Origin: Glycera tridactyla | Taxonomy: Eukaryota | DNA length: 64,000 nt | Direction: 5' to 3' | NCBI GenBank assembly: GCA_965644265.1 | Contig: OZ286477.1 | Span: 51,770,001-51,834,000, forward strand | In this document: positions 1 to 64,000 of the stretch, piece by piece | Position numbering within the stretch: position 1 is the first letter of the stretch | How the letters are laid out: every line of letters begins with the position of its first letter | The notes under the pieces: model-generated | Told to the model about the DNA's origin: nothing | Database searches by the model: none | Seen by the model: only the letters and a program-made list of their open reading frames with translations | Translations under genes and position numbers: made by a program

Positions 1-2
1 GA

Positions 3-1310
3 GGGGATACCGCAAGATATCTTTCGAGCTCCCAGGTCAGAGGCACTGCGGGATCTACCAGAGGCAGTCTTGTTGAATGTAATACCAAGTGTACTTTGGG
101 CAGTCTGACCAAAACTAATACAGGATATCTTTCGGTCAATGAGATTGCAGACAATACAAATCATGCTTCAGACTATCCTGCTGAGGGTATGATAGAACAC
201 CCCTCGGATGGACTGGCCAAAGATGAAGCAGCATATTCTCCAAGCAATGAAACTGAGGGTGGTATGAAAGATCCTTCAAGCAGTGTGTTGGATGATTGTT
301 CAAAACTCCTTTCAGGCAAGCAGGTCAAGGGTCGTACAAAGCATCCCCTTAGTAGTAAATATGATGCAGATAGATACACTGAGGCAAATGGTATCACACA
401 ACAATGTTCAACTAGTCATATCAAAGGGTGCAAAGAAGATCCTGGAGACACGGATGCTGAGGGTGATATAAAATATTTTCATGGTGATATGGAGCATCCT
501 TCTGTCTGTCAGGCGGATATAACCACAGGAGATTCTTCAGGTAGTCATCCCGAAGACATTGACGCTTTGAATAGTGATACAGAACAGCCCCCACGAGGTG
601 CAGCAAAAGATAACCCAAAACATCCTGAAGGCTATCAGGCTCAGGATATTGCAGAACAACTTCCAGGGAATCAGACTGAGGGCTACTCAGGACATCCTGC
701 AGACATCAAAGCTGAGTGTGATATGCAAGCTGCAGACTTTCATGCTGAAGGTAATTGTGAACTTTCAAACATTATTGCTGAGGGTACTGGCAGACATTCG
801 AATAGCCTTACTGCCAATGACTCTCATACCAATTCCCCAAAACCAACTTGCAGACAATGTGGTAAACAATTCAAATTCCTCAAAAGTTTAGACTGGCATA
901 TGGTGAACAAGCATGGGCAAAACATCACCAACGAAACTAAGCTGATTGTATCATTGGTGAAGACTAAAGTACGGCTGGAATGTACTGATGGAATTGGTCA
1001 GCGGAATCGGAAATATTGTGTTTCAGGTCTCGCATCACAATCAACTCAGGAAAGTGCACTCCAAAAACCGAAAACGGGTAATGAGGAGAGACGCAGGGAT
1101 GATGGATATCCCATGTCAGAGGCTGCAGTTGTTCAGCATCAAGACCCAAGGAAACAGAAGACAGAGGAGAATCAAATTGAAGATAGCCCCTTGAAACAAA
1201 CTCACTCAAGACTGAAATTATCATGCTACTGTGATCGAGTTTTCACTGATATGTCTGCATTTGCCAGCCACTTAGAGGAACATGCACTGAACATGAAGCC
1301 CCCAGTGTAA
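3..1310 (+). CDS. 3' part of large C2H2 zinc-finger gene, copy A (5' end outside window)
   Basis: Frame is open from base 3 to TAA at 1308-1310. It is paralogous to the C-terminal ~430 aa of the ORFs at 26197 and 52221, with fingers CRQCGKQFKFLKSLDWHMVNKH and CYCDRVFTDMSAFASHLEEH. Confidence 0.85.
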   Translation, partial: GDTARYLSSSQVRGTAGSTRGSLVECNTKCTLGSLTKTNTGYLSVNEIADNTNHASDYPAEGMIEHPSDGLAKDEAAYSPSNETEGGMKDPSSSVLDDCSKLLSGKQVKGRTKHPLSSKYDADRYTEANGITQQCSTSHIKGCKEDPGDTDAEGDIKYFHGDMEHPSVCQADITTGDSSGSHPEDIDALNSDTEQPPRGAAKDNPKHPEGYQAQDIAEQLPGNQTEGYSGHPADIKAECDMQAADFHAEGNCELSNIIAEGTGRHSNSLTANDSHTNSPKPTCRQCGKQFKFLKSLDWHMVNKHGQNITNETKLIVSLVKTKVRLECTDGIGQRNRKYCVSGLASQSTQESALQKPKTGNEERRRDDGYPMSEAAVVQHQDPRKQKTEENQIEDSPLKQTHSRLKLSCYCDRVFTDMSAFASHLEEHALNMKPPV

Positions 1311-2661
1311 ATATGTATGTAGGGAATCTGGATTATCATGCAAACTCATTCGACTGCCAAATGTGTAAAAGAGCATGTCATTCAGAATCCTCACTGTCAA
1401 ACTATATGGAAGGGCATAGGAGTCATGTATCTCCTCAAACTCAGGCCTCACCTCACTTGAATCGCCGAAGTCATTGTGATTCAGTTGAATCACGGGATTG
1501 CCTGCAAAGAACAGTTATTTCTACATCGTCATGCTGATGTGGCAAAAAATCCTTTTGCCTGAAGGAATCAGGCAGGTCTGCTGTAAATTGGACATGTCAT
1601 GTGTACCCAGTGCATGTAAAGCAGCCAAGCATTTGATCTGTCGGGTATAAGACTTTGAATGGAAGAAAGCTAGTATGAATCGTATAACTATCTTTAGATG
1701 TAGAAAGTGTGACAAGGCATTCACAAAGAGGAAAGCATTGGAAGGTCATATGAACTCACACTCAGTGAAAACTGTTTTTGTAAGAAAATATTTCTGCAGT
1801 TTTACGTCTGTGAAGTTTGTCAAAGGGAACAGAATTCCTGTAGGGAATGGAAATCAGCAAAGCAAAGCTTTTGTTGAATATGAATGTGCATATTGTGTTG
1901 AATCATTCAAGACTCATCATGCATTGTCAAATCATTTGCTGAAACAGTAGGCCAATGAGTATCACTGTAAGAGATGTAGCAAGGTGTCCCACCAGCAAAT
2001 GTATGAGACCTACAGTATTAACGTTCACCCCAGATTCAATGCTGACATGGAGGGAGTTGATATGCAATGCTCCTATTCTCAAAATGTTGTTGATAATGTC
2101 AACTGGAGGAACTGATGAATATATCCAGAATCAGCAAGCCAACTCTAAAATAGTTTGTGGGTTGAAGTGTAAATATTGTGGAAGGAATTTCAAAAAGAAG
2201 TGTGCCCTCTCAACACATATGAAAGTTTATCTCAGAGGTCCATTGTGCAGAATCATTTGTTCCTGCCTGCAGGTCCTAATGAATCACAGGATGTGGTGAT
2301 GCAACCTGACTTAAAAACAGCATGTGTACTACATCTTGAGAAGCCATCATCTGTGAATTCCACTCCAGATCATATAGTGTTCAAACCAGAGCCAGAATTG
2401 AATTTACACCATTGCAAACCCCATAGTATTGCAAAGCGTCTTGTCCGGGATTCTACACCGAAAATGCAACTGCAGGGACCATCACTTGATAGAACAAGTG
2501 TGGGTCCCTGCTCATCGCACTTTGAAGGCGATTCTGTGACGGAATGTCCGCTACTACATGATTCATCAGCTAGTGACCATTCCAAAGAGATGACAAATGA
2601 AGATGTCATTTACATCACGGATGAATTGGAAGATGAGGATTGCTATGTTATTGTTGAATAG
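1311..2661 (+). pseudogene. Decayed zinc-finger coding tail after the copy A stop
   Basis: Frameshifted and stop-interrupted segments carry C2H2 fingers (FDCQMCKRACHSESSLSNYMEGH, FRCRKCDKAFTKRKALEGHMNSH, YECAYCVESFKTHHALSNH, LKCKYCGRNFKKKCALSTH) and end in ...DEDCYVIVE-stop. Confidence 0.65.
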
Positions 2662-2699
2662 CAGGGGTAGTAAATAGGTCTTCTCGTTCTGCATTCACA

Positions 2700-4165
2700 C
2701 ACTGTAAAAAATGTGTTAACTGTGATAACTTATTGGTAATGATGCAGCAGTGCTGCGCTATTGCTAATTAGTAGCTATGACTACCAAAGGAGAAGTACAT
2801 CAAACTTGCATTGCAAAAGTAGTGGCATTGCTTTGACTTGAGTCGTCTTGTATATATCACTAGCTCATACTGATTGACACTACTTCGAACTTGCAAGTTG
2901 TCTCAACTTGTTGTCAATAGATACACAAACTTAGAACATGTAACTTGTCATGACTTGTCCCCAGTCAGCAAGTTGACTCAGAATCTGCAAGTTGTTCTGG
3001 CTTGTTCCTATCATCTACTCTGACTTGAAGCCACCAGGTTCTCCTAACTAGTTTATTTCCAGTTTATGTACTAAAATATTACCATCCATTGGTGAGAATG
3101 ATGAAGGAGTTTGATATCGTGATATCAGTAATGTTTGTATGATGGATACTAATTTATCGGAATAGGTAAAATTTTGGAGTTCATTCATTGATGTCATTGA
3201 GCTGGAATCTTAGTGCATTACAGGCCCCCTTCCTCCATATCCCCCCCCCCCCCCCCCCCCCTAAACATCCTGACTATTGACGTACGTGAACTCAATCTGA
3301 CATCAATAAATAACCTTCACAAATTCACCTATTCTAATGAACTGGTATCCATCATACAAATATCACTGAGATCATGACATTGAGCCCTTTCATCATATTC
3401 ACCAATGGATGATGGAAGGCAGCCTAGAATGTGTGATACTACGGATTGAAGAGTGGTTGAGATGGAGGTCTCAACTGTGCCATGCTGGGAGATGATAGTG
3501 GCGGGAAAACATGCACAGTTGAGTGGCCAGTAGTGTGTGACAAGGCAGCCTGGTTACTCCTTTGCTGCTGGACACAACCCATTGGGTATACTACTTCACA
3601 GGTGGCAGCTGGGGGAGAGTGATATGCTAGAGTGCTAGTATAGGTAATAGCAGACTTCCTGCCTGTCTGTTGTTGTACATTGAAAGTTGCACCCCTCTTC
3701 TTGACTTAATATACTTCATCCATTCATCATGCAAGATTTCTACAGATGTACTGAACAGCAAGTGATGATAAAATACAGTCAAATCTATCTTGAGCAGCCA
3801 ACATTTACTGTACGAAAACCTGATAACTGTATCATTATAACTGTATTTTGATGAAAGTTGTTTTAAAACCAATCACTAACCTATTTCATTTTAATTGGCT
3901 GCTTAGGACAGATATGACTGGACCCTATCAGTTGGTCACTTGAAACCAATCTATTCCATCTTGATTGGAGGCTGCTTAGGACAGGTTTGATGTGACCCTA
4001 TCGGCTGGTCACCCGATTAACTCATCCCATATAAGTTGACACTACTCGCAGAATCCAATTTGTCTTCTGTACTCTGAACCAACAAGTATTCATAACTTGA
4101 AAATAAACAACTAGTTGAGTCAACTAGAGAACAACGAGTATAGCTGACAAACAGATGTTACAGTG
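2700..4165. mobile_element. Non-autonomous CACTA/EnSpm (CMC)-type DNA transposon, ~1.47 kb
   Basis: Termini CACTGTAA...TTACAGTG with a 2-bp TSD CA (2698-2699, 4166-4167). Absent at the paralogous sites (31468-31480 and 57524-57536 read gcatttacatggac). Many subterminal ACTTG/CAAGT motifs and no transposase ORF. Confidence 0.8.
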
Positions 4166-5247
4166 CATGGACATAAATTAATTCAGAATCAGCACCCTCT
4201 ACCAGACTGCCCTGTTTCCCTCATCGCTGGTACCTACATCTTAGAACCCATCCCAGTGATATAGCATCTGATAAAGAACCTGAAGTTTCGTCCTTGGGGT
4301 GGGCTATAGGTAGCATAAGTTGTAGGGCATTCATGCGAATTGAATTAGTGCCGTTGCCCTATTAGTGCACCCATCGTTGCCCCAGCAGATACCTTCATCT
4401 TTGTCAATCAATTAATGTTTTCCATAGCTCAGGATGACCCATTTAGGGCATTGCATTACATAGAATCCCCCCTGTATTTTACTGCCGATAAATCCACAGT
4501 CTGATGAAGTCAAAGAAGGTTGAAACAAACAAAATATACCAGTACAGCTCGAAGTAATCAGTGGTCCATCCCGGGTCCATCCCAGGTCAAAGACAGGATT
4601 CGAGTTTCTGTGCCCACTCAGATTGAACTTGAAATGACACCTTGGATTTCCATCAATTTGCAAAATATTTTGCCTCTTTATGGGGCCAAAATATGTGGAA
4701 TCTTGCAACGAATCAACCCATGCATTGGTCAGATCGAAACGTACGGAAGCTGCAGATGAAACATCTATGAGTGCAATTTCAAGTAATACAGTTGTCCATC
4801 TACAGTCTTTGAAGAAATCGAAACCAGATTCGAATCATCCAGAATCTCACTGTGCTGTAGTTCCTTTTGTCTCAGAATCTACAGGAGTGATGCTCACTTG
4901 CAGACTATTGTGAATGTTTATGGTTGTCCATTCACCAATTCAAGGTGGTCTTGAGTGTGCATGTGGAAAGCATCACCAGTAACAGCACTATACATGAAGA
5001 AAGGTACCCAACATGCCAGTTCTTGGCTATTAGAGCTGCATTGAGGTCAGTCGGGAATAGTGATTGCATCTTATATAGGGCATATGTTATCATGAAGCTG
5101 ATCTGGAGTTGCGATTCATATCTTCACGCATTGGGTATTCCTGAACACAGTACATTTGTTTATGCACAATGCATGTATTCAAAGCATTGCTTTCAATCAT
5201 GAGTGTTATCCTTCAGTCACTCACATAGTTGGGTATGTCATTTATAG

Positions 5248-5250
<3 letters not shown>

Positions 5251-5284
<34 letters not shown>
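5251..5284. repeat. (TA)n microsatellite, left flank of LTR element
   Basis: Pure TA run abutting the LTR; homologous to the uninterrupted (TA)n at 58658-58676. Confidence 0.95.
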
Positions 5285-5286
<2 letters not shown>

Positions 5287-6203
5287 GACGGGCTACCGGT
5301 CTGTTGTAGTATATGCTGCGTGGGGCGGTCGAGGGTACGGATCACCAAATTGCTCGCGTTCTCCTACGTTTCTTCCCGATGTCCAATATGCTTACAATAA
5401 ACGATGTGGAGTCCACTTCTTCTTCTTGTGTTTTCACTATGAATGCCTAGTGTTAGAGTGTCACTATATTTCACAAGAGTTCCTGTACGTGGGGGTAAGA
5501 TGTATACGAAATGTATCACAACTCGCTTGAATAGTGATGCATAAAGCAGGCTGTTAAGCTCTACTCAGTGAGGTACTGGATCTTCATGGAGTCGATGTCA
5601 TAGCCGTCTGTCTGGTGGTCCGTCCCCTTCCTTGCCCCTGGGTATAACGTCTGGTAGTGCCCGAATTGCAGTACCCCGATTTCTCGATTTTCTGGGGATT
5701 TTATAGTAAAGTGAGGTATGCCGTTTCTAAGCATATCTCGGCCAATTCTGACGTGTGAGTGGCATGAGTCATATTGGTGACTAATACGGTGTCCGACATG
5801 ATCGGGAGGTGCATTCCTCACCGTCTGGGACCATTTTTGGGTCCCTGAGACCCGGCAGTGCCGAGATATTGACCTACAAAACCTACGTCACTTGACTACA
5901 GTAAATAGGTCAATTTTGACGTAGGACCGGCAATTTGGCTTGTTCAATGCCTTATATAGAATGTTCTTGACCATTTTCCTAGAAATCCGGTGGTTCTGGC
6001 GCTTGTAGCTCGTATGATAGCCGCTACTGCGCTTTGAACGTGGTACCCCCTCTAGGAAGTATTGGTCTATTAATATTTGCAGCATCAGACTGGCCATGGG
6101 CTAAGCCGCGCTCAGTCTTTTGCCCGCTAGCTTTCGTTCCAATCGGACGTATGTATGCTAGCTCTACAGGAATCATATATATCAAGTGAGTGGCTCCATA
6201 ATA
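5281..6203 (-). repeat. 3' LTR (TG...CA core 5286-6198)
   Basis: Direct repeat of 19105-20027 at offset 13824; four substitutions seen by eye, all in the U5-side third. Ends TATTATG...CATAATA. Confidence 0.95.
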
Positions 6204-6207
6204 TATG

Positions 6208-6218
6208 CTCCTGTTTTT
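6208..6218 (-). promoter_or_regulatory. Putative polypurine tract
   Basis: AAAAACAGGAG on the - strand just upstream of the 3' LTR; short and interrupted by one C. Confidence 0.45.
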
Positions 6219-7237
6219 AAGGATTTTAGCCCTCTAAAATAAAAATGAAAAATAATAAAAAATGATGAAAAATGCACAGTTGTTATCATGAAATAAGTAA
6301 AATTATTTTGTGATTTTTGATACCCTTCTTTCCTTATTACTCCTTCTTTAAAGAAGACTGCCCCAGCTGTCTCCATGTCAATTGTATTGTAAAATGTCTC
6401 TGTCTTGTGTGTACCTCCTTTTCGGAGCCGCTCAACCCGAGTAATTTATTTTGATAATACAACAATAAATATATGAATAAATATGTGAATAATACATGCA
6501 TTTTATTCACAACATATGTACGGCATGTCTCAAATCATCGGGTCCAATATTCATACAACATCAGAATTTCACTCATCATGCGTGTCTGCAATCGTGGCGT
6601 ATGTGTTATGCGTGTATACGTGTTTTCATGCTGTATATAACCATTAATAATAGAATTCACACACTACAAATATATTAACAAATCCGACAATTTCGTAATT
6701 TATCAAGAGTGTACCCCGTCGACACATCGAGTTTTCACCAAGACACCGCCTCGAATCCGCAACCGTGATTGGTCTATTCGGATTTGCGCGTGTGTCCGTG
6801 GGGGTAACTTCTTCAAAATTGAAATAATGTACTTGGATTCAATGAAAAACGCCGTCTATGTGGCCAGTTGTCGAGAAACATTCCATATATTTGGTATTTC
6901 CTAACAGAATCATTCCACACTGCAAATATCGTGATAATGATGACTCAATCCTCTTATGGTAGCTGCTAAACTCATTCGTACGCAGCTGATTCATATGTTT
7001 GCCGTCATCACCAGGGAATAAAACTAATGGGTTGTTTGGCACACAACATGTGTAACACATTCATGGTTTCACTTTCGTGACTAATGTTTATACCTTGTGT
7101 CAAACAAGGGTATCTTTGGTGTATATAAACGTCAATGTAGATTCAATTACCATCTGGGGTAATTTATCAACATACCCCACCAAACTTTTCGTGGTATAAT
7201 ACTGCAAGTTTGGAGGCTTGAGTCACACTTTGCAATC

Positions 7238-7513
7238 ATGGACTGCCACTACTGTTTGCTCAAGCTCATATTCGCTGGATTCCATAACGAGAGTTATTTG
7301 CATTGCATAAACGAGACGTCTACTGTTACGCCTATTCTATCTACTGAGCCTCCCCATATGGACAATAACCCGTATGTTTGGATATGGGCAATAATACCAA
7401 TACTATTATTGCTGACCGTGTTCGTCCTCGTCATGTGGCGGGCATATAAGAGGTTCACTATGGGTAAGTACCCCTTTTGTCAGTTAAAGCTGTTAATAAG
7501 TAACAATAAGTAA
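7238..7513 (+). CDS. Antisense (to element) small membrane-protein ORF, probably the first exon of a spliced gene
   Basis: ATG in atcATGg context, N-glycosylation sequons NES and NET, S/T/P-rich stalk, a 21-aa hydrophobic helix VWIWAIIPILLLLTVFVLVMW then RAYKR. Donor G|GTAAGT at 7464 and TATATAAA at 7122-7129. Confidence 0.5.
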   Translation: MDCHYCLLKLIFAGFHNESYLHCINETSTVTPILSTEPPHMDNNPYVWIWAIIPILLLLTVFVLVMWRAYKRFTMGKYPFCQLKLLISNNK

Positions 7514-8154
7514 CTATAAGTACTGATTACCCCTAATCTGTGTTTGTGCATGTGTGTTATCTGGCATGGTGGATGTGATATGGCGGGTATAATCATACTT
7601 GTATATTCAGACTTCTTCAGGATTTGCTTCCGAACTGATCCGACTACTAGCCAGTCGTTCGTACTAATTGTCATTGAAACTATCATCGTTACGAGCGGCT
7701 CGTGCCAATGTCTGTGTTATGACTTGTATATCGGGTTTCACGCGTTACCAGTCAAGCGTGTAGTCGTATCGCCCAGACCTTGCCTGGCTTTCCCGCCGTC
7801 CGTAACATGATCGTTTCACTCTGCGCTGGTTCACTAGTCTCTAGGCGTTGTTGCCGAAACCATGGATCAGCTTCGTATAATAGTAGAAGTCATATCCGGT
7901 ATTTATCTTCTTCGCGCTTGCGAGGCGAGCATGATGAATGCTGAATCGGCCCCCACGGCTGTTCGTAACTCCAATTAGCCGAGGCGATCGTTAGGGCGAT
8001 GTTTGCATTGCTCGCCCAGCAGCATCTACCCATGGGAATAAGTATTAGCACATGTCTCTCAGTGGTAATCTACTTCTCGATCGTATTTCAATGGAAACAA
8101 TTGCTTGTGAAACAGAATAAGTTTAAATGATAAGATGATAAATCGTAAATCCTT

Positions 8155-8568
8155 TTATTGTGGACTAATAGCAGGCCTATTAGTCGTTTGTACCGCGATT
8201 TCCCGTCGTTCCATTATTTCGTAAGAATCCTCATCACTAAATGATGGGGGTGGGGGTATATTCCTTAGAGCTGTTACTAGCGGCTCTATTGCTCGCGGAT
8301 TGGAAATGGGTGGTTGTACCGGCCTTTTTGCGATTTTCTTCCAAGTGGTTTTCTTGTATCTGTATAGAAACCAGCCAGCTATCAATATGGTTGCTAGCAA
8401 CGATACTGTTATTATTAACACAATGAGTATTGTCAACCAGAGACTTCTCTGCTTTCTCTGGTCGGTGTGGATCAGATTGAATGGGTTAAGGGTCCTCCCC
8501 TTTAATATTTCGTCCATCGCTTTATCCAGATCCATTCCAAAAGATATCATATCATCTAGGCCCAACCT
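8155..8568 (-). CDS. env: Env C-terminal segment (TM anchor and cytoplasmic tail), in frame beyond a TAA
   Basis: Same frame as 8569-11013 (GAT TAA AGG TTG). Contains TM LWLTILIVLIITVSLLATILIAGWFLY, basic stop-transfer RYKK, and a YEIM (YxxPhi) motif in the tail. Confidence 0.8.
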   Translation of the reverse strand, partial: RLGLDDMISFGMDLDKAMDEILKGRTLNPFNLIHTDQRKQRSLWLTILIVLIITVSLLATILIAGWFLYRYKKTTWKKIAKRPVQPPISNPRAIEPLVTALRNIPPPPSFSDEDSYEIMERREIAVQTTNRPAISPQ

Positions 8569-11013
8569 TTAATCTTCTGTAGTAATATCCAAGGAAGGTA
8601 TTGGGATGCTATCTATTGATTTCGCATACCTGTTCTTCGTGTATTCTACTAACAAATCCACATTTAGCAGTCTCGATAATGCTGGTATATTTACAGGAAA
8701 ATCGATTTCCTGCGACATTTGTCTGTCCATACATCCATGTATAATAGGTGACACTGACAATGTCCTTCCTTGTCCGTCTGTCAACGTAACCTGACATGCA
8801 CAATCCTGGTTGACCACACAAAATCTACATCCTTCCCTAACCATTAACGCTCTTGTTGGACAACCTATGGAAATGGTTTGAGCATTCATGACCAGCAACC
8901 TGCCTGGAGCCAATGAATGCACATCCATTATATCTTCGTCCATTTCCAGTCGATAGGAACAGTGTTTTGTGATCTTTTCGTTGTCCCCAAGATATAAGCT
9001 CATGGCGCACGTAGGGTGGTAGGTATCATGGATGGTGGTCATTTGTTTGCAATGCACCGTGTGTGATTTAGTACATTGGATGAAGTCCATTTCACTCATT
9101 TCCAAAAACCTAGTATTGTCTATGGATATACCAAAAATCTTGTTGGGGGCCACAGGCCTAGTGACCAAACTTGCATTTAATGTGGCAGGTACGCTGAAAG
9201 TGGTCAGCTTGAATAGTTTGAAACTCGCATCCGTTGAACGTAGAGGAACCGTGATATGTATTACCAGCTTGTTGTTTCTCCATGAGTATTCCGGCTTTGC
9301 ATATTTATAGTATGATGCTGGCCTCATATTCGCAACCCTAAACACAATAAATTCCTTCCTTACGTGCTCATCAAGGTCCACTAATGCCTTAAATAAGTTT
9401 TCCTCCGGTATTATTGTGGAAGATAGCTCATTTCGTAGTAAAGAACGTAGGCCGGTCATGAAATTGTTCATTTCCCTTTCTACGATTGTTAGGTCCTGTA
9501 GCAAGGTGGCTATCATTGAAACTGCGAATGATGTATATTGTACACTCGCATATAGCCTTTTATTGAGATTTTCTATGATCGTTGAAAATTTGGTGTCCAC
9601 GTGGTTAATAGCTTCTCCCATCTTTATGAGATGTTTGTTGTTGGTTTGTGCGAGTGCAACCGCTTGTTTTTGGAAAGTAATAACCTTGTCCGCCATATTG
9701 AACTGATTTTCTTCAATTGTTTTCAATGCTTTGTGTATGTGTTTGGCTTCGTCTTGGGTTACTACGCCAAATAGAGAATTCAGAATTTTTCCTCCAAAAT
9801 TGAACAATCCTCGTTCCTTCCTTCTCTTAGTATCATCCGGATTGTATTCTGTGGCCTTTACTTGCTCTATGATGATTCCCATTTCTCGTATGTCAGTTTC
9901 GGTTGTTTTCATAGCAAATACCACTGAGTCAATCAATTCAATGAAGTCCTTTTCGTCAGACGTGACTTCCGAAGTCTCTCTTCTTTGCCTTCTTCCTTGT
10001 CCTGGTTCCGAAGTCTTGATTCTATTGAGTTGATTTGCGTAGTATGTACGTAATTCATTTGCCATGGCTTGGAATCTATCTGTTAGGTAGTGAACATGAC
10101 CGCATATGTATGCTCCTTGTGATTCCCATTCTGAAGTACCTTTCGTTCCATGTCCTTTGCATTTGCCGTCGTACGCATGCCTTATGTTTCTCAGGCTTCT
10201 CTCAGCTTCTTCTAATGTAACATTCCATCTTCCCCTGATAACTTCAGCAGGCGTTATCCTAGGATCATAGGGGTTTGTAATATTTTCTAATTTGGCTAGG
10301 GCCGTCCCAGCTTCCCATATACCCCTCATAATAATATTGTCCTGTCTTGGAGTATCTTCGACGTATAGAGCTTCTTTTAATGTGTTTAAAGCTGCTTTCA
10401 GTGAAGTGATAGACCTTCCCATTTTTATTTTCTTCATCGTCGTAGATCTTTTCGTTCGGATTCGTGCATTCGCACCGTATTCCCATCGTGCGTTAGTCAT
10501 CATCTCATCTAGTAGATCCATGGATATGGCGGTTCTGGTCGCCTTGATTTCGTTCAAAATTCCTTTTAGATACATACATGTTTCGTTGTTTGTGTCTTCT
10601 TCAATGTTTTCACCTAGACATTGATGCCATTGAAGACACTCTCCATCCTGGTTTGTTGCACATTGAGTATGGTTGTTCACGTCTGTGAACATTGTGGGGA
10701 TGTTCACAATGAACATTAGGTTGAAGGTAGCTGTCGTAGGGATATAGTCACCCTCTATAGGTGAAAAATGAGCCCCATAGTTTAACCTTTCAACAGGATT
10801 CATTCCAGTTGAATCAGGAGAATCTTGGGTTTGGTCGACTTGTTGAGCATTTCCCATAGCTCCACACCATGAGAGTATCATAAGTAGCATCATCAAAGAG
10901 CAATCTTCTCCAATGATTCGTCTTTGATGCCGTCTCGGTTTAATCACCACTGCAACACATAAAGAGGGGATAGGGACCCATAAATTCCTGTGCCTAGGCC
11001 GACTTATTGACAA
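8569..11013 (-). CDS. env: Envelope glycoprotein ectodomain, class I F-type (errantivirus env / baculovirus F-like)
   Basis: Signal-like MMLLMILSWCGAMGNA, RLNYGAHF motif, basic cleavage site KRRKER followed by fusion peptide GLFNFGGKILNSLFG, a heptad-repeat region and a Cys-rich C-terminal domain. The ORF start at 11013 is TTG. Confidence 0.85.
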   Translation of the reverse strand: MSISRPRHRNLWVPIPSLCVAVVIKPRRHQRRIIGEDCSLMMLLMILSWCGAMGNAQQVDQTQDSPDSTGMNPVERLNYGAHFSPIEGDYIPTTATFNLMFIVNIPTMFTDVNNHTQCATNQDGECLQWHQCLGENIEEDTNNETCMYLKGILNEIKATRTAISMDLLDEMMTNARWEYGANARIRTKRSTTMKKIKMGRSITSLKAALNTLKEALYVEDTPRQDNIIMRGIWEAGTALAKLENITNPYDPRITPAEVIRGRWNVTLEEAERSLRNIRHAYDGKCKGHGTKGTSEWESQGAYICGHVHYLTDRFQAMANELRTYYANQLNRIKTSEPGQGRRQRRETSEVTSDEKDFIELIDSVVFAMKTTETDIREMGIIIEQVKATEYNPDDTKRRKERGLFNFGGKILNSLFGVVTQDEAKHIHKALKTIEENQFNMADKVITFQKQAVALAQTNNKHLIKMGEAINHVDTKFSTIIENLNKRLYASVQYTSFAVSMIATLLQDLTIVEREMNNFMTGLRSLLRNELSSTIIPEENLFKALVDLDEHVRKEFIVFRVANMRPASYYKYAKPEYSWRNNKLVIHITVPLRSTDASFKLFKLTTFSVPATLNASLVTRPVAPNKIFGISIDNTRFLEMSEMDFIQCTKSHTVHCKQMTTIHDTYHPTCAMSLYLGDNEKITKHCSYRLEMDEDIMDVHSLAPGRLLVMNAQTISIGCPTRALMVREGCRFCVVNQDCACQVTLTDGQGRTLSVSPIIHGCMDRQMSQEIDFPVNIPALSRLLNVDLLVEYTKNRYAKSIDSIPIPSLDITTED
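10950..10975 (-). promoter_or_regulatory. Putative env splice acceptor
   Basis: - strand CCCTATCCCCTCTTTATGTGTTGCAG|TGGTG, a pyrimidine tract plus TTGCAG, upstream of the env signal peptide. Confidence 0.6.
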
Positions 11014-11549
11014 TATAATGTATATTATAATTGTCTAGAACCTTTCTAATAGACTGTGATGTAGTGTAGGGCGTTGTCATACAACAAGGATAATCATAAA
11101 ATTTTTATATAAATTCATGATTTCTACTGTGTGTTTTGGATCCGTTTCAATTGAATGTCGGCCTAATGCGGCATTTTTACAGGTTCCCTATTTCTCCCTA
11201 TTTATCATAGGCGTTTGCCTTTCTTCTTTGCTCATTGTGTTTACTGTCTCTTTTGGTGGCAACCGCTCCGGCTGACCAATACCTTTCGCGCGTCCGCGTT
11301 TCTTCACGTTTGGTGAATCCACACCTTGACTTGTATATTTTCTGATACTCTCTCGTAATTCCCTGAGCTCCATTTGCTCGAAGCTGCTCCATCATTTGTT
11401 AATATGGGGAGGTATGAGGTTACCTCCCTCTTATCCCGCCTCTTGGGCTCCCATGGGACCTTCAGGCTCACTCTGGGCTTGCTCACCCCTTTACCCCTGA
11501 TTTTCATCAGTTGTAAATCTTACTTCGAAGAGGCAACATCTATTTCACC

Positions 11550-11936
11550 ATGTCTTCCCAAAACATCGTAGTAGCTTGCATTAGCCAGTTCTGCTCCAAC
11601 GGGATTGTTGGAGTTCATTATGACGAGGAGCGAAGGGAGCTCCGTATCTATAGTGGTCGAGTTTCCACAAGTTATGACGACCACATTCTAGACGAAATTC
11701 GAAATTTCATCAGAACAAGGGAGATAGTGGGGTACTACTTTGATCAGGAACAATGTCGTGCCTCTCTTATCGTCAGGTTCAATGGTGGCATTGTCCTTAA
11801 CAATGCCAGAGCCGGTGCCTATAGGCACAACGATGGGTGCTCCAATTCTTCTGAGGGGCACGAACATGAGCCTGATAGCCATGACCCAGAAACTCCCCTT
11901 GTTTCGAATCAGAATCCCAGAAGGGTTCCTGTTTGA
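11550..11936 (+). CDS. Antisense accessory ORF (128 aa) between pol and env, unknown function
   Basis: caccATGt start; it is the first ATG after an acceptor-like CCCCTGATTTTCATCAG (AG 11509-11510). Globular-looking N-terminal ~85 aa; does not overlap pol or env. Confidence 0.5.
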   Translation: MSSQNIVVACISQFCSNGIVGVHYDEERRELRIYSGRVSTSYDDHILDEIRNFIRTREIVGYYFDQEQCRASLIVRFNGGIVLNNARAGAYRHNDGCSNSSEGHEHEPDSHDPETPLVSNQNPRRVPV

Positions 11937-12070
11937 ATGTGGCCGAATTTCGTTCACAGAAACTCAGCACCACGTATAGTGGTGCGTCCCAACAACTTGT
12001 CCCGTTCTGAGGGACGCAACATCGTTGGTCGAGAGGTAAGTGTCCTTTTTATATTCCCTTTTTGTCTTTA

Positions 12071-15000
12071 TTATCGTGCTTTCAGCTCCTTCAGCATCTT
12101 CCTCTTCTCTACACGAGCATTGTAGTCTCTTATGTGTTCTATTGGTACGATATCCGCCCGTAGCCATGTAGGCTTCTTGTCGCGCCACTCGCACATGTAT
12201 GAAACCTTTCCATTCTTCGTTGTGGACGTTATGACTTTTACTAGTTTCGACATGTCTTGTTTGTTCGTCTTACCGCTATTCTTTGGTTTGAAGCTGATTT
12301 CTGGATCAGTACTGACTGTATCTGTGTTTGACCTATTGTTTCTTTGCGCATGTTCTTTATTTACAAATGTTCTGTCTCGCTTTCGTCGCCTGGTTACAGG
12401 CGGTATGTTCGGAAGGGTAGAAGTTTCAGATTTCACACTTTCTTTGTCTTTTTCTCTTTGTGATTCTGCATTTTTCTCTCTTTCTTCTGTATTTTGCGTA
12501 TTTCCAATTGTCCGCTCCGGATTTGCATTCTGTCCGTCCTTCTCGGTCCTTTCGGTCCCTCTTAGGGTAGAATCAGCCTCCGGTGTGAATTTCTTTAACC
12601 TATTTTCTGGTATCAAGTGTTTGAGGGTGTGGTTATTGATACGTAGTAGGTGGAAACCTGGCTTCGGAGTTGAGACTATGATGAAAGGCCCCTCGTATTT
12701 CTGGCTAACTTTGTATTGAGAGGGAATCCTAGGGGTTACTATTTTTGCCCAAACCATATCTCCTGGTTTGAAACCTTTGTATGTAACCTTCTTGGATGTG
12801 TCGTGGCGCATTTTCATGTTTTCCGCATTTTTCCTGGCATTTCTGGCTGCTATGTGTCGTATAGCCATTAAATCAGACCATAATGAAGGGAAAACTTCCT
12901 GTGGTGGGACATCTCGAATTAATGGAGGTTCTTTCGTTATGTCACCGGAGAGAGTTGGTTCCAAACCATACATGATTTCGTAGGGCGCAAATCCGTGAGA
13001 CTTGATAGAGATGTCATGAGACCAACGAACATGAGGCAAAAATTCAGTCCATGATTTTTCAGGAAATTCCATCATACATGCTCGTAGTGAGCAAAGAATA
13101 CTAGAATGTAGTCGTTCTACTGCTGCATTGGCTTGAGGGTGCCAGGAGGTAATATACTGTAGTTTGATACTAAATTGTTCTGCCAAGTATTGGAAGGTTT
13201 TAGACGTGTGAGCTGCTGCTCTGTCTAATACGACCACCTTCGGAGGTCCAAATCGTTGAATCCACATTTTCATAAAATATGTAGCCAGGGTTTCAGCCTT
13301 TTCATTTGGAATAGTTTCAATCTCAAAGTGTTTTGAAAATCTGTCTACGATAACAAGTACTTTCAGGTTCTTATCTTTCGTTGGTGCAACCTTCAAGACA
13401 TCCATGTGTATCACTTCAAATAATGAAGCTGGTGGTCTTAATAAAAGGGGTGTCCTCTTATTATTGTAGTCCCTTTTAGCTTGACCGCAGGCTTTACAGC
13501 TAGCCACAAATTTAGCTAAGTCTTCGTACATCCCTGGCCAGTAGAATCGTTGCCGAACGATTTGTAGTAGACTGTTGAAACCTCTGTGAGATCCATGTGT
13601 TCCATGGTGGAAGAGTGCTGCTATTGCATACCTTCTATCATGTGGTAAGTATATTTGGTGAAATGTCTTATTGTTCGTATTGTCGTGGAATTTTCGGCAT
13701 AAAACTCCGGAATTCGTAAGCAAATATTTGTCCTCCTCTGCCATGATTTTTCTTGCATGAGCCAGAGTCTCTGGCAGAGATTTATTCAATTTGTATTGAT
13801 ATAGGAATGCCGAGTCTCTGTCATTGGCTTGTTCCAGTGCCATTTTTCTTTCGTCTATCATATATTCTGTATACAACTCGATGCAAGCGGTTTCATCCAG
13901 TAGTAAGGCTTCCTCGTATGAAATATCATCTGAATCCTCCAGGCCCAGTTGTTTTTCTTCTTTGTCGTATGGTGAATCACCCTCACTGTCGGCTATGTGT
14001 TCGATATCCGTCTCGGACATAACGTTCCCATCAGCGTCTTTCCCGCTGCTGGTACACGATTCTTCCGCGTGGCGGCGAGCGTCTCGCTGGGGGCCGGTTT
14101 TGGCGGGAAAGGTGGGCGTGGCACTTTTCTCTCTTTGACCATGCTGTTTATCCGTTGTGTCGAACATATTGAATCGCCGCTCTCTTGCTTCACACTCAGA
14201 TGAATCTATTTCATTGCTGGGCTTGTATGGCTTTGTCCTGATTCCCATTAAACACTCCTTCTTCGTTATTGGTGATTCCAAGAATTCTGTAGTATTGATA
14301 AGACAATGGTTGTCACCTTCTTCATCCATTGATAACATGGGTTGTTCCACGTAGGTTATTCTAGATAAGGTGTCAGCTACAACATTTTCTTTGCCTGGTT
14401 TGTGCAGTACACGGATATTGAATTTATTCAAAAACATTTTATAACGAAAGAGCCTGCCGGTTTTAGTGGCCAGATTGTGTAAATATACGTTTGTCAAATT
14501 ATCAGAAAATACTGTTATATCTGTTTGAGAGCCCAACATTAATTCACATTGTTTCAATGATTCTACGAGTGCTAGGGCTTCCTTTTCATTCGAATGGTAA
14601 TTTGCTTGTGATGGATTTAATGTCTTCGATATAAATGCTACAGGTCTGACTATATTTTCTTCATCTTCCTGCGATATAACTGCGCCTACTGCCCTACCGC
14701 TAGCATCTAGGTATACTGTAAATGGCTTGGCAGGGTCAGGATAGTATAATACCGCATTTTGCAGAAGGGAGGTTTTTATACTGTCTAATGCTTCCTGGCA
14801 TTCCTCGGTCCAGATAAATTCATGATCTTTCTGTAGGAGTTTGTTTATTGGTGCAGCTATGGCCGCATATCCTCTCACAAATCTACGATAAAAGTTGAGC
14901 GTACCCATCAACTGTCTGACTTCTTTGACATTATTAGGGGCTGGGAGCTTTATTAACGCTCCTAATTTGTTAGGATCGGCCTTTACCCCATCTTTGTTGA

Positions 15001-16192
15001 AAATATATCCCAGATATTTAACCTCGGATTTCATAAACATGGCCTTTGATGGCGATATTCGTAGTCCCACTTGTCTAAGTCTCCACAGAAGTTGACTCAT
15101 AACTTCTAAATGTTTTTCATATGTAGGGGTTGTAACAATAATATCGTCCATATATGATGTGACGTATTTTGAGTCCAAAGTAGCTAAACACCTAGAAATG
15201 ATGCTAGAAAATATTTCTGGGCTTGAATTTAGGCCCATAGGTGTCTTCGTAAAGGTGTATTTTGCATTGCTAGTATTTATCGTACAGATATCAATACTGT
15301 CTGGTGCCAATTGAACTGCATAGAATGCTGAAGCCAGATCGACTACGGAGAAGACCTTGTTTTTCCCTGCCGCTAAAGTGGCTATGATATCGTTAATTGT
15401 TGGTATTGGTGATTTTGAGGGTACTATCATTTTGTTCAAATTGGAAAAATCAACCACTAATCTGGGTTTGATGGGTTTACCATCATCATACTTGTATACT
15501 ACGAAGGTGGGTACACCCCACATAGAATGTGATGGTTTCAATATTCCTGCCTCTACTAACCTTTGAATTTGTTCATCTAAGTCTTTCTCTTGCTGTGGAG
15601 GTAACTTGTATGCTCTCTGATTCACAACAGTTGCTTCTGGCTTTAGTTCTATCCTATGATATACATCTCTTATGACTGCCAACTCGCTCAGGTCTACGGC
15701 AAATGCCTCTCTATTATTATCTAGAATAGATAATAATTCTTCTCTATACTCGTCAGCCGCAGGTTCCAACGATAATATATCGTCCCAAACGATAGGTTTG
15801 AAAGTTCGAATCCTAGTCTGGTTCGAGATGTCTACTTCTGTTTGAGTTGATATTTCTCTACTGTTATCGTTTTCTTCCTCCACAACGAAAGGGGCAGAAT
15901 AGTCCTGCCGTGGCCATAATACTTGTAATGAGTTTATTTGTTCACCGCTACATGGAAGTGGCGCTGATGGTCTCGCTAATGCGGACCGTTCGCCTACGTA
16001 TACAGAACCTGGCATTCCTCTCTCATTAGATATAGGTCTGGCCAAGTGGGCTTGCGCAATGGTAATCTGCGCATCTGAATCTATATATACGTTCTTTGAA
16101 GTTGGATTCGAAACAATATCAGGAATGTATTCTTCTGGCTTCTGAAGGCAATCCCCGGAACCGTCGATAGTTGTGGGGTATTCTTGACTATT
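12071..16192 (-). CDS. pol: Pol: reverse transcriptase, RNase H, integrase, chromodomain-like C-terminus
   Basis: RLVVDFSNLN, VDLASAF, YMDD (15143-15154); RNase H YLDAS...EKEALA...FSDN; HHCC, D-D-E and KYEGPF in integrase; C-terminal VKVI...GKVSYMCEWRDKKPTW (12122-12247). Frame is open from 16192. Confidence 0.95.
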   Translation of the reverse strand, partial: NSQEYPTTIDGSGDCLQKPEEYIPDIVSNPTSKNVYIDSDAQITIAQAHLARPISNERGMPGSVYVGERSALARPSAPLPCSGEQINSLQVLWPRQDYSAPFVVEEENDNSREISTQTEVDISNQTRIRTFKPIVWDDILSLEPAADEYREELLSILDNNREAFAVDLSELAVIRDVYHRIELKPEATVVNQRAYKLPPQQEKDLDEQIQRLVEAGILKPSHSMWGVPTFVVYKYDDGKPIKPRLVVDFSNLNKMIVPSKSPIPTINDIIATLAAGKNKVFSVVDLASAFYAVQLAPDSIDICTINTSNAKYTFTKTPMGLNSSPEIFSSIISRCLATLDSKYVTSYMDDIIVTTPTYEKHLEVMSQLLWRLRQVGLRISPSKAMFMKSEVKYLGYIFNKDGVKADPNKLGALIKLPAPNNVKEVRQLMGTLNFYRRFVRGYAAIAAPINKLLQKDHEFIWTEECQEALDSIKTSLLQNAVLYYPDPAKPFTVYLDASGRAVGAVISQEDEENIVRPVAFISKTLNPSQANYHSNEKEALALVESLKQCELMLGSQTDITVFSDNLTNVYLHNLATKTGRLFRYKMFLNKFNIRVLHKPGKENVVADTLSRITYVEQPMLSMDEEGDNHCLINTTEFLESPITKKECLMGIRTKPYKPSNEIDSSECEARERRFNMFDTTDKQHGQREKSATPTFPAKTGPQRDARRHAEESCTSSGKDADGNVMSETDIEHIADSEGDSPYDKEEKQLGLEDSDDISYEEALLLDETACIELYTEYMIDERKMALEQANDRDSAFLYQYKLNKSLPETLAHARKIMAEEDKYLLTNSGVLCRKFHDNTNNKTFHQIYLPHDRRYAIAALFHHGTHGSHRGFNSLLQIVRQRFYWPGMYEDLAKFVASCKACGQAKRDYNNKRTPLLLRPPASLFEVIHMDVLKVAPTKDKNLKVLVIVDRFSKHFEIETIPNEKAETLATYFMKMWIQRFGPPKVVVLDRAAAHTSKTFQYLAEQFSIKLQYITSWHPQANAAVERLHSSILCSLRACMMEFPEKSWTEFLPHVRWSHDISIKSHGFAPYEIMYGLEPTLSGDITKEPPLIRDVPPQEVFPSLWSDLMAIRHIAARNARKNAENMKMRHDTSKKVTYKGFKPGDMVWAKIVTPRIPSQYKVSQKYEGPFIIVSTPKPGFHLLRINNHTLKHLIPENRLKKFTPEADSTLRGTERTEKDGQNANPERTIGNTQNTEEREKNAESQREKDKESVKSETSTLPNIPPVTRRRKRDRTFVNKEHAQRNNRSNTDTVSTDPEISFKPKNSGKTNKQDMSKLVKVITSTTKNGKVSYMCEWRDKKPTWLRADIVPIEHIRDYNARVEKRKMLKELKAR

Positions 16193-17004
16193 TCATATGA
16201 AATATCTAAGGAATCTGGTTCTTTCATGTAATTTGGGGTTATTGTATTCTCACTGTCAGCAGTCATATCGATATGGCAAGAGATCATTGCGGTCTCCATA
16301 GGTTTCATAATCGTGGAATCTGAAGCTTTCAATATATATGAGCATTCCCTTATAGTTGTCATCAATACGCTGGTGATACCTCCTTCTAAATGCAATCTGC
16401 TCTCTGAATAGTCAATTTTCGCCTTTGTTTGCTGGAGAAATGGTACACCTAGGATGACTTGTAAGGGTATGGCTTCCACTACGAGGAATCTGACTAATAT
16501 TTCCTTACTATTAATAGTTATGGGAATACTCACTGATCCTATCACTTTCATTTTCTGTGCCTGCGCATCGTATAGTTCTACCTCGTGTTTCGTATCTATT
16601 TCTCTCCTCAAATCTAACTGTTTCAGAATGTCTTCTGTGATAAGATTAGTTGTAGCCCCTGTATCTATCATAGCCGCTATTTGTGTATGTTTGATATATA
16701 TTTTAATAGAGTTAAGTGTACCCAACTTCTGACGTATTCGATTCCTATCACCTGTAGAGAGCGTCAATGATGAATTAACCGTTTCTCTTTTTGTTATGTT
16801 TTCATCATGTATTCCTCTGACACTATACACATGCCTACTACTGTTTTCTACATTACTGCCACTACTAATATTTTTCTTATAAAATTTCACTACAAATTCT
16901 AACAGATCGCAATGATCAGGGAGCGTATGCTCACAATCTATCCCTAATGGACAATCTACCCAGTTAAATGCACTCGTGACCCTATTTACGACATGCCCTC
17001 TATC
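16081..17004 (-). CDS. pro: Aspartic protease segment (same frame as gag, after TAG) with the start of a dUTPase-like relic
   Basis: AMIDTGAT (DTGA 16654-16665) and VILGVPFL. The frame opens directly after the TAG at 17005-17007 and overlaps the pol frame (-1) at 16084-16192. Confidence 0.9.
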   Translation of the reverse strand, partial: DRGHVVNRVTSAFNWVDCPLGIDCEHTLPDHCDLLEFVVKFYKKNISSGSNVENSSRHVYSVRGIHDENITKRETVNSSLTLSTGDRNRIRQKLGTLNSIKIYIKHTQIAAMIDTGATTNLITEDILKQLDLRREIDTKHEVELYDAQAQKMKVIGSVSIPITINSKEILVRFLVVEAIPLQVILGVPFLQQTKAKIDYSESRLHLEGGITSVLMTTIRECSYILKASDSTIMKPMETAMISCHIDMTADSENTITPNYMKEPDSLDISYEIVKNTPQLSTVPGIAFRSQKNTFLILFRIQLQRTYI

Positions 17005-17247
17005 CTAGTGAGAAAAAGGGTTTTTTGACCCTGCATTTCCTGTCGGCCTTGGTCCCTGGGGAGTGTAACCCTGGGAATAGCCTTGGGAATATCCTTGAGA
17101 ATATCCCTGCTGATTTTGCCCATTATATTGTTGGCCTTGAGAATTAAATTGTCCCATGGTCTGGGTCTCTCTTACTCTATTAATGGCTTGAGCCATAAAT
17201 CCGTCATGATGCTGAGGATTAGTAATGTTGACATACGCCTTCATTAC
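17005..17247 (-). CDS. Gag C-terminal Q/G/Y/N-rich tail, in frame after TAA
   Basis: TTC TAA GTA ATG keeps the gag frame; contains (QGYS)3 repeats and ends GSKNPFSH-TAG. Confidence 0.6.
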   Translation of the reverse strand, partial: VMKAYVNITNPQHHDGFMAQAINRVRETQTMGQFNSQGQQYNGQNQQGYSQGYSQGYSQGYTPQGPRPTGNAGSKNPFSH

Positions 17248-19077
17248 TTAGAAACAATTATTTGATGTATGCCCTGGCTTTAAACATGCTTCACAGACAG
17301 GTGTATTTTTATCTATTTTCTTATTATAATTATTATATGTTCCAGGCCCAGGCGTGCCCCAGGAGGGAGGACCGGACGACGAGTTCGAACTCTGAGTCAA
17401 ACTGGTGAGTCTCTTTTTACAGTCCCTTGCTATATGGCCTATCTTACCACAATGGTAGCATGTGATTTTTCTTCTAGTTTCTTGGTCCCCTATTGGTCCA
17501 TTATTTATTAACTCCCTTATTGCGTTCAAAAGTTCTTTGTTTTCGGGAGGTTCTTTCTCCTGTTTCTGAGGGACCTTTTGGTCCTCTTCCCTTTCTTTTA
17601 TTATTGGCGTAGTCGATATGGCTGCTACTTTGTCCGTTAATTGCTGCATTTGTTCTGGTAAACTGGATAGTGCCTCTGAACTGGGCAATCTTTTATCCAA
17701 TTTATCCATTACTACACTGATAGTCGCATCCATTGTTGACTCCGTAGCTATTTCTTCTAAATTTCCAGCAGTTTCTGCTGCTTCTAATACTGAATCCACG
17801 GTTAATGGATTTGCCATCAGCATGTAGTTTTTAGCAACTGGGTTCAACCCTGATAATATAATACTTTTGTATTCACCAAATTGCGCCTGATTAAAGGCTT
17901 GCCCTTGTTTCAATTTGAATAAAAACCTACATTTATTCACTATCCTCATACAAAATTGTTTAGGTGTTTGTGCTGCACCTTGTTTGGTTTTGTACAATTT
18001 AGCCCTAAAGGCAGGCTCACTGTTTCCTTGTACACAGTATTCTGCAAGGAATCTTCTTTCTATTTCCTCGAAAGAAGTGTCTTTTGTCACATGGACAGTG
18101 GAGTACCATTGCTTCACTGAGTCACTAAGGTTAAATGGAAAGTGTCTGACCTTTTCATAGTCAGACAGTCCGTGTAATGCACAGTATTCATTGAATAGGT
18201 CCAACCATTCAATGGGATTGTTTTTGGCTTGAAATTGCTGTACCTTGACTAGACTCTTATCCTTCACTACGAAGGTATGTTGAGCTTGTGGCATAAAATT
18301 CGGTGGTTGTGTAGAAGGTGGGCCATGGATGGCCATGTTATGTTCCACCAGTCCTGTTTTGGGACGGGTACCTGCCCCTAATGGGACGTCCCTAGGCGTG
18401 CTTGTCCTTGCACCAAAAGATGTGTGATTAATATTCGACAAAAATGGATCATAAGTTTCTGGTATATTGTATGTGTAGCGAGGGGGAGGGTAATATGCAT
18501 TGTCAAAAGAATGTAATTCACCTGTTCTCTTTTGAGATGGGTTTCTTCTCGTGAATTCCCCTGGCGTGATTCCTTGATTCATATTCTCCTGTGTCATAAT
18601 CCCTGTATTTCTGCTTTCTTGTAGTGTAATCCCTGAATTTCCTTTTTCTTGTGGTGTAATTCCTAAATTCCTGTTTCCCTTTTGTTTCAGAGCCTTCGAA
18701 AGCCGTCTATCCACAATATCCCGTACGGACTCCTCATCGTCACCATCATCACTGCTTAGATCCCCACCATCCTCTGCTTCCGTGTCCTCTTCATCGTCTT
18801 CTTCAGCCGCTTTTTCCCGATCTTCTTCATTTTGCCGCTTGTCAACGTCTTCTGCAGCTTCTTCGCCATCTTTTCCTGCAATTTCTTGATTTTTGGACAA
18901 TTCTTTCCCTGCTTTCTTCGTATTTTCGTCATCAGACATGCTTGCCTGCGCTGCTTGACTTTTAAATGTCACCTCACCGCTACTATCACCTTCCATATCG
19001 CCTAGCTCTCCTCCTCCAGCCCGAACGATCGTCGTCGAACGTGGCGTGTCCGTATACGCTTTAGAAGTCTGTTCCAT
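17248..19077 (-). CDS. gag: Gag
   Basis: Acidic N-terminus, capsid-like PIEWLDLF...QWY region, two CX2CX4HX4C knuckles (CYHCGKIGHIARDC, CEACLKPGHTSNNC), PPPRY at 18475-18489, and four 10-aa repeats (N-x-GI-x-x-[Q/G]E) near 18560-18680. Confidence 0.9.
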   Translation of the reverse strand: MEQTSKAYTDTPRSTTIVRAGGGELGDMEGDSSGEVTFKSQAAQASMSDDENTKKAGKELSKNQEIAGKDGEEAAEDVDKRQNEEDREKAAEEDDEEDTEAEDGGDLSSDDGDDEESVRDIVDRRLSKALKQKGNRNLGITPQEKGNSGITLQESRNTGIMTQENMNQGITPGEFTRRNPSQKRTGELHSFDNAYYPPPRYTYNIPETYDPFLSNINHTSFGARTSTPRDVPLGAGTRPKTGLVEHNMAIHGPPSTQPPNFMPQAQHTFVVKDKSLVKVQQFQAKNNPIEWLDLFNEYCALHGLSDYEKVRHFPFNLSDSVKQWYSTVHVTKDTSFEEIERRFLAEYCVQGNSEPAFRAKLYKTKQGAAQTPKQFCMRIVNKCRFLFKLKQGQAFNQAQFGEYKSIILSGLNPVAKNYMLMANPLTVDSVLEAAETAGNLEEIATESTMDATISVVMDKLDKRLPSSEALSSLPEQMQQLTDKVAAISTTPIIKEREEDQKVPQKQEKEPPENKELLNAIRELINNGPIGDQETRRKITCYHCGKIGHIARDCKKRLTSLTQSSNSSSGPPSWGTPGPGTYNNYNKKIDKNTPVCEACLKPGHTSNNCF

Positions 19078-19092
19078 TGTATCATCGACAGC

Positions 19093-19102
19093 TTCTCCAC
19101 CA
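19093..19102 (-). promoter_or_regulatory. Primer-binding site, tRNA-Ala type
   Basis: TGGTGGAGAA lies 2 nt inside the 5' LTR end and is complementary to the ...TTCTCCACCA 3' end known for animal tRNA-Ala. Confidence 0.75.
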
Positions 19103-19104
19103 TA

Positions 19105-20027
19105 TATTATGACGGGCTACCGGTCTGTTGTAGTATATGCTGCGTGGGGCGGTCGAGGGTACGGATCACCAAATTGCTCGCGCTCTCCTACGTTTCTTCC
19201 CGATGTCCAATATGCTTACAATAAACGATGTGGAGTCCACTTCTTCTTCTTGTGTTTTCACTATGAATGTCTAGTGTTAGAGTGTCACTATATTTCACAA
19301 GAGTTCCTGTACGTGGGGGTAAGATGTATACGAAATGTAACACAACTCGCTTGAATAGTGATGCATAAAGCAGGCTGTTAAGCTCTACTCAGTGAGGTAC
19401 TGGATCTTCATGGAGTCGATGTCGTAGCCGTCTGTCTGGTGGTCCGTCCCCTTCCTTGCCCCTGGGTATAACGTCTGGTAGTGCCCGAATTGCAGTACCC
19501 CGATTTCTCGATTTTCTGGGGATTTTATAGTAAAGTGAGGTATGCCGTTTCTAAGCATATCTCGGCCAATTCTGACGTGTGAGTGGCATGAGTCATATTG
19601 GTGACTAATACGGTGTCCGACATGATCGGGAGGTGCATTCCTCACCGTCTGGGACCATTTTTGGGTCCCTGAGACCCGGCAGTGCCGAGATATTGACCTA
19701 CAAAACCTACGTCACTTGACTACAGTAAATAGGTCAATTTTGACGTAGGACCGGCAATTTGGCTTGTTCAATGCCTTATATAGAATGTTCTTGACCATTT
19801 TCCTAGAAATCCGGTGGTTCTGGCGCTTGTAGCTCGTATGATAGCCGCTACTGCGCTTTGAACGTGGTACCCCCTCTAGGAAGTATTGGTCTATTAATAT
19901 TTGCAGCATCAGACTGGCCATGGGCTAAGCCGCGCTCAGTCTTTTGCCCGCTAGCTTTCGTTCCAATCGGACGTATGTATGCTAGCTCTACAGGAATCAT
20001 ATATATCAAGTGAGTGGCTCCATAATA
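19105..20027 (-). repeat. 5' LTR (TG...CA core 19110-20022)
   Basis: Direct repeat of 5281-6203, adjacent to the PBS and gag. Confidence 0.95.
19776..19782 (-). promoter_or_regulatory. Candidate LTR TATA box
   Basis: TATATAA on the - strand (also at 5952-5958 in the 3' LTR); motif match only. Confidence 0.4.
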
Positions 20028-20057
20028 TATATATATATATATATTTATATATACATA

Positions 20058-20134
20058 TTTTTTTTTTTTTTTGTAAATAAACTTCAGTCCGAGTCTTGTC
20101 ACGCACGGGTTGGGATGTCTCGCCTCGTCCTGTC

Positions 20135-20135
<1 letters not shown>
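20058..20135. mobile_element. Short second insertion inside the right-flank TA tract (T15 plus 63 bp)
   Basis: Sits between TA runs (20023-20057 and 20136-20168) and is absent from the empty site at 58658-58680. Confidence 0.55.
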
Positions 20136-20168
<33 letters not shown>

Positions 20169-20298
20169 GATATAGCTCATATATGTGTGATACATGACAT
20201 ACTTAACCCCATGGGTTGATGGATTCAATTAAACTCCAACTAACTAACCATCCAAACATTTTGTCTCCTGTTTCCCTCGCCCTTTATTTCTCTGTACA

Positions 20299-20300
<2 letters not shown>

Positions 20301-20363
<63 letters not shown>

Positions 20364-20384
20364 ACACACACACACACACACACA
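20301..20384. repeat. (CA)n microsatellite
   Basis: About 41 CA units with one CGTG interruption; paralog at 58807-58852. Confidence 0.95.
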
Positions 20385-23165
20385 GGGGATTGTCAGACAT
20401 CACAGAGTTGCACAACGGTGCATGATGACCTTTCACGTTTTACCCATTGTGGGCTTCTTTTTGAGACAAGTAGAGGACATGATGCCCCTGAATCGACTTG
20501 AGTTGAGGCACTTTCCCAAATCGAATGAACTCATTTTGAAATATCTCGTGTGGAAATCTCGAACATCCTGGTATAATATGGATGCAACCCTGCTTGTTTC
20601 AGAGGAACCTTACTGCACATTCTCACATGATTATTTCTTACTCGGATATTACAGAGTAAATTGCCAAATAGAAAAACAATCGAATGCCCCATTCTGTCTG
20701 GTATTCCTTTGGATAGCATGTTGGCGATATTTGTATAATGGTGATCTGAGTGATATTCTCCACCAAACTGTACTTTATTATAGCCCGAATATGTAGTAAT
20801 GAATAGGGTTGCATTCTGAAAGGATGGGGGTATTCCACACATTTCATCGGTTTCGGCTCTGATTTAAGGCATTTAGGAACCACAATGCCCCTACATAATC
20901 ACATGGGCATCACAATATCTCACATTTGGTGCTGATGTGACATTAAACCAAAACCAACCAACCCCCAAAATCTGCAATGAAATTGCAGTTTCACGTATTT
21001 AGTAACCCTTTTTTGGGGGGGGGGCTGTTGGGTAACGCCTCCTATCTCAATTTTGGACAGTGGAGTTACTCAAAACAGCGTGATATCTATTCTTATTGTA
21101 ACTTTTGTTTTCATACTGGCCCGTGTGTACTGTAAGGATATTGACCGTGATTAGTTAAGATGAGTTCATAGTTCCATTTTCATGCTGGCCTGCCTATAGA
21201 TAATGCTATAAATAAATGTGAATTATGAGTGAATTCCTTTTTGAATGGGGTAGGCCTGCTTAGTGGGTATGGAATTGGTATCTTTAATCATTTAGCCATT
21301 TTTCATGTAAACATTTTAGTTGTTGATTTACAATGTTCTCCTGGATCCCATGTACAGTGAGTCTGATTTCAGCAGAGTGCAAAAGCGTTATGGTGGGAGG
21401 ATGTGAATTGGTCGGGAGAATAAGAAACCTCGACAAAAGTCGGATTGGTGGGACTCGGTAGTAACTCACATTACTACACTGATGAATTGGAATTTGTGTC
21501 TTAGTTATGCATTATTCACACAATTTCAGCCATGAGCTAACCTGGTTTCAGCCTGTTCATTTTTTTCTAACTTAGACATATTTTGAGAGCGATTTTTTTC
21601 CCTGCTCCTGAAAGGAGAGTGGCAGTGAAAGTTTTCTGTGGGGAATGTTCAACATGTATTGTTGACTGATATTCACTCATGAACACAGTATAGATATTCT
21701 TATATATTATGATATGATTAAACCAAAGAAATATCTGGGAGGAAGAAAGATGCGTTCCATGGATCACCCCATCTTAAACCTCATTCACTTCATTTCCATG
21801 TCTCATCTTCACTGGCTCAAAGTTTCAAGGCACGTGAATTAATCAGAGTGCCTTTCTGATACGAATAACTAAGGAAAACCTTAATCCTAACAAGGGGAGA
21901 AATCTGTGGGAGTCATAAACCAGGGACACATGGCATACATAATACTTTGGATTGATACCAATCGGTAATCCTCAATGGAACAAAACAACCACCCTACCTG
22001 ACTGAATGACATGTCATATAGAGAAAAGGGACGTAATGCGCAGTGGAAGAATACTTGAATAAAAAAATTTGAGACTGTATCTGCCCCATCTCCCTATGCA
22101 TTTGCCCTAATTTTTCAAATGCTATGATGTTCACATGTTAGGACTGTCCTTTTTCATAACGAATGTGCACCGTGTAGAAAAATAGAAGCATTTTCACGTC
22201 CGCAGGAATAAGATGACACTCATGAAAGACAGCCAGTGTCGAATGCCTCAGTCAGTAACCTGGAGATTGCAGCATTTGGTACTACCTTAGTTTCTGCCTT
22301 CCGCCTGAACTGACATGATCCATACTGATGCTGGGATTCAATTTTTCGAACCTTTGATTATTGACGTCCACTTGCTTATGACACTTGCGAATAGTCAAAA
22401 TCCAAATAGATGACATAATTCTCTGCTTTTCAACACAAAGTAGGAGAATTCTAGTCTTCCGTGAACTCCATTGTTGGGAGTAGCAATTCATGCCGAATGT
22501 ATATCATGGGTCAACCATTGTTCTAGCTTCAATTTCTTCTATCAGCATATATTCACTCAGTTTTGTGTGTCTTGTTTTCTCTGGGAATAACTCATATTTA
22601 TTCAGTTAAGTATCTCAGTTTGCCCACTTCTTATGTTTTGAAATAAATAAATCAATGTGTTCACAATTACGTAATGTTGTTCCTTTATGGCTGAAAGTGT
22701 CCCTTCATCTGGATCATCATGTGTGTAAGAGTGAGATCAAGAAAACTTTTATTGCATAAGAATAATACAGATCACATTAGACCTCAGGGAGGGGGGTCGT
22801 ATGACATGCTCATGCAAACATATACAGAACTTAGATATATCAAGGGAGTAATAGAACATCGTAGGTGACTGGAGACACAGAATAAAATTGCATCAATGGG
22901 AGGCAAGCTTGACATAAACATTGGATAAATGATCTGAGATATAAAGCGGCTGGCAAAGCCAAGAATTACTACAGATTCAACCCAGGATAATAATTGTAAT
23001 TTTCCGGGCCTACAAGATAGTAGACTCCGATTTTGTAGACTCAAATTACAAGGAGTATTAAGATGTTTATCATGTGTTTGAACACATGGCTCTCATCCAT
23101 GGTCTCTATCCCCAGGTCCTGGTGGAGATTTTGTGGTAGAATATTGCCTTCTGAGCTCATCAATC

Positions 23166-23408
23166 GTACAAAGGCATTTATTTGGGCTACCTGCAGCCTG
23201 TCTTGGGGCATCAATCATATATGTAGCCAGGATCAGATAACAAAGGATACATGATACTATGGTATATAAAGAGAGCCATCTTCCTGGTACAAAGGCATTT
23301 ATTTGGGCTACCTGCAGCCTGTCTTGGGGCATCAATCATATATGTAGCCAGGATCAGATAATGAAGGATACATCATACTATGGTAGACAAAGAGAGCCAT
23401 CTTCCTGG
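23166..23408. repeat. 121-bp tandem duplication specific to spacer A
   Basis: gtacaaaggcatttattt... recurs at 23166 and 23287; it is single-copy in spacers B, C and D. Confidence 0.9.
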
Positions 23409-23559
23409 TTATTGAAGGGTGAATTTAGTATAGAACTCCCCTTTGAAAGTTCCCTTTACATATGATTTATTCAAGTTGATCCTCAAGAGATAGGCTGGGA
23501 TCTAGTATAACGTCGAGAAATTTATATTTCACTACTTAATTTTCATGTATTGTCAGTTT

Positions 23560-24270
23560 CGAAGTCTCAAGGCTGTTCCAGATAGCATCGAATTTGACTT
23601 TAATATGTCTAGGCTAAGCTTTAACGAGGCAAACTATACAGAGATGTTGGACAATTCACTGTTCGATATAGGCTAAATTTTGTCGATAGAATATCTTGTG
23701 AATAACAGGGCTGTACCATCCGCCTAAGAATATGGATGACAGAAGTTAATTTGTTGACCGATTGCATTGAGGTGTATGATAAAAAGAAGAGGGACTTAAA
23801 CGAAGCCCTGGGCCACATCATAATCCACTCGCAATGGATGGTAAATAGGGCCCAATTTTAGTGGACTGTGTACAGCCTGATGGGTATGAACATAGCTAGT
23901 TGGTACTAGTTCGGCTGTATCCTAGCTTAGAGAATATATATGATAGCTTTTCACATTTCTTGTATCAAATGCCTCCTTCAAGTCCAGGAACAAGACGCCA
24001 CTCAGCATCCTTTCATAGGATGACTGACAGCTATCATCTAGGTAGCCAGCCAGGCAAGTCCCAGTGGAGTATCCCTTTCTGACCCCAAATTCAGCCAAAT
24101 TGTGTCAATGTGTCAACAGTCTTGTTATTGCCATGTACATTTTATCGATGACAGGCCTCTCAACAAGCGTGCCCAAGACAGACAAAAAAGAAATCAGCCT
24201 AAACTTGATGGTTCATGATTTTGGGTATGGTGGAAAGACAGTTATAAGTGTCCCTACAGATTCCTTCTGA
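23560..24270 (-). pseudogene. Degenerate non-LTR (CR1/L2-like) reverse transcriptase fragment
   Basis: - strand translation gives LVERPVIDKM...EFGVRKGYSTGTCL...GVLFLDLKEAF and downstream PQG-like and NKLSL-like remnants, with stops. Confidence 0.75.
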
Positions 24271-25392
24271 ACAAGAAACACTTTAAATGCCTCCGTAGTT
24301 GGATGGCCATAACATGTTTATGACCTCTATATGACTTTGCCAACTATCTGCAGGTAACTATGAGTCGTTTTTCGGCGATCATTGTTCAATTAACCTATTG
24401 GAGGTACAGTAATCATGGTATAATCAGGAGAAAGTGTCCTATCTTGAAACAAAGTGGTCCTATCTCGTAGATTTCCAAGTTAATAGCTAAACAAGGTCCT
24501 TATCGATACCTTAAGTGGGTTGTTAGAGCCATCAAACCAGGACACCCAATACCTGTGAACAGATATTTTTTTTTTCACCTCTTTTCTTTCCCTCTGAGCC
24601 TTTCTTATTTCTTCAGTGATAGGGTCCTAGCTGTAGGTGGGTCCCTATGCAAAAAGCAGGTACCAGGCACACCAGTTCTGGATTATTTTGGCTGCGACAA
24701 GTGGTGCACTTCGTTTAAAAAGTAAACATCGCTATTGTGCTTGACTGTCAGCTTCCAGGCAACCTACAGACTTGTTTCTGATATCCTTTGTGACTATGTT
24801 CAAATAGTTATACTCTAACTGAAATCGGATCAGCCACCCTTTAGATCATGCTTTTATGTGAAACTCATACATTTTCATATTTTGTCTGGGGCCCAGATAG
24901 TGCTCATGGGACATGAAACAAGCAGGCAACCAAGTGCCATAGGAGACTATGAATTTGTTGCTCCATATTAAGTGGCAATTCTGTGTGACAAAAAGTCCCC
25001 AGTGTCAATGACAGTATCTGATATTGGGGAGTAATCTGGATTTCGTGGTTGTTAAGATTAGATGGTACAGCCATGGAGCCATTTCACGTGGCCTTCACTC
25101 ATAATCTTGGACATTAATGAGGAATTTTTGCGACCAGCCCTATTTGAAGCATCACCCATTCCCTTCTCTGGGAAATGATCCTTGTGTCTCAAATGTGAAT
25201 GATGTACCAAGGATAATCTTGTTTCTCATACCAAAACCCGAAAATGACATTCTCATGCCCCCATTTGACCTGGTTTCCTGGTACCATTCCTGACCACTTT
25301 TTTTCCTGACATTTATCTCGAGGATATATCAATACCAAGCTACCAGTCAAATATTCATAGATCCTGACGGTACGAAGTGAACTGGAGTGATT

Positions 25393-25550
25393 GGGCCCAT
25401 TGGACTAGTATTTCACGAAAAATAGTTGCTTCACGGCCGATTTTCTCCGGGCAGTAACTAGTTCATGGTCGTGGGTAACGCTTGCAGTGGAATGCAAATG
25501 ATAGTTGACGATTTTTTGTGCTACACGAAACCGCCCCGTTGAATGGGCCC
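25393..25550. promoter_or_regulatory. CpG-containing, GGGCCCATT-bounded segment with an octamer, candidate ZNF promoter
   Basis: Inverted GGGCCCATT ends and ATGCAAAT at 25492-25499. Conserved at 38196-38353 (octamer 38295-38302) and 51159-51316, 0.65-0.9 kb upstream of each ZNF ATG. Confidence 0.3.
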
Positions 25551-26196
25551 ATAGTCTTTAAGGTCTATCAAATGCTGATTTTGATGTCTTCATGATATTT
25601 GGTTGCAGGTCTGGCATTGAACTTTTAATTTACTGCATAAAGTTTGACAACTACTATTGGAAGATACCTACAGAGATACCGATCATTGATCAACCGCCTG
25701 GAAGGAAATGTTGGCTGGCATCACAAGATTCCATATCATCATCACCATCCACATTGGTGTGATTGCTTAAGACTTGCAGAAAGAAGTAAGATTCTGGGTA
25801 TTCATCTGTATGGAAAGACATTCATGATAGATATTTCAGTTTATTAGTGGAGGAGATTGAAAATCTCATCTATGCATGCATGCATGTTCATCCATCTGAA
25901 GTGCATGAATACGCAAGCGAGTGCCTATATACTTTATCCTTAGTTAAGTAGCTGTAGAGAGAAACATATGATCATACCTGGTTTGTTGTCATGATGACGT
26001 ATGTCTATTTTACTCTTAGAAACTGCCAGCCTTCAGTATATATGATGCTTCTTCATGTAACTTGCGTCCATTGTTATGGTCTTATTATTTCTTAGCTCAG
26101 TGATTTTGCTGTGTATATTTTTTTCCCGTGTATTGACACAGAGGGGTACCTTCTGCTATCTTCTTGAATTCATGAACAAGCCTAATCAGCTCCATA

Positions 26197-29100
26197 ATGA
26201 GTGATAAAATTAAGTGCAGGGTTTGCCAAAGTTATGTCAATAATTTATCAATTCACATGCGAATCCACACAGGTGAGAAACCATACACCTGTCATTTATG
26301 TAATAAGGCCTTCAATCAGAAATCAAATCTAAATACACATCTGAGGTCGCATGCCACTGATAGGCCATATAAATGTGATCAATGTGGTAAACTGTTCAAA
26401 TCACAAGGGGTTTTGAAATCTCATGAGCGAGTGCATTCAGATGAGAAACCATATGCTTGCCGCTATTGTACTCGATGTTTCAAAGATGCCGGTGATAGAG
26501 GTAAACATGAGAAGACTCATACAGGTGTCAAGCCATTCCAGTGTACAACTTGCTCAACATGTTTCGCTAATTCTGGCACCTTGAAACTGCACATCAGGAC
26601 ACACACAGGAGAGAAACCATATAAATGTAAATATTGTGAAAAATCGTTCTCAACAGGATCCTACCTAACGATCCATCATCGTCTTCACACAGGAGAAAAG
26701 CCCTATCAGTGCTCTTTCTGTTTCAAAACCTTCCGTCAGCCATCAAACCTACTTAGGCATACTCTGACACACACTGGAGAGAGAAATTTCAAATGTGGTG
26801 AGTGTGAGAAATGTTTCCCATCCCTTGCTGGCCTCAAAATTCACATCGAATCACATTCATTGGAGCGAAAGTTGTACCCATGTGATCAGTGCAGTCACCA
26901 AGCAACCCGTTTAGACTGTCTAGAAGACCACAAACAGAGAAAGCATGGGAAGCCTCATATATGTCACCATTGCAATGTCACTTTCAGGCATAAGGTCATG
27001 CACACAAAACATATGATTCTTCATAGAAGTCAGAATGAAATCAGATGTCATGCATGTGGCAAGGAGTTTAATTATGTCACAGATTTTCAAACTCATCTTT
27101 CTGTTCATGTCAAGTGTAAGATATGTGGCTTGGCTTGTACTAATAGTGAATCTTTGAAGAATCACTTGCAAGGGCATGATACTAAGAAATCAGTATCATG
27201 TAAAGTATGCAACAAAATGTTTCGAAAGAAAGGATCTCTCAACATTCATATGTTCAAGCACACCAACGAAAGACCATATCATTGTAAATTTTGCAATGCA
27301 ACATTCAAGTCTTTTGGAGAACTGGCTAAGCATCACAAAAAAGTACACAGTTCTGAACCACCACCTGTCAACAATATCAAGTTTCCTTGTGATGAGTGTG
27401 ATCGTATATTCAAAACGGAATATGTTTTGAAAACGCACAAACAAAAATTACATCTAAAAAATGGTAAAACAGGGAATGAGAGACCACATCAGTGTAACTT
27501 CTGCCATGCAACATACAAATCATTCCCAGAACTGGTTAAGCATCACACAAAAAAACACAGTTCAGAACCACCACCTATCAACGATATCAGCTTCCCCTGT
27601 AATAGGTGTGATCGTATATTCAAAAGGGAATATATGTTGAAAATGCACAAACAAAAAATACATCTAAAAAATGGGGAACAGAGAAATGTCTCAGTACAAA
27701 AAATGGAAAATGGATCCATTCTGTCTGGACCAACCTCATCGATTACAAAATGCTCAGATCTGAAGTACAAATGCACAATATGCAATCATAATCTCCAATC
27801 AGAGACCTGTTATCAAGTACACATGACATCTGAGCATGGCCTTGGCAACTCCACAGTAAAAATCGTATCTGATACATCAATTCAAAAGGCCAGTACAAGT
27901 ATTGACTCCAGATCATCTGACACTGTGCGAGAAAATGCAGATCTTGCGAATCAAGATCATAGTATGGAAGTGGCTGATCCATCGACTAAGTCTACAGAAG
28001 ACCCTCTACAGAACTTGATCTTACCTCCTGGAACAGCTAAGCTCTTGAAAGAACTGACAGTGTCACTTGTGAGAATACCAAATGAGGTTCACCATCATAC
28101 AGTATCAGACCAGATTAGTTGTGAGGCATTGCAAGGGTCAGATGATGTCATGGATGACCAGTCATCTAGAGATGCTTCTCCCTGTATTCAAGCCATGTCA
28201 GCCAGTGGTGATGCTGAGCTGCATGAGCATTGGGCACCCATCATATGGTCATATCCTGCTGCTTGTCAAGATATCAGAGATGTTACTACACATAACCCAA
28301 ATGTTATATGTACACCCAATAGTATTGAATGTCCAACAAGAGCTGCATATTCTTCATCGACTCGAAATGCATCTGAATCTGATACTGATCTTACAGAACA
28401 TGCAGAGTGCTACACAAGTGATAAAATGCAAATGACTGACCAACCAAGAGTTGCTTTGTCAAATGGATCAATCAATACCAGACGCATACAGTTATGTGAG
28501 CAGTCCAAGGGGGGCAACAAAAAGGGATACCTGACTTTGCAGAGAGATCCTGATTCCAGCAAACCATTTCAGTGTGGACTATGCCGTAAGAACTATAGTT
28601 CGAAACGTGGTCTGAAGAGGCATCACAGAAAGAAACATTCAGAAGAAACATTTGAATATGAACATATTGAAATGATGCATACACAAATATCTACAATTCC
28701 TAGCATTGTGCATCCTGCTGTCTGGCCTTCGACATCGACAGGAAAGCCTCCTGTGCAAAGCAAGGGTACATTCACTCGGGGAGAGGATACCGCAAGATAT
28801 CTTCTGAGCTCCCAGGTCAGAGGTACTGCGGAATCTACCAGAGGCAGTCTTGTTGAATGTAATACCAAGTGTTTTTTGGGCAGTCTGACCAAAACTAATA
28901 CAGGATATCTTTCGGTCGATGGGATTGCAGACAATACAAATCATGCTTCAGACTATCCTGCTGAGGGTATGACAGAACACCCCTCGGATGGTCTGGCCAA
29001 AGATGAAGCAGCATATTCTCCAAGCAATGAAACTGAGGGTGGTATGAAAGATCCTTCAAGCAATGTGTTGGATGATTGTTCAAAACTCCTTTCAGGCAAG

Positions 29101-30057
29101 CAGGCCAAGGGTTGTACAAAGCATCCCCTTAGTAGTAAATATGATGCAGATAGATATACTGAGGCAAATGGTATCACAAAACAATGTCCAACTAGTCATA
29201 TCAAAGGGTGCAAAGAAGATCCTGGAGACACGGATGCTGAGGGTGATATGAAATATTTTCAAGGTGATATGGAGCATCTTTCTGTCTGTCAGGCGGATAT
29301 AACCACAGGAGACCTTTCAGGTAGTCATCCCAAAGACATTGACACTTTGAATAGTGATACAGAACAGCCCTCACGAGGTGCGACAAAAGATGACACAAAA
29401 CATCCTGAAGGCTATCAGGCTCAGGATATTGCAGAACAACTTCCAGGGAATCAGACTGAGGGCCACTCAGGACATCCTGCAGACATCAAAGCTGAGTGTG
29501 ATATGCAAGCTGCAGACATTCATGCTGAGGGTACTGGCAGACATTCAAATAGCCTTACTGCCAATGACTCTGATACCAATTCCCCGAAACCAACTTGCCG
29601 ACAATGTGGTAAACAATTCAAATTCCTCAAAGGTTTAGACTGGCATATGGTGAACAAGCATGGGCAAAACATCACCAACGAAACTAAGCTGATTGTATCA
29701 TTGGTGAAGACTGAAGTACGGCTGGAATGTACTGATGGAAATGGTCAGAGGAATCAGAAATATTGTGTTTCAGGTCTTGCATCACAATCAACTCAGGAAA
29801 GTGCACCACAAAAACCAAAAACGGGTAATGAGGAGAGACGCAGGGATGATGGATATCCCATGTCAGAGGCTGCAGTTGTTCAGCATCGAGACCCAAGGAA
29901 ACAGAAGACAGAGGAGAATCAAATTGAAGATAGCCTCTTGAAACAAACTCACTCAGGACTGAAATTATCATGCTACTGTAATCGAGTTTTCACTGATATG
30001 TCTGCATTTGCCAGCCACTTGAAGGGACATGCACTGAACATGAAGCCCCCAATGTAA
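26197..30057 (+). CDS. C2H2 zinc-finger protein, copy B (1286 aa, ~21 fingers)
   Basis: 17 N-terminal tandem fingers, several joined by TGEKPY-type linkers, plus 4 dispersed fingers in a long low-complexity region. Acceptor-like ...ttgacacag| at 26140-26141 in the 5' UTR is conserved in C and D. Confidence 0.92.
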   Translation: MSDKIKCRVCQSYVNNLSIHMRIHTGEKPYTCHLCNKAFNQKSNLNTHLRSHATDRPYKCDQCGKLFKSQGVLKSHERVHSDEKPYACRYCTRCFKDAGDRGKHEKTHTGVKPFQCTTCSTCFANSGTLKLHIRTHTGEKPYKCKYCEKSFSTGSYLTIHHRLHTGEKPYQCSFCFKTFRQPSNLLRHTLTHTGERNFKCGECEKCFPSLAGLKIHIESHSLERKLYPCDQCSHQATRLDCLEDHKQRKHGKPHICHHCNVTFRHKVMHTKHMILHRSQNEIRCHACGKEFNYVTDFQTHLSVHVKCKICGLACTNSESLKNHLQGHDTKKSVSCKVCNKMFRKKGSLNIHMFKHTNERPYHCKFCNATFKSFGELAKHHKKVHSSEPPPVNNIKFPCDECDRIFKTEYVLKTHKQKLHLKNGKTGNERPHQCNFCHATYKSFPELVKHHTKKHSSEPPPINDISFPCNRCDRIFKREYMLKMHKQKIHLKNGEQRNVSVQKMENGSILSGPTSSITKCSDLKYKCTICNHNLQSETCYQVHMTSEHGLGNSTVKIVSDTSIQKASTSIDSRSSDTVRENADLANQDHSMEVADPSTKSTEDPLQNLILPPGTAKLLKELTVSLVRIPNEVHHHTVSDQISCEALQGSDDVMDDQSSRDASPCIQAMSASGDAELHEHWAPIIWSYPAACQDIRDVTTHNPNVICTPNSIECPTRAAYSSSTRNASESDTDLTEHAECYTSDKMQMTDQPRVALSNGSINTRRIQLCEQSKGGNKKGYLTLQRDPDSSKPFQCGLCRKNYSSKRGLKRHHRKKHSEETFEYEHIEMMHTQISTIPSIVHPAVWPSTSTGKPPVQSKGTFTRGEDTARYLLSSQVRGTAESTRGSLVECNTKCFLGSLTKTNTGYLSVDGIADNTNHASDYPAEGMTEHPSDGLAKDEAAYSPSNETEGGMKDPSSNVLDDCSKLLSGKQAKGCTKHPLSSKYDADRYTEANGITKQCPTSHIKGCKEDPGDTDAEGDMKYFQGDMEHLSVCQADITTGDLSGSHPKDIDTLNSDTEQPSRGATKDDTKHPEGYQAQDIAEQLPGNQTEGHSGHPADIKAECDMQAADIHAEGTGRHSNSLTANDSDTNSPKPTCRQCGKQFKFLKGLDWHMVNKHGQNITNETKLIVSLVKTEVRLECTDGNGQRNQKYCVSGLASQSTQESAPQKPKTGNEERRRDDGYPMSEAAVVQHRDPRKQKTEENQIEDSLLKQTHSGLKLSCYCNRVFTDMSAFASHLKGHALNMKPPM

Positions 30058-31438
30058 ATACTCATGTAGGGAATCTGGCCAAATGTGTATAAGAGCATTT
30101 CATTCAGAATCCTCACTGTCAAACTATATGGAAGGGCATAGGAGTCATGTATCTCCTCAAACTCAGGCCTCACCTCACTTGAATCGCCAACGTCATTGTG
30201 ATTCAGTTGAATCACGAGATTGCCTGCAAGGAAGTCATTTCTACATCGTCATGCTGGTGTAGCAAAAAATTATTTTGCCTGAAGGTATCGTGCAGGTCTG
30301 CTGTAAAGTGAACATGTCATGTGTACCCAGTGCATGTAAAGCAGCCAAGCATTTGGTCAGTCGGGCACAAAACTTTGAATTGAAGAAAGCTAGTATGAAT
30401 CGTGTAACTATCTTTAGATGTAGAAAGTGTGACAAGGCATTCACAAAGAGGGAAGCATTGGCAGGTCATATGAAGTCACACTCAGTGAAAACTCAGCACA
30501 TGTGTTATTTTTGTAAGAAGATATTTCTGCAGTATTACCTCTGTGAAGTTTGTCAAAGGAAACAGAATTCCTGCAGAAAATGGAAATCCGCTAAGCAAAG
30601 CTTTTGTTGAATATTAATGTGCATATTGTGTTAAATCATTCACGACTCATCATGCATTGTCGAATCATTTGCTGAAACACTAGGCTGATGAGTATCACTG
30701 TGAGAGATGTAGCAAGGTGTTCCGTGATTAGACCTCCTTAAAGACCCACCAGCAAATGCATGAGACCTACAGTATGTGCGTTCACCCCAGATTCAATGCT
30801 GACATGGAGGGAGTTGATATGCAATGCTCTCATTCTCAGAATGTTGTCAATAACGTCAAGATTAATGTACCGCCCAAAACCAACCAAACGGAAGAAACTG
30901 ATGAATATATCCAGAATCAGCAAGCCAACTCTAAAATGGTTGGTAGTTTGAAGTGTAAATAATGTGGAAGGAATTTCAAAAAGAAGTGTACCCTCTCAAC
31001 CCATATGAAAGTTTATCTCAAGTGGTCCGTTGTGCAGAATCATTTGGTCCTGCCTGCAGGTCCTAATGAATTACAGGATGTGGTGATGCAACCTGACTTG
31101 AAAACATTTCTACTACATCTTGAGAGGCCATCATCTGTGAATTCTGCTTCAGATCATATAGTGATCAATCCAGAGCCAGAATTGAATTTGAACTTTTGCA
31201 AACCCCATAGTATTGCAAAGCGTCTTGTTCTATACCAAAAATGCAACTGCAGGGACCATCACTTGATAGAACAAGTGTGAGTCACACTACATTGCACTTT
31301 GAAGGCGATTCTGTGACGAAATGTCCGCTACTACATTATTCACTAGCTAGTGACCATTCCAAAGAGAAGGCAAATAAAGATGTCATTCACATCACAGATG
31401 AATTGGAAGATGATGATTGCTATGTTATTGTTGAATAG
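30058..31438 (+). pseudogene. Decayed zinc-finger tail, copy B
   Basis: Paralog of 1311-2661, ending ...DDDCYVIVE-stop. Confidence 0.65.
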
Positions 31439-34400
31439 CGGGGGTAGTAAATAGGTCGTCTCGTTCTGCATTTACATGGACATAAATTAATTCTGAATCA
31501 GCAGCCTATACCAGACTGCCCTGTTTCCCTCATCGCTGGTACCTACATCTCAGAACCCATCCCAGTGATATAGCATCTGGTGAAGAACCCGAAGTTTCAC
31601 CCTTTGGGAGGGCTTTAGGTAGCATAAGTTGTAGGGCATTTATACGAATTAAATTAGTGCCATTGCCCTATTAGTACGCCCATCGTTGCCCCAGCAGATA
31701 CCTTCATCTTTGTCAATCAATTAATGTTTTCCATAGCTCAGGATGACCCATTTTGGGCATTGCATTACTATCCCCCCCCCCCCTGTATTTTACTGCTGAT
31801 AAATCCACAGTCTGATGAAGTCAAAGAAGGTTGAAACAAACAATATACCAGTACAGCTCGAAGTAATCAGTGGTCCATCCCGGGTCCATCCCAGGTCAAA
31901 GACAGGATTCGAGTTTCCGTGCCCACTCAGATTGAACTAGAAATGACACCCTGAATTTCCATCAATTTGCAAAATATTTCGCCTCTTTATGGGGCCAAAA
32001 CATGTGGAATCTTGGAACGAATCAACCCATGCATTGATCAGATCGAAACTAAAGCTGCAGATGAAACATCTATGAGAAAGAAAAAAAAGAAAGAAAAAAA
32101 AACATCTAAGAGTGCAATTTCAAGTAATACAGTTGTCCATCTAGAGTTTTTGGAGAAATCAAAACCAGATTCGAATCATCCAGAATCTCACTGTGCTGTA
32201 GCTCCTTTTGTCTCAGAATCTACATGAATGATGCTCACTGGCAGACTATTGTGAACGTTCATGGTTGTCCATTCACCAATTCAAGGTGGTCTTGAGTGTG
32301 CATGTAGAAATCATCACCAGTAACATCACTATACGTGAAGAATGGTACCCAACATGCCAGTTCTGGGCCATTAGAGCTGCATTGAGGTCAGCCGGGAATA
32401 GTGATTGCATTTTACTGCAAGTGTAGGACATATGTTATTATGAAGCTGATCTGGAGTGGGGATTCATATCGTCACGCATTGGGTATTCCTGAACACAGTA
32501 CATTTGTTTGTGTTATGCACAATGCATGGATTCAAAGCATTGCTTTCAATCATGAGTGTCATCCTGAATCGACTTGGGTTGAAGCACTTTCCCAAATCGA
32601 ATGAACCCATTTTCAAATATTTCGTGTGGAAATCTCAAACAGAAATAGTCCTGGTATAATATGAATGCAACCCTGCCTGTTTCAGAGGAACCTTACTGCA
32701 CATTCCCAGATGACTATAACTCACTCGAATATTACAGAGTAACTTGCTGAATAGAAAAACAATTGAATGCCCCATTCTGCCTGGAATTCCTTTGGATAGC
32801 ATGTTGGGGATATTTGTATAATGGTGATCTGAGTGATATTCTCCACCAAACTGTACTTTATTATAGCCTGAATACGTAGACATGAATAGGGTTGCATTCT
32901 GAAATGATAGGGGTATTCCACACATTTCATCAAGTGTCGGCTGCAATTTAAGGTATTTAGAAACAACAATGCCCCTACATAATCACATGGGCATCACAAT
33001 ATTGCACATTTGGTGCTGATGTGGCATTAAACCAAAAGCAAGCATCCCCCAGAATCGTCAAAGAAATTGCAGTTTTATGTATTTAGTAACCCATTGGCTA
33101 ATGCCTCCTATCTCGATTTCGGACAGTGGGGTTACTCCAAACAGCATGATATTTATCCTTATCTAAGATAATTCTATTGTAATTATATGAACCTCAACTA
33201 GTTAGGATGAGTTTGTAACTTTTGTCTTCATACTGGCCCGCGTGAAGATAATAGTGTAAGATAATGTATCTTAGCAACTCATAAATGATTGGTAATTACC
33301 CTTGACTAGTTGAGATGACTTCATAGGCCCATTTTCATGCTGACCTGCCTATAGATAATGATGTAAATAAATATGATTAATTAGTGAATTTCTTTCTGAA
33401 TGGGGTAGGCCTGCTTAGTGGGTAGTGAATTGGTATCTTTGATCATTTAGCAATTTTTTCATGTAAACATTTCGGTTGTTGACTTACAATGTTTTTTTCT
33501 GAATTTCATGTACAGTGAATCCGATTTCAGCAGAGTGCAAAAGCCTTATGGTGGGAGGATGTGAATTTGTCGGAAGAATGAAAAGCCTCGACAAAAGTTG
33601 GATTGGTGGGACTCAGTAGTAACTCACATTACTACACTGATGAATTGGAATTTGTGTCTCAGTTATGCATTATTCACACAATTTCAGCCATGAGCTAGCC
33701 TGGTTTCAGCCTGTTCACCTTTCTCTAACTTTGGCATATTTGGAGAGCAATTTTTTTCCCTGCTCCTGAAAGGAGAGTGGCGGTGAAAGTTTTCTGTGGA
33801 GAATGTTCAACATGCATTGTTAACTGATAGTCACTCATGAACACAGTATAGATATTCTCGTATATTATGATATGATTAAACCAAAGAAATATCTAGGAGG
33901 AAGAGAGATGAGTTTCACAGATCACCCCATCTTAAACCTCATTCTCTTCATTTCCATGTCTCATCTTCACTGGCTCAAAGTTTCAAGGCACGAGAATTGA
34001 TCAGAGTGCCTTTCTGATACAAATAACTAAGGAAAGCCTTAATCCTAACAAGAGGAGAAACCTGTGGGAGTCATAGACCAGGGATACATAGCATACATAA
34101 TAGTTTGGGTTGATACCAATCGGTAATCCTCAATCGAACAAAACCAAACCACCCCACCTGACTGAATGACATGTCATATGGAGAAAAAGGGAAGTAATGC
34201 GCACTTGAAGAATACTGGAATCAAAGAATTTGAGACTGTATCTGCCCCATCTTCCCATGCATTTGCCCTAATTTGTCAAATGCTATGATGTGCACATGTT
34301 AGGACTGTCCTTTTTCTTAACGAATGTCCACCATGTAGAAAAATAGTAGCATTTTCACGTCTGCAGGAAAAAGATGACACTCATGAAAGACATTCTTGAT

Positions 34401-36109
34401 AAGTTTGAATGATTTATTTGATCTCTCCCATTGGTTTTATCTGGGTAGGTTCACATGCATATGAGATAAGATATGTTATTTCGAGTCTTCGCTCTCGAAA
34501 TTCACACTCATGTATGTATGAATGTAGATAGATGGATGGATTGATTGATGAATATATGGATGCATGGATAGATACAGACAGATAGACAGGTGGAGAGAAA
34601 GACCTAAATTGCTGAGAATATTACACTACCTGCAGTCAGTCACATAGATAGAAATGGCATTGTTGGGTTCATTCAGATTCACGTGAGGCGCATGAATTGT
34701 ATCCGAACTTGTGAAATATAGCTAGTGTGACACGGAATTTTGATCAGTCAATGAGCTGAAGGGTTTTACATATCGCATTCAGTGTCGAATGTCTCAGTCA
34801 GTAACCTGGAGATTGCAGCATTTGGTACTACCTTATTTTCTGCCTTCCGCCTGAACTGACATGATCCATACTGATGCGATTCATTTTTTTCTTAATCTTT
34901 GAACATTAACCTTTGATTATTGACGTGCACTTGCTTATGACACTTGCCGATAGTCAAAATCCAAATAAATGACATAATTCTCTTCTTTTCCACCTAAAGT
35001 AGGAGAATTTTAGTCTTCCGTGAACTCCATTGTTGGGAGTAGCAATTCATGCCGAATGAATATCATGGGTCAACCATTGTTCTAGCTTCAATTTCTTCTA
35101 TCAGCATATATTCACTCAGTTTTGTGTGTCTTGTTTTCTCTGGGAATAAGTCATATTCATTCAGTTAAGTATCTCAGTTTGCCCACTTCTTATGTTTTGA
35201 AATGAATAAATCAATGTGTTCACAATTACGTAATGTTGTTCCTTCATGGTTACAAGTGTCCCTTCATCTGAATCATCATGTGTGTAAGAGTGAGATCAAG
35301 AAAACTTTTATTGCTTAAGATTAATACAGATCACATAAGACCTCAGGAGGGTTGGAGGGGGGTCATGTGACATGCTCATGCAAACATATACAAAACTTGG
35401 ATATACCAAGGGAAATGAGTAATTGAACATTGTAGGTGACTGGAGACTCAGAAAAGTTGTATGAAGCGGAGGAAAGCTTAACATAAACAGGGGATAAATG
35501 ATCTGAGGTATAAAGCGGCAGACAAAGCCATGCTTTCGTGACTAACCTGGTATGTTCTGTGAGATGCTGAGCACAAAGGTAATAATATGATATAGTAGTT
35601 AACAAGCATTACCACTGATTCAGCCCAGGATAATAATGGTAATTTTCAGAGCCTGCAAGATAGTAGACTCTGATATTGTGGACTCAGATTGCAAGGAGTA
35701 TTGAGATGTCTATTATATGTTTGAACACATGGCTCCCATTCACGGTCTCTATCCAGGTCCTGGTGGAGATTTTGTGGCAGAATATTGCCTACTGATCTCA
35801 TCAATGGTACAAATGTATTTATTTTTCGGCTACCTGCAGCCTGGCTTGGGGTATCCATCATATATGTTGTCAGGATCAGATAAGAAAAGATACATCATAC
35901 TATGGTATAAAAAGAGAGCCATCTCCCTGGTTATTGAAGGGTGGATTTAGTATAGAGCTCCCCTTTGAAAGTTTCCTATACATATGATTTATTCAAGTTG
36001 ATCCTCAAAAGATAGGCTGGGATCTAGTATGACGTCGAGTAAGTTATTTTTCACTACTTAATTTTCATGTATTGCCAGTTTCGAAGTCTCTAGGCTGTTC
36101 CAGATAGAA

Positions 36110-36860
36110 TCGAATTTGACTTTAATATGTCTAGGTTAAGCTTTAACGAGGCAAACCATACAGAGACGTCGGACAATTCACTGTTCATTAAAGGCTAAAT
36201 TTCGTCAATAGAATATCCTGTGAATAACAGGGCTGTACCATCTGCATAAGAATATGGATGACAGAAGTTACTTTGTTGGCTGATTGCATTATGGTGTATG
36301 ATTAAAAGTAGAGGGACTAAAATGGAGCCCTGGGGCACATCATAATCCACCCGCAATGGATGGTAAACAGGGCCCAATTTTAGTGGACTGTGTACAGCCT
36401 GATGGGTATGAACATAGCTAGTTGCTCCAGAGTATTTCTCACTATAAGTAACCTGTATTAGACAACAACCTGTCTCAGGCAACCACATTTCACTGCCCCA
36501 AGGGTGGTTGCTGAATACAGGTTTGACTGTACGATAGCTTTTCACATTTCTTGTATCAAATGCCTCCTTCAAGTCCAGGAACAAGACGCCACTCAGTATC
36601 TTTTCATAGGATGACTGACAGTTATCATCTAGGTAGCCAGCCAGGCAAGTCCCTGTGGAGTATCCCTTTCTGACCCCAAATTCAGCCGAATTGTGTCAAT
36701 GTGTCAGCCGAATTGTGTCAATGTGTCAACAGTCTTGTTATTGTCATGTACATTTTATCGATGACAGGCCTCTCAACAAGCTTGCCCAAGACAGACAAAA
36801 GGGAAATCAGCCTAAAATTGATGGTTCATGATTTTGAGTATGGTGGGAAGACAATTATAA
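36110..36860 (-). pseudogene. LINE RT relic, spacer B
   Basis: FLDLKEAFDT, VPQGSILVPLLL and YADGTAL in ORF 36195-36584. Confidence 0.8.
36425..36529 (-). mobile_element. Truncated Tc1/mariner-pogo-type MITE end inside the LINE relic
   Basis: - strand TA|CAGTCAAACCTGTATTCAGCAACCAC...; absent from spacers A and D; the other end is not recognisable. Duplicated at 49388-49492. Confidence 0.4.
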
Positions 36861-37213
36861 GTGTCTACTACAGATTCCTTCTGAACAAGAAAAACTTCGA
36901 ATGCCTCCGTAGTTGGATGGCCTCAACATGTTTTTGACCTCTATATGACCTTGCCAACTATCTGCATGTAACTATGAGTCGTTTTTCGGCGATCATTGTT
37001 CAATTAACCTATTGGAGGTACAGTAGTCATGGTAAAATCAGGAGAAAGTGTCCTATCTTGGAACAAAGTGGTCCTATCTCGTAGATTTCAAAGGGAATAG
37101 CTGAACAAGGTCCTTATCGATACCTTAAGTGGATTGTTAGGGCCATCAAACCAGGACACCCAATACCTGTGGATAGTTATCTTTTTCTTCACCACTTTTC
37201 TTTCCCTCTGAGC

Positions 37214-37390
37214 GCCTGCCTCGGTGGCTCAGTGGTAGCGTACTGGGCCGGCATGCAATGGGTCTGGGGTTCAATTCCCGGTCCTACCATACAGGAACGT
37301 TTCACCCTCCATCTTCACTCCTCCTTGGCAGGTGGTCCGATTTAGCCTACTCAAGTGCGGAAAGTGAACCTAAAACAACACCATTTCCAT
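37214..37390 (+). mobile_element. tRNA-derived SINE (177 bp)
   Basis: A box TGGCTCAGTGG, B box GGTTCAATTCC, simple-repeat tail, and a 13-bp TSD TTTCCCTCTGAGC (37201-37213, 37391-37403). Empty site at ~24585-24600. Confidence 0.88.
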
Positions 37391-39257
37391 TTTCCCTCTG
37401 AGCCTTTCTTATTTCTTCAGTGAAAGGGTCCTAGGTGTAGGTGGGTCCCTATGCAAAAAGCAGGTACCAGGCACACCAGTTCTGGATTATTTTGGCTGCG
37501 ACAAGTGGTGCACTTCGTTTAAAAAGTAAACATCGCTATTGTGCTTGACTGTCAGCTTCCAGGCAACCTGCAGACTTGTTTCTGATATCCTTTGTGACTA
37601 TGTTCATATAGTAATACTCTAACTGAAATCGGATCAGCCTTCCCTTCAGATCATGATTTTCTGTGAAACTCATACATTTTCATATTTTGTCTGGGGCCCA
37701 TATAGTGCTCATGGGACATGAAACAAACAGGCAACCAAGTGCCATACGAGACTATGAATTTGTTGCTCCATCTTAAGTGGCAATTCTGTGTGACAAAAAA
37801 TCCCCAGTGTCAATGACAGTATCTGATATTGGGAAGTAATCTGGATTTCGTGGTCGTTAAGATTAGATGGTACAACCATGGAGTCATCTCAAGTTGCCTT
37901 CACTCATAATCTTGGACATTAATGAGAAATTTTTGCGACCAGCCCTATTTGAAGCATCAGCCATTCCCTTCTTTGGGAAATGATCCTTGTGTCTCAAATG
38001 TGAATGATGTACCGAGGATAATCTTGTTTCTCATACCAAAACCTGGAAGTGACATTCTCATGCCCCATTTGACCTGGTTTCCTGGTTCCATTCCTGACCA
38101 CTTTTTTCCTGACATTTATCTTGAGGATATATCAATACCAAGCTACCATTAAAATATCTATAGATCCTGACTGTACGAAGTGAACTGGAGTGATTGGGCC
38201 CATTGGACTAGTACTTCACAAAAAATAGTTACTTCACGGTCGATTTTCTCTGGGCAGTAACTAGTTCACGATCGAGGGTAACTGTTGCAGTCGAATGCAA
38301 ATGAAAGTTCACGATTTTTCGTGCTTCACGAAACCGCCCAGTTGAATGGGCCCATAGTCTTTAAGGTCAGTCTGTTTTCGTTCCTCCCAATATCTTCCAT
38401 GATTATGTTCATATTATTCCCAGGCAGCCGAATGCCACTGAGCAGCTTCTGTTTTGGGATACTAGCAGGTCATAAATGCCACCACATCAGAAATTAGATC
38501 CTTTCATCTGAAGTCCTATTAGCCTTCATTCGTGATTCTTTGGAGAAACAACTTACTTGACATATGGCTGCAATGGGCCACGAGTCACACATTTGCTGTC
38601 AAGTGCTGATTCGAGAAATTCAGTCATTAGCAAATAGCATGTGTATTGCCTTAGATGCTCTTTCATCAATCTGTTCACAGATCGGGCATTGAGCCACTGA
38701 TATACTGCCTGGGGTTGGATGACTACTATTGGAAGATACCCAGATGAGTACCAATCACTGATGAACAGCCTGGAAGGAAATGCTGGCCAGCATCACAGAT
38801 TCCTGATCTTTACAGTGGTGTGATTCATCGAGAGAAAATACGCAGAAATAAGTAAGATTCTGTGGATTCATCTGCATGGAAAGATGATAGATATCTCGCT
38901 TTATAAGTGGATAAGATTGAGAATCCCACGTATGCATGCACGTATCTTTATCTATGGGGAACTCATGAGTACACAAGCGAGTGCTTATAGCCTCCCTAGT
39001 TGAGCTGCTGGAGTCTGAAACATATGATCATACCCTGTTGGTTTTCATGATGACGTATGTCTATTTTACTCTCAAAAACTGCCAGCCTTCGGTGTATATG
39101 ATGCTTCTTTATGTAATTCGCGTCCATTGTTATGGTCTTATTATTTCTTAGCTCAGTGATTTTGATGTGTATATTCTTTTTCGGTCTATTTGGTTGACAC
39201 AGAGTGGTACCTTCTGCTATCTTCTTGCATTTATGAACCAGCCTAATCAGCTCCAAC

Positions 39258-42200
39258 ATGAGTGATAAAATCAAGTGCAAGGTTTGCCGCAGCTATGTTA
39301 ATAATTTAAAAATCCACATGCAAATCCACACAGGTGAGAAACCATACACCTGTCATATATGTAATAAGGCCTTCAATCAGACATCAAATTTAAATACACA
39401 TCTGAGGTCGCATTCAACTGATAGGCCATATAAATGTGATCAATGTGGTAAACTGTTCAAATCACAAGGGGTTTTGAAATCTCATGAGCGAGTGCATCCA
39501 GATGAGAAACCATATGCTTGCCGCTATTGTACTCGATGTTTCAAAGATGCCGGTGATAGAGGTAAACATGAGAAAACCCATACAGGTGTCAAGCCATTCC
39601 AGTGTACAACTTGCTCAACATGTTTTGCTAATTCTGGCACCTTGAAACTGCACATCAGGACGCACACAGGAGAGAAACCATATAAATGTAAATATTGTGA
39701 AAAATCGTTCTCATCGGGATCCTACCTAACGATCCATCATCGTCTTCACACAGGAGAGAAGCCCTATCAGTGCTCTTTCTGTTTCAAAACCTTCCGTCAG
39801 CCATCAAACCTACTTAGGCATACTCTGACACACACTGGAGAGAGAAATTTCAAATGTGGTGAGTGTGAGAAATGTTTCCCATCCCTTGCTGGCCTCAAAA
39901 TTCACATCGAATCACATTCATTGGAGCGAAAGTTGTACCCATGTGATCAGTGCAGTCACCAAGCAACCCGTTTAGACTGTCTAGAAGACCACAAACAGAG
40001 AAAGCATGGGAAGCCTCATATATGTAACCATTGCAATGTCACTTTCAGGCATAAGGTCATGCACACAAAACATATGATTCTTCATAGAAGTCAGAATGAA
40101 ATCAGATGTCATGCATGTGGCAAGAAGTTTAATTATGTCACAGATTTTCAAACTCATCTTTCTGTTCATGTCAAGTGTAAGATATGTGGCTTGGCTTGTA
40201 CTAATAGTGAATCTTTGAAGAATCACTTGCAAGGGCATGATACTAAGAAATCAGTATCATGTAAAGTATGCAACAAAATGTTTCGAAAGAAAGGATCTCT
40301 CAACATTCATATGTTCAAGCACACCAACGAAAGACCATATCATTGTAAATTTTGCAATGCAACATTCAAGTCTTTTGGAGAACTGGCTAAGCATCACAAA
40401 AAAGTACACAGTTCTGAACCACCACCTGTCAACAATATCAAGTTTCCTTGTGATGAGTGTGATCGTATATTCAAAACGGAATATGTTTTGAAAACGCACA
40501 AACAAAAATTACATCTAAAAAATGGTAAAACAGGGAATGAGAGACCACATCAGTGTAACTTCTGCCATGCAACATACAAATCATTCCCAGAACTGGTTAA
40601 GCATCACACAAAAAAACACAGTTCAGAACCACCACCTATCAACGATATCAGCTTCCCCTGTAATAGGTGTGATTGTATATTCAAAAGGGAATATATGTTG
40701 AAAATGCACAAACAAAAAATACATCTAAAAAATGGGGAAAAGAGAAATGTCTCAGTACAAAAAATGAAAAATGGATCTATCCTGTCTGAACCAACCTCAT
40801 CGATTACAAAATGCTCAGATCTGAAGTACAAATGCACAATATGCAATCATAATCTCCAATCAGAGACCTGATATCAAGTACACATGACATCTGAGCATGG
40901 CCTTGGCAACTCCACAGTAAAAATCGTATCTGATACATCAATTCAAAAGGCCAGTACAAGTATTGACTCCAGATCATCTGACACTGTGCAAGAAAATGCA
41001 GATCTTGCGAATCAAGATCATAGTATGGAAGTGGCTGATCCATCGACTAAGTCTACAGAAGACCCTCTACAGAACTTGATCTTACCTCCTGGAACAGCTG
41101 AGCTCTTGAAAGAACTGACAGTGTCACTCGTGAGAATATCAAATGAGGTTCACCATCATACAGTATCAGACCAGATTAGTTGTGAGGCAATGCAAGGGTC
41201 AGATGATGTCATGGATGACCAGTCATCGATAGATGCTTCTTCCTGTATTCAAGCCATGTCAGCCAGTGGTGATGCCGAGCTGCATGAGCATTGGGCACCC
41301 ATCATATGGTCATATCATGCTGCTTGTCAAGATATCAGAGATGTTACTACACATAACCCAAATGTTATATGTACACCCAATAGTATTGAATGTCCAACAA
41401 GAGCTGCATATTCTTCATCGACTCGAAATGCATCTGAATCTGATACTGATCTTACAGAAGGTGCAGAGTGCTACACAAATGATAAAATGCAAATGACTGA
41501 CCAACCAAGAGTTGCTTTGTCAAATGGATCAATCAATACCAGACGCATACAGTTATGTGAGTAGTCCAAGGGGGGCAACAAAAAGGGATACCTGACTTTG
41601 CAGAGAGGTCCTGATTCCAGCAAACCATTTCAGTGTGGACTATGCCGTAAGAACTATAGTTCGAAACGTGGTCTGAAGAGGCATCACAGAAAGAAACATT
41701 CAGAAGAAACATTTGAATATGAACATATTGAAATGATGCATACACAAATATCTACAATTCCTAGCAATGTGCATCCTGCTGTCTGGCCTTCGACATCGAC
41801 AGGAAAGCCTTCTGTGCAAAGCAAGGGTACATTCACTTGGGGAGGGGATACCGTAAGATATCTTTTGAGCTCCCAGGTCAGAGGTACTGCGGTATCTACC
41901 AGAGGCAGTCTTGTTGAATGTAATACCAAGTGTATTTTGGGCAGTCTGACCAAAACTAATACAGGATATCTTTCAGTCGATGGGATTGCAGACAATACAA
42001 ATCATGCTTCAGACTATCCTGCTGAGGGTATGACAGAACACCCCTCGGATGGTCTGGCCAAAGATGAAGCAGCATATTCTCCAAGCAATGAAACTGAGGG
42101 TTGTATGAAAGATCCTTCAAGCAATGTGTTGGATGATTGTTCAAAACTCCTTTCAGGCAAGCAGGCCAAGGGTTGTACAAAGCATCCCCTTAGTAGTAAA

Positions 42201-43094
42201 TATGATGCAGATAGATATACTGAGGCAAATGGTATCACACAACAATGTTCAACTAGTCATATCAAAGGATGCAAAGAAGATCCTGGAGACACAGATGCTG
42301 AGGGTGATATGAAATATTTTCAAGTTGATATGGAGCATCCTTCTGTCTGTCAGGCGGATATAACCACAGGAGACCTTTCAGGTAGTCATCCCAAAGACAT
42401 TGACACTTTGAATAGTGATACAGAACAGCCCTCACGAGGTGCGACAAAAGATGACACAAAACATCCTGAAGGCTATCAGGCTCAGGATATTGCAGAACAA
42501 CTTTCAGGGAGTCAGACTGAGGGTCACTCAGGACATCCTGCAGCCTTCAAAGCTGGGTGTGATATGCAAGCTGCAGACATTCATGCTGAGGGTACTGGCA
42601 GACATTCAAATAGCCTTACTGCCAATGACTCTGATACCAATTCCCAGAAACCTACTTGCCGACAATGTGGTAAACAATTCAAATTCCTCAAAGGTTTAGA
42701 CTGGCATATGGTGAACAAGCATGGGCAAAACATCACCAACGAAACTAAGCTGATTGTATCATTGGTGAAGACTGAAGTACGGCTGGAATGTACTGATGAA
42801 AATGGTCAGAGGAATCAGAAATATTGTGTTTCAGGTCTTGCATCACAATCAACCCAGGAAAGTGCACTCCAAAAACCAAAAACGGGTAATGAGGAGAGAT
42901 GCAGGGATGATGGATATCCCATGTCAGAGGCTGCAGTTGTTCAGCATCGAGACCCAAGGAAACAGAAGACAGAGGAGAATCAAATTGAAGATAGCCTCTT
43001 GAAACAAACTCACTCAGGACTGAAATTATCATGCTACTGTGATCAAGTTTTCACTGATATGTCTGCATTTGCCAAACTATATGGAAGGGCATAG
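39258..43094 (+). pseudogene. C2H2 zinc-finger gene copy C, disrupted
   Basis: Near-identical to copy D but with TGT>TGA (40869-40871), CAG>TAG (41562-41564) and a 133-bp deletion after 43073 that removes the normal stop. Confidence 0.9.
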
Positions 43095-44397
43095 GAGTCA
43101 TGTATCTCCTCAAACTCAGGCCTCACCTCACTTGAAGCGCCGAAGTCATTGTGATTCAGTTGAATCACGGGATTGCCTGCAAAGAACAGTTATTTCTACG
43201 TCGTCATGCTGATGTGGCAAAAAATCCTTTTGCCTGAAGGAATCAGGCAGGTCTGCTGTAAAGTGAACATGTCATGTGTACCCAGTGCATGTAAAGCAGC
43301 CAAGCATTTGGTCAGTCGGGCATTAGACTTTCTTTGAATTGAAGAAAGCTAGTATGAATCGTGTAACTATCTTTAGATGTAGAAAGTGTGACAAGGCATT
43401 CACAAAGAGGGAAGCATTGGCAGGTCATATGAAGTCACACTCAGTGAAAACTCAGCACATGTGTTATTTTTGTAAGAAGATATTTCTGCAGTATTACCTC
43501 TGTGAAGTTTGTCAAAGGAAACAGAATTCCTGCAGAAAATGGAAATCTGCTAAGCAAAGCTTTTGTTGAATATTAATGTGCATATTGTGTTAAATCATTC
43601 ACGACTCATCATGCATTGTCGAATCATTTGCTGAAACACTAGGCTGATGAGTATCACTGTGAGAGATGTAGCAAGGTGTTCCGTGATTAGACTTCCTTAA
43701 AGACCCACCAGCAAATGCATGAGACCTACAGTATGTGCGTTCACCCCAGATTCAATGCTGACATGGAGGGAGTTGATATGCAATGCTCTCATTCTCAGAA
43801 TGTTGTCAATAACGTCAAGATTAATGTACCGCCCAAAACCAACCAAACGGAAGAAACTGATGAATATATCCAGAATCAGCAAGCCAACTCTAAAATGGTT
43901 GGTAGTTTGAAGTGTAAATAATGTGGAAGGAATTTCAAAAAGAAGTGTACCCTCTCAACCCATATGAAAGTTTATCTCAAGTGGTCCGTTGTGCAGAATC
44001 ATTTGGTCCTGCCTGCAGGTCCTAATGAATTACAGGATGTGGTGATGCAACCTGACTTGAAAACATTTCTACTACATCTTGAGAGGCCATCATCTGTGAA
44101 TTCTGCTTCAGATCATATAGTGATCAATCCAGAGCCAGAATTGAATTTGAACTTTTGCAAACCCCATAGTATTGCAAAGCGTCTTGTTCTATACCAAAAA
44201 TGCAACTGCAGGGACCATCACTTGATAGAACAAGTGTGAGTCACACTACATTGCACTTTGAAGGCGATTCTGTGACGAAATGTCCGCTACTACATTATTC
44301 ACTAGCTAGTGACCATTCCAAAGAGAAGGCAAATAAAGATGTCATTCACATCACAGATGAATTGGAAGATGATGATTGCTATGTTATTGTTGAATAG
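43095..44397 (+). pseudogene. Decayed zinc-finger tail, copy C
   Basis: D-like to ~43331, then B-like; ends ...DDDCYVIVE-stop. Confidence 0.65.
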
Positions 44398-47300
44398 CGG
44401 GGGTAGTAAATAGGTCGTCTCGTTCTGCATTTACATGGACATAAATTAATTCTGAATCAGCAGCCTATACCAGACTGCCCTGTTTCCCTCATCGCTGGTA
44501 CCTACATCTCAGAACCCATCCCAGTGATATAGCATCTGGTGAAGAACCCGAAGTTTCACCCTTTGGGAGGGCTTTAGGTAGCATAAGTTGTAGGGCATTT
44601 ATACGAATTAAATTAGTGCCATTGCCCTATTAGTACGCCCATCGTTGCCCCAGCAGATACCTTCATCTTTGTCAATCAATTAATGTTTTCCATGGCTCAG
44701 GATGACCCATTTTGGGCATTGCATTACTATCCCCCCCCCCCCCCCTGTATTTTACTGCTGATAAATCCACAGTCTGATGAAGTCAAAGAAGGTTGAAACA
44801 AACAATATACCAGTACAGCTCGAAGTAATCAGTGGTCCATCCCGGGTCCATCCCAGGTCAAAGACAGGATTCGAGTTTCCGTGCCCACTCAGATTGAACT
44901 AGAAATGACACCCTGAATTTCCATCAATTTGCAAAATATTTCGCCTCTTTATGGGGCCAAAACATGTGGAATCTTGGAACGAATCAACCCATGCATTGAT
45001 CAGATCGAAACTAAAGCTGCAGATGAAACATCTATGAGAAAGAAAAAAAAGAAAGAAAAAAAAAACATCTAAGAGTGCAATTTCAAGTAATACAGTTGTC
45101 CATCTAGAGTCTTTGGAGAAATCAAAACCAGATTCGAATCATCCAGAATCTCACTGTGCTGTAGCTCCTTTTGTCTCAGAATCTACATGAATGATGCTCA
45201 CTGGCAGACTATTGTGAACGTTCATGGTTGTCCATTCACCAATTCAAGGTGGTCTTGAGTGTGCATGTAGAAATCATCACCAGTAACATCACTATACATG
45301 AAGAATGGTACCCAACATGCCAGTTCTGGGCCATTAGAGCTGCATTGAGGTCAGCCGGGAATAGTGATTGCATTTTACTGCAAGTGTAGGACATATGTTA
45401 TTATGAAGCTGATCTGGAGTGGGGATTCATATCGTCACGCATTGGGTATTCCTGAACACAGTACATTCGTTTGTGTTATGCACAATGCATGGATTCAAAG
45501 CATTGCTTTCAATCATGAGTGTCATCCTGAATCGACTTGGGTTGAAGCACTTTCCCAAATCGAATGAACCCATTTTCAAATATTTCGTGTGGAAATCTCA
45601 AACAGAAATAGTCCTGGTATAATATGAATGCAACCCTGCCTGTTTCAGAGGAACCTTACTGCACATTCCCAGATGACTATAACTCACTCGAATATTACAG
45701 AGTAACTTGCTAAATAGAAAAACAATTGAATGCCCCATTCTGCCTGGAATTCCTTTGGATAGCATGTTGGGGATATTTGTATAATGGTGATCTGAGTGAT
45801 ATTCTCCACCAAACTGTACTTTATTATAGCCTGAATACGTAGACATGAATAGGGTTGCATTCTGAAATGATAGGGGTATTCCACACATTTCATCAAGTGT
45901 CGGCTGCAATTTAAGGTATTTAGAAACAACAATGCCCCTACATAATCACATGGGCATCACAATATTGCACATTTGGTGCTGATGTGGCATTAAACCAAAA
46001 GCAAGCATCCCCCAGAATCGTCAAAGAAATTGCAGTTTTATGTATTTAGTAACCCATTGGCTAATGCCTCCTATCTCAATTTCGGACAGTGGGGTTACTC
46101 CAAACAGCATGATATTTATCCTTATCTAAGATAATTCTATTGTAATTATATGAACCTCAACTAGTTAGGATGAGTTTGTTACTTTTGTCTTCATACTGGC
46201 CCGCTTGAAGATAATAGTGTAAGATAATGTATCTTAGCAACTCATAAATGATTGGTAATTACCCTTGACTAGTTGAGATGACTTCATAGGCCCATTTTCA
46301 TGCTGACCTGCCTATAGATAATGATGTAAATAAATATGATTAATTAGTGAATTTCTTTCTGAATGGGGTAGGCCTGCTTAGTGGGTAGTGAATTGGTATC
46401 TTTGATCATTTAGCAATTTTTTCATGTAAACATTTCGGTTGTTGACTTACAATGTTTTTTTCTGAATTTCATGTACAGTGAATCCGATTTCAGCAGAGTG
46501 CAAAAGCCTTATGGTGGGAGGATGTGAATTTGTCGGAAGAATGAAAAGCCTCGACAAAAGTTGGATTGGTGGGACTCAGTAGTAACTCACATTACTACAC
46601 TGATGAATTGGAATTTGTGTCTCAGTTATGCATTATTCACACAATTTCAGCCATGAGCTAGCCTGGTTTCAGCCTGTTCACCTTTCTCTAACTTTGGCAT
46701 ATTTGGAGAGCAATTTTTTTCCCTGCTCCTGAAAGGAGAGTGGCGGTGAAAGTTTTCTGTGGAGAATGTTCAACATGTATTGTTAACTGATAGTCACTCA
46801 TGAACACAGTATAGATATTCTCGTATATTATGATATGATTAAACCAAAGAAATATCTAGGAGGAAGAAAGATGAGTTTCACAGATCACCCCATCTTAAAC
46901 CTCATTCTCTTCATTTCCATGTCTCATCTTCACTGGCTCAAAGTTTCAAGGCACGAGAATTGATCAGAGTGCCTTTCTGATACAAATAACTAAGGAAAGC
47001 CTTAATCCTAACAAGAGGAGAAACCTGTGGGAGTCATAGACCAGGGATACATAGCATACATAATAGTTTGGGTTGATACCAATCGGTAATCCTCAATCGA
47101 ACAAAACCAAACCACCCCACCTGACTGAATGACATGTCATATGGAGAAAAAGGGAAGTAATGCGCACTTGAAGAATACTGGAATCAAAGAATTTGAGACT
47201 GTATCTGCCCCATCTTCCCATGCATTTGCCCTAATTTGTCAAATGCTATGATGTGCACATGTTAGGACTGTCCTTTTTCTTAACGAATGTCCACCATGTA

Positions 47301-49072
47301 GAAAAATAGTAGCATTTTCACGTCTGCAGGAAAAAGATGACACTCATGAAAGACATTCTTGATGAGTTTGAATGATTTATTTGATCTCTCCCATTGGTTT
47401 TATCTGGGTAGGTTCACATGCATATGAGATAAGATATGTTATTTCGAGTCTTCGCTCTCGAAATTCACACTCATGTATGTATGAATGTAGATAGATGGAT
47501 GGATTGATTGATGAATATATGGATGCATGGATAGATACAGACAGATAGACAGGTGGAGAGAAAGACCTAAATTGCTGAGAATGTTACAATACCTGCAGTC
47601 AGTCACATAGATAGAAATGGCATTGTTGGGTTCATTCAGATTCACGTGAGGCGCATGAATTGTATCCGAACTTGTGAAATATAGCTAGTGTGACACGGAA
47701 TTTTGATCAGTCAATGAGCTGAAGGGTTTTACATATCGCATTCAGTGTCGAATGTCTCAGTCAGTAACCTGGAGATTGCAGCATTTGGTACTACCTTATT
47801 TTCTGCCTTCCGCCTGAACTGACATGATCCATACTGATGCGATTCATTTTTTTCTTAATCTTTGAACATTAACCTTTGATTATTGACGTGCACTTGCTTA
47901 TGACACTTGCCGATAGTCAAAATCCAAATAAATGACATAATTCTCTTCTTTTCCACCTAAAGTAGGAGAATTTTAGTCTTCCGTGAACTCCATTGTTGGG
48001 AGTAGCAATTCATGCCGAATGAATATCATGGGTCAACCATTGTTCTAGCTTCAATTTCTTCTATCAGCATATATTCACTCAGTTTTGTGTGTCTTGTTTT
48101 CTCTGGGAATAAGTCATATTCATTCAGTTAAGTATCTCAGTTTGCCCACTTCTTATGTTTTGAAATGAATAAATCAATGTGTTCACAATTACGTAATGTT
48201 GTTCCTTCATGGTTACAGGTGTCCCTTCATCTGAATCATCATGTGTGTAAGAGTGAGATCAAGAAAACTTTTATTGCTTAAGATTAATACAGATCACATA
48301 AGACCTCAGGAGGGTTGGAGGGGGGTCATGTGACATGCTCATGCAAACATATACAAAACTTGGATATACCAAGGGAAATGAGTAATTGAACATTGTAGGT
48401 GACTGGAGACTCAGAAAAGTTGTATGAAGCGGAGGAAAGCTTAACATAAACAGGGGATAAATGATCTGAGGTATAAAGCGGCAGACAAAGCCATGCTTTC
48501 GTGACTAACCTGGTATGTTCTGTGAGATGCTGAGCACAAAGGTAATAATATGATATAGTAGTTAACAAGCATTACCACTGATTCAGCCCAGGATAATAAT
48601 GGTAATTTTCAGAGCCTGCAAGATAGTAGACTCTGATATTGTGGACTCAGATTGCAAGGAGTATTGAGATGTCTATTATATGTTTGAACACATGGCTCCC
48701 ATTCACGGTCTCTATCCAGGTCCTGGTGGAGATTTTGTGGCAGAATATTGCCTACTGATCTCATCAATGGTACAAATGTATTTATTTTTCGGCTACCTGC
48801 AGCCTGGCTTGGGGTATCCATCATATATGTTGTCAGGATCAGATAAGAAAGGATACATCATACTATGGTATAAAAAGAGAGCCATCTCCCTGGTTATTGA
48901 AGGGTGGATTTAGTATAGAGCTCCCCTTTGAAAGTTTCCTTTACATATGATTTATTCAAGTTGATCCTCAAAAGATAGGCTGGGATCTAGTATGACGTCG
49001 AGTAAGTTATTTTTCACTACTTAATTTTCATGTATTGCCAGTTTCGAAGTCTCTAGGCTGTTCCAGATAGAA

Positions 49073-49823
49073 TCGAATTTGACTTTAATATGTCTAGGTT
49101 AAGCTTTAACGAGGCAAACCATACAGAGACGTCGGACAATTCACTGTTCATTAAAGGCTAAATTTCGTCAATAGAATATCCTGTGAATAACAGGGCTGTA
49201 CCATCTGCATAAGAATATGGATGACAGAAGTTACTTTGTTGGCTGATTGCATTATGGTGTATGATTAAAAGTAGAGGGACTAAAATGGAGCCCTGGGGCA
49301 CATCATAATCCACCCGCAATGGATGGTAAACAGGGCCCAATTTTAGTGGACTGTGTACAGCCTGATGGGTATGAACATAGCTAGTTGCTCCAGAGTATTT
49401 CTCACTATAAGTAACCTGTATTAGACAACAACCTGTCTCAGGCAACCACATTTCACTGCCCCAAGGGTGGTTGCTGAATACAGGTTTGACTGTACGATAG
49501 CTTTTCACATTTCTTGTATCAAATGCCTCCTTCAAGTCCAGGAACAAGACGCCACTCAGTATCTTTTCATAGGATGACTGACAGTTATCATCTAGGTAGC
49601 CAGCCAGGCAAGTCCCTGTGGAGTATCCCTTTCTGACCCCAAATTCAGCCGAATTGTGTCAATGTGTCAGCCGAATTGTGTCAATGTGTCAACAGTCTTG
49701 TTATTGTCATGTACATTTTATCGATGACAGGCCTCTCAACAAGCTTGCCCAAGACAGACAAAAGGGAAATCAGCCTAAAATTGATGGTTCATGATTTTGA
49801 GTATGGTGGGAAGACAATTATAA
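49073..49823 (-). pseudogene. LINE RT relic, spacer C
   Basis: Duplicate of 36110-36860 (ORF 49158-49547). Confidence 0.8.
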
Positions 49824-50176
49824 GTGTCTACTACAGATTCCTTCTGAACAAGAAAAACTTCGAATGCCTCCGTAGTTGGATGGCCTCAACATGTTTTTGA
49901 CCTCTATATGACCTTGCCAACTATCTGCATGTAACTATGAGTCGTTTTTCGGCGATCATTGTTCAATTAACCTATTGGAGGTACAGTAGTCATGGTAAAA
50001 TCAGGAGAAAGTGTCCTATCTTGGAACAAAGTGGTCCTATCTCGTAGATTTCAAAGGGAATAGCTGAACAAGGTCCTTATCGATACCTTAAGTGGATTGT
50101 TAGGGCCATCAAACCAGGACACCCAATACCTGTGGATAGTTATCTTTTTCTTCACCACTTTTCTTTCCCTCTGAGC

Positions 50177-50353
50177 GCCTGCCTCGGTGGCTCAGTGGTA
50201 GCGTACTGGGCCGGCATGCAATGGGTCTGGGGTTCAATTCCCGGTCCTACCATACAGGAACGTTTCACCCTCCATCTTCACTCCTCCTTGGCAGGTGGTC
50301 CGATTTAGCCTACTCAAGTGCGGAAAGTGAACCTAAAACAACACCATTTCCAT
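50177..50353 (+). mobile_element. tRNA-derived SINE (duplicated copy)
   Basis: Same as 37214-37390 with the same 13-bp TSD, copied with the segmental duplication. Confidence 0.88.
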
Positions 50354-52220
50354 TTTCCCTCTGAGCCTTTCTTATTTCTTCAGTGAAAGGGTCCTAGGTG
50401 TAGGTGGGTCCCTATGCAAAAAGCAGGTACCAGGCACACCAGTTCTGGATTATTTTGGCTGCGACAAGTGGTGCACTTCGTTTAAAAAGTAAACATCGCT
50501 ATTGTGCTTGACTGTCAGCTTCCAGGCAACCTGCAGACTTGTTTCTGATATCCTTTGTGACTATGTTCATATAGTAATACTCTAACTGAAATCGGATCAG
50601 CCTTCCCTTCAGATCATGATTTTCTGTGAAACTCATACATTTTCATATTTTGTCTGGGGCCCATATAGTGCTCATGGGACATGAAACAAACAGGCAACCA
50701 AGTGCCATACGAGACTATGAATTTGTTGCTCCATCTTAAGTGGCAATTCTGTGTGACAAAAAATCCCCAGTGTCAATGACAGTATCTGATATTGGGAAGT
50801 AATCTGGATTTCGTGGTCGTTAAGATTAGATGGTACAACCATGGAGTCATCTCAAGTTGCCTTCACTCATAATCTTGGACATTAATGAGAAATTTTTGCG
50901 ACCAGCCCTATTTGAAGCATCAGCCATTCCCTTCTTTGGGAAATGATCCTTGTGTCTCAAATGTGAATGATGTACCGAGGATAATCTTGTTTCTCATACC
51001 AAAACCTGGAAGTGACATTCTCATGCCCCATTTGACCTGGTTTCCTGGTTCCATTCCTGACCACTTTTTTCCTGACATTTATCTTGAGGATATATCAATA
51101 CCAAGCTACCATTAAAATATCTATAGATCCTGACTGTACGAAGTGAACTGGAGTGATTGGGCCCATTGGACTAGTACTTCACAAAAAATAGTTACTTCAC
51201 GGTCGATTTTCTCTGGGCAGTAACTAGTTCACGATCGAGGGTAACTGTTGCAGTCGAATGCAAATGAAAGTTCACGATTTTTCGTGCTTCACGAAACCGC
51301 CCAGTTGAATGGGCCCATAGTCTTTAAGGTCAGTCTGTTTTCGTTCCTCCCAATATCTTCCATGATTATGTTCATATTATTCCCAGGCAGCCGAATGCCA
51401 CTGAGCAGCTTCTGTTTTGGGATACTAGCAGGTCATAAATGCCACCACATCAGAAATTAGATCCTTTCATCTGAAGTCCTATTAGCCTTCATTCGTGATT
51501 CTTTGGAGAAACAACTTACTTGACATATGGCTGCAATGGGCCACGAGTCACACATTTGCTGTCAAGTGCTGATTCGAGAAATTCAGTCATTAGCAAATAG
51601 CATGTGTATTGCCTTAGATGCTCTTTCATCAATCTGTTCACAGATCGGGCATTGAGCCACTGATATACTGCCTGGGGTTGGATGACTACTATTGGAAGAT
51701 ACCCAGATGAGTACCAATCACTGATGAACAGCCTGGAAGGAAATGCTGGCCAGCATCACAGATTCCTGATCTTTACAGTGGTGTGATTCATCGAGAGAAA
51801 ATACGCAGAAATAAGTAAGATTCTGTGGATTCATCTGCATGGAAAGATGATAGATATCTCGCTTTATAAGTGGATAAGATTGAGAATCCCACGTATGCAT
51901 GCACGTATCTTTATCTATGGGGAACTCATGAGTACACAAGCGAGTGCTTATAGCCTCCCTAGTTGAGCTGCTGGAGTCTGAAACATATGATCATACCCTG
52001 TTGGTTTTCATGATGACGTATGTCTATTTTACTCTCAAAAACTGCCAGCCTTCGGTGTATATGATGCTTCTTTATGTAATTCGCGTCCATTGTTATGGTC
52101 TTATTATTTCTTAGCTCAGTGATTTTGATGTGTATATTCTTTTTCGGTCTATTTGGTTGACACAGAGTGGTACCTTCTGCTATCTTCTTGCATTTATGAA
52201 CCAGCCTAATCAGCTCCAAC

Positions 52221-55200
52221 ATGAGTGATAAAATCAAGTGCAAGGTTTGCCGCAGCTATGTTAATAATTTAAAAATCCACATGCAAATCCACACAGGTGA
52301 GAAACCATACACCTGTCATATATGTAATAAGGCCTTCAATCAGACATCAAATTTAAATACACATCTGAGGTCGCATTCAACTGATAGGCCATATAAATGT
52401 GATCAATGTGGTAAACTGTTCAAATCACAAGGGGTTTTGAAATCTCATGAGCGAGTGCATCCAGATGAGAAACCATATGCTTGCCGCTATTGTACTCGAT
52501 GTTTCAAAGATGCCGGTGATAGAGGTAAACATGAGAAAACCCATACAGGTGTCAAGCCATTCCAGTGTACAACTTGCTCAACATGTTTTGCTAATTCTGG
52601 CACCTTGAAACTGCACATCAGGACGCACACAGGAGAGAAACCATATAAATGTAAATATTGTGAAAAATCGTTCTCATCGGGATCCTACCTAACGATCCAT
52701 CATCGTCTTCACACAGGAGAGAAGCCCTATCAGTGCTCTTTCTGTTTCAAAACCTTCCGTCAGCCATCAAACCTACTTAGGCATACTCTGACACACACTG
52801 GAGAGAGAAATTTCAAATGTGGTGAGTGTGAGAAATGTTTCCCATCCCTTGCTGGCCTCAAAATTCACATCGAATCACATTCATTGGAGCGAAAGTTGTA
52901 CCCATGTGATCAGTGCAGTCACCAAGCAACCCGTTTAGACTGTCTAGAAGACCACAAACAGAGAAAGCATGGGAAGCCTCATATATGTAACCATTGCAAT
53001 GTCACTTTCAGGCATAAGGTCATGCACACAAAACATATGATTCTTCATAGAAGTCAGAATGAAATCAGATGTCATGCATGTGGCAAGAAGTTTAATTATG
53101 TCACAGATTTTCAAACTCATCTTTCTGTTCATGTCAAGTGTAAGATATGTGGCTTGGCTTGTACTAATAGTGAATCTTTGAAGAATCACTTGCAAGGGCA
53201 TGATACTAAGAAATCAGTATCATGTAAAGTATGCAACAAAATGTTTCGAAAGAAAGGATCTCTCAACATTCATATGTTCAAGCACACCAACGAAAGACCA
53301 TATCATTGTGAATTTTGCAATGCAACATTCAAGTCTTTTGGAGAACTGGCTAAGCATCACAAAAAAGTACACAGTTCTGAACCACCACCTGTCAACAATA
53401 TCAAGTTTCCTTGTGATGAGTGTGATCGTATATTCAAAACGGAATATGTTTTGAAAACGCACAAACAAAAATTACATCTAAAAAATGGTAAAACAGGGAA
53501 TGAGAGACCACATCAGTGTAACTTCTGCCATGCAACATACAAATCATTCCCAGAACTGGTTAAGCATCGCACAAAAAAACACAGTTCAGAACCACCACCT
53601 ATCAACGATATCAGCTTCCCCTGTAATAGGTGTGATTGTATATTCAAAAGGGAATATATGTTGAAAATGCACAAACAAAAAATACATCTAAAAAATGGGG
53701 AAAAGAGAAATGTCTCAGTACAAAAAATGAAAAATGGATCTATCCTGTCTGAACCAACCTCATCGATTACAAAATGCTCAGATCTGAAGTACAAATGCAC
53801 AATATGCAATCATAATCTCCAATCAGAGACCTGTTATCAAGTACACATGACATCTGAGCATGGCCTTGGCAACTCCACAGTAAAAATCGTATCTGATACA
53901 TCAATTCAAAAGGCCAGTACAAGTATTGACTCCAGATCATCTGACACTGTGCAAGAAAATGCAGATCTTGCGAATCAAGATCATAGTATGGAAGTGGCTG
54001 ATCCATCGACTAAGTCTACAGAAGACCCTCTACAGAACTTGATCTTACCTCCTGGAACAGCTGAGCTCTTGAAAGAACTGACAGTGTCACTCGTGAGAAT
54101 ATCAAATGAGGTTCACCATCATACAGTATCAGACCAGATTAGTTGTGAGGCAATGCAAGGGTCAGATGATGTCATGGATGACCAGTCATCGATAGATGCT
54201 TCTTCCTGTATTCAAGCCATGTCAGCCAGTGGTGATGCCGAGCTGCATGAGCATTGGGCACCCATCATATGGTCATATCATGCTGCTTGTCAAGATATCA
54301 GAGATGTTACTACACATAACCCAGATGTTATATGTACACCCAATAGTATTGAATGTCCAACAAGAGCTGCATATTCTTCATCGACTCGAAATGCATCTGA
54401 ATCTGATACTGATCTTACAGAAGGTGCAGAGTGCTACACAAATGATAAAATGCAAATGACTGACCAACCAAGAGTTGCTTTGTCAAATGGATCAATCAAT
54501 ACCAGACGCATACAGTTATGTGAGCAGTCCAAGGGGGGCAACAAAAAGGGATACCTGACTTTGCAGAGAGGTCCTGATTCCAGCAAACCATTTCAGTGTG
54601 GACTATGCCGTAAGAACTATAGTTCGAAACGTGGTCTGAAGAGGCATCACAGAAAGAAACATTCAGAAGAAACATTTGAATATGAACATATTGAAATGAT
54701 GCATACACAAATATCTACAATTCCTAGCAATGTGCATCCTGCTGTCTGGCCTTCGACATCGACAGGAAAGCCTTCTGTGCAAAGCAAGGGTACATTCACT
54801 TGGGGAGGGGATACCGTAAGATATCTTTTGAGCTCCCAGGTCAGAGGTACTGCGGTATCTACCAGAGGCAGTCTTGTTGAATGTAATACCAAGTGTATTT
54901 TGGGCAGTCTGACCAAAACTAATACAGGATATCTTTCAGTCGATGGGATTGCAGACAATACAAATCATGCTTCAGACTATCCTGCTGAGGGTATGACAGA
55001 ACACCCCTCGGATGGTCTGGCCAAAGATGAAGCAGCATATTCTCCAAGCAATGAAACTGAGGGTTGTATGAAAGATCCTTCAAGCAATGTGTTGGATGAT
55101 TGTTCAAAACTCCTTTCAGGCAAGCAGGCCAAGGGTTGTACAAAGCATCCCCTTAGTAGTAAATATGATGCAGATAGATATACTGAGGCAAATGGTATCA

Positions 55201-56081
55201 CACAACAATGTTCAACTAGTCATATCAAAGGGTGCAAAGAAGATCCTGGAGACACAGATGCTGAGGGTGATATGAAATATTTTCAAGTTGATATGGAGCA
55301 TCCTCTTGTCTGTCAGGCGGATATAACCACAGGAGACCTTTCAGGTAGTCATCCCAAAGACATTGACACTTTGAATAGTGATACAGAACAGCCCTCACGA
55401 GGTGCGACAAAAGATGACACAAAACATCCTGAAGGCTATCAGGCTCAGGATATTGCAGAACAACTTTCAGGGAGTCAGACTGAGGGTCACTCAGGACATC
55501 CTGCAGCCTTCAAAGCTGGGTGTGATATGCAAGCTGCAGACATTCATGCTGAGGGTACTGGCAGACATTCAAATAGCCTTACTGCCAATGACTCTGATAC
55601 CAATTCCCAGAAACCTACTTGCCGACAATGTGGTAAACAATTCAAATTCCTCAAAGGTTTAGACTGGCATATGGTGAACAAGCATGGGCAAAACATCACC
55701 AACGAAACTAAGCTGATTGTATCATTGGTGAAGACTGAAGTACGGCTGGAATGTACTGATGAAAATGGTCAGAGGAATCAGAAATATTGTGTTTCAGGTC
55801 TTGCATCACAATCAACCCAGAAAAGTGCACTCCAAAAACCAAAAACGGGTAATGAGGAGAGATGCAGGGATGATGGATATCCCATGTCAGAGGCTGCAGT
55901 TGTTCAGCATCGAGACCCAAGGAAACAGAAGACAGAGGAGAATCAAATTGAAGATAGCCTCTTGAAACAAACTCACTCAGGACTGAAATTATCATGCTAC
56001 TGTGATCAAGTTTTCACTGATATGTCTGCATTTGCCAGCCACTTAGAGGAACATGCACTGAACATGAAGCCCCCAGTGTAA
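52221..56081 (+). CDS. C2H2 zinc-finger protein, copy D (1286 aa, ~21 fingers)
   Basis: Uninterrupted ORF paralogous to copy B. Confidence 0.92.
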   Translation: MSDKIKCKVCRSYVNNLKIHMQIHTGEKPYTCHICNKAFNQTSNLNTHLRSHSTDRPYKCDQCGKLFKSQGVLKSHERVHPDEKPYACRYCTRCFKDAGDRGKHEKTHTGVKPFQCTTCSTCFANSGTLKLHIRTHTGEKPYKCKYCEKSFSSGSYLTIHHRLHTGEKPYQCSFCFKTFRQPSNLLRHTLTHTGERNFKCGECEKCFPSLAGLKIHIESHSLERKLYPCDQCSHQATRLDCLEDHKQRKHGKPHICNHCNVTFRHKVMHTKHMILHRSQNEIRCHACGKKFNYVTDFQTHLSVHVKCKICGLACTNSESLKNHLQGHDTKKSVSCKVCNKMFRKKGSLNIHMFKHTNERPYHCEFCNATFKSFGELAKHHKKVHSSEPPPVNNIKFPCDECDRIFKTEYVLKTHKQKLHLKNGKTGNERPHQCNFCHATYKSFPELVKHRTKKHSSEPPPINDISFPCNRCDCIFKREYMLKMHKQKIHLKNGEKRNVSVQKMKNGSILSEPTSSITKCSDLKYKCTICNHNLQSETCYQVHMTSEHGLGNSTVKIVSDTSIQKASTSIDSRSSDTVQENADLANQDHSMEVADPSTKSTEDPLQNLILPPGTAELLKELTVSLVRISNEVHHHTVSDQISCEAMQGSDDVMDDQSSIDASSCIQAMSASGDAELHEHWAPIIWSYHAACQDIRDVTTHNPDVICTPNSIECPTRAAYSSSTRNASESDTDLTEGAECYTNDKMQMTDQPRVALSNGSINTRRIQLCEQSKGGNKKGYLTLQRGPDSSKPFQCGLCRKNYSSKRGLKRHHRKKHSEETFEYEHIEMMHTQISTIPSNVHPAVWPSTSTGKPSVQSKGTFTWGGDTVRYLLSSQVRGTAVSTRGSLVECNTKCILGSLTKTNTGYLSVDGIADNTNHASDYPAEGMTEHPSDGLAKDEAAYSPSNETEGCMKDPSSNVLDDCSKLLSGKQAKGCTKHPLSSKYDADRYTEANGITQQCSTSHIKGCKEDPGDTDAEGDMKYFQVDMEHPLVCQADITTGDLSGSHPKDIDTLNSDTEQPSRGATKDDTKHPEGYQAQDIAEQLSGSQTEGHSGHPAAFKAGCDMQAADIHAEGTGRHSNSLTANDSDTNSQKPTCRQCGKQFKFLKGLDWHMVNKHGQNITNETKLIVSLVKTEVRLECTDENGQRNQKYCVSGLASQSTQKSALQKPKTGNEERCRDDGYPMSEAAVVQHRDPRKQKTEENQIEDSLLKQTHSGLKLSCYCDQVFTDMSAFASHLEEHALNMKPPV

Positions 56082-57493
56082 ATATGTATGTAGGGAATCT
56101 GGATTATCATGCAAACTCATTCGACTGCCAAATGTGTAAAAGAGCATGTCATTCAGAATCCTCACTGTCAAACTATATGGAAGGGCATAGGAGTCATGTA
56201 TCTCCTCAAACTCAGGCCTCACCTCACTTGAAGCGCCGAAGTCATTGTGATTCAGTTGAATCACGGGATTGCCTGCAAAGAACAGTTATTTCTACATCGT
56301 CATGCTGATGTGGCAAAAAATCCTTTTGCCTGAAGGAATCAGGCAGGTCTGCTGTAAAGTGAACATGTCATGTGTACCCAGTGCATGTAGAGCAGCCAAG
56401 CATTTGGTCAGTTGGGCATTAGACTTTCTTTGAATTGAAGAAAGCTAGTATGAATCGTGTAAATATCTTGAGATGTAGAAAGTGTGACAAGGCATTCACG
56501 GAGAGGAAAGCATTGACAGATCATATGAACTCACACTCAGTGAAAACTCAGCACATGTGCTTTTTTTGTAAGAAAATATTTCTGCAGTATTTCCCCTGTG
56601 AAGTTCGTCAAAAGAAACAGAATTCATGCAGAAAATGGAAATCAGCAAAGCAAAGCTTTTGTTGAATATGAATGTGCATATTGTGTTGAATCATTCACGA
56701 CTCATCATGCATTGTCAAATCATTTGCTGACACACTAGGCTGATGAGTATCACTGTAAGAGATGTAGCAAAGTGTTCCATGATTAGACGTCCTTAAAGAC
56801 CCACCAGCAAATGCATGAGACCTACAGTATGTGCGTTCACCCAAGATTCAATGCTGACATGATGGGAGTTGATATGCAATGCTCCCATTCTCTGAATGTT
56901 GTTGATAACGTCAAGATTAATGTACCCCCCAAAACCAACCAAACGGGAGAAACTGATGAATATATCCAGAATCAACAAGCCAACTCTAAAATGGTTGGTG
57001 GTTTGAAGTGTAAATAATGTGGAAGGAATTTCAAAAAGAAGTGTACCCTCTCAACCCATATGAAAGTTTATCTCAAGTGGTCTGTTGTGCAGAATCATTT
57101 GGTCCTGCCTGCAGGTCCTAATGAATTACAGGATGTGGTGATCCAACCTGACTTAAAAACATTTCTACTACATCTTGAGAGGCCATCATCTGTGAATTCT
57201 GCTTCAGATCATATAGTGATCAATCCAGAGCCAGAATTGAATTTGAACTATTGCAAACCCCATAGTATTGCAAAGCGTCTTGTTCTACACCGAAAATGCA
57301 ACTGCAGGGACCATCACTTGATAGAACAAGTGTGAGTCGCACTATATTGCACTTTGAAGGCGATTCTGTGACGAAATGTCCGCTACTACATTATTCACTA
57401 GCTAGTGACCATTCCAAAGCGAAGGCAAATGAAGATGTCATTCACATCACGGATGAATTGGAAGATGATGATTGCTATGTTATTGTTGAATAG
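56082..57493 (+). pseudogene. Decayed zinc-finger tail, copy D
   Basis: Paralog of 1311-2661. Confidence 0.65.
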
Positions 57494-58657
57494 CGGGGGT
57501 AGTAAATAGGTCGTCTCGTTCTGCATTTACATGGACATAAATTAATTTAGAATCAGCAGCCTAGACCAGACTGCCCTGTTTCCCTCATCGCTGGTACCTA
57601 CATCTCAGAACCCATCCCAGTGATATAGCATCTGGTGAAGAACCCGGAGTTTCGTCCTTGGGGAGGGCTTTAGGTAGCATAAGTTGTAGGGCATTTATAC
57701 GAATTAAATTAGTGCCATTGCCCTATTAGTACGCCCATCGTTGCCCCAGCAGATACCATCATCTTTGTCAATCAATTAATGTTTTCCATAGCTCAGGATG
57801 ACCCATTTTGGGCATTGCATTACAACCCCCCCCCCCCCCTGTATCTCACTGCCGATAAATCTACAGTCTGATATATTCAAAGAAGGTTGAAACAAATAAT
57901 ATACCAGTACAGCTCCAAGTGATCAGTGGTCCATCCCGGGTCCATCCCAGGTCAAAGACAGGATTCGAGTTTCCGTGCCCACTCAGATTGAACTAGAAAT
58001 GCACCCTGAATTTCCATCAATTTGCAAAATATTTCGCCTCTTTATGGGGCCAAAAATGTGGAATCTTGGAACGAATCAACCCATGCATTGGTCAGATCGA
58101 AACTAAAGCTGCAGATGAAACATCTATGAGAAAGAAAAAAAAAGAAAGAAAAAAAACAATTAAGAGTGCAATTTCAAGTAATACAGTTGTCCATCTAGAG
58201 TCTTTGGAGAAATCAAAACCAGATTCGAATCATCCAGAATCTCACTGTGCTGTAGTTACTTTTGTCTCAGAATCTACAGGAGTGATGCTCACTGGCAGAC
58301 TATTGTGAACATTCATGGTTGTCCATTCACCAATTCAGGGTGGTCTTGAGTGTGCATGTAGAAATCATCACCAGTAACATCACTATACGTGAAGAATGGT
58401 ACCCAACATGCAAGTACAGGGCCATTAGAGCTGCATTGAGGTCAGCCGGGAATAGTGATTGCATTTTACTGCAAGTGTAGGACATATGTTATTATGAAGC
58501 TGATCTGGAGTGGCGATTCATATCGTCACGCATTGGAAATTCCTGAACACAGTACATTCGTTTGTGTTATGCACATTGCATGGATTCAAAGCATTGCTTT
58601 CAATCATGAGTGTCATCCTTCAGTCACTCACATAGTTAGATATGTCATTTATAGGAA

Positions 58658-58676
58658 TATATATATATATATATAT
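58658..58676. repeat. (TA)n microsatellite, the empty site of the LTR insertion
   Basis: Flanks ...gtcatttataggaa and tgatatagctc... match the sequences either side of the element in copy A. Confidence 0.92.
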
Positions 58677-58805
58677 TTGATATAGCTCTTATAGATGTGT
58701 GATACATGACATACTTAGGCCCGTTGGTTGATGAATTCAATTCAACCCCAACTAACTAACCAACCAAACATTTTGTCCCCTGTTCCTTTTGCCCCTTATT
58801 TCTCT

Positions 58806-58806
<1 letters not shown>

Positions 58807-58852
<46 letters not shown>
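58807..58852. repeat. (CA)n microsatellite
   Basis: About 22 CA units; paralog of 20301-20384. Confidence 0.95.
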
Positions 58853-58854
<2 letters not shown>

Positions 58855-61800
58855 CAGGGGATTGTCAGACTTTACAGGCTTGCACCAGGGGGTATGATGA
58901 CCATTCACATTTTACCCATTGTGGGCTTCTCTCTGAGACAAGTAGAGGACATGCTGCCCCTGAATCGACTTGGGTTGAAGCACTTTCCCAAATCGAATTA
59001 ACCCATTTTCGAATATTCCGTGTGGAAATCTCAAACAGAAATAGTCCTGGTACAATATGAATGCAACCCTGCCTGTTTCAGAGGAACCTTACTGCACATT
59101 CCCAGATGACTATAACTCACTCGAATATTACAGAGTAACTTGCTAAATAGAAAAACAATTGAATGTCCCATTCTGCCTGGAATTCCTTTGGATAGCATGT
59201 TGGGATATTTGTATAATGGTGATCGGAGTGATATTCTCCACCAAACTGTACTTTATTATAGCCTGAATACGTAGACATGAATAGGGGTGCATTCTGAAAT
59301 GATAGGGGTATTCCACACATTTCATCAAGTGTCGGCTGCAATTTAAGGTATTTAGAAACAACAATGCTCCTACATAATCACATGGGCATCACAATATTGC
59401 ACATTTGGTGCTGATGTGGCATTAAACCAAAAGCAAGCATCCCCCAGAATCGTCAAAGAAATTGCAGTTTTATGTATTTAGTAACCCATTGGATAATGCC
59501 TCCTATCTCAATTTCGGACAGTGGGGTTACTCCAAACAGCATGATATTTATCCTTATCTTAGATAATTCTATTGTAATTATATGAACCTCAACTAGTTAG
59601 GACGAGTTTGTAACTTTTGTCTTCATACTGGCCCGCTCGAAGATAATAGTGTAAGATAATGTATCCTAGCAACTCATAAATGATTGTATTGTAAGGTAAT
59701 TAACCTTGACTAGTTAAGATGACTTCATAGTCCCATTTTCATGCTGACCTGCCTATAGATAATGATGTGAATAAATATGATCAATCAGTGAATTTCTTTT
59801 TGAATGGGGTAGGCCTGCTTAGTGGGTAGTGAATTGGTATCTTTGATCATTTAGCAATTTTTTCATGAAAACATTTCAGTTGTTGACTTACAATGTTTTT
59901 TCTGAATTTCATGTACAGTGAATCTGATTTCAGCAGAGTGCAAAAGCCTTATGGTGGGAGGATGTGAATTTGTCGGAAGAATGAAAAGCCTCGACAAAAG
60001 TTGGATTGGTGGGACTCAGTAGTAACTCACATCACTACACTGAGGAATTGGAATTTGTGTCTCAGTTATGCATTATTCACACAATCACAGCCATGAGCTA
60101 GCCTGGTTTCAGCCTGTTCACCTTTCTCTAACTTTGGCATATTTGGAGAGCCATTTTTTTTCCCTGCTCCTGAAAGGAGAGTGGCAGTGAAAGTTTTCTG
60201 TGGGGAATGTTCAACATGTATCGTTGACTGATAGTCACTCATGAACACAGTATAGATATTCTCGTATATTATGATATGATTAAACCAAAGATATATCTAA
60301 GAGGAAGAAAGATGAGTTTCACAGATCACCCCATCTTAAACCTCATTCACTTCATTTCCATGTCTCATCTTCACTGGCTCAAAGTTTCAAGGCACGTCAA
60401 TTAATCAGAGTGCCTTTCTGATACGAATAACTAAGGAAAGCCTTAATCCTAACAAGAGGAGAAACCTGTGGGAGTCATTGACCAGGGATACATGGCATAC
60501 ACAATAGTTTGGGTTGATACCAATCGGTAATCCTCAATCGAACAAAACCAAACCAACCCACCTGACTGAATGACATGTCATATAGAGAAAAAGGGACGTA
60601 ATGCGCACTTGAAGAATACTGGAATCAAAGAATTTGAGACTGTATCTGCCCCATCTTCCTATGCATTTGCCCTAATTTGTCAAATGCTATGATGTGCACA
60701 TGTTAGGACTGTCCTTTTTCTTAACGAATGTCCACCATGTAGGAAAATAGTAGCATTTTCACGTCTGCAGGAAAGGATGACACTCATGAAAGACATTCTT
60801 GATGAGTTTGAATGATTTATTTGATCTCTCCCATTGGTTTTATCTGGGTAGGTTCACATGCATATGAGATAAGATGTGTTATTTTGAGTCTTCACTTTCG
60901 AAATTCACACTCATGTATGTATGAATGTAGATAGATGGATGGATTGATTGATGAATATATGGATGAATGGATAGATACACACAGATAGACAGGTGGAGAG
61001 AAAGACCTAAAATGCTGAGAATGTTACTCCACCTGCAGTCAGTCACATAGATAGAAATGGCATTGGTAGGTTCATTCAGATTCACGTGAGGCGCATGAAT
61101 TGTATCTGAACTCGTGAAATATAGCTAGTGTGACACAAAATTTTGATCAGTCAATGAGCTCAATCAGTAACCTGGAGATTGCAGCATTTGGTACTACCTT
61201 ATTTTCTGCCTTCCGCCTGAACTGACATGATCCATACTCATGCTGGGATCCAATTTTTTTTTAATCTTTGAACATGAACCTTTGATTATTGACGCCCACT
61301 TGCTCATGACACTTGCCGATAGTCAAAATCCAAATAAATGACATAATTCTCTGCTTTTCCACCTAAAGTAGGAGAATTTTAGTCTTCCCTGAACTCCATT
61401 GTTGATAGTAGCAATTCATGCTCAATGTATATCATGGGTCAACCATTGTGCTAGCTTCAGTTTCTTCTATCAGCATATATTTACTCAGTTTTGTGTGTCT
61501 TGTTTTCTCTGGGAAAAGGTCATATTCATTTAGTTAAGTACCTCAGTTTGCCCACTTCTTATGTTTTGAAACAAATAAATCAATGTGTTCACAATTACGT
61601 AATGTTGTTCCTTTATGGATACAAGTGTCCCTTCATTCGAATAATCATGTGTGTAAGAGTGAGATCAAGAAAACTATTATTGCATAAGGTTAATGCAGAT
61701 GACATTAGACGTAAAGGGGGGGGGGGGGTAATATGACATGCTCATGCAAACATATACAAAACTTAGATATACCAAGGGAAATGAGTAATTGAACATTGTA

Positions 61801-62489
61801 GGTCACTGGAGACTCAGAATAAAATTGTATGACGTGGAGGCAAGCTCAACATAAATATGGGATGAATGATCTGACATATGAAGCGGCAGGCAAAGCCATG
61901 CTCTCGGGACTAACGTAGTATGTTCTGTGCGATGCTGAGCACAAATGCAATAATATGATAAAGTAGTTAACAAGCATTTACCGCTGATTCAGCCCAGGAT
62001 AATAATGGTAACTTTCAGAGACTCCGATTTTGTAGACTCAAATTGCAAGGAGTATTGAGATGTCTATTATGTGTTTGAACACATGGCTCTCATCCATGGT
62101 CTCTATCCCCAGGTCCTGGTGGAGATTTTGTGGTAGAATATTGCCTACTGATCTCATCAATGGTACAAAGGCATTTATTTTGGGCTACCTGCATCCATTT
62201 ATTTTGGGGCATCCATCATATATGTAGCCAGGATCAGATAACAAAGGATACATCATACTATGTTATATAAAGAGAGCCATCTTCCTGGTTATTGAAGGGT
62301 GAATTTAATATAGAACTCCCCTTTGAAAGTTCCCTTTACATATGATTTATTCAATGTGATCCTCAAAGGATACCTTGGGATCTAGTATAAAGTCGAGTGA
62401 TTTATATTTCACTACTAGAACGGGTTCATTGTTATTCATAATTTTCATGTATTGCCAGTCTCGAATTCACTGTGCTGTTCCAGATAGCA

Positions 62490-63090
62490 TCGAATTTGAC
62501 TTTAATATGTCAAGGTTAAGCTTTAACGAGGCAAACCATACAGAGACGTTGGACAATTGACTGTTCCATATAGACTAAATAAAGTCAATAGAATATGCTG
62601 TGAATAACAGGGCTGCATCATCCGCATAAGAATATGGATGACAGAAGTTAATTTGTTGACCGATTGCATTTAGGTGTATGAATAAAAGAAGAGGGACTAA
62701 AATGGAGCCCTGGGGCACATCATAATCCACCCGCAATGGATGGTAAACAGGGACCAATTTTAGCTGCCTGATGGGTATGAAGATAGCTAGTTGGTACTAG
62801 TTTGGTTGTATCCTAGCTCAGAAAATACATGTGTACATAATAGCTTTTCGCATTCCTTGTATCAAATGCCTCCTTCAAGTCCAAGAACAAGACGCCACTG
62901 AGCATCCTCTCGTAGGCTGACAGATAGCTATCATCTAGGTAGCCGGCCAGGCTAGTCCCAATGTAGTATCCGAATTCGGCCAAATTATGTCAGCAGTCTT
63001 CTGTTATTGCCTTGTGAATTTTATTGTAGACAGGCCTCTCAAGAAGCTTGCCCAAGACAGACAAGAGGGAAACAGCCTAAAATTGATGGT
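62490..63090 (-). pseudogene. LINE RT relic, spacer D
   Basis: VPQGSILVPLLLFIHLN...YADDAAL (ORF 62575-62757) and FLDLKEAF upstream. Confidence 0.78.
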
Positions 63091-64000
63091 TCATGACTTT
63101 GTTGTGTTTGCTAAAGCATATCTCGACAAGCTATCTTGACAAATGATCCCTCAACTGAATTGCCCCAACCTAGAGTATGGTGGACAATTATAAGTATCTA
63201 CTACAGATTCCTTCTGAACAAGAAAAACCTTTGTAAGATTGAACCCAGTTATTCGAAATGCCTTCGTAGTAGGATGACCATAATATGTTTATGACCTCTA
63301 TAGCCTTTGACCTTGCTGACTGTGTGCATGTATCTATAAGTCGTTTTGGGGCGATCTTTGTTCAATCAAACTATTGGAGGGACAATAATCATGGTATAAT
63401 CAGGAGAAAGGGTCCTGTCTTGGAACAAAGTGGTCCTATCTCGTAGATTTCAAAGGGAAAAAACTAAACTAGGTCCTTATCCATACCTCATGTGGATAGT
63501 TCGGGCCATCAACATACCCGGACACCCAATACCAGTGAGCGGTCTCTATGAAGTCCAGAACGAATTTCAAACGATACGTCTGGGTGTGGATGGTTGAATG
63601 ACAATATACCTTCAAAATTCTCTGACTTATATCGTCAGGCATTTTCCACCAAAATTACACTACCAACAGGTATCTCATTCTCCACCTCTTTTATTTCCCT
63701 CTAAGCCTTTCGTATTTCTTCAGTGAAATGGTATCAGGTGTAGGTAGCTGACGTTTTACCTGTAGAAAATATTGTCCCTGGGCAAAAAGCAGGTACTGGG
63801 CACACCAGTTCTGGATTATTATGGCTGCGACTAGGTTTACTAGGTTGTGTGATGGCATTGTACTGTAGGCATAGGGCACCCGTAGTTGTAAATCTTGTTC
63901 AAGGTTGACAGTTTGTAATTCAACAAATTGGTTGAGTATTCCCTGAACCTGATGCGTTTCCTTGTCTCAAGCGGTGCACATTGTTCAAAAAGTAAACATC

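Follow-up and report, generated by a model that had tools for sequence, protein, structure and literature searches.

Our results point to the provirus at 5281-20027 of the window (the whole 64,000-nucleotide stretch analysed) being a recently amplified, env-bearing gypsy "ancient errantivirus", which inserts into TA repeats and carries two selected antisense frames, ORF-A and ORF-C, the former likely host-facing and existing in versions likely kept by a conflict with host defence. On the sequence evidence, we give this reading, taken as a whole, about an even chance.

The provirus is a 14,747-bp, LTR-bounded Ty3/gypsy element on the minus strand. Its boundaries, read directly, are exactly those proposed by an earlier sequence-only reading, 5281 and 20027 being the integrated ends, and Pfam domain matches confirm the gag-pro-pol-env layout then described. 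The assignment to Ty3/gypsy holds as well: protease, reverse transcriptase (RT), RNase H, then integrase follow in this order between the LTRs, as in Metaviridae, and the best PDB match is Ty3 RT (1e-48, spanning RT and RNase H, whereas the best retroviral RT reaches 8e-30). In a quick tree built without named references, families A, B and C, the last two being sister families of the provirus, form one clade with five relatives (SH-aLRT 99). The 5' LTR (19105-20027) and the 3' LTR (5281-6203), both on the minus strand and 923 bp long, had been called near-identical, and their 929-nt alignment contains 4 substitutions and no gap. The claim of youth extends to the family, which is recent, LTR pairs showing 0-7 differences in 14 full copies. 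The copy search proposed earlier finds at least 150 copies by ORF-C scoring, a lower bound, as 150 of 539 ORF-C candidates (all of 95-100% identity) and 40 of 1264 LTR candidates (nearly all of 98-100% identity) were scored. The window copy itself is broken, by stops in env (8569-8571), gag (17248-17250) and ORF-C (11934-11936) and by a frame change in pro/pol near 16,115; these breaks are private, as each of the other 13 full copies lacks them. The host had been judged probably non-insect, in agreement with the invertebrate mitochondrial code and the annelid-like gene order, and is likely an annelid. The zinc-finger array reported around the element is made of a 13-kb tandem unit with one long C2H2 zinc-finger ORF per unit (the C2H2 pattern being recognised by eye from the translation), and the provirus is intergenic within it, inside a (TA)n run.

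Gag (17005-19077, minus strand, ~690 aa) has an acidic N-terminus, a CCHC knuckle (Pfam zf-CCHC, 4e-9) and the PPxY motif already noticed from the letters, which reads PPRY at residue 198; sister-family Gag has PPSY and PPAY. A single in-frame stop (17005-17007, minus strand), common to 13/13 other copies, leads from gag to pro-pol. The same layout is found in the seven sister-family loci listed (TAG in four, TGA in three), and purifying selection acts on the 110 codons preceding the first Met, from which we infer that Gag-Pol is produced by readthrough of this one stop. No stable RNA structure is detected 3' of the stop (z +0.7 to +1.3). We also rejected a -1 frameshift at the AAAAAAC run that precedes it, as in the sequence that frame closes within a few codons. 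Pro-pol (12071-17004, minus strand) encodes protease, RT, RNase H, an acidic spacer, integrase and a chromodomain-like tail, with Pfam E-values of 3e-10 for protease, 4.5e-25 for RT, 1e-29 for RNase H and 2e-13 for integrase. The tail, proposed earlier, is weak from the window alone, with no Pfam Chromo match and a phmmer E-value of 0.005 to the cpSRP43 chromodomain, ranked under two designed proteins; a profile built from five relatives makes it clearer (cpSRP43, E 5e-8), which places a chromodomain C-terminal to the integrase, as in the chromodomain clade of ancient errantiviruses. Downstream of pol, env (8155-10893, minus strand, ~910-950 aa) has a fusion-peptide-like GLFNFGG, furin-like motifs and a C-terminal transmembrane (TM) helix, and the F type first suggested for it is borne out by the Baculo_F profile (E 1.1e-13, 51.2 bits for a cut-off of 24.1), as in ancient errantiviruses, whose env is of the F or gB type. 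The env homolog search was blank, which does not show absence.

The LTR ends as integrated are TATTATG…CATAATA. TG…CA ends, our first guess, were ruled out by comparing junctions across copies, which gives TA…TA ends. The primer-binding site (PBS) TGGTGGAGAAGC (19091-19102, minus strand) is tRNA-Ala-like, and the supplement of PMC13524379 assigns a comparable one to Ala. Two bases lie between it and the LTR end and are missing at the outer junctions; we infer that they are lost by 3' processing. The polypurine tract (6206-6218, minus strand) lies inside a 47-nt block that is 89-91% identical in sister families, whose LTR termini are …AAAA. The (TA)n target run (5252-5280, no strand) resumes from 20028, and the homologous site of the array unit at 58644 (58644-58690) is (TA)n without insertion. 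Among 33 copies tried, both ends were found in 29; the target duplication is of 4 bp in 27 of these and of 3 bp in none, and TATA flanks both sides in 21, with an exact match at 6 of the 8 remaining sites, the background frequency of TATA in the window being 0.45%.

Chary & Hayashi (eLife 2026, PMC13524379) have described F-type env in non-insect gypsy elements, with a Cnidaria/Mollusca/Annelida clade bearing chromodomains. They also place, in ancient errantiviruses, a "mini" domain after RNase H, in the bridge region. Compared with their 1512 elements by published description, the provirus shares the gag-pol-env order, the Ty3/gypsy RT, the F-type env, the chromodomain at the integrase end, the tRNA-Ala-type PBS of some annelid members and a recent, multicopy character. 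Because the combination of env, chromodomain and gypsy is already published there, the "complex, retrovirus-like lineage" of the sequence-only reading stands for its env and accessory antisense genes, but its newness was overstated. The size contrast drawn with insect errantiviruses of 7-9 kb is likewise reduced, 14.7 kb being only somewhat above the ~12.6 kb up to which annelid members are listed. The main text of PMC13524379 has no mention of "antisense", "accessory", "target site", "microsatellite", "readthrough" or "splic". Drosophila gypsy, ZAM and Idefix also combine F-type env, sequence-specific integration (TATA, ATAT or CGCG) and non-TG…CA ends (Nefedova & Kim 2017, PMC5408687), but their LTRs end in AGT…AnT, which the TATTATG…CATAATA of the provirus does not match; neither chromodomain nor antisense genes are described in the available text of PMC5408687, and insect errantiviruses are a separate Pol group in PMC13524379. 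Troyka, found in annelids, has non-canonical LTR termini too, but with CG…CG ends and a 3-bp duplication (Kojima 2025, PMC12440569), neither of which is seen here, where the ends are TA…TA and the duplication is of 4 bp. The gypsy element Retand (Tat) has a long pol-to-3'LTR region with conserved antisense ORFs (TRP28), but is a plant, non-chromovirus element for which F-type env is not described in the available text (Vicient 2025, PMC11963269). In the literature searched (Repbase, GyDB and subscription papers lying outside it), no match was found for TA-type LTR ends with a 4-bp duplication mostly in (TA)n, and no precedent for a single in-frame gag/pro-pol stop kept in two sister families, for antisense ORF-C, or for an antisense ORF-A with swappable versions. 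The earlier reading had overlooked that the LTRs end in TA, that insertion targets (TA)n, that a stop separates gag from pol, and that ORF-A alleles can be swapped.

ORF-C (11550-12035, plus strand, antisense) encodes a ~90-aa predicted domain and a tail, followed by a donor-like GTRAGT at 12036. It is under purifying selection, with a dN/dS of 0.08-0.10 (0.08 for the core, in 38 copies), and its shared variants in 14 LTR-picked copies are 12 synonymous versus 4 nonsynonymous. The raised synonymous divergence of the 38-copy set is not reproduced in these 14 copies. At the same position, family C has an antisense homolog of 25% identity (score 58 versus 24±4, reached in 0/5000 shuffles), and an ORF-C profile, built partly from family C sequences, matches 5/5 family C loci and 0/5 env-decayed family B loci. 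ORF-C is kept in an env-bearing sister family and lost jointly with env in another. No homolog was found among 1.84 billion representatives and nothing usable in the Atlas, blanks that do not show absence, and no Pfam match passes the curated cut-off. The predicted fold is alpha-beta-beta-alpha-beta-beta, and fold searches return generic small alpha/beta matches only, the best being a designed protein (Z 9.4, rmsd 1.9, 72 aligned) and the best natural one a PulL domain (Z 7.3), with nothing under E 0.01 in the viral set. The mean pLDDT of the model is 59, and no function is drawn from it.

ORF-A (7238-7463, plus strand, antisense) is predicted to encode a small single-pass membrane protein, with a CHxC start, N-glycosylation sequons, a Ser/Thr-rich stalk, and a TM and basic patch deduced from hydropathy and alignment alone. 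It is followed by a phase-1 donor-like site at 7464, present in 38/38 copies; ORF-A and ORF-C both end at conserved splice-donor-like sites. A TATA-like motif (7194-7203, plus strand), ~40 nt upstream of the ATG, is a candidate antisense promoter; it is found in 37/38 aligned copies and in the 16/16 carriers listed of a second or third ORF-A type (see below), and persists across alleles that have otherwise diverged. The frame is open in 38/38 copies and the other five are stopped in 36-38, although the open-frame count and the divergence of ORF-A are inflated, because the 38-copy set was chosen to span ORF-A diversity; 3/40 loci (two outlying, one unaligned) were dropped from it beforehand. 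Length changes are in frame in 35/36 cases, versus 9/26 to 18/37 in the flanks. The dN/dS of ORF-A is 0.18 in the 38 copies, and 0.14-0.39 in the parts where it can be estimated; being below 1 throughout, it gives no direct sign of positive selection. In 13 LTR-picked window-like copies, third positions of ORF-A are no more variable (0.037) than those of RT (0.036) and gag (0.032). In the variant counts of the 14 LTR-picked copies, one second-type carrier is excluded for ORF-A and ORF-B. ADAR-type editing as a source of ORF-A and ORF-C variation was not supported, with no A>G excess. ORF-A has no detectable homolog in families B and C and no Pfam match above the curated cut-off; its homolog searches are blank, without showing absence, the best Atlas score (0.85) going to generic small membrane proteins. 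No conserved acceptor passes the filter in 7490-8154, and no second coding exon emerges from a sliding scan. Contigs assembled in four runs, whose kind is uncertain, are mostly 90-99% alike; they cover 28-30 of 30 bins without a joint at 7464 or 12036, but as contigs reveal neither strand nor expression, this speaks neither way. The antisense ORFs noticed at the outset are retained in part: 7238-7463 and 11550-12035 are supported, 7550-7807 (dN/dS 0.67) and 6496-6675 (stop in 36/38 aligned copies) are not, and most of the ~3 kb of extra sequence said to hold them is non-coding.

ORF-A versions are swapped as a cassette between backbones that are 95-99% alike. Among the 150 of 580 ORF-A candidates scored, identity ranges from 42 to 100% and 148 are without stop. 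In the 50 copies nearest by ORF-C, paired with their ORF-A by eye, the window-like version is found in 32 and a second type, ~30% identical to it and with an open frame, in 14; the others are one second-type-like copy without intact ORF, two copies of a third type and one unaligned. Where ORF-A starts, identity drops from 98% to 62%, and it is restored by 7550.

Recombination has made a mosaic of the element throughout: in the 14 full copies, haplotypes of env and of pol diverge by as much as ~12% per 500 nt. ORF-A could therefore be a real gene whose deep alleles were brought in neutrally from sister lineages, through template switching and without balancing selection. The dN/dS below 1 and a further divergent patch (6700-6900) that accompanies the second type fit such imports. 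Beyond ORF-A, however, no segment of the 14 full copies exceeds ~12% divergence, whereas synonymous sites are saturated between ORF-A types (pS 0.78); several carriers have their swap border at the ORF-A start, and the second type is both frequent and intact. We consider neutral import rather unlikely. ORF-A might alternatively be an allele-specific superinfection-exclusion protein, residents blocking particles of their own type so that rare types spread. Its predicted surface topology in an env-bearing element, an antisense orientation that could make expression independent of genomic RNA, and several deep types at intermediate frequency would all suit this role, but ORF-A type does not follow env haplotype: across the 14 full copies, the first type is found with either env haplotype, and the sole second-type copy has a window-like env. 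This role seems unlikely. A helper of cell-to-cell transfer, like FAST or the sORF2 of Drosophila MDG1-group gypsy elements, is more doubtful still. The coarse layout is alike, with a short ectodomain, one TM and a basic patch after it (PMC11952523; seen in ORF-A by hydropathy and alignment), but sORF2 candidates are all sense, were chosen by an N-myristoylation motif and belong to env-less elements (PMC11952523), whereas ORF-A is antisense, starts with MD or MA in 13/14 aligned alleles, has no N-terminal Gly in its two main types and carries N-glycosylation sequons; moreover, the provirus already has env, and env-decayed family B is without ORF-A. Finally, their lack of homologs in the public protein sets searched might suggest that the antisense ORFs arise as side effects of non-coding or cis-acting sequence. 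This is very improbable, given that codon positions are biased, indels keep the frame, ATG and donor-like sites are conserved, the other five frames carry stops and a positional homolog exists at 25% identity.

Complex vertebrate retroviruses have antisense or accessory genes such as HTLV-1 HBZ and HIV-1 Vpu, accessory proteins of the Vpu kind act against host factors, and gamma/epsilon-type retroviruses express gag-pol by readthrough of an in-frame stop. The provirus resembles them, by analogy only, in coding on the antisense strand, in a predicted small membrane protein of accessory type, in a PPxY late domain and in the in-frame stop between gag and pol, but differs by its Ty3/gypsy-like RT and F-type env. 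In our main reading, tRNA-Ala would prime its reverse transcription, and integrase would remove two terminal bases and favour TATA-like targets, while the element ends, themselves TA-rich, could lead to the tandem LTRs seen. PPxY would help budding and the F protein mediate entry; internal promoters could give spliced antisense mRNAs, ORF-A might act at the surface of provirus-bearing cells in a Vpu-like manner, and ORF-C may serve an env-dependent route. A bolder proposal is that spliced antisense accessory genes arose independently in an infectious, retrovirus-like invertebrate lineage, among them a "serotype" surface cassette, a small protein with deeply diverged alleles that frequency-dependent selection maintains (for counter-defence or allele-specific superinfection exclusion) and that pass between genomes identical in all else, together with a microsatellite-targeting integrase acting on TA-ended substrates; we hold it tentatively, as somewhat short of an even chance.

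Tools that require TG…CA would overlook TA-ended LTRs in (TA)n or set their bounds wrongly, and the clade may therefore be under-annotated; a sequence-preferring integrase combined with a chromodomain is also of mechanistic interest. ORF-A and ORF-C are two concrete proteins for testing, and the env-bearing family with ORF-C, set against the active, env-decayed sister without it, offers a natural experiment on the loss of infectivity. Complex retroviruses show signatures of this type, namely accessory genes under selection and a membrane-protein cassette that can be exchanged; these bear on the question of whether, outside insects, gypsy elements with env are true viruses that conflict with their hosts.

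The provirus (window 5281-20027, minus strand) has near-identical LTRs, with 4 substitutions over 929 aligned nt. The gag, pol and env content proposed by the sequence-only reading is borne out, as Pfam recovers the Gag knuckle, protease, RT, RNase H and integrase, and the Baculo_F HMM matches env above the Pfam cut-off. The closest solved structure to RT-RNase H is that of Ty3 (1e-48; best retroviral match, 8e-30). The PPxY motif attributed to Gag is found in the element and in the one copy examined from each of its two sister families, B and C. Gag also contains short repeats (window 17005-17200 and 18500-18680, minus strand), namely GYSQ four times near its C-terminus and a degenerate GIT-x-QE repeat in its N-terminal third. 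The chromodomain-like integrase tail is weak when taken alone; a profile built from five public relatives, with 59-65% RT identity to the element, matches cpSRP43 at E 5e-8. The public pro-pol proteins P0001-P0005 (2006-2201 aa) start without Gag and all end in this same tail, and their sequences indicate a clade reaching beyond the Glycera tridactyla genome.

The mitochondrial contig of the 2.04-Gb assembly uses the invertebrate code and carries nad3, nad2, cox1, cox2 and cox3 on a single strand; this gene order and the COX1 sequence resemble those of annelids and point to a likely annelid host, in agreement with the non-insect animal first proposed. The assembly was searched for copies. Nearly all of the 40 LTR candidates scored, out of 1264, are 98-100% identical, and the 150 of 539 ORF-C candidates scored are all 95-100% identical. 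The family is indeed young: 14 full copies show 95.0-99.6% identity, their LTR pairs have 0-7 mismatches, and the window copy would date back some 0.2-1 million years at an assumed rate of 2-10 x 10^-9 substitutions per site per year. The disruptions of gag, pro/pol, env and ORF-C are specific to this copy (shared by 0/13 other full copies). Between gag and pro-pol, a single in-frame stop is present in 14/14 full copies and, as TAG or TGA, in the 7/7 sister loci displayed, and the 110 codons preceding the first pro-pol Met show protein-level conservation (shared dN/dS 0.24). Readthrough would be the simplest reading; no RNA structure stands out downstream of the gag stop.

ORF-C (antisense, plus strand) begins at 11550 and extends up to a donor-like site at position 12036, where the motif GTRAGT is present in 34/38 copies and past which the frame varies freely. 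Its core dN/dS is 0.08 (38 copies), its variants shared among 14 copies comprise 12 synonymous and 4 nonsynonymous changes, and its frame is open in 32/34 copies, with the five alternative frames stopped in 33-34. Its predicted structure is a small alpha-beta-beta repeat (pLDDT 59), for which a fold search returns generic matches only. Family C (L112-L119, L122-L123; 14.9 kb, env-bearing) has at the same position an antisense ORF that is 25% identical to ORF-C, a score reached by 0/5000 shuffles, and that ends at the same phase-0 donor-like motif. It also has an unlike 136-aa antisense ORF near the 3' LTR, ending at a phase-1 donor-like GTGAGT. Family B (L104-L111, L120-L121; 12.6-12.9 kb) shows no trace of ORF-C above chance; its env is in pieces, its LTR pairs are 99.5-100% identical, and it is an active family, apparently an env-less derivative, still targeting (TA)n. 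The post-env DNA of families C and B is 74-89% alike.

ORF-A (7238-7463, antisense, plus strand) is a predicted single-pass membrane protein, with a CHxC start, N-glycosylation sequons, a Ser/Thr-rich stalk and a basic patch. Among the 150 of 580 candidates scored, identity ranges from 100 to 42%, and 148 lack a stop. In a set of 38 copies, made of the window and 37 of 40 fetched copies picked to span this range, dN/dS is 0.18, 35/36 length changes are in frame and a donor-like site is retained in 38/38; most backbones are about 85-94% identical in env, and ORF-A goes down to 62-85%. Since this choice inflates divergence, the 50 copies closest in ORF-C were also taken, and matched by eye to the scored candidates. 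ORF-A is window-like in 32 of them and belongs to a second type, with an open frame and about 30% identity, in 14; the rest comprise one second-type-like copy in which no intact ORF was found, two of a third type and one unaligned. In several carriers, identity falls from 98% to 62% at the ORF-A start and is restored by 7550. Some 40 nt upstream of ORF-A, a TATA-like motif is kept across types. A second divergent patch (window 6700-6900, 66-90% identity), with no clear coding signal, travels with second- and third-type cassettes.

Several results caution against reading too much into ORF-A diversity: third positions of the common type are as variable as those of RT and gag, amino-acid changes are not in excess, the ORF-A type carried by a copy does not follow its env haplotype, and no ORF-A homolog was detected in families B and C. 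That ORF-A alleles are neutral imports is considered unlikely, and an allele-specific exclusion protein slightly less probable still. A FAST-like helper is improbable. Among the antisense ORFs first noticed in the extra sequence, ORF-A and ORF-C are under selection and those at 7550-7807 and 6496-6675 are unsupported; that the antisense ORFs are non-coding is scarcely credible.

Thirty-three insertions were tried for their ends, one being the end pair of a 31-kb span taken as a tandem dimer. Outer 5' ends read TATTATG in 30/30 and 3' ends C[A/G]TAATA in 32/32. With these borders, a 4-bp target duplication is found in 27 of the 29 copies having both ends; TATA lies on both sides in 21, and six of the eight remaining sites are exact matches (CATA twice, GATG, TAAA, TATC, GATA). 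Two extra bases lie between the LTR and the PBS or polypurine tract at the inner junctions, consistent with the trimming of two bases by integrase. The sister families (~60% Pol identity) have the same 5' end, PBS and polypurine tract, and LTR 3' ends reading …AAAA; at loci with an LTR pair, a TA run flanks them 3' in 8/8 and 5' in 7/8. Some LTRs have inserted head to tail into the TA-rich end of a second LTR (L017-L018, L031-L032, L042, L163-L164), the result being LTRs in tandem and probable dimers.

The zinc-finger array setting is confirmed: the provirus lies between genes, in a (TA)n run belonging to a 13-kb tandem unit, and the homologous run at window 58644 is an empty site. Each unit (window 1-1310, 26176-30057, 39237-43094 and 52200-56100 for the ORF-bearing parts) has a single long ORF of 1293 codons, whose product is a C2H2 zinc-finger protein. 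Two neighbouring units share 99.6% identity, and the middle ORF nevertheless has two stops. By eye, a decayed non-LTR reverse transcriptase-like fragment (166-aa frame, window 36195-36695, minus strand) is seen within a unit. Behind a T run in the microsatellite that holds the provirus, another repeat's 3' end (window 20066-20136) ends in CCTGTCA followed by (TA)n; it has 20 genome matches, a terminal TA run is also seen in 4/5 of the others inspected, and it is possibly a second TA-targeting element.

The idea of a new lineage is overstated, as annelid gypsy elements with F-type env and chromodomains are already published in the available part of the work on ancient errantiviruses, env-bearing Ty3/gypsy elements outside insects (Chary & Hayashi, PMC13524379), so that this kind of element is already known; its GitHub sequences and remaining supplements may hold relatives. 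According to the accessible portions of the sources, antisense ORFs also occur in plant Retand elements (PMC11963269), small membrane ORFs in Drosophila MDG1 elements (PMC11952523) and TATA ends in lotus Copia elements (PMC9804982). As in our element, insect errantiviruses combine sequence-specific TATA targeting with non-canonical ends, called exclusive to them in the part of PMC5408687 available. In the literature searched, whose scope excludes Repbase and subscription journals, we came across no env-bearing gypsy element of an animal that has antisense genes under selection, a swappable cassette for a membrane protein, or microsatellite targeting by TA-ended LTRs.

With middling confidence, we favour the following reading. 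The element would be a germline invader using its env, with integration targeted to microsatellites, Gag-Pol probably made via readthrough and two antisense genes expressed as putative spliced transcripts. ORF-C would be linked with the env-based route; ORF-A may be a surface protein in host conflict, whose types would persist through balancing selection.

What the first reader, a model, noticed from the sequence alone, without database searches (positions are those of the whole stretch)
7122..7810. Antisense spliced gene for a small glycosylated membrane protein between env and the 3' LTR
Seen: TATATAAA (7122), a Kozak ATG (7238), two sequons, a stalk, a clean TM helix with a basic stop-transfer, a GTAAGT donor (7464), CCTAAT (7532), a ~70-nt AG-free zone, then acceptors at 7610 and 7620. 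Splicing to 7611 joins ORF 7544-7810 in frame (141 aa total). The region is not antisense to a long ORF, so the hydrophobicity is not a shadow effect. Established: complex retroviruses encode small membrane accessory proteins and antisense genes (HIV Vpu, HTLV-1 HBZ). Inference: a candidate accessory protein, for example for superinfection exclusion or immune modulation.
Basis: partly seen in the sequence, partly recalled or inferred. Interest (0 to 1): 0.75.

Follow-up and report, generated by a model that had tools for sequence, protein, structure and literature searches.

The report
Swappable antisense membrane gene in retroelement
A virus-like jumping gene of an animal carries, on its opposite strand, a real and conserved gene for a small membrane protein that exists as very different interchangeable versions, which hints at a conflict with the host, but the second exon proposed for it does not code for protein.

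Summary
The gene is real; the proposed 141-aa spliced product is not. The locus lies in a young env-bearing Ty3/gypsy element (minus strand, LTRs 99.6% identical). Exon 7238-7463 is intact in 163 of 175 copies examined. Its length changes keep frame (92 of 94), dN/dS is about 0.15-0.17 in diverged pairs, and Cys3/Cys6, two sequons, the TM helix, basic patch and phase-1 donor are kept. Exon 2 (7611-7810) is non-coding: the frame after that acceptor is random (11/11/10 in 32 representatives). The better promoter candidate is TATAATA at 7195 with an initiator-like CA 30 nt on, not 7122. Unexpectedly, the exon is a sharply bounded cassette: copies 95-98% identical in LTR, env and downstream DNA carry alleles only 29-37% identical in protein. 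A second conserved antisense gene (11550-12035) lies between pol and env. No homologue of either protein was found outside this genome. No RNA evidence for the junction was found, and the true acceptor is unknown. Best reading: an N-out accessory glycoprotein that engages a host membrane factor and is kept as divergent alleles; function is inferred, not shown.

The parts
5278..6206 (-). 3' LTR of the element (929 bp, 4 differences from the 5' LTR); carries a conserved plus-strand donor-like GTRAGT at 6186
   Evidence: GTRAGT in 83 of 88 aligned copies
6961..6989 (.). Conserved upstream motifs including CAGCTG (E-box-like; label recalled), candidate enhancer
   Evidence: 7-mers kept in about 95% of 131 copies against a median of 45%
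7122..7129 (+).
   Evidence: 40 of 131 copies, 81 read TATACAAA
7195..7227 (+). Candidate antisense core promoter: TATAATA (7195-7201) and initiator-like CA (A at 7225)
   Evidence: Most conserved of 465 upstream 7-mers (96%); TATAATA in 145 of 155 copies; first CA[C/T/A] at +29 to +32 in 147 of 151. Transcription start inferred
7238..7463 (+). Coding exon of the antisense membrane protein (75 codons + 1 nt): Cys/His head with helix 4-15, sequons N17 and N25, S/T/P-rich stalk, TM helix, basic patch. Exchangeable allelic cassette
7376..7438 (+). Predicted transmembrane helix (about residues 47-67)
   Evidence: KD19 maximum median 2.86 in 125 copies; AlphaFold helix 47-74, pLDDT about 91 for residues 51-70
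7464..7469 (+). Phase-1 splice donor GTAAGT
   Evidence: GTRAGT in 130 of 131, 23 of 24 and 20 of 20 copies; codon positions frozen where other synonymous sites vary
7609..7610 (+). Candidate acceptor AG (unproven); yields no conserved reading frame
   Evidence: AG within 2 columns in 32 of 36 representatives, as for several other AGs; frames 11/11/10
7520..7860 (.). Highly conserved non-coding stretch that contains the proposed exon 2
   Evidence: diversity 0.07-0.10 without codon pattern; 88 of 100 length changes in 7611-7810 shift frame; folding z -0.4 to -2.8
8100..8150 (+). Region of a candidate poly(A) signal in relatives; no canonical AATAAA in this subfamily
   Evidence: AATAAA at ATG+840..960 in 107 of 155 copies, 1 of 32 in the window's subfamily; 3 of 20 in a slightly different window
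8155..11034 (-). env, baculovirus F-like; this copy has a premature stop at 8569-8571
   Evidence: Pfam Baculo_F E 1.1e-13; stop in 1 of 40 close copies
11550..12041 (+). Second antisense gene in the pol-env gap: 162 codons ending at a phase-0 GTRAGT donor (12036); this copy has a stop at 11934-11936
   Evidence: third-position diversity 0.38 against 0.01-0.04; model alpha-beta-beta twice, pLDDT 73
12071..16192 (-). pol: RT, RNase H, integrase in Ty3/gypsy order
16081..19116 (-). gag (zinc knuckle) and protease frame; stop at 17248-17250 private to this copy, stop at 17005-17007 shared by most copies
19102..20030 (-). 5' LTR

Best explanation
The element is a 'complex' env-bearing Ty3/gypsy element with two accessory genes on its antisense strand. 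SHOWN by comparison: 7238-7463 is a protein-coding exon under purifying selection, ends at a conserved splice donor, and is exchanged between near-identical backbones as deeply diverged alleles. INFERRED: it is transcribed from its own internal TATA/initiator promoter (7195/7225); antisense orientation lets a gene with its own promoter, donor and poly(A) site ride in the genomic RNA without being spliced out or cutting it short; the product is a 76-aa core plus a short dispensable tail, inserted N-out/C-in without a signal peptide, N-glycosylated, with a disulfide-linked Cys head. MOST LIKELY ROLE (inferred): a Vpu-like adaptor in the secretory pathway or at the cell surface that binds a host restriction or immune membrane protein through its variable stalk and TM helix. 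Rare alleles are favoured, so old alleles persist and are shuffled by template switching during reverse transcription.
For: Intact in 125 of 131, 19 of 24 and 19 of 20 copies. 92 of 94 length changes are multiples of 3, against 12 of 86 upstream and 12 of 76 in the putative intron. dN/dS 0.15-0.17 in bins with pS 0.3-0.74, env 0.12-0.15. C3 and C6 in 163 of 163, third Cys in 161, two or more sequons in 158, one allele class having its second sequon at N20. 3-5 basic residues after the TM in 159 of 163. Cassette edges at the ATG and just past the donor: 95-100% identity before 7238, 53-63% inside, 93-98% after 7598 in L198. In 20 copies picked through the second gene, median identity to the window is 0.98 (LTR), 0.59 (exon), 0.98 (downstream), 0.95-0.97 (env); protein identity 29-37%. 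That allele class has at least 28 identical copies, so two alleles are expanding at the same time. Head is the most constrained part (pN 0.13), stalk and TM the least (pN 0.30-0.36, dN/dS 0.31-0.38).
Against: No transcript, junction, protein or partner is shown. No region has dN/dS above 1, so positive selection is not shown; the case for conflict rests on the allele structure. The second antisense gene has equally high four-fold divergence (0.41 vs 0.42; env 0.19-0.24, pol 0.16; 14 loci, 16 sites per pair in exon 1) with an almost invariant protein, so part of the divergence may have a nucleotide-level cause. The window's subfamily lacks a canonical poly(A) signal. Nearest pairs have dN/dS 0.67, as expected from decay after insertion. 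Copies are related, so counts are not independent events; 155 copies were found by likeness to the ORF.
Confidence: 0.45

Rival explanations
1. Self/non-self or superinfection exclusion between element variants: the protein blocks entry or assembly of particles in an allele-specific way, and rare types win.
For: Discrete coexisting allele classes (10 at 65% identity among 163 proteins), N-out topology, position beside env, tandem duplicates of the gene in three loci.
Against: Alleles do not track env: Spearman 0.44-0.51 with env segments against 0.68-0.88 among env segments, and env is 95-97% identical under alleles that are 59% identical. Env N-terminal third was not included in that test.
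Confidence: 0.2
2. CM2/M2-like small oligomeric channel or virion membrane component that aids packaging, env maturation or uncoating.
For: Same plan as influenza C CM2: type III, three ectodomain Cys, N-glycan (PMC3617168 passages). Weak Pfam CM2 hit in 1 of 35 members (E 0.026); Flu_M2 cluster at 0.85 in the Atlas, a lead only.
Against: 14.5 bits against a cut-off of 27; TM almost wholly apolar and freely variable between alleles; ectodomain twice as long; antisense expression; a housekeeping role does not explain divergent alleles.
Confidence: 0.13
3. sORF2/FAST-like cell-cell fusogen for soma-to-germline transfer.
For: Small, single TM, N-out, basic patch and an N-terminal helix, as described for sORF2 (PMC11952523 passages).
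Against: Gly2 in only 2 of 155 copies; antisense, whereas all sORF2 candidates were forward; the element has its own F-type env; two glycans and a mucin-like stalk on the ectodomain.
Confidence: 0.08
4. The protein is a real but sequence-tolerant accessory factor, and the deep alleles are kept by selection on the nucleotide sequence (for example escape from small-RNA silencing of the antisense mRNA) or by simple recombination with old lineages.
For: Both antisense exons show about twice the four-fold divergence of env and pol, although the second protein barely changes.
Against: Exon 1 also differs at amino-acid level down to 29-37% and has sharp edges; conserved flanks on the same transcript are not diversified.
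Confidence: 0.2
5. One reading: a 141-aa protein from the 7463|7611 junction with a functional 66-aa tail.
For: Open in 27 of 31 intact copies of the youngest subfamily; AG at 7609-7610 in 115 of 125.
Against: Tails of 5-173 aa across copies, 88 of 100 length changes shift frame; frames 11/11/10 and no third-position excess (0.21/0.19/0.22).
Confidence: 0.05
6. Chance ORF in a non-coding 3' region.
For: No homologue outside this genome; no RNA support.
Against: Frame-keeping indels, low dN/dS, kept Cys, sequons and donor across saturated synonymous divergence.
Confidence: 0.02

Closest known systems
Metazoan errantiviruses with F-type env (PMC13524379; passages seen)
   Same: Ty3/gypsy pol, LTRs, Baculo_F-like env.
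   Different: The main text has 0 occurrences of 'antisense' or 'accessory'; this family adds two antisense genes. The supplements listing the elements were not read.
[quoted passage not shown]
   Same: Conserved antisense accessory ORF between pol and the 3' LTR, with its own upstream promoter in Grande.
   Different: Those proteins are nuclear or TRP28/SMC-domain; this is a small membrane glycoprotein in an env-bearing animal element, with a splice donor and exchangeable alleles.
MDG1-group sORF1/sORF2 and FAST proteins (PMC11952523; passages)
   Same: Two small accessory genes per element, one soluble and one single-TM with a basic patch.
   Different: sORF2 is forward, mostly myristoylated, in env-less elements; here antisense, Gly2 in 2 of 155, glycosylation sites kept, env present.
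Influenza C CM2 (PMC3617168; passages)
   Same: Type III topology, three ectodomain Cys, N-glycosylation.
   Different: Pfam score below cut-off, longer stalk, no long conserved tail; likeness of plan only.
HIV-1 Vpu and HTLV-1 HBZ (Vpu recalled; HBZ from a passage and recall)
   Same: Vpu: small N-out single-pass accessory protein. HBZ: spliced antisense gene.
   Different: Vpu is sense with almost no ectodomain; HBZ is nuclear and LTR-driven. No sequence likeness was found.

Membership tests
env-bearing Ty3/gypsy (errantivirus-like), the element | gag-protease-RT-RNase H-integrase order between LTRs | tested here: met
env-bearing Ty3/gypsy (errantivirus-like), the element | F-type or gB-type env | tested here: met
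   Baculo_F E 1.1e-13, above cut-off
env-bearing Ty3/gypsy (errantivirus-like), the element | Placement in the published pol phylogeny | not tested
   no tree with reference elements was built
sORF2/FAST-like | Single TM, N-out, polybasic patch | tested here: met
   predicted only
sORF2/FAST-like | N-myristoylation motif (Gly2) | tested here: not met
   2 of 155 copies; the paper notes that non-myristoylated variants exist
sORF2/FAST-like | Forward orientation relative to gag-pol | tested here: not met
sORF2/FAST-like | Cell-cell fusion activity | not testable with these tools
   needs expression assay
Influenza C CM2 (PF03021) | Profile score above cut-off (27 bits) | tested here: not met
   14.5 bits in 1 of 35 members
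Influenza C CM2 (PF03021) | Three ectodomain Cys and N-glycan site | tested here: met
   pattern only; spacing 3/6/23 against 1/6/20
Influenza C CM2 (PF03021) | Disulfide-linked oligomer and channel activity | not testable with these tools
Plant antisense aORF-3R (Retand/Grande) | [quoted passage not shown] | tested here: met
Plant antisense aORF-3R (Retand/Grande) | TRP28 (PF04195) or other nuclear domain | tested here: not met
   no such Pfam hit for either antisense protein
HBZ-type antisense gene | Transcribed from the 3' LTR and spliced to an acceptor before the ORF | tested here: inconclusive
   LTR donor 6186 in 83 of 88 and AG just before the ATG in 98 of 151, but no AG within 15 nt in 42 of 151; the internal TATA element is more widely kept

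The most novel reading that the evidence does not exclude
An animal Ty3/gypsy lineage has become a 'complex' retrovirus-like element with an antisense accessory module of two intron-bearing genes, one of which is a multi-allelic surface glycoprotein held under frequency-dependent selection by a host immune or restriction factor (or by competition among sibling elements). Its serotype-like alleles are swapped among active copies within one genome.
Probability: 0.4. Interest if true: 0.88.

Novelty: new variant of a known kind. Interest (0 to 1): 0.76.

Why it matters
Accessory genes are thought of as a feature of complex vertebrate retroviruses, and antisense ORFs of LTR elements are known mainly from plants with nuclear products. 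This family shows a selected antisense membrane glycoprotein, plus a second antisense gene, in an env-bearing animal gypsy element. The coexistence of alleles 30-60% identical in backbones 95-98% identical points to an active conflict at one small gene and gives a ready natural allele series for finding the host factor. It also suggests that surveys which look only at forward ORFs miss such genes.

Tried and rejected
RNA: no RNA holder listed. Contigs of runs X1, X2, X3 (type guessed as RNA) and X5 gave no joint at 7463|7611 and little cover of 7129-7589 at 80% likeness; contigs cannot show absence. Homologue searches for the membrane protein were blank: word-seeded profile, proteins of 39-135 aa only; full HMMER search of 1.84 billion representatives; Atlas leads 0.90 or lower, recognition below threshold; Pfam none above cut-off; Foldseek viral best E 8.6. 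Second antisense protein: blank; best VIA Z 3.7, best viral E 0.017; this does not show a new fold. Rfam: two chance-level hits. Folding of 7610-7860 in 5 copies: z -0.4 to -2.8, inconclusive. Search for a conserved coding acceptor exon: none in 7480-9900, none convincing in 9840-19400 (5 or so of 15 fetched stretches there were not homologous and blur that alignment). Fusion of exon 1 to the second gene: spacing to its ATG is not frame-conserved. Earlier scan findings: nothing. Loci dropped: L142, L146, L151 (no match to the window); also L147-L150 from the four-fold comparison; 31 of 125 loci lacked a usable env stretch; pairs with pS of 0.74 or more were left out of the dN/dS bins.

Full report
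Setting. The finding lies in a minus-strand LTR element. LTRs are at 5278-6206 and 19102-20030, with 4 differences in 929 bp, and TA repeats flank both ends. Pfam gives a gag zinc knuckle, protease, RT, RNase H, integrase and a baculovirus-F-like env (E 1.1e-13), so it is an env-bearing Ty3/gypsy element. The genome is 2.04 Gb; searches returned about 500 first-look candidates each, which are lower bounds and not copy numbers. This copy has premature stops in gag, env and the second antisense gene that the compared copies mostly lack.

Observation.

Exon 1 is a gene. I aligned 131 copies found by DNA or protein likeness. 125 of 131 are intact from ATG to donor. 92 of 94 length changes are multiples of three, against 12 of 86 upstream, 12 of 76 in the putative intron and 12 of 100 in the proposed exon 2. 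Mismatch by codon position is 0.26/0.19/0.45. Pairwise dN/dS is 0.15-0.17 where pS is 0.3-0.74, close to env (0.12-0.15); the closest pairs give 0.67; pairs are not independent and saturated pairs were left out. 24 more distant hits (LTR 76-96% identical where matched) keep the gene at the same place, 19 intact. To reduce ascertainment bias I took 20 loci found through the second antisense gene and chosen because they were absent from the earlier hit lists: 20 of 20 carry a homologue at the same place, 19 intact. Among 163 intact proteins, C3 and C6 are invariant, a third Cys is present in 161, two or more sequons in 158 and 3-5 basic residues follow the TM in 159. AlphaFold gives helices 4-15 and 47-74 with a disordered stalk (mean pLDDT 65). 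N-out/C-in topology is inferred from the basic patch (positive-inside rule, established knowledge) and the kept sequons.

The donor is real at nucleotide level; exon 2 is not coding. GTRAGT follows the exon in 130 of 131, 23 of 24 and 20 of 20 copies. The third positions inside it are frozen (130 of 131 and 131 of 131) while conserved codons elsewhere vary; six copies change the amino acid and keep the donor; the base after +6 is free. In contrast, splicing to 7611 gives tails of 5-173 aa, the 66-aa form in 27 of 125. Among 36 representatives thinned at 93%, frames are 11/11/10 with 4 lacking the AG, and there is no third-position excess. The AG at 7610 is the first well-kept AG (32 of 36), but several later AGs are kept as well, so the acceptor is open; I put about 0.45 on 7610. 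Unspliced tails are 5-17 aa. Either way the conserved protein is the 76-aa core.

Promoter and 3' end. TATAATA at 7195 is the most conserved of 465 upstream 7-mers (96%; median 45%; 7122 62%), with CA at +29 to +32 in 147 of 151 copies. That spacing fits a TATA-initiator pair (established knowledge). An LTR-driven spliced alternative is not excluded (donor 6186 in 83 of 88; AG before the ATG in 98 of 151). AATAAA lies just before the env stop in 107 of 155 copies but in 1 of 32 of this subfamily and 3 of 20 of the later set, which counts against a universal site.

The exon is an exchangeable cassette. It is the diversity peak of 5270-9900 (0.29-0.34 against 0.07-0.10 just downstream). Among 1613 of 3643 pairs with LTR distance under 0.04, 983 differ by more than 0.25 in the exon. 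Its distances correlate least with the other segments (Spearman 0.34-0.60). The 20 independently found copies have median identity to the window of 0.98 (LTR), 0.59 (exon), 0.98 (7610-7860) and 0.95-0.97 (env), and protein identity of 29-37%. In L196 and L198 the drop starts at the ATG and ends shortly after the donor; in L190 it includes the promoter region. There are 10 classes at 65% identity. One distant class has at least 28 identical copies, while the window's class has 31 hits at 87-100%, so both are recent. Three loci carry tandem duplicates. Against a simple arms-race reading: no region exceeds dN/dS 1, and the second antisense gene has the same raised four-fold divergence with a nearly fixed protein.

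Second antisense gene. 11550-12035 encodes 162 codons ending at a phase-0 GTRAGT donor. It is open to the donor in 14 of 18 aligned copies including the window (the window copy and three distant copies are broken). The 150 scored hits to its first 87 aa are 98-100% identical. The model is a compact alpha-beta-beta repeat (pLDDT 73) with no clear match.

Expression. Not shown. No run was listed as RNA. Contigs showed no 7463|7611 joint. One contig of X1 (depth 3, 23-base side, run type guessed) skips 17404-18689 with GT..AG ends on the plus strand, and both ends are kept in the homologous copies: a weak hint of antisense splicing in a relative.

Mechanism. Shown: coding exon, donor, cassette exchange. 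Inferred: internal antisense promoter, type III topology, glycosylation, and a role against a host membrane factor (0.45). Rivals: allele-specific exclusion (0.2), nucleotide-level diversification of a tolerant protein (0.2), CM2-like channel (0.13), fusogen (0.08). The diversification rival can hold together with the others.

Comparison and novelty. Antisense accessory ORFs are described in plant gypsy elements (PMC7264820, parts 1-2 of 3 read; PMC11963269, passages). Small TM accessory genes are described in forward orientation in MDG1 elements (PMC11952523, passages) and bdelloid elements (PMC5408684, passages). The errantivirus survey (PMC13524379, passages) has no occurrence of 'antisense' or 'accessory'; PMC12992720 uses 'antisense' only for piRNA clusters (passages). 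CM2 features come from PMC3617168 (passages). Seven literature searches listed no antisense membrane-protein gene in an animal gypsy element; the library lacks most subscription papers, and I did not read the supplements of PMC13524379, which may list this family. Vpu features are recalled. Verdict: new variant of a known kind, interest 0.76.

Noticed in passing
window 11550-12041 (+): Second conserved antisense gene between pol and env, 162 codons, near-invariant 90-aa domain with no known relative, ending at a conserved donor; an initiator-like TCA[G/C]TT lies about 37 nt upstream.
   Followed up: partly
window 17404 and 18690 (+): Donor-like and acceptor-like sites antisense to gag, kept in homologous copies and joined in one contig of run X1.
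   Followed up: partly
window 7520-7860: Non-coding stretch as conserved as the LTR core (diversity 0.07-0.10); possible packaging or export element of the genomic RNA; folding signal modest.
   Followed up: partly
L167 (three copies, 2.5 kb apart), L168 (two, 628 bp), L169 (two, 902 bp): Tandem duplications of the antisense gene with its promoter, in L167 together with the env 3' part.
   Followed up: no
window 5250-5277 and 20031-20056: Element sits in a TA microsatellite, and its LTR ends are short inverted repeats without the usual TG...CA look; may be target-site specific.
   Followed up: no
window 17005-17007 and 16081-16192 (-): A stop between gag and protease is shared by most aligned copies, and protease and pol overlap in different frames: suggests readthrough plus frameshift expression.
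   Followed up: no
window 12071-12250 (-): pol C-terminus looks chromodomain-like by eye (recalled resemblance); Pfam gave no such hit.
   Followed up: no
window 1-5250 and 20200-64000: The host DNA is a tandem array with a period of about 13 kb, copies mostly 85-100% alike, into which the element inserted.
   Followed up: no
env of L002-L029: Env segments vary in a mosaic way among the youngest copies (81-98% protein identity in the segment tested), another sign of recombination.
   Followed up: no
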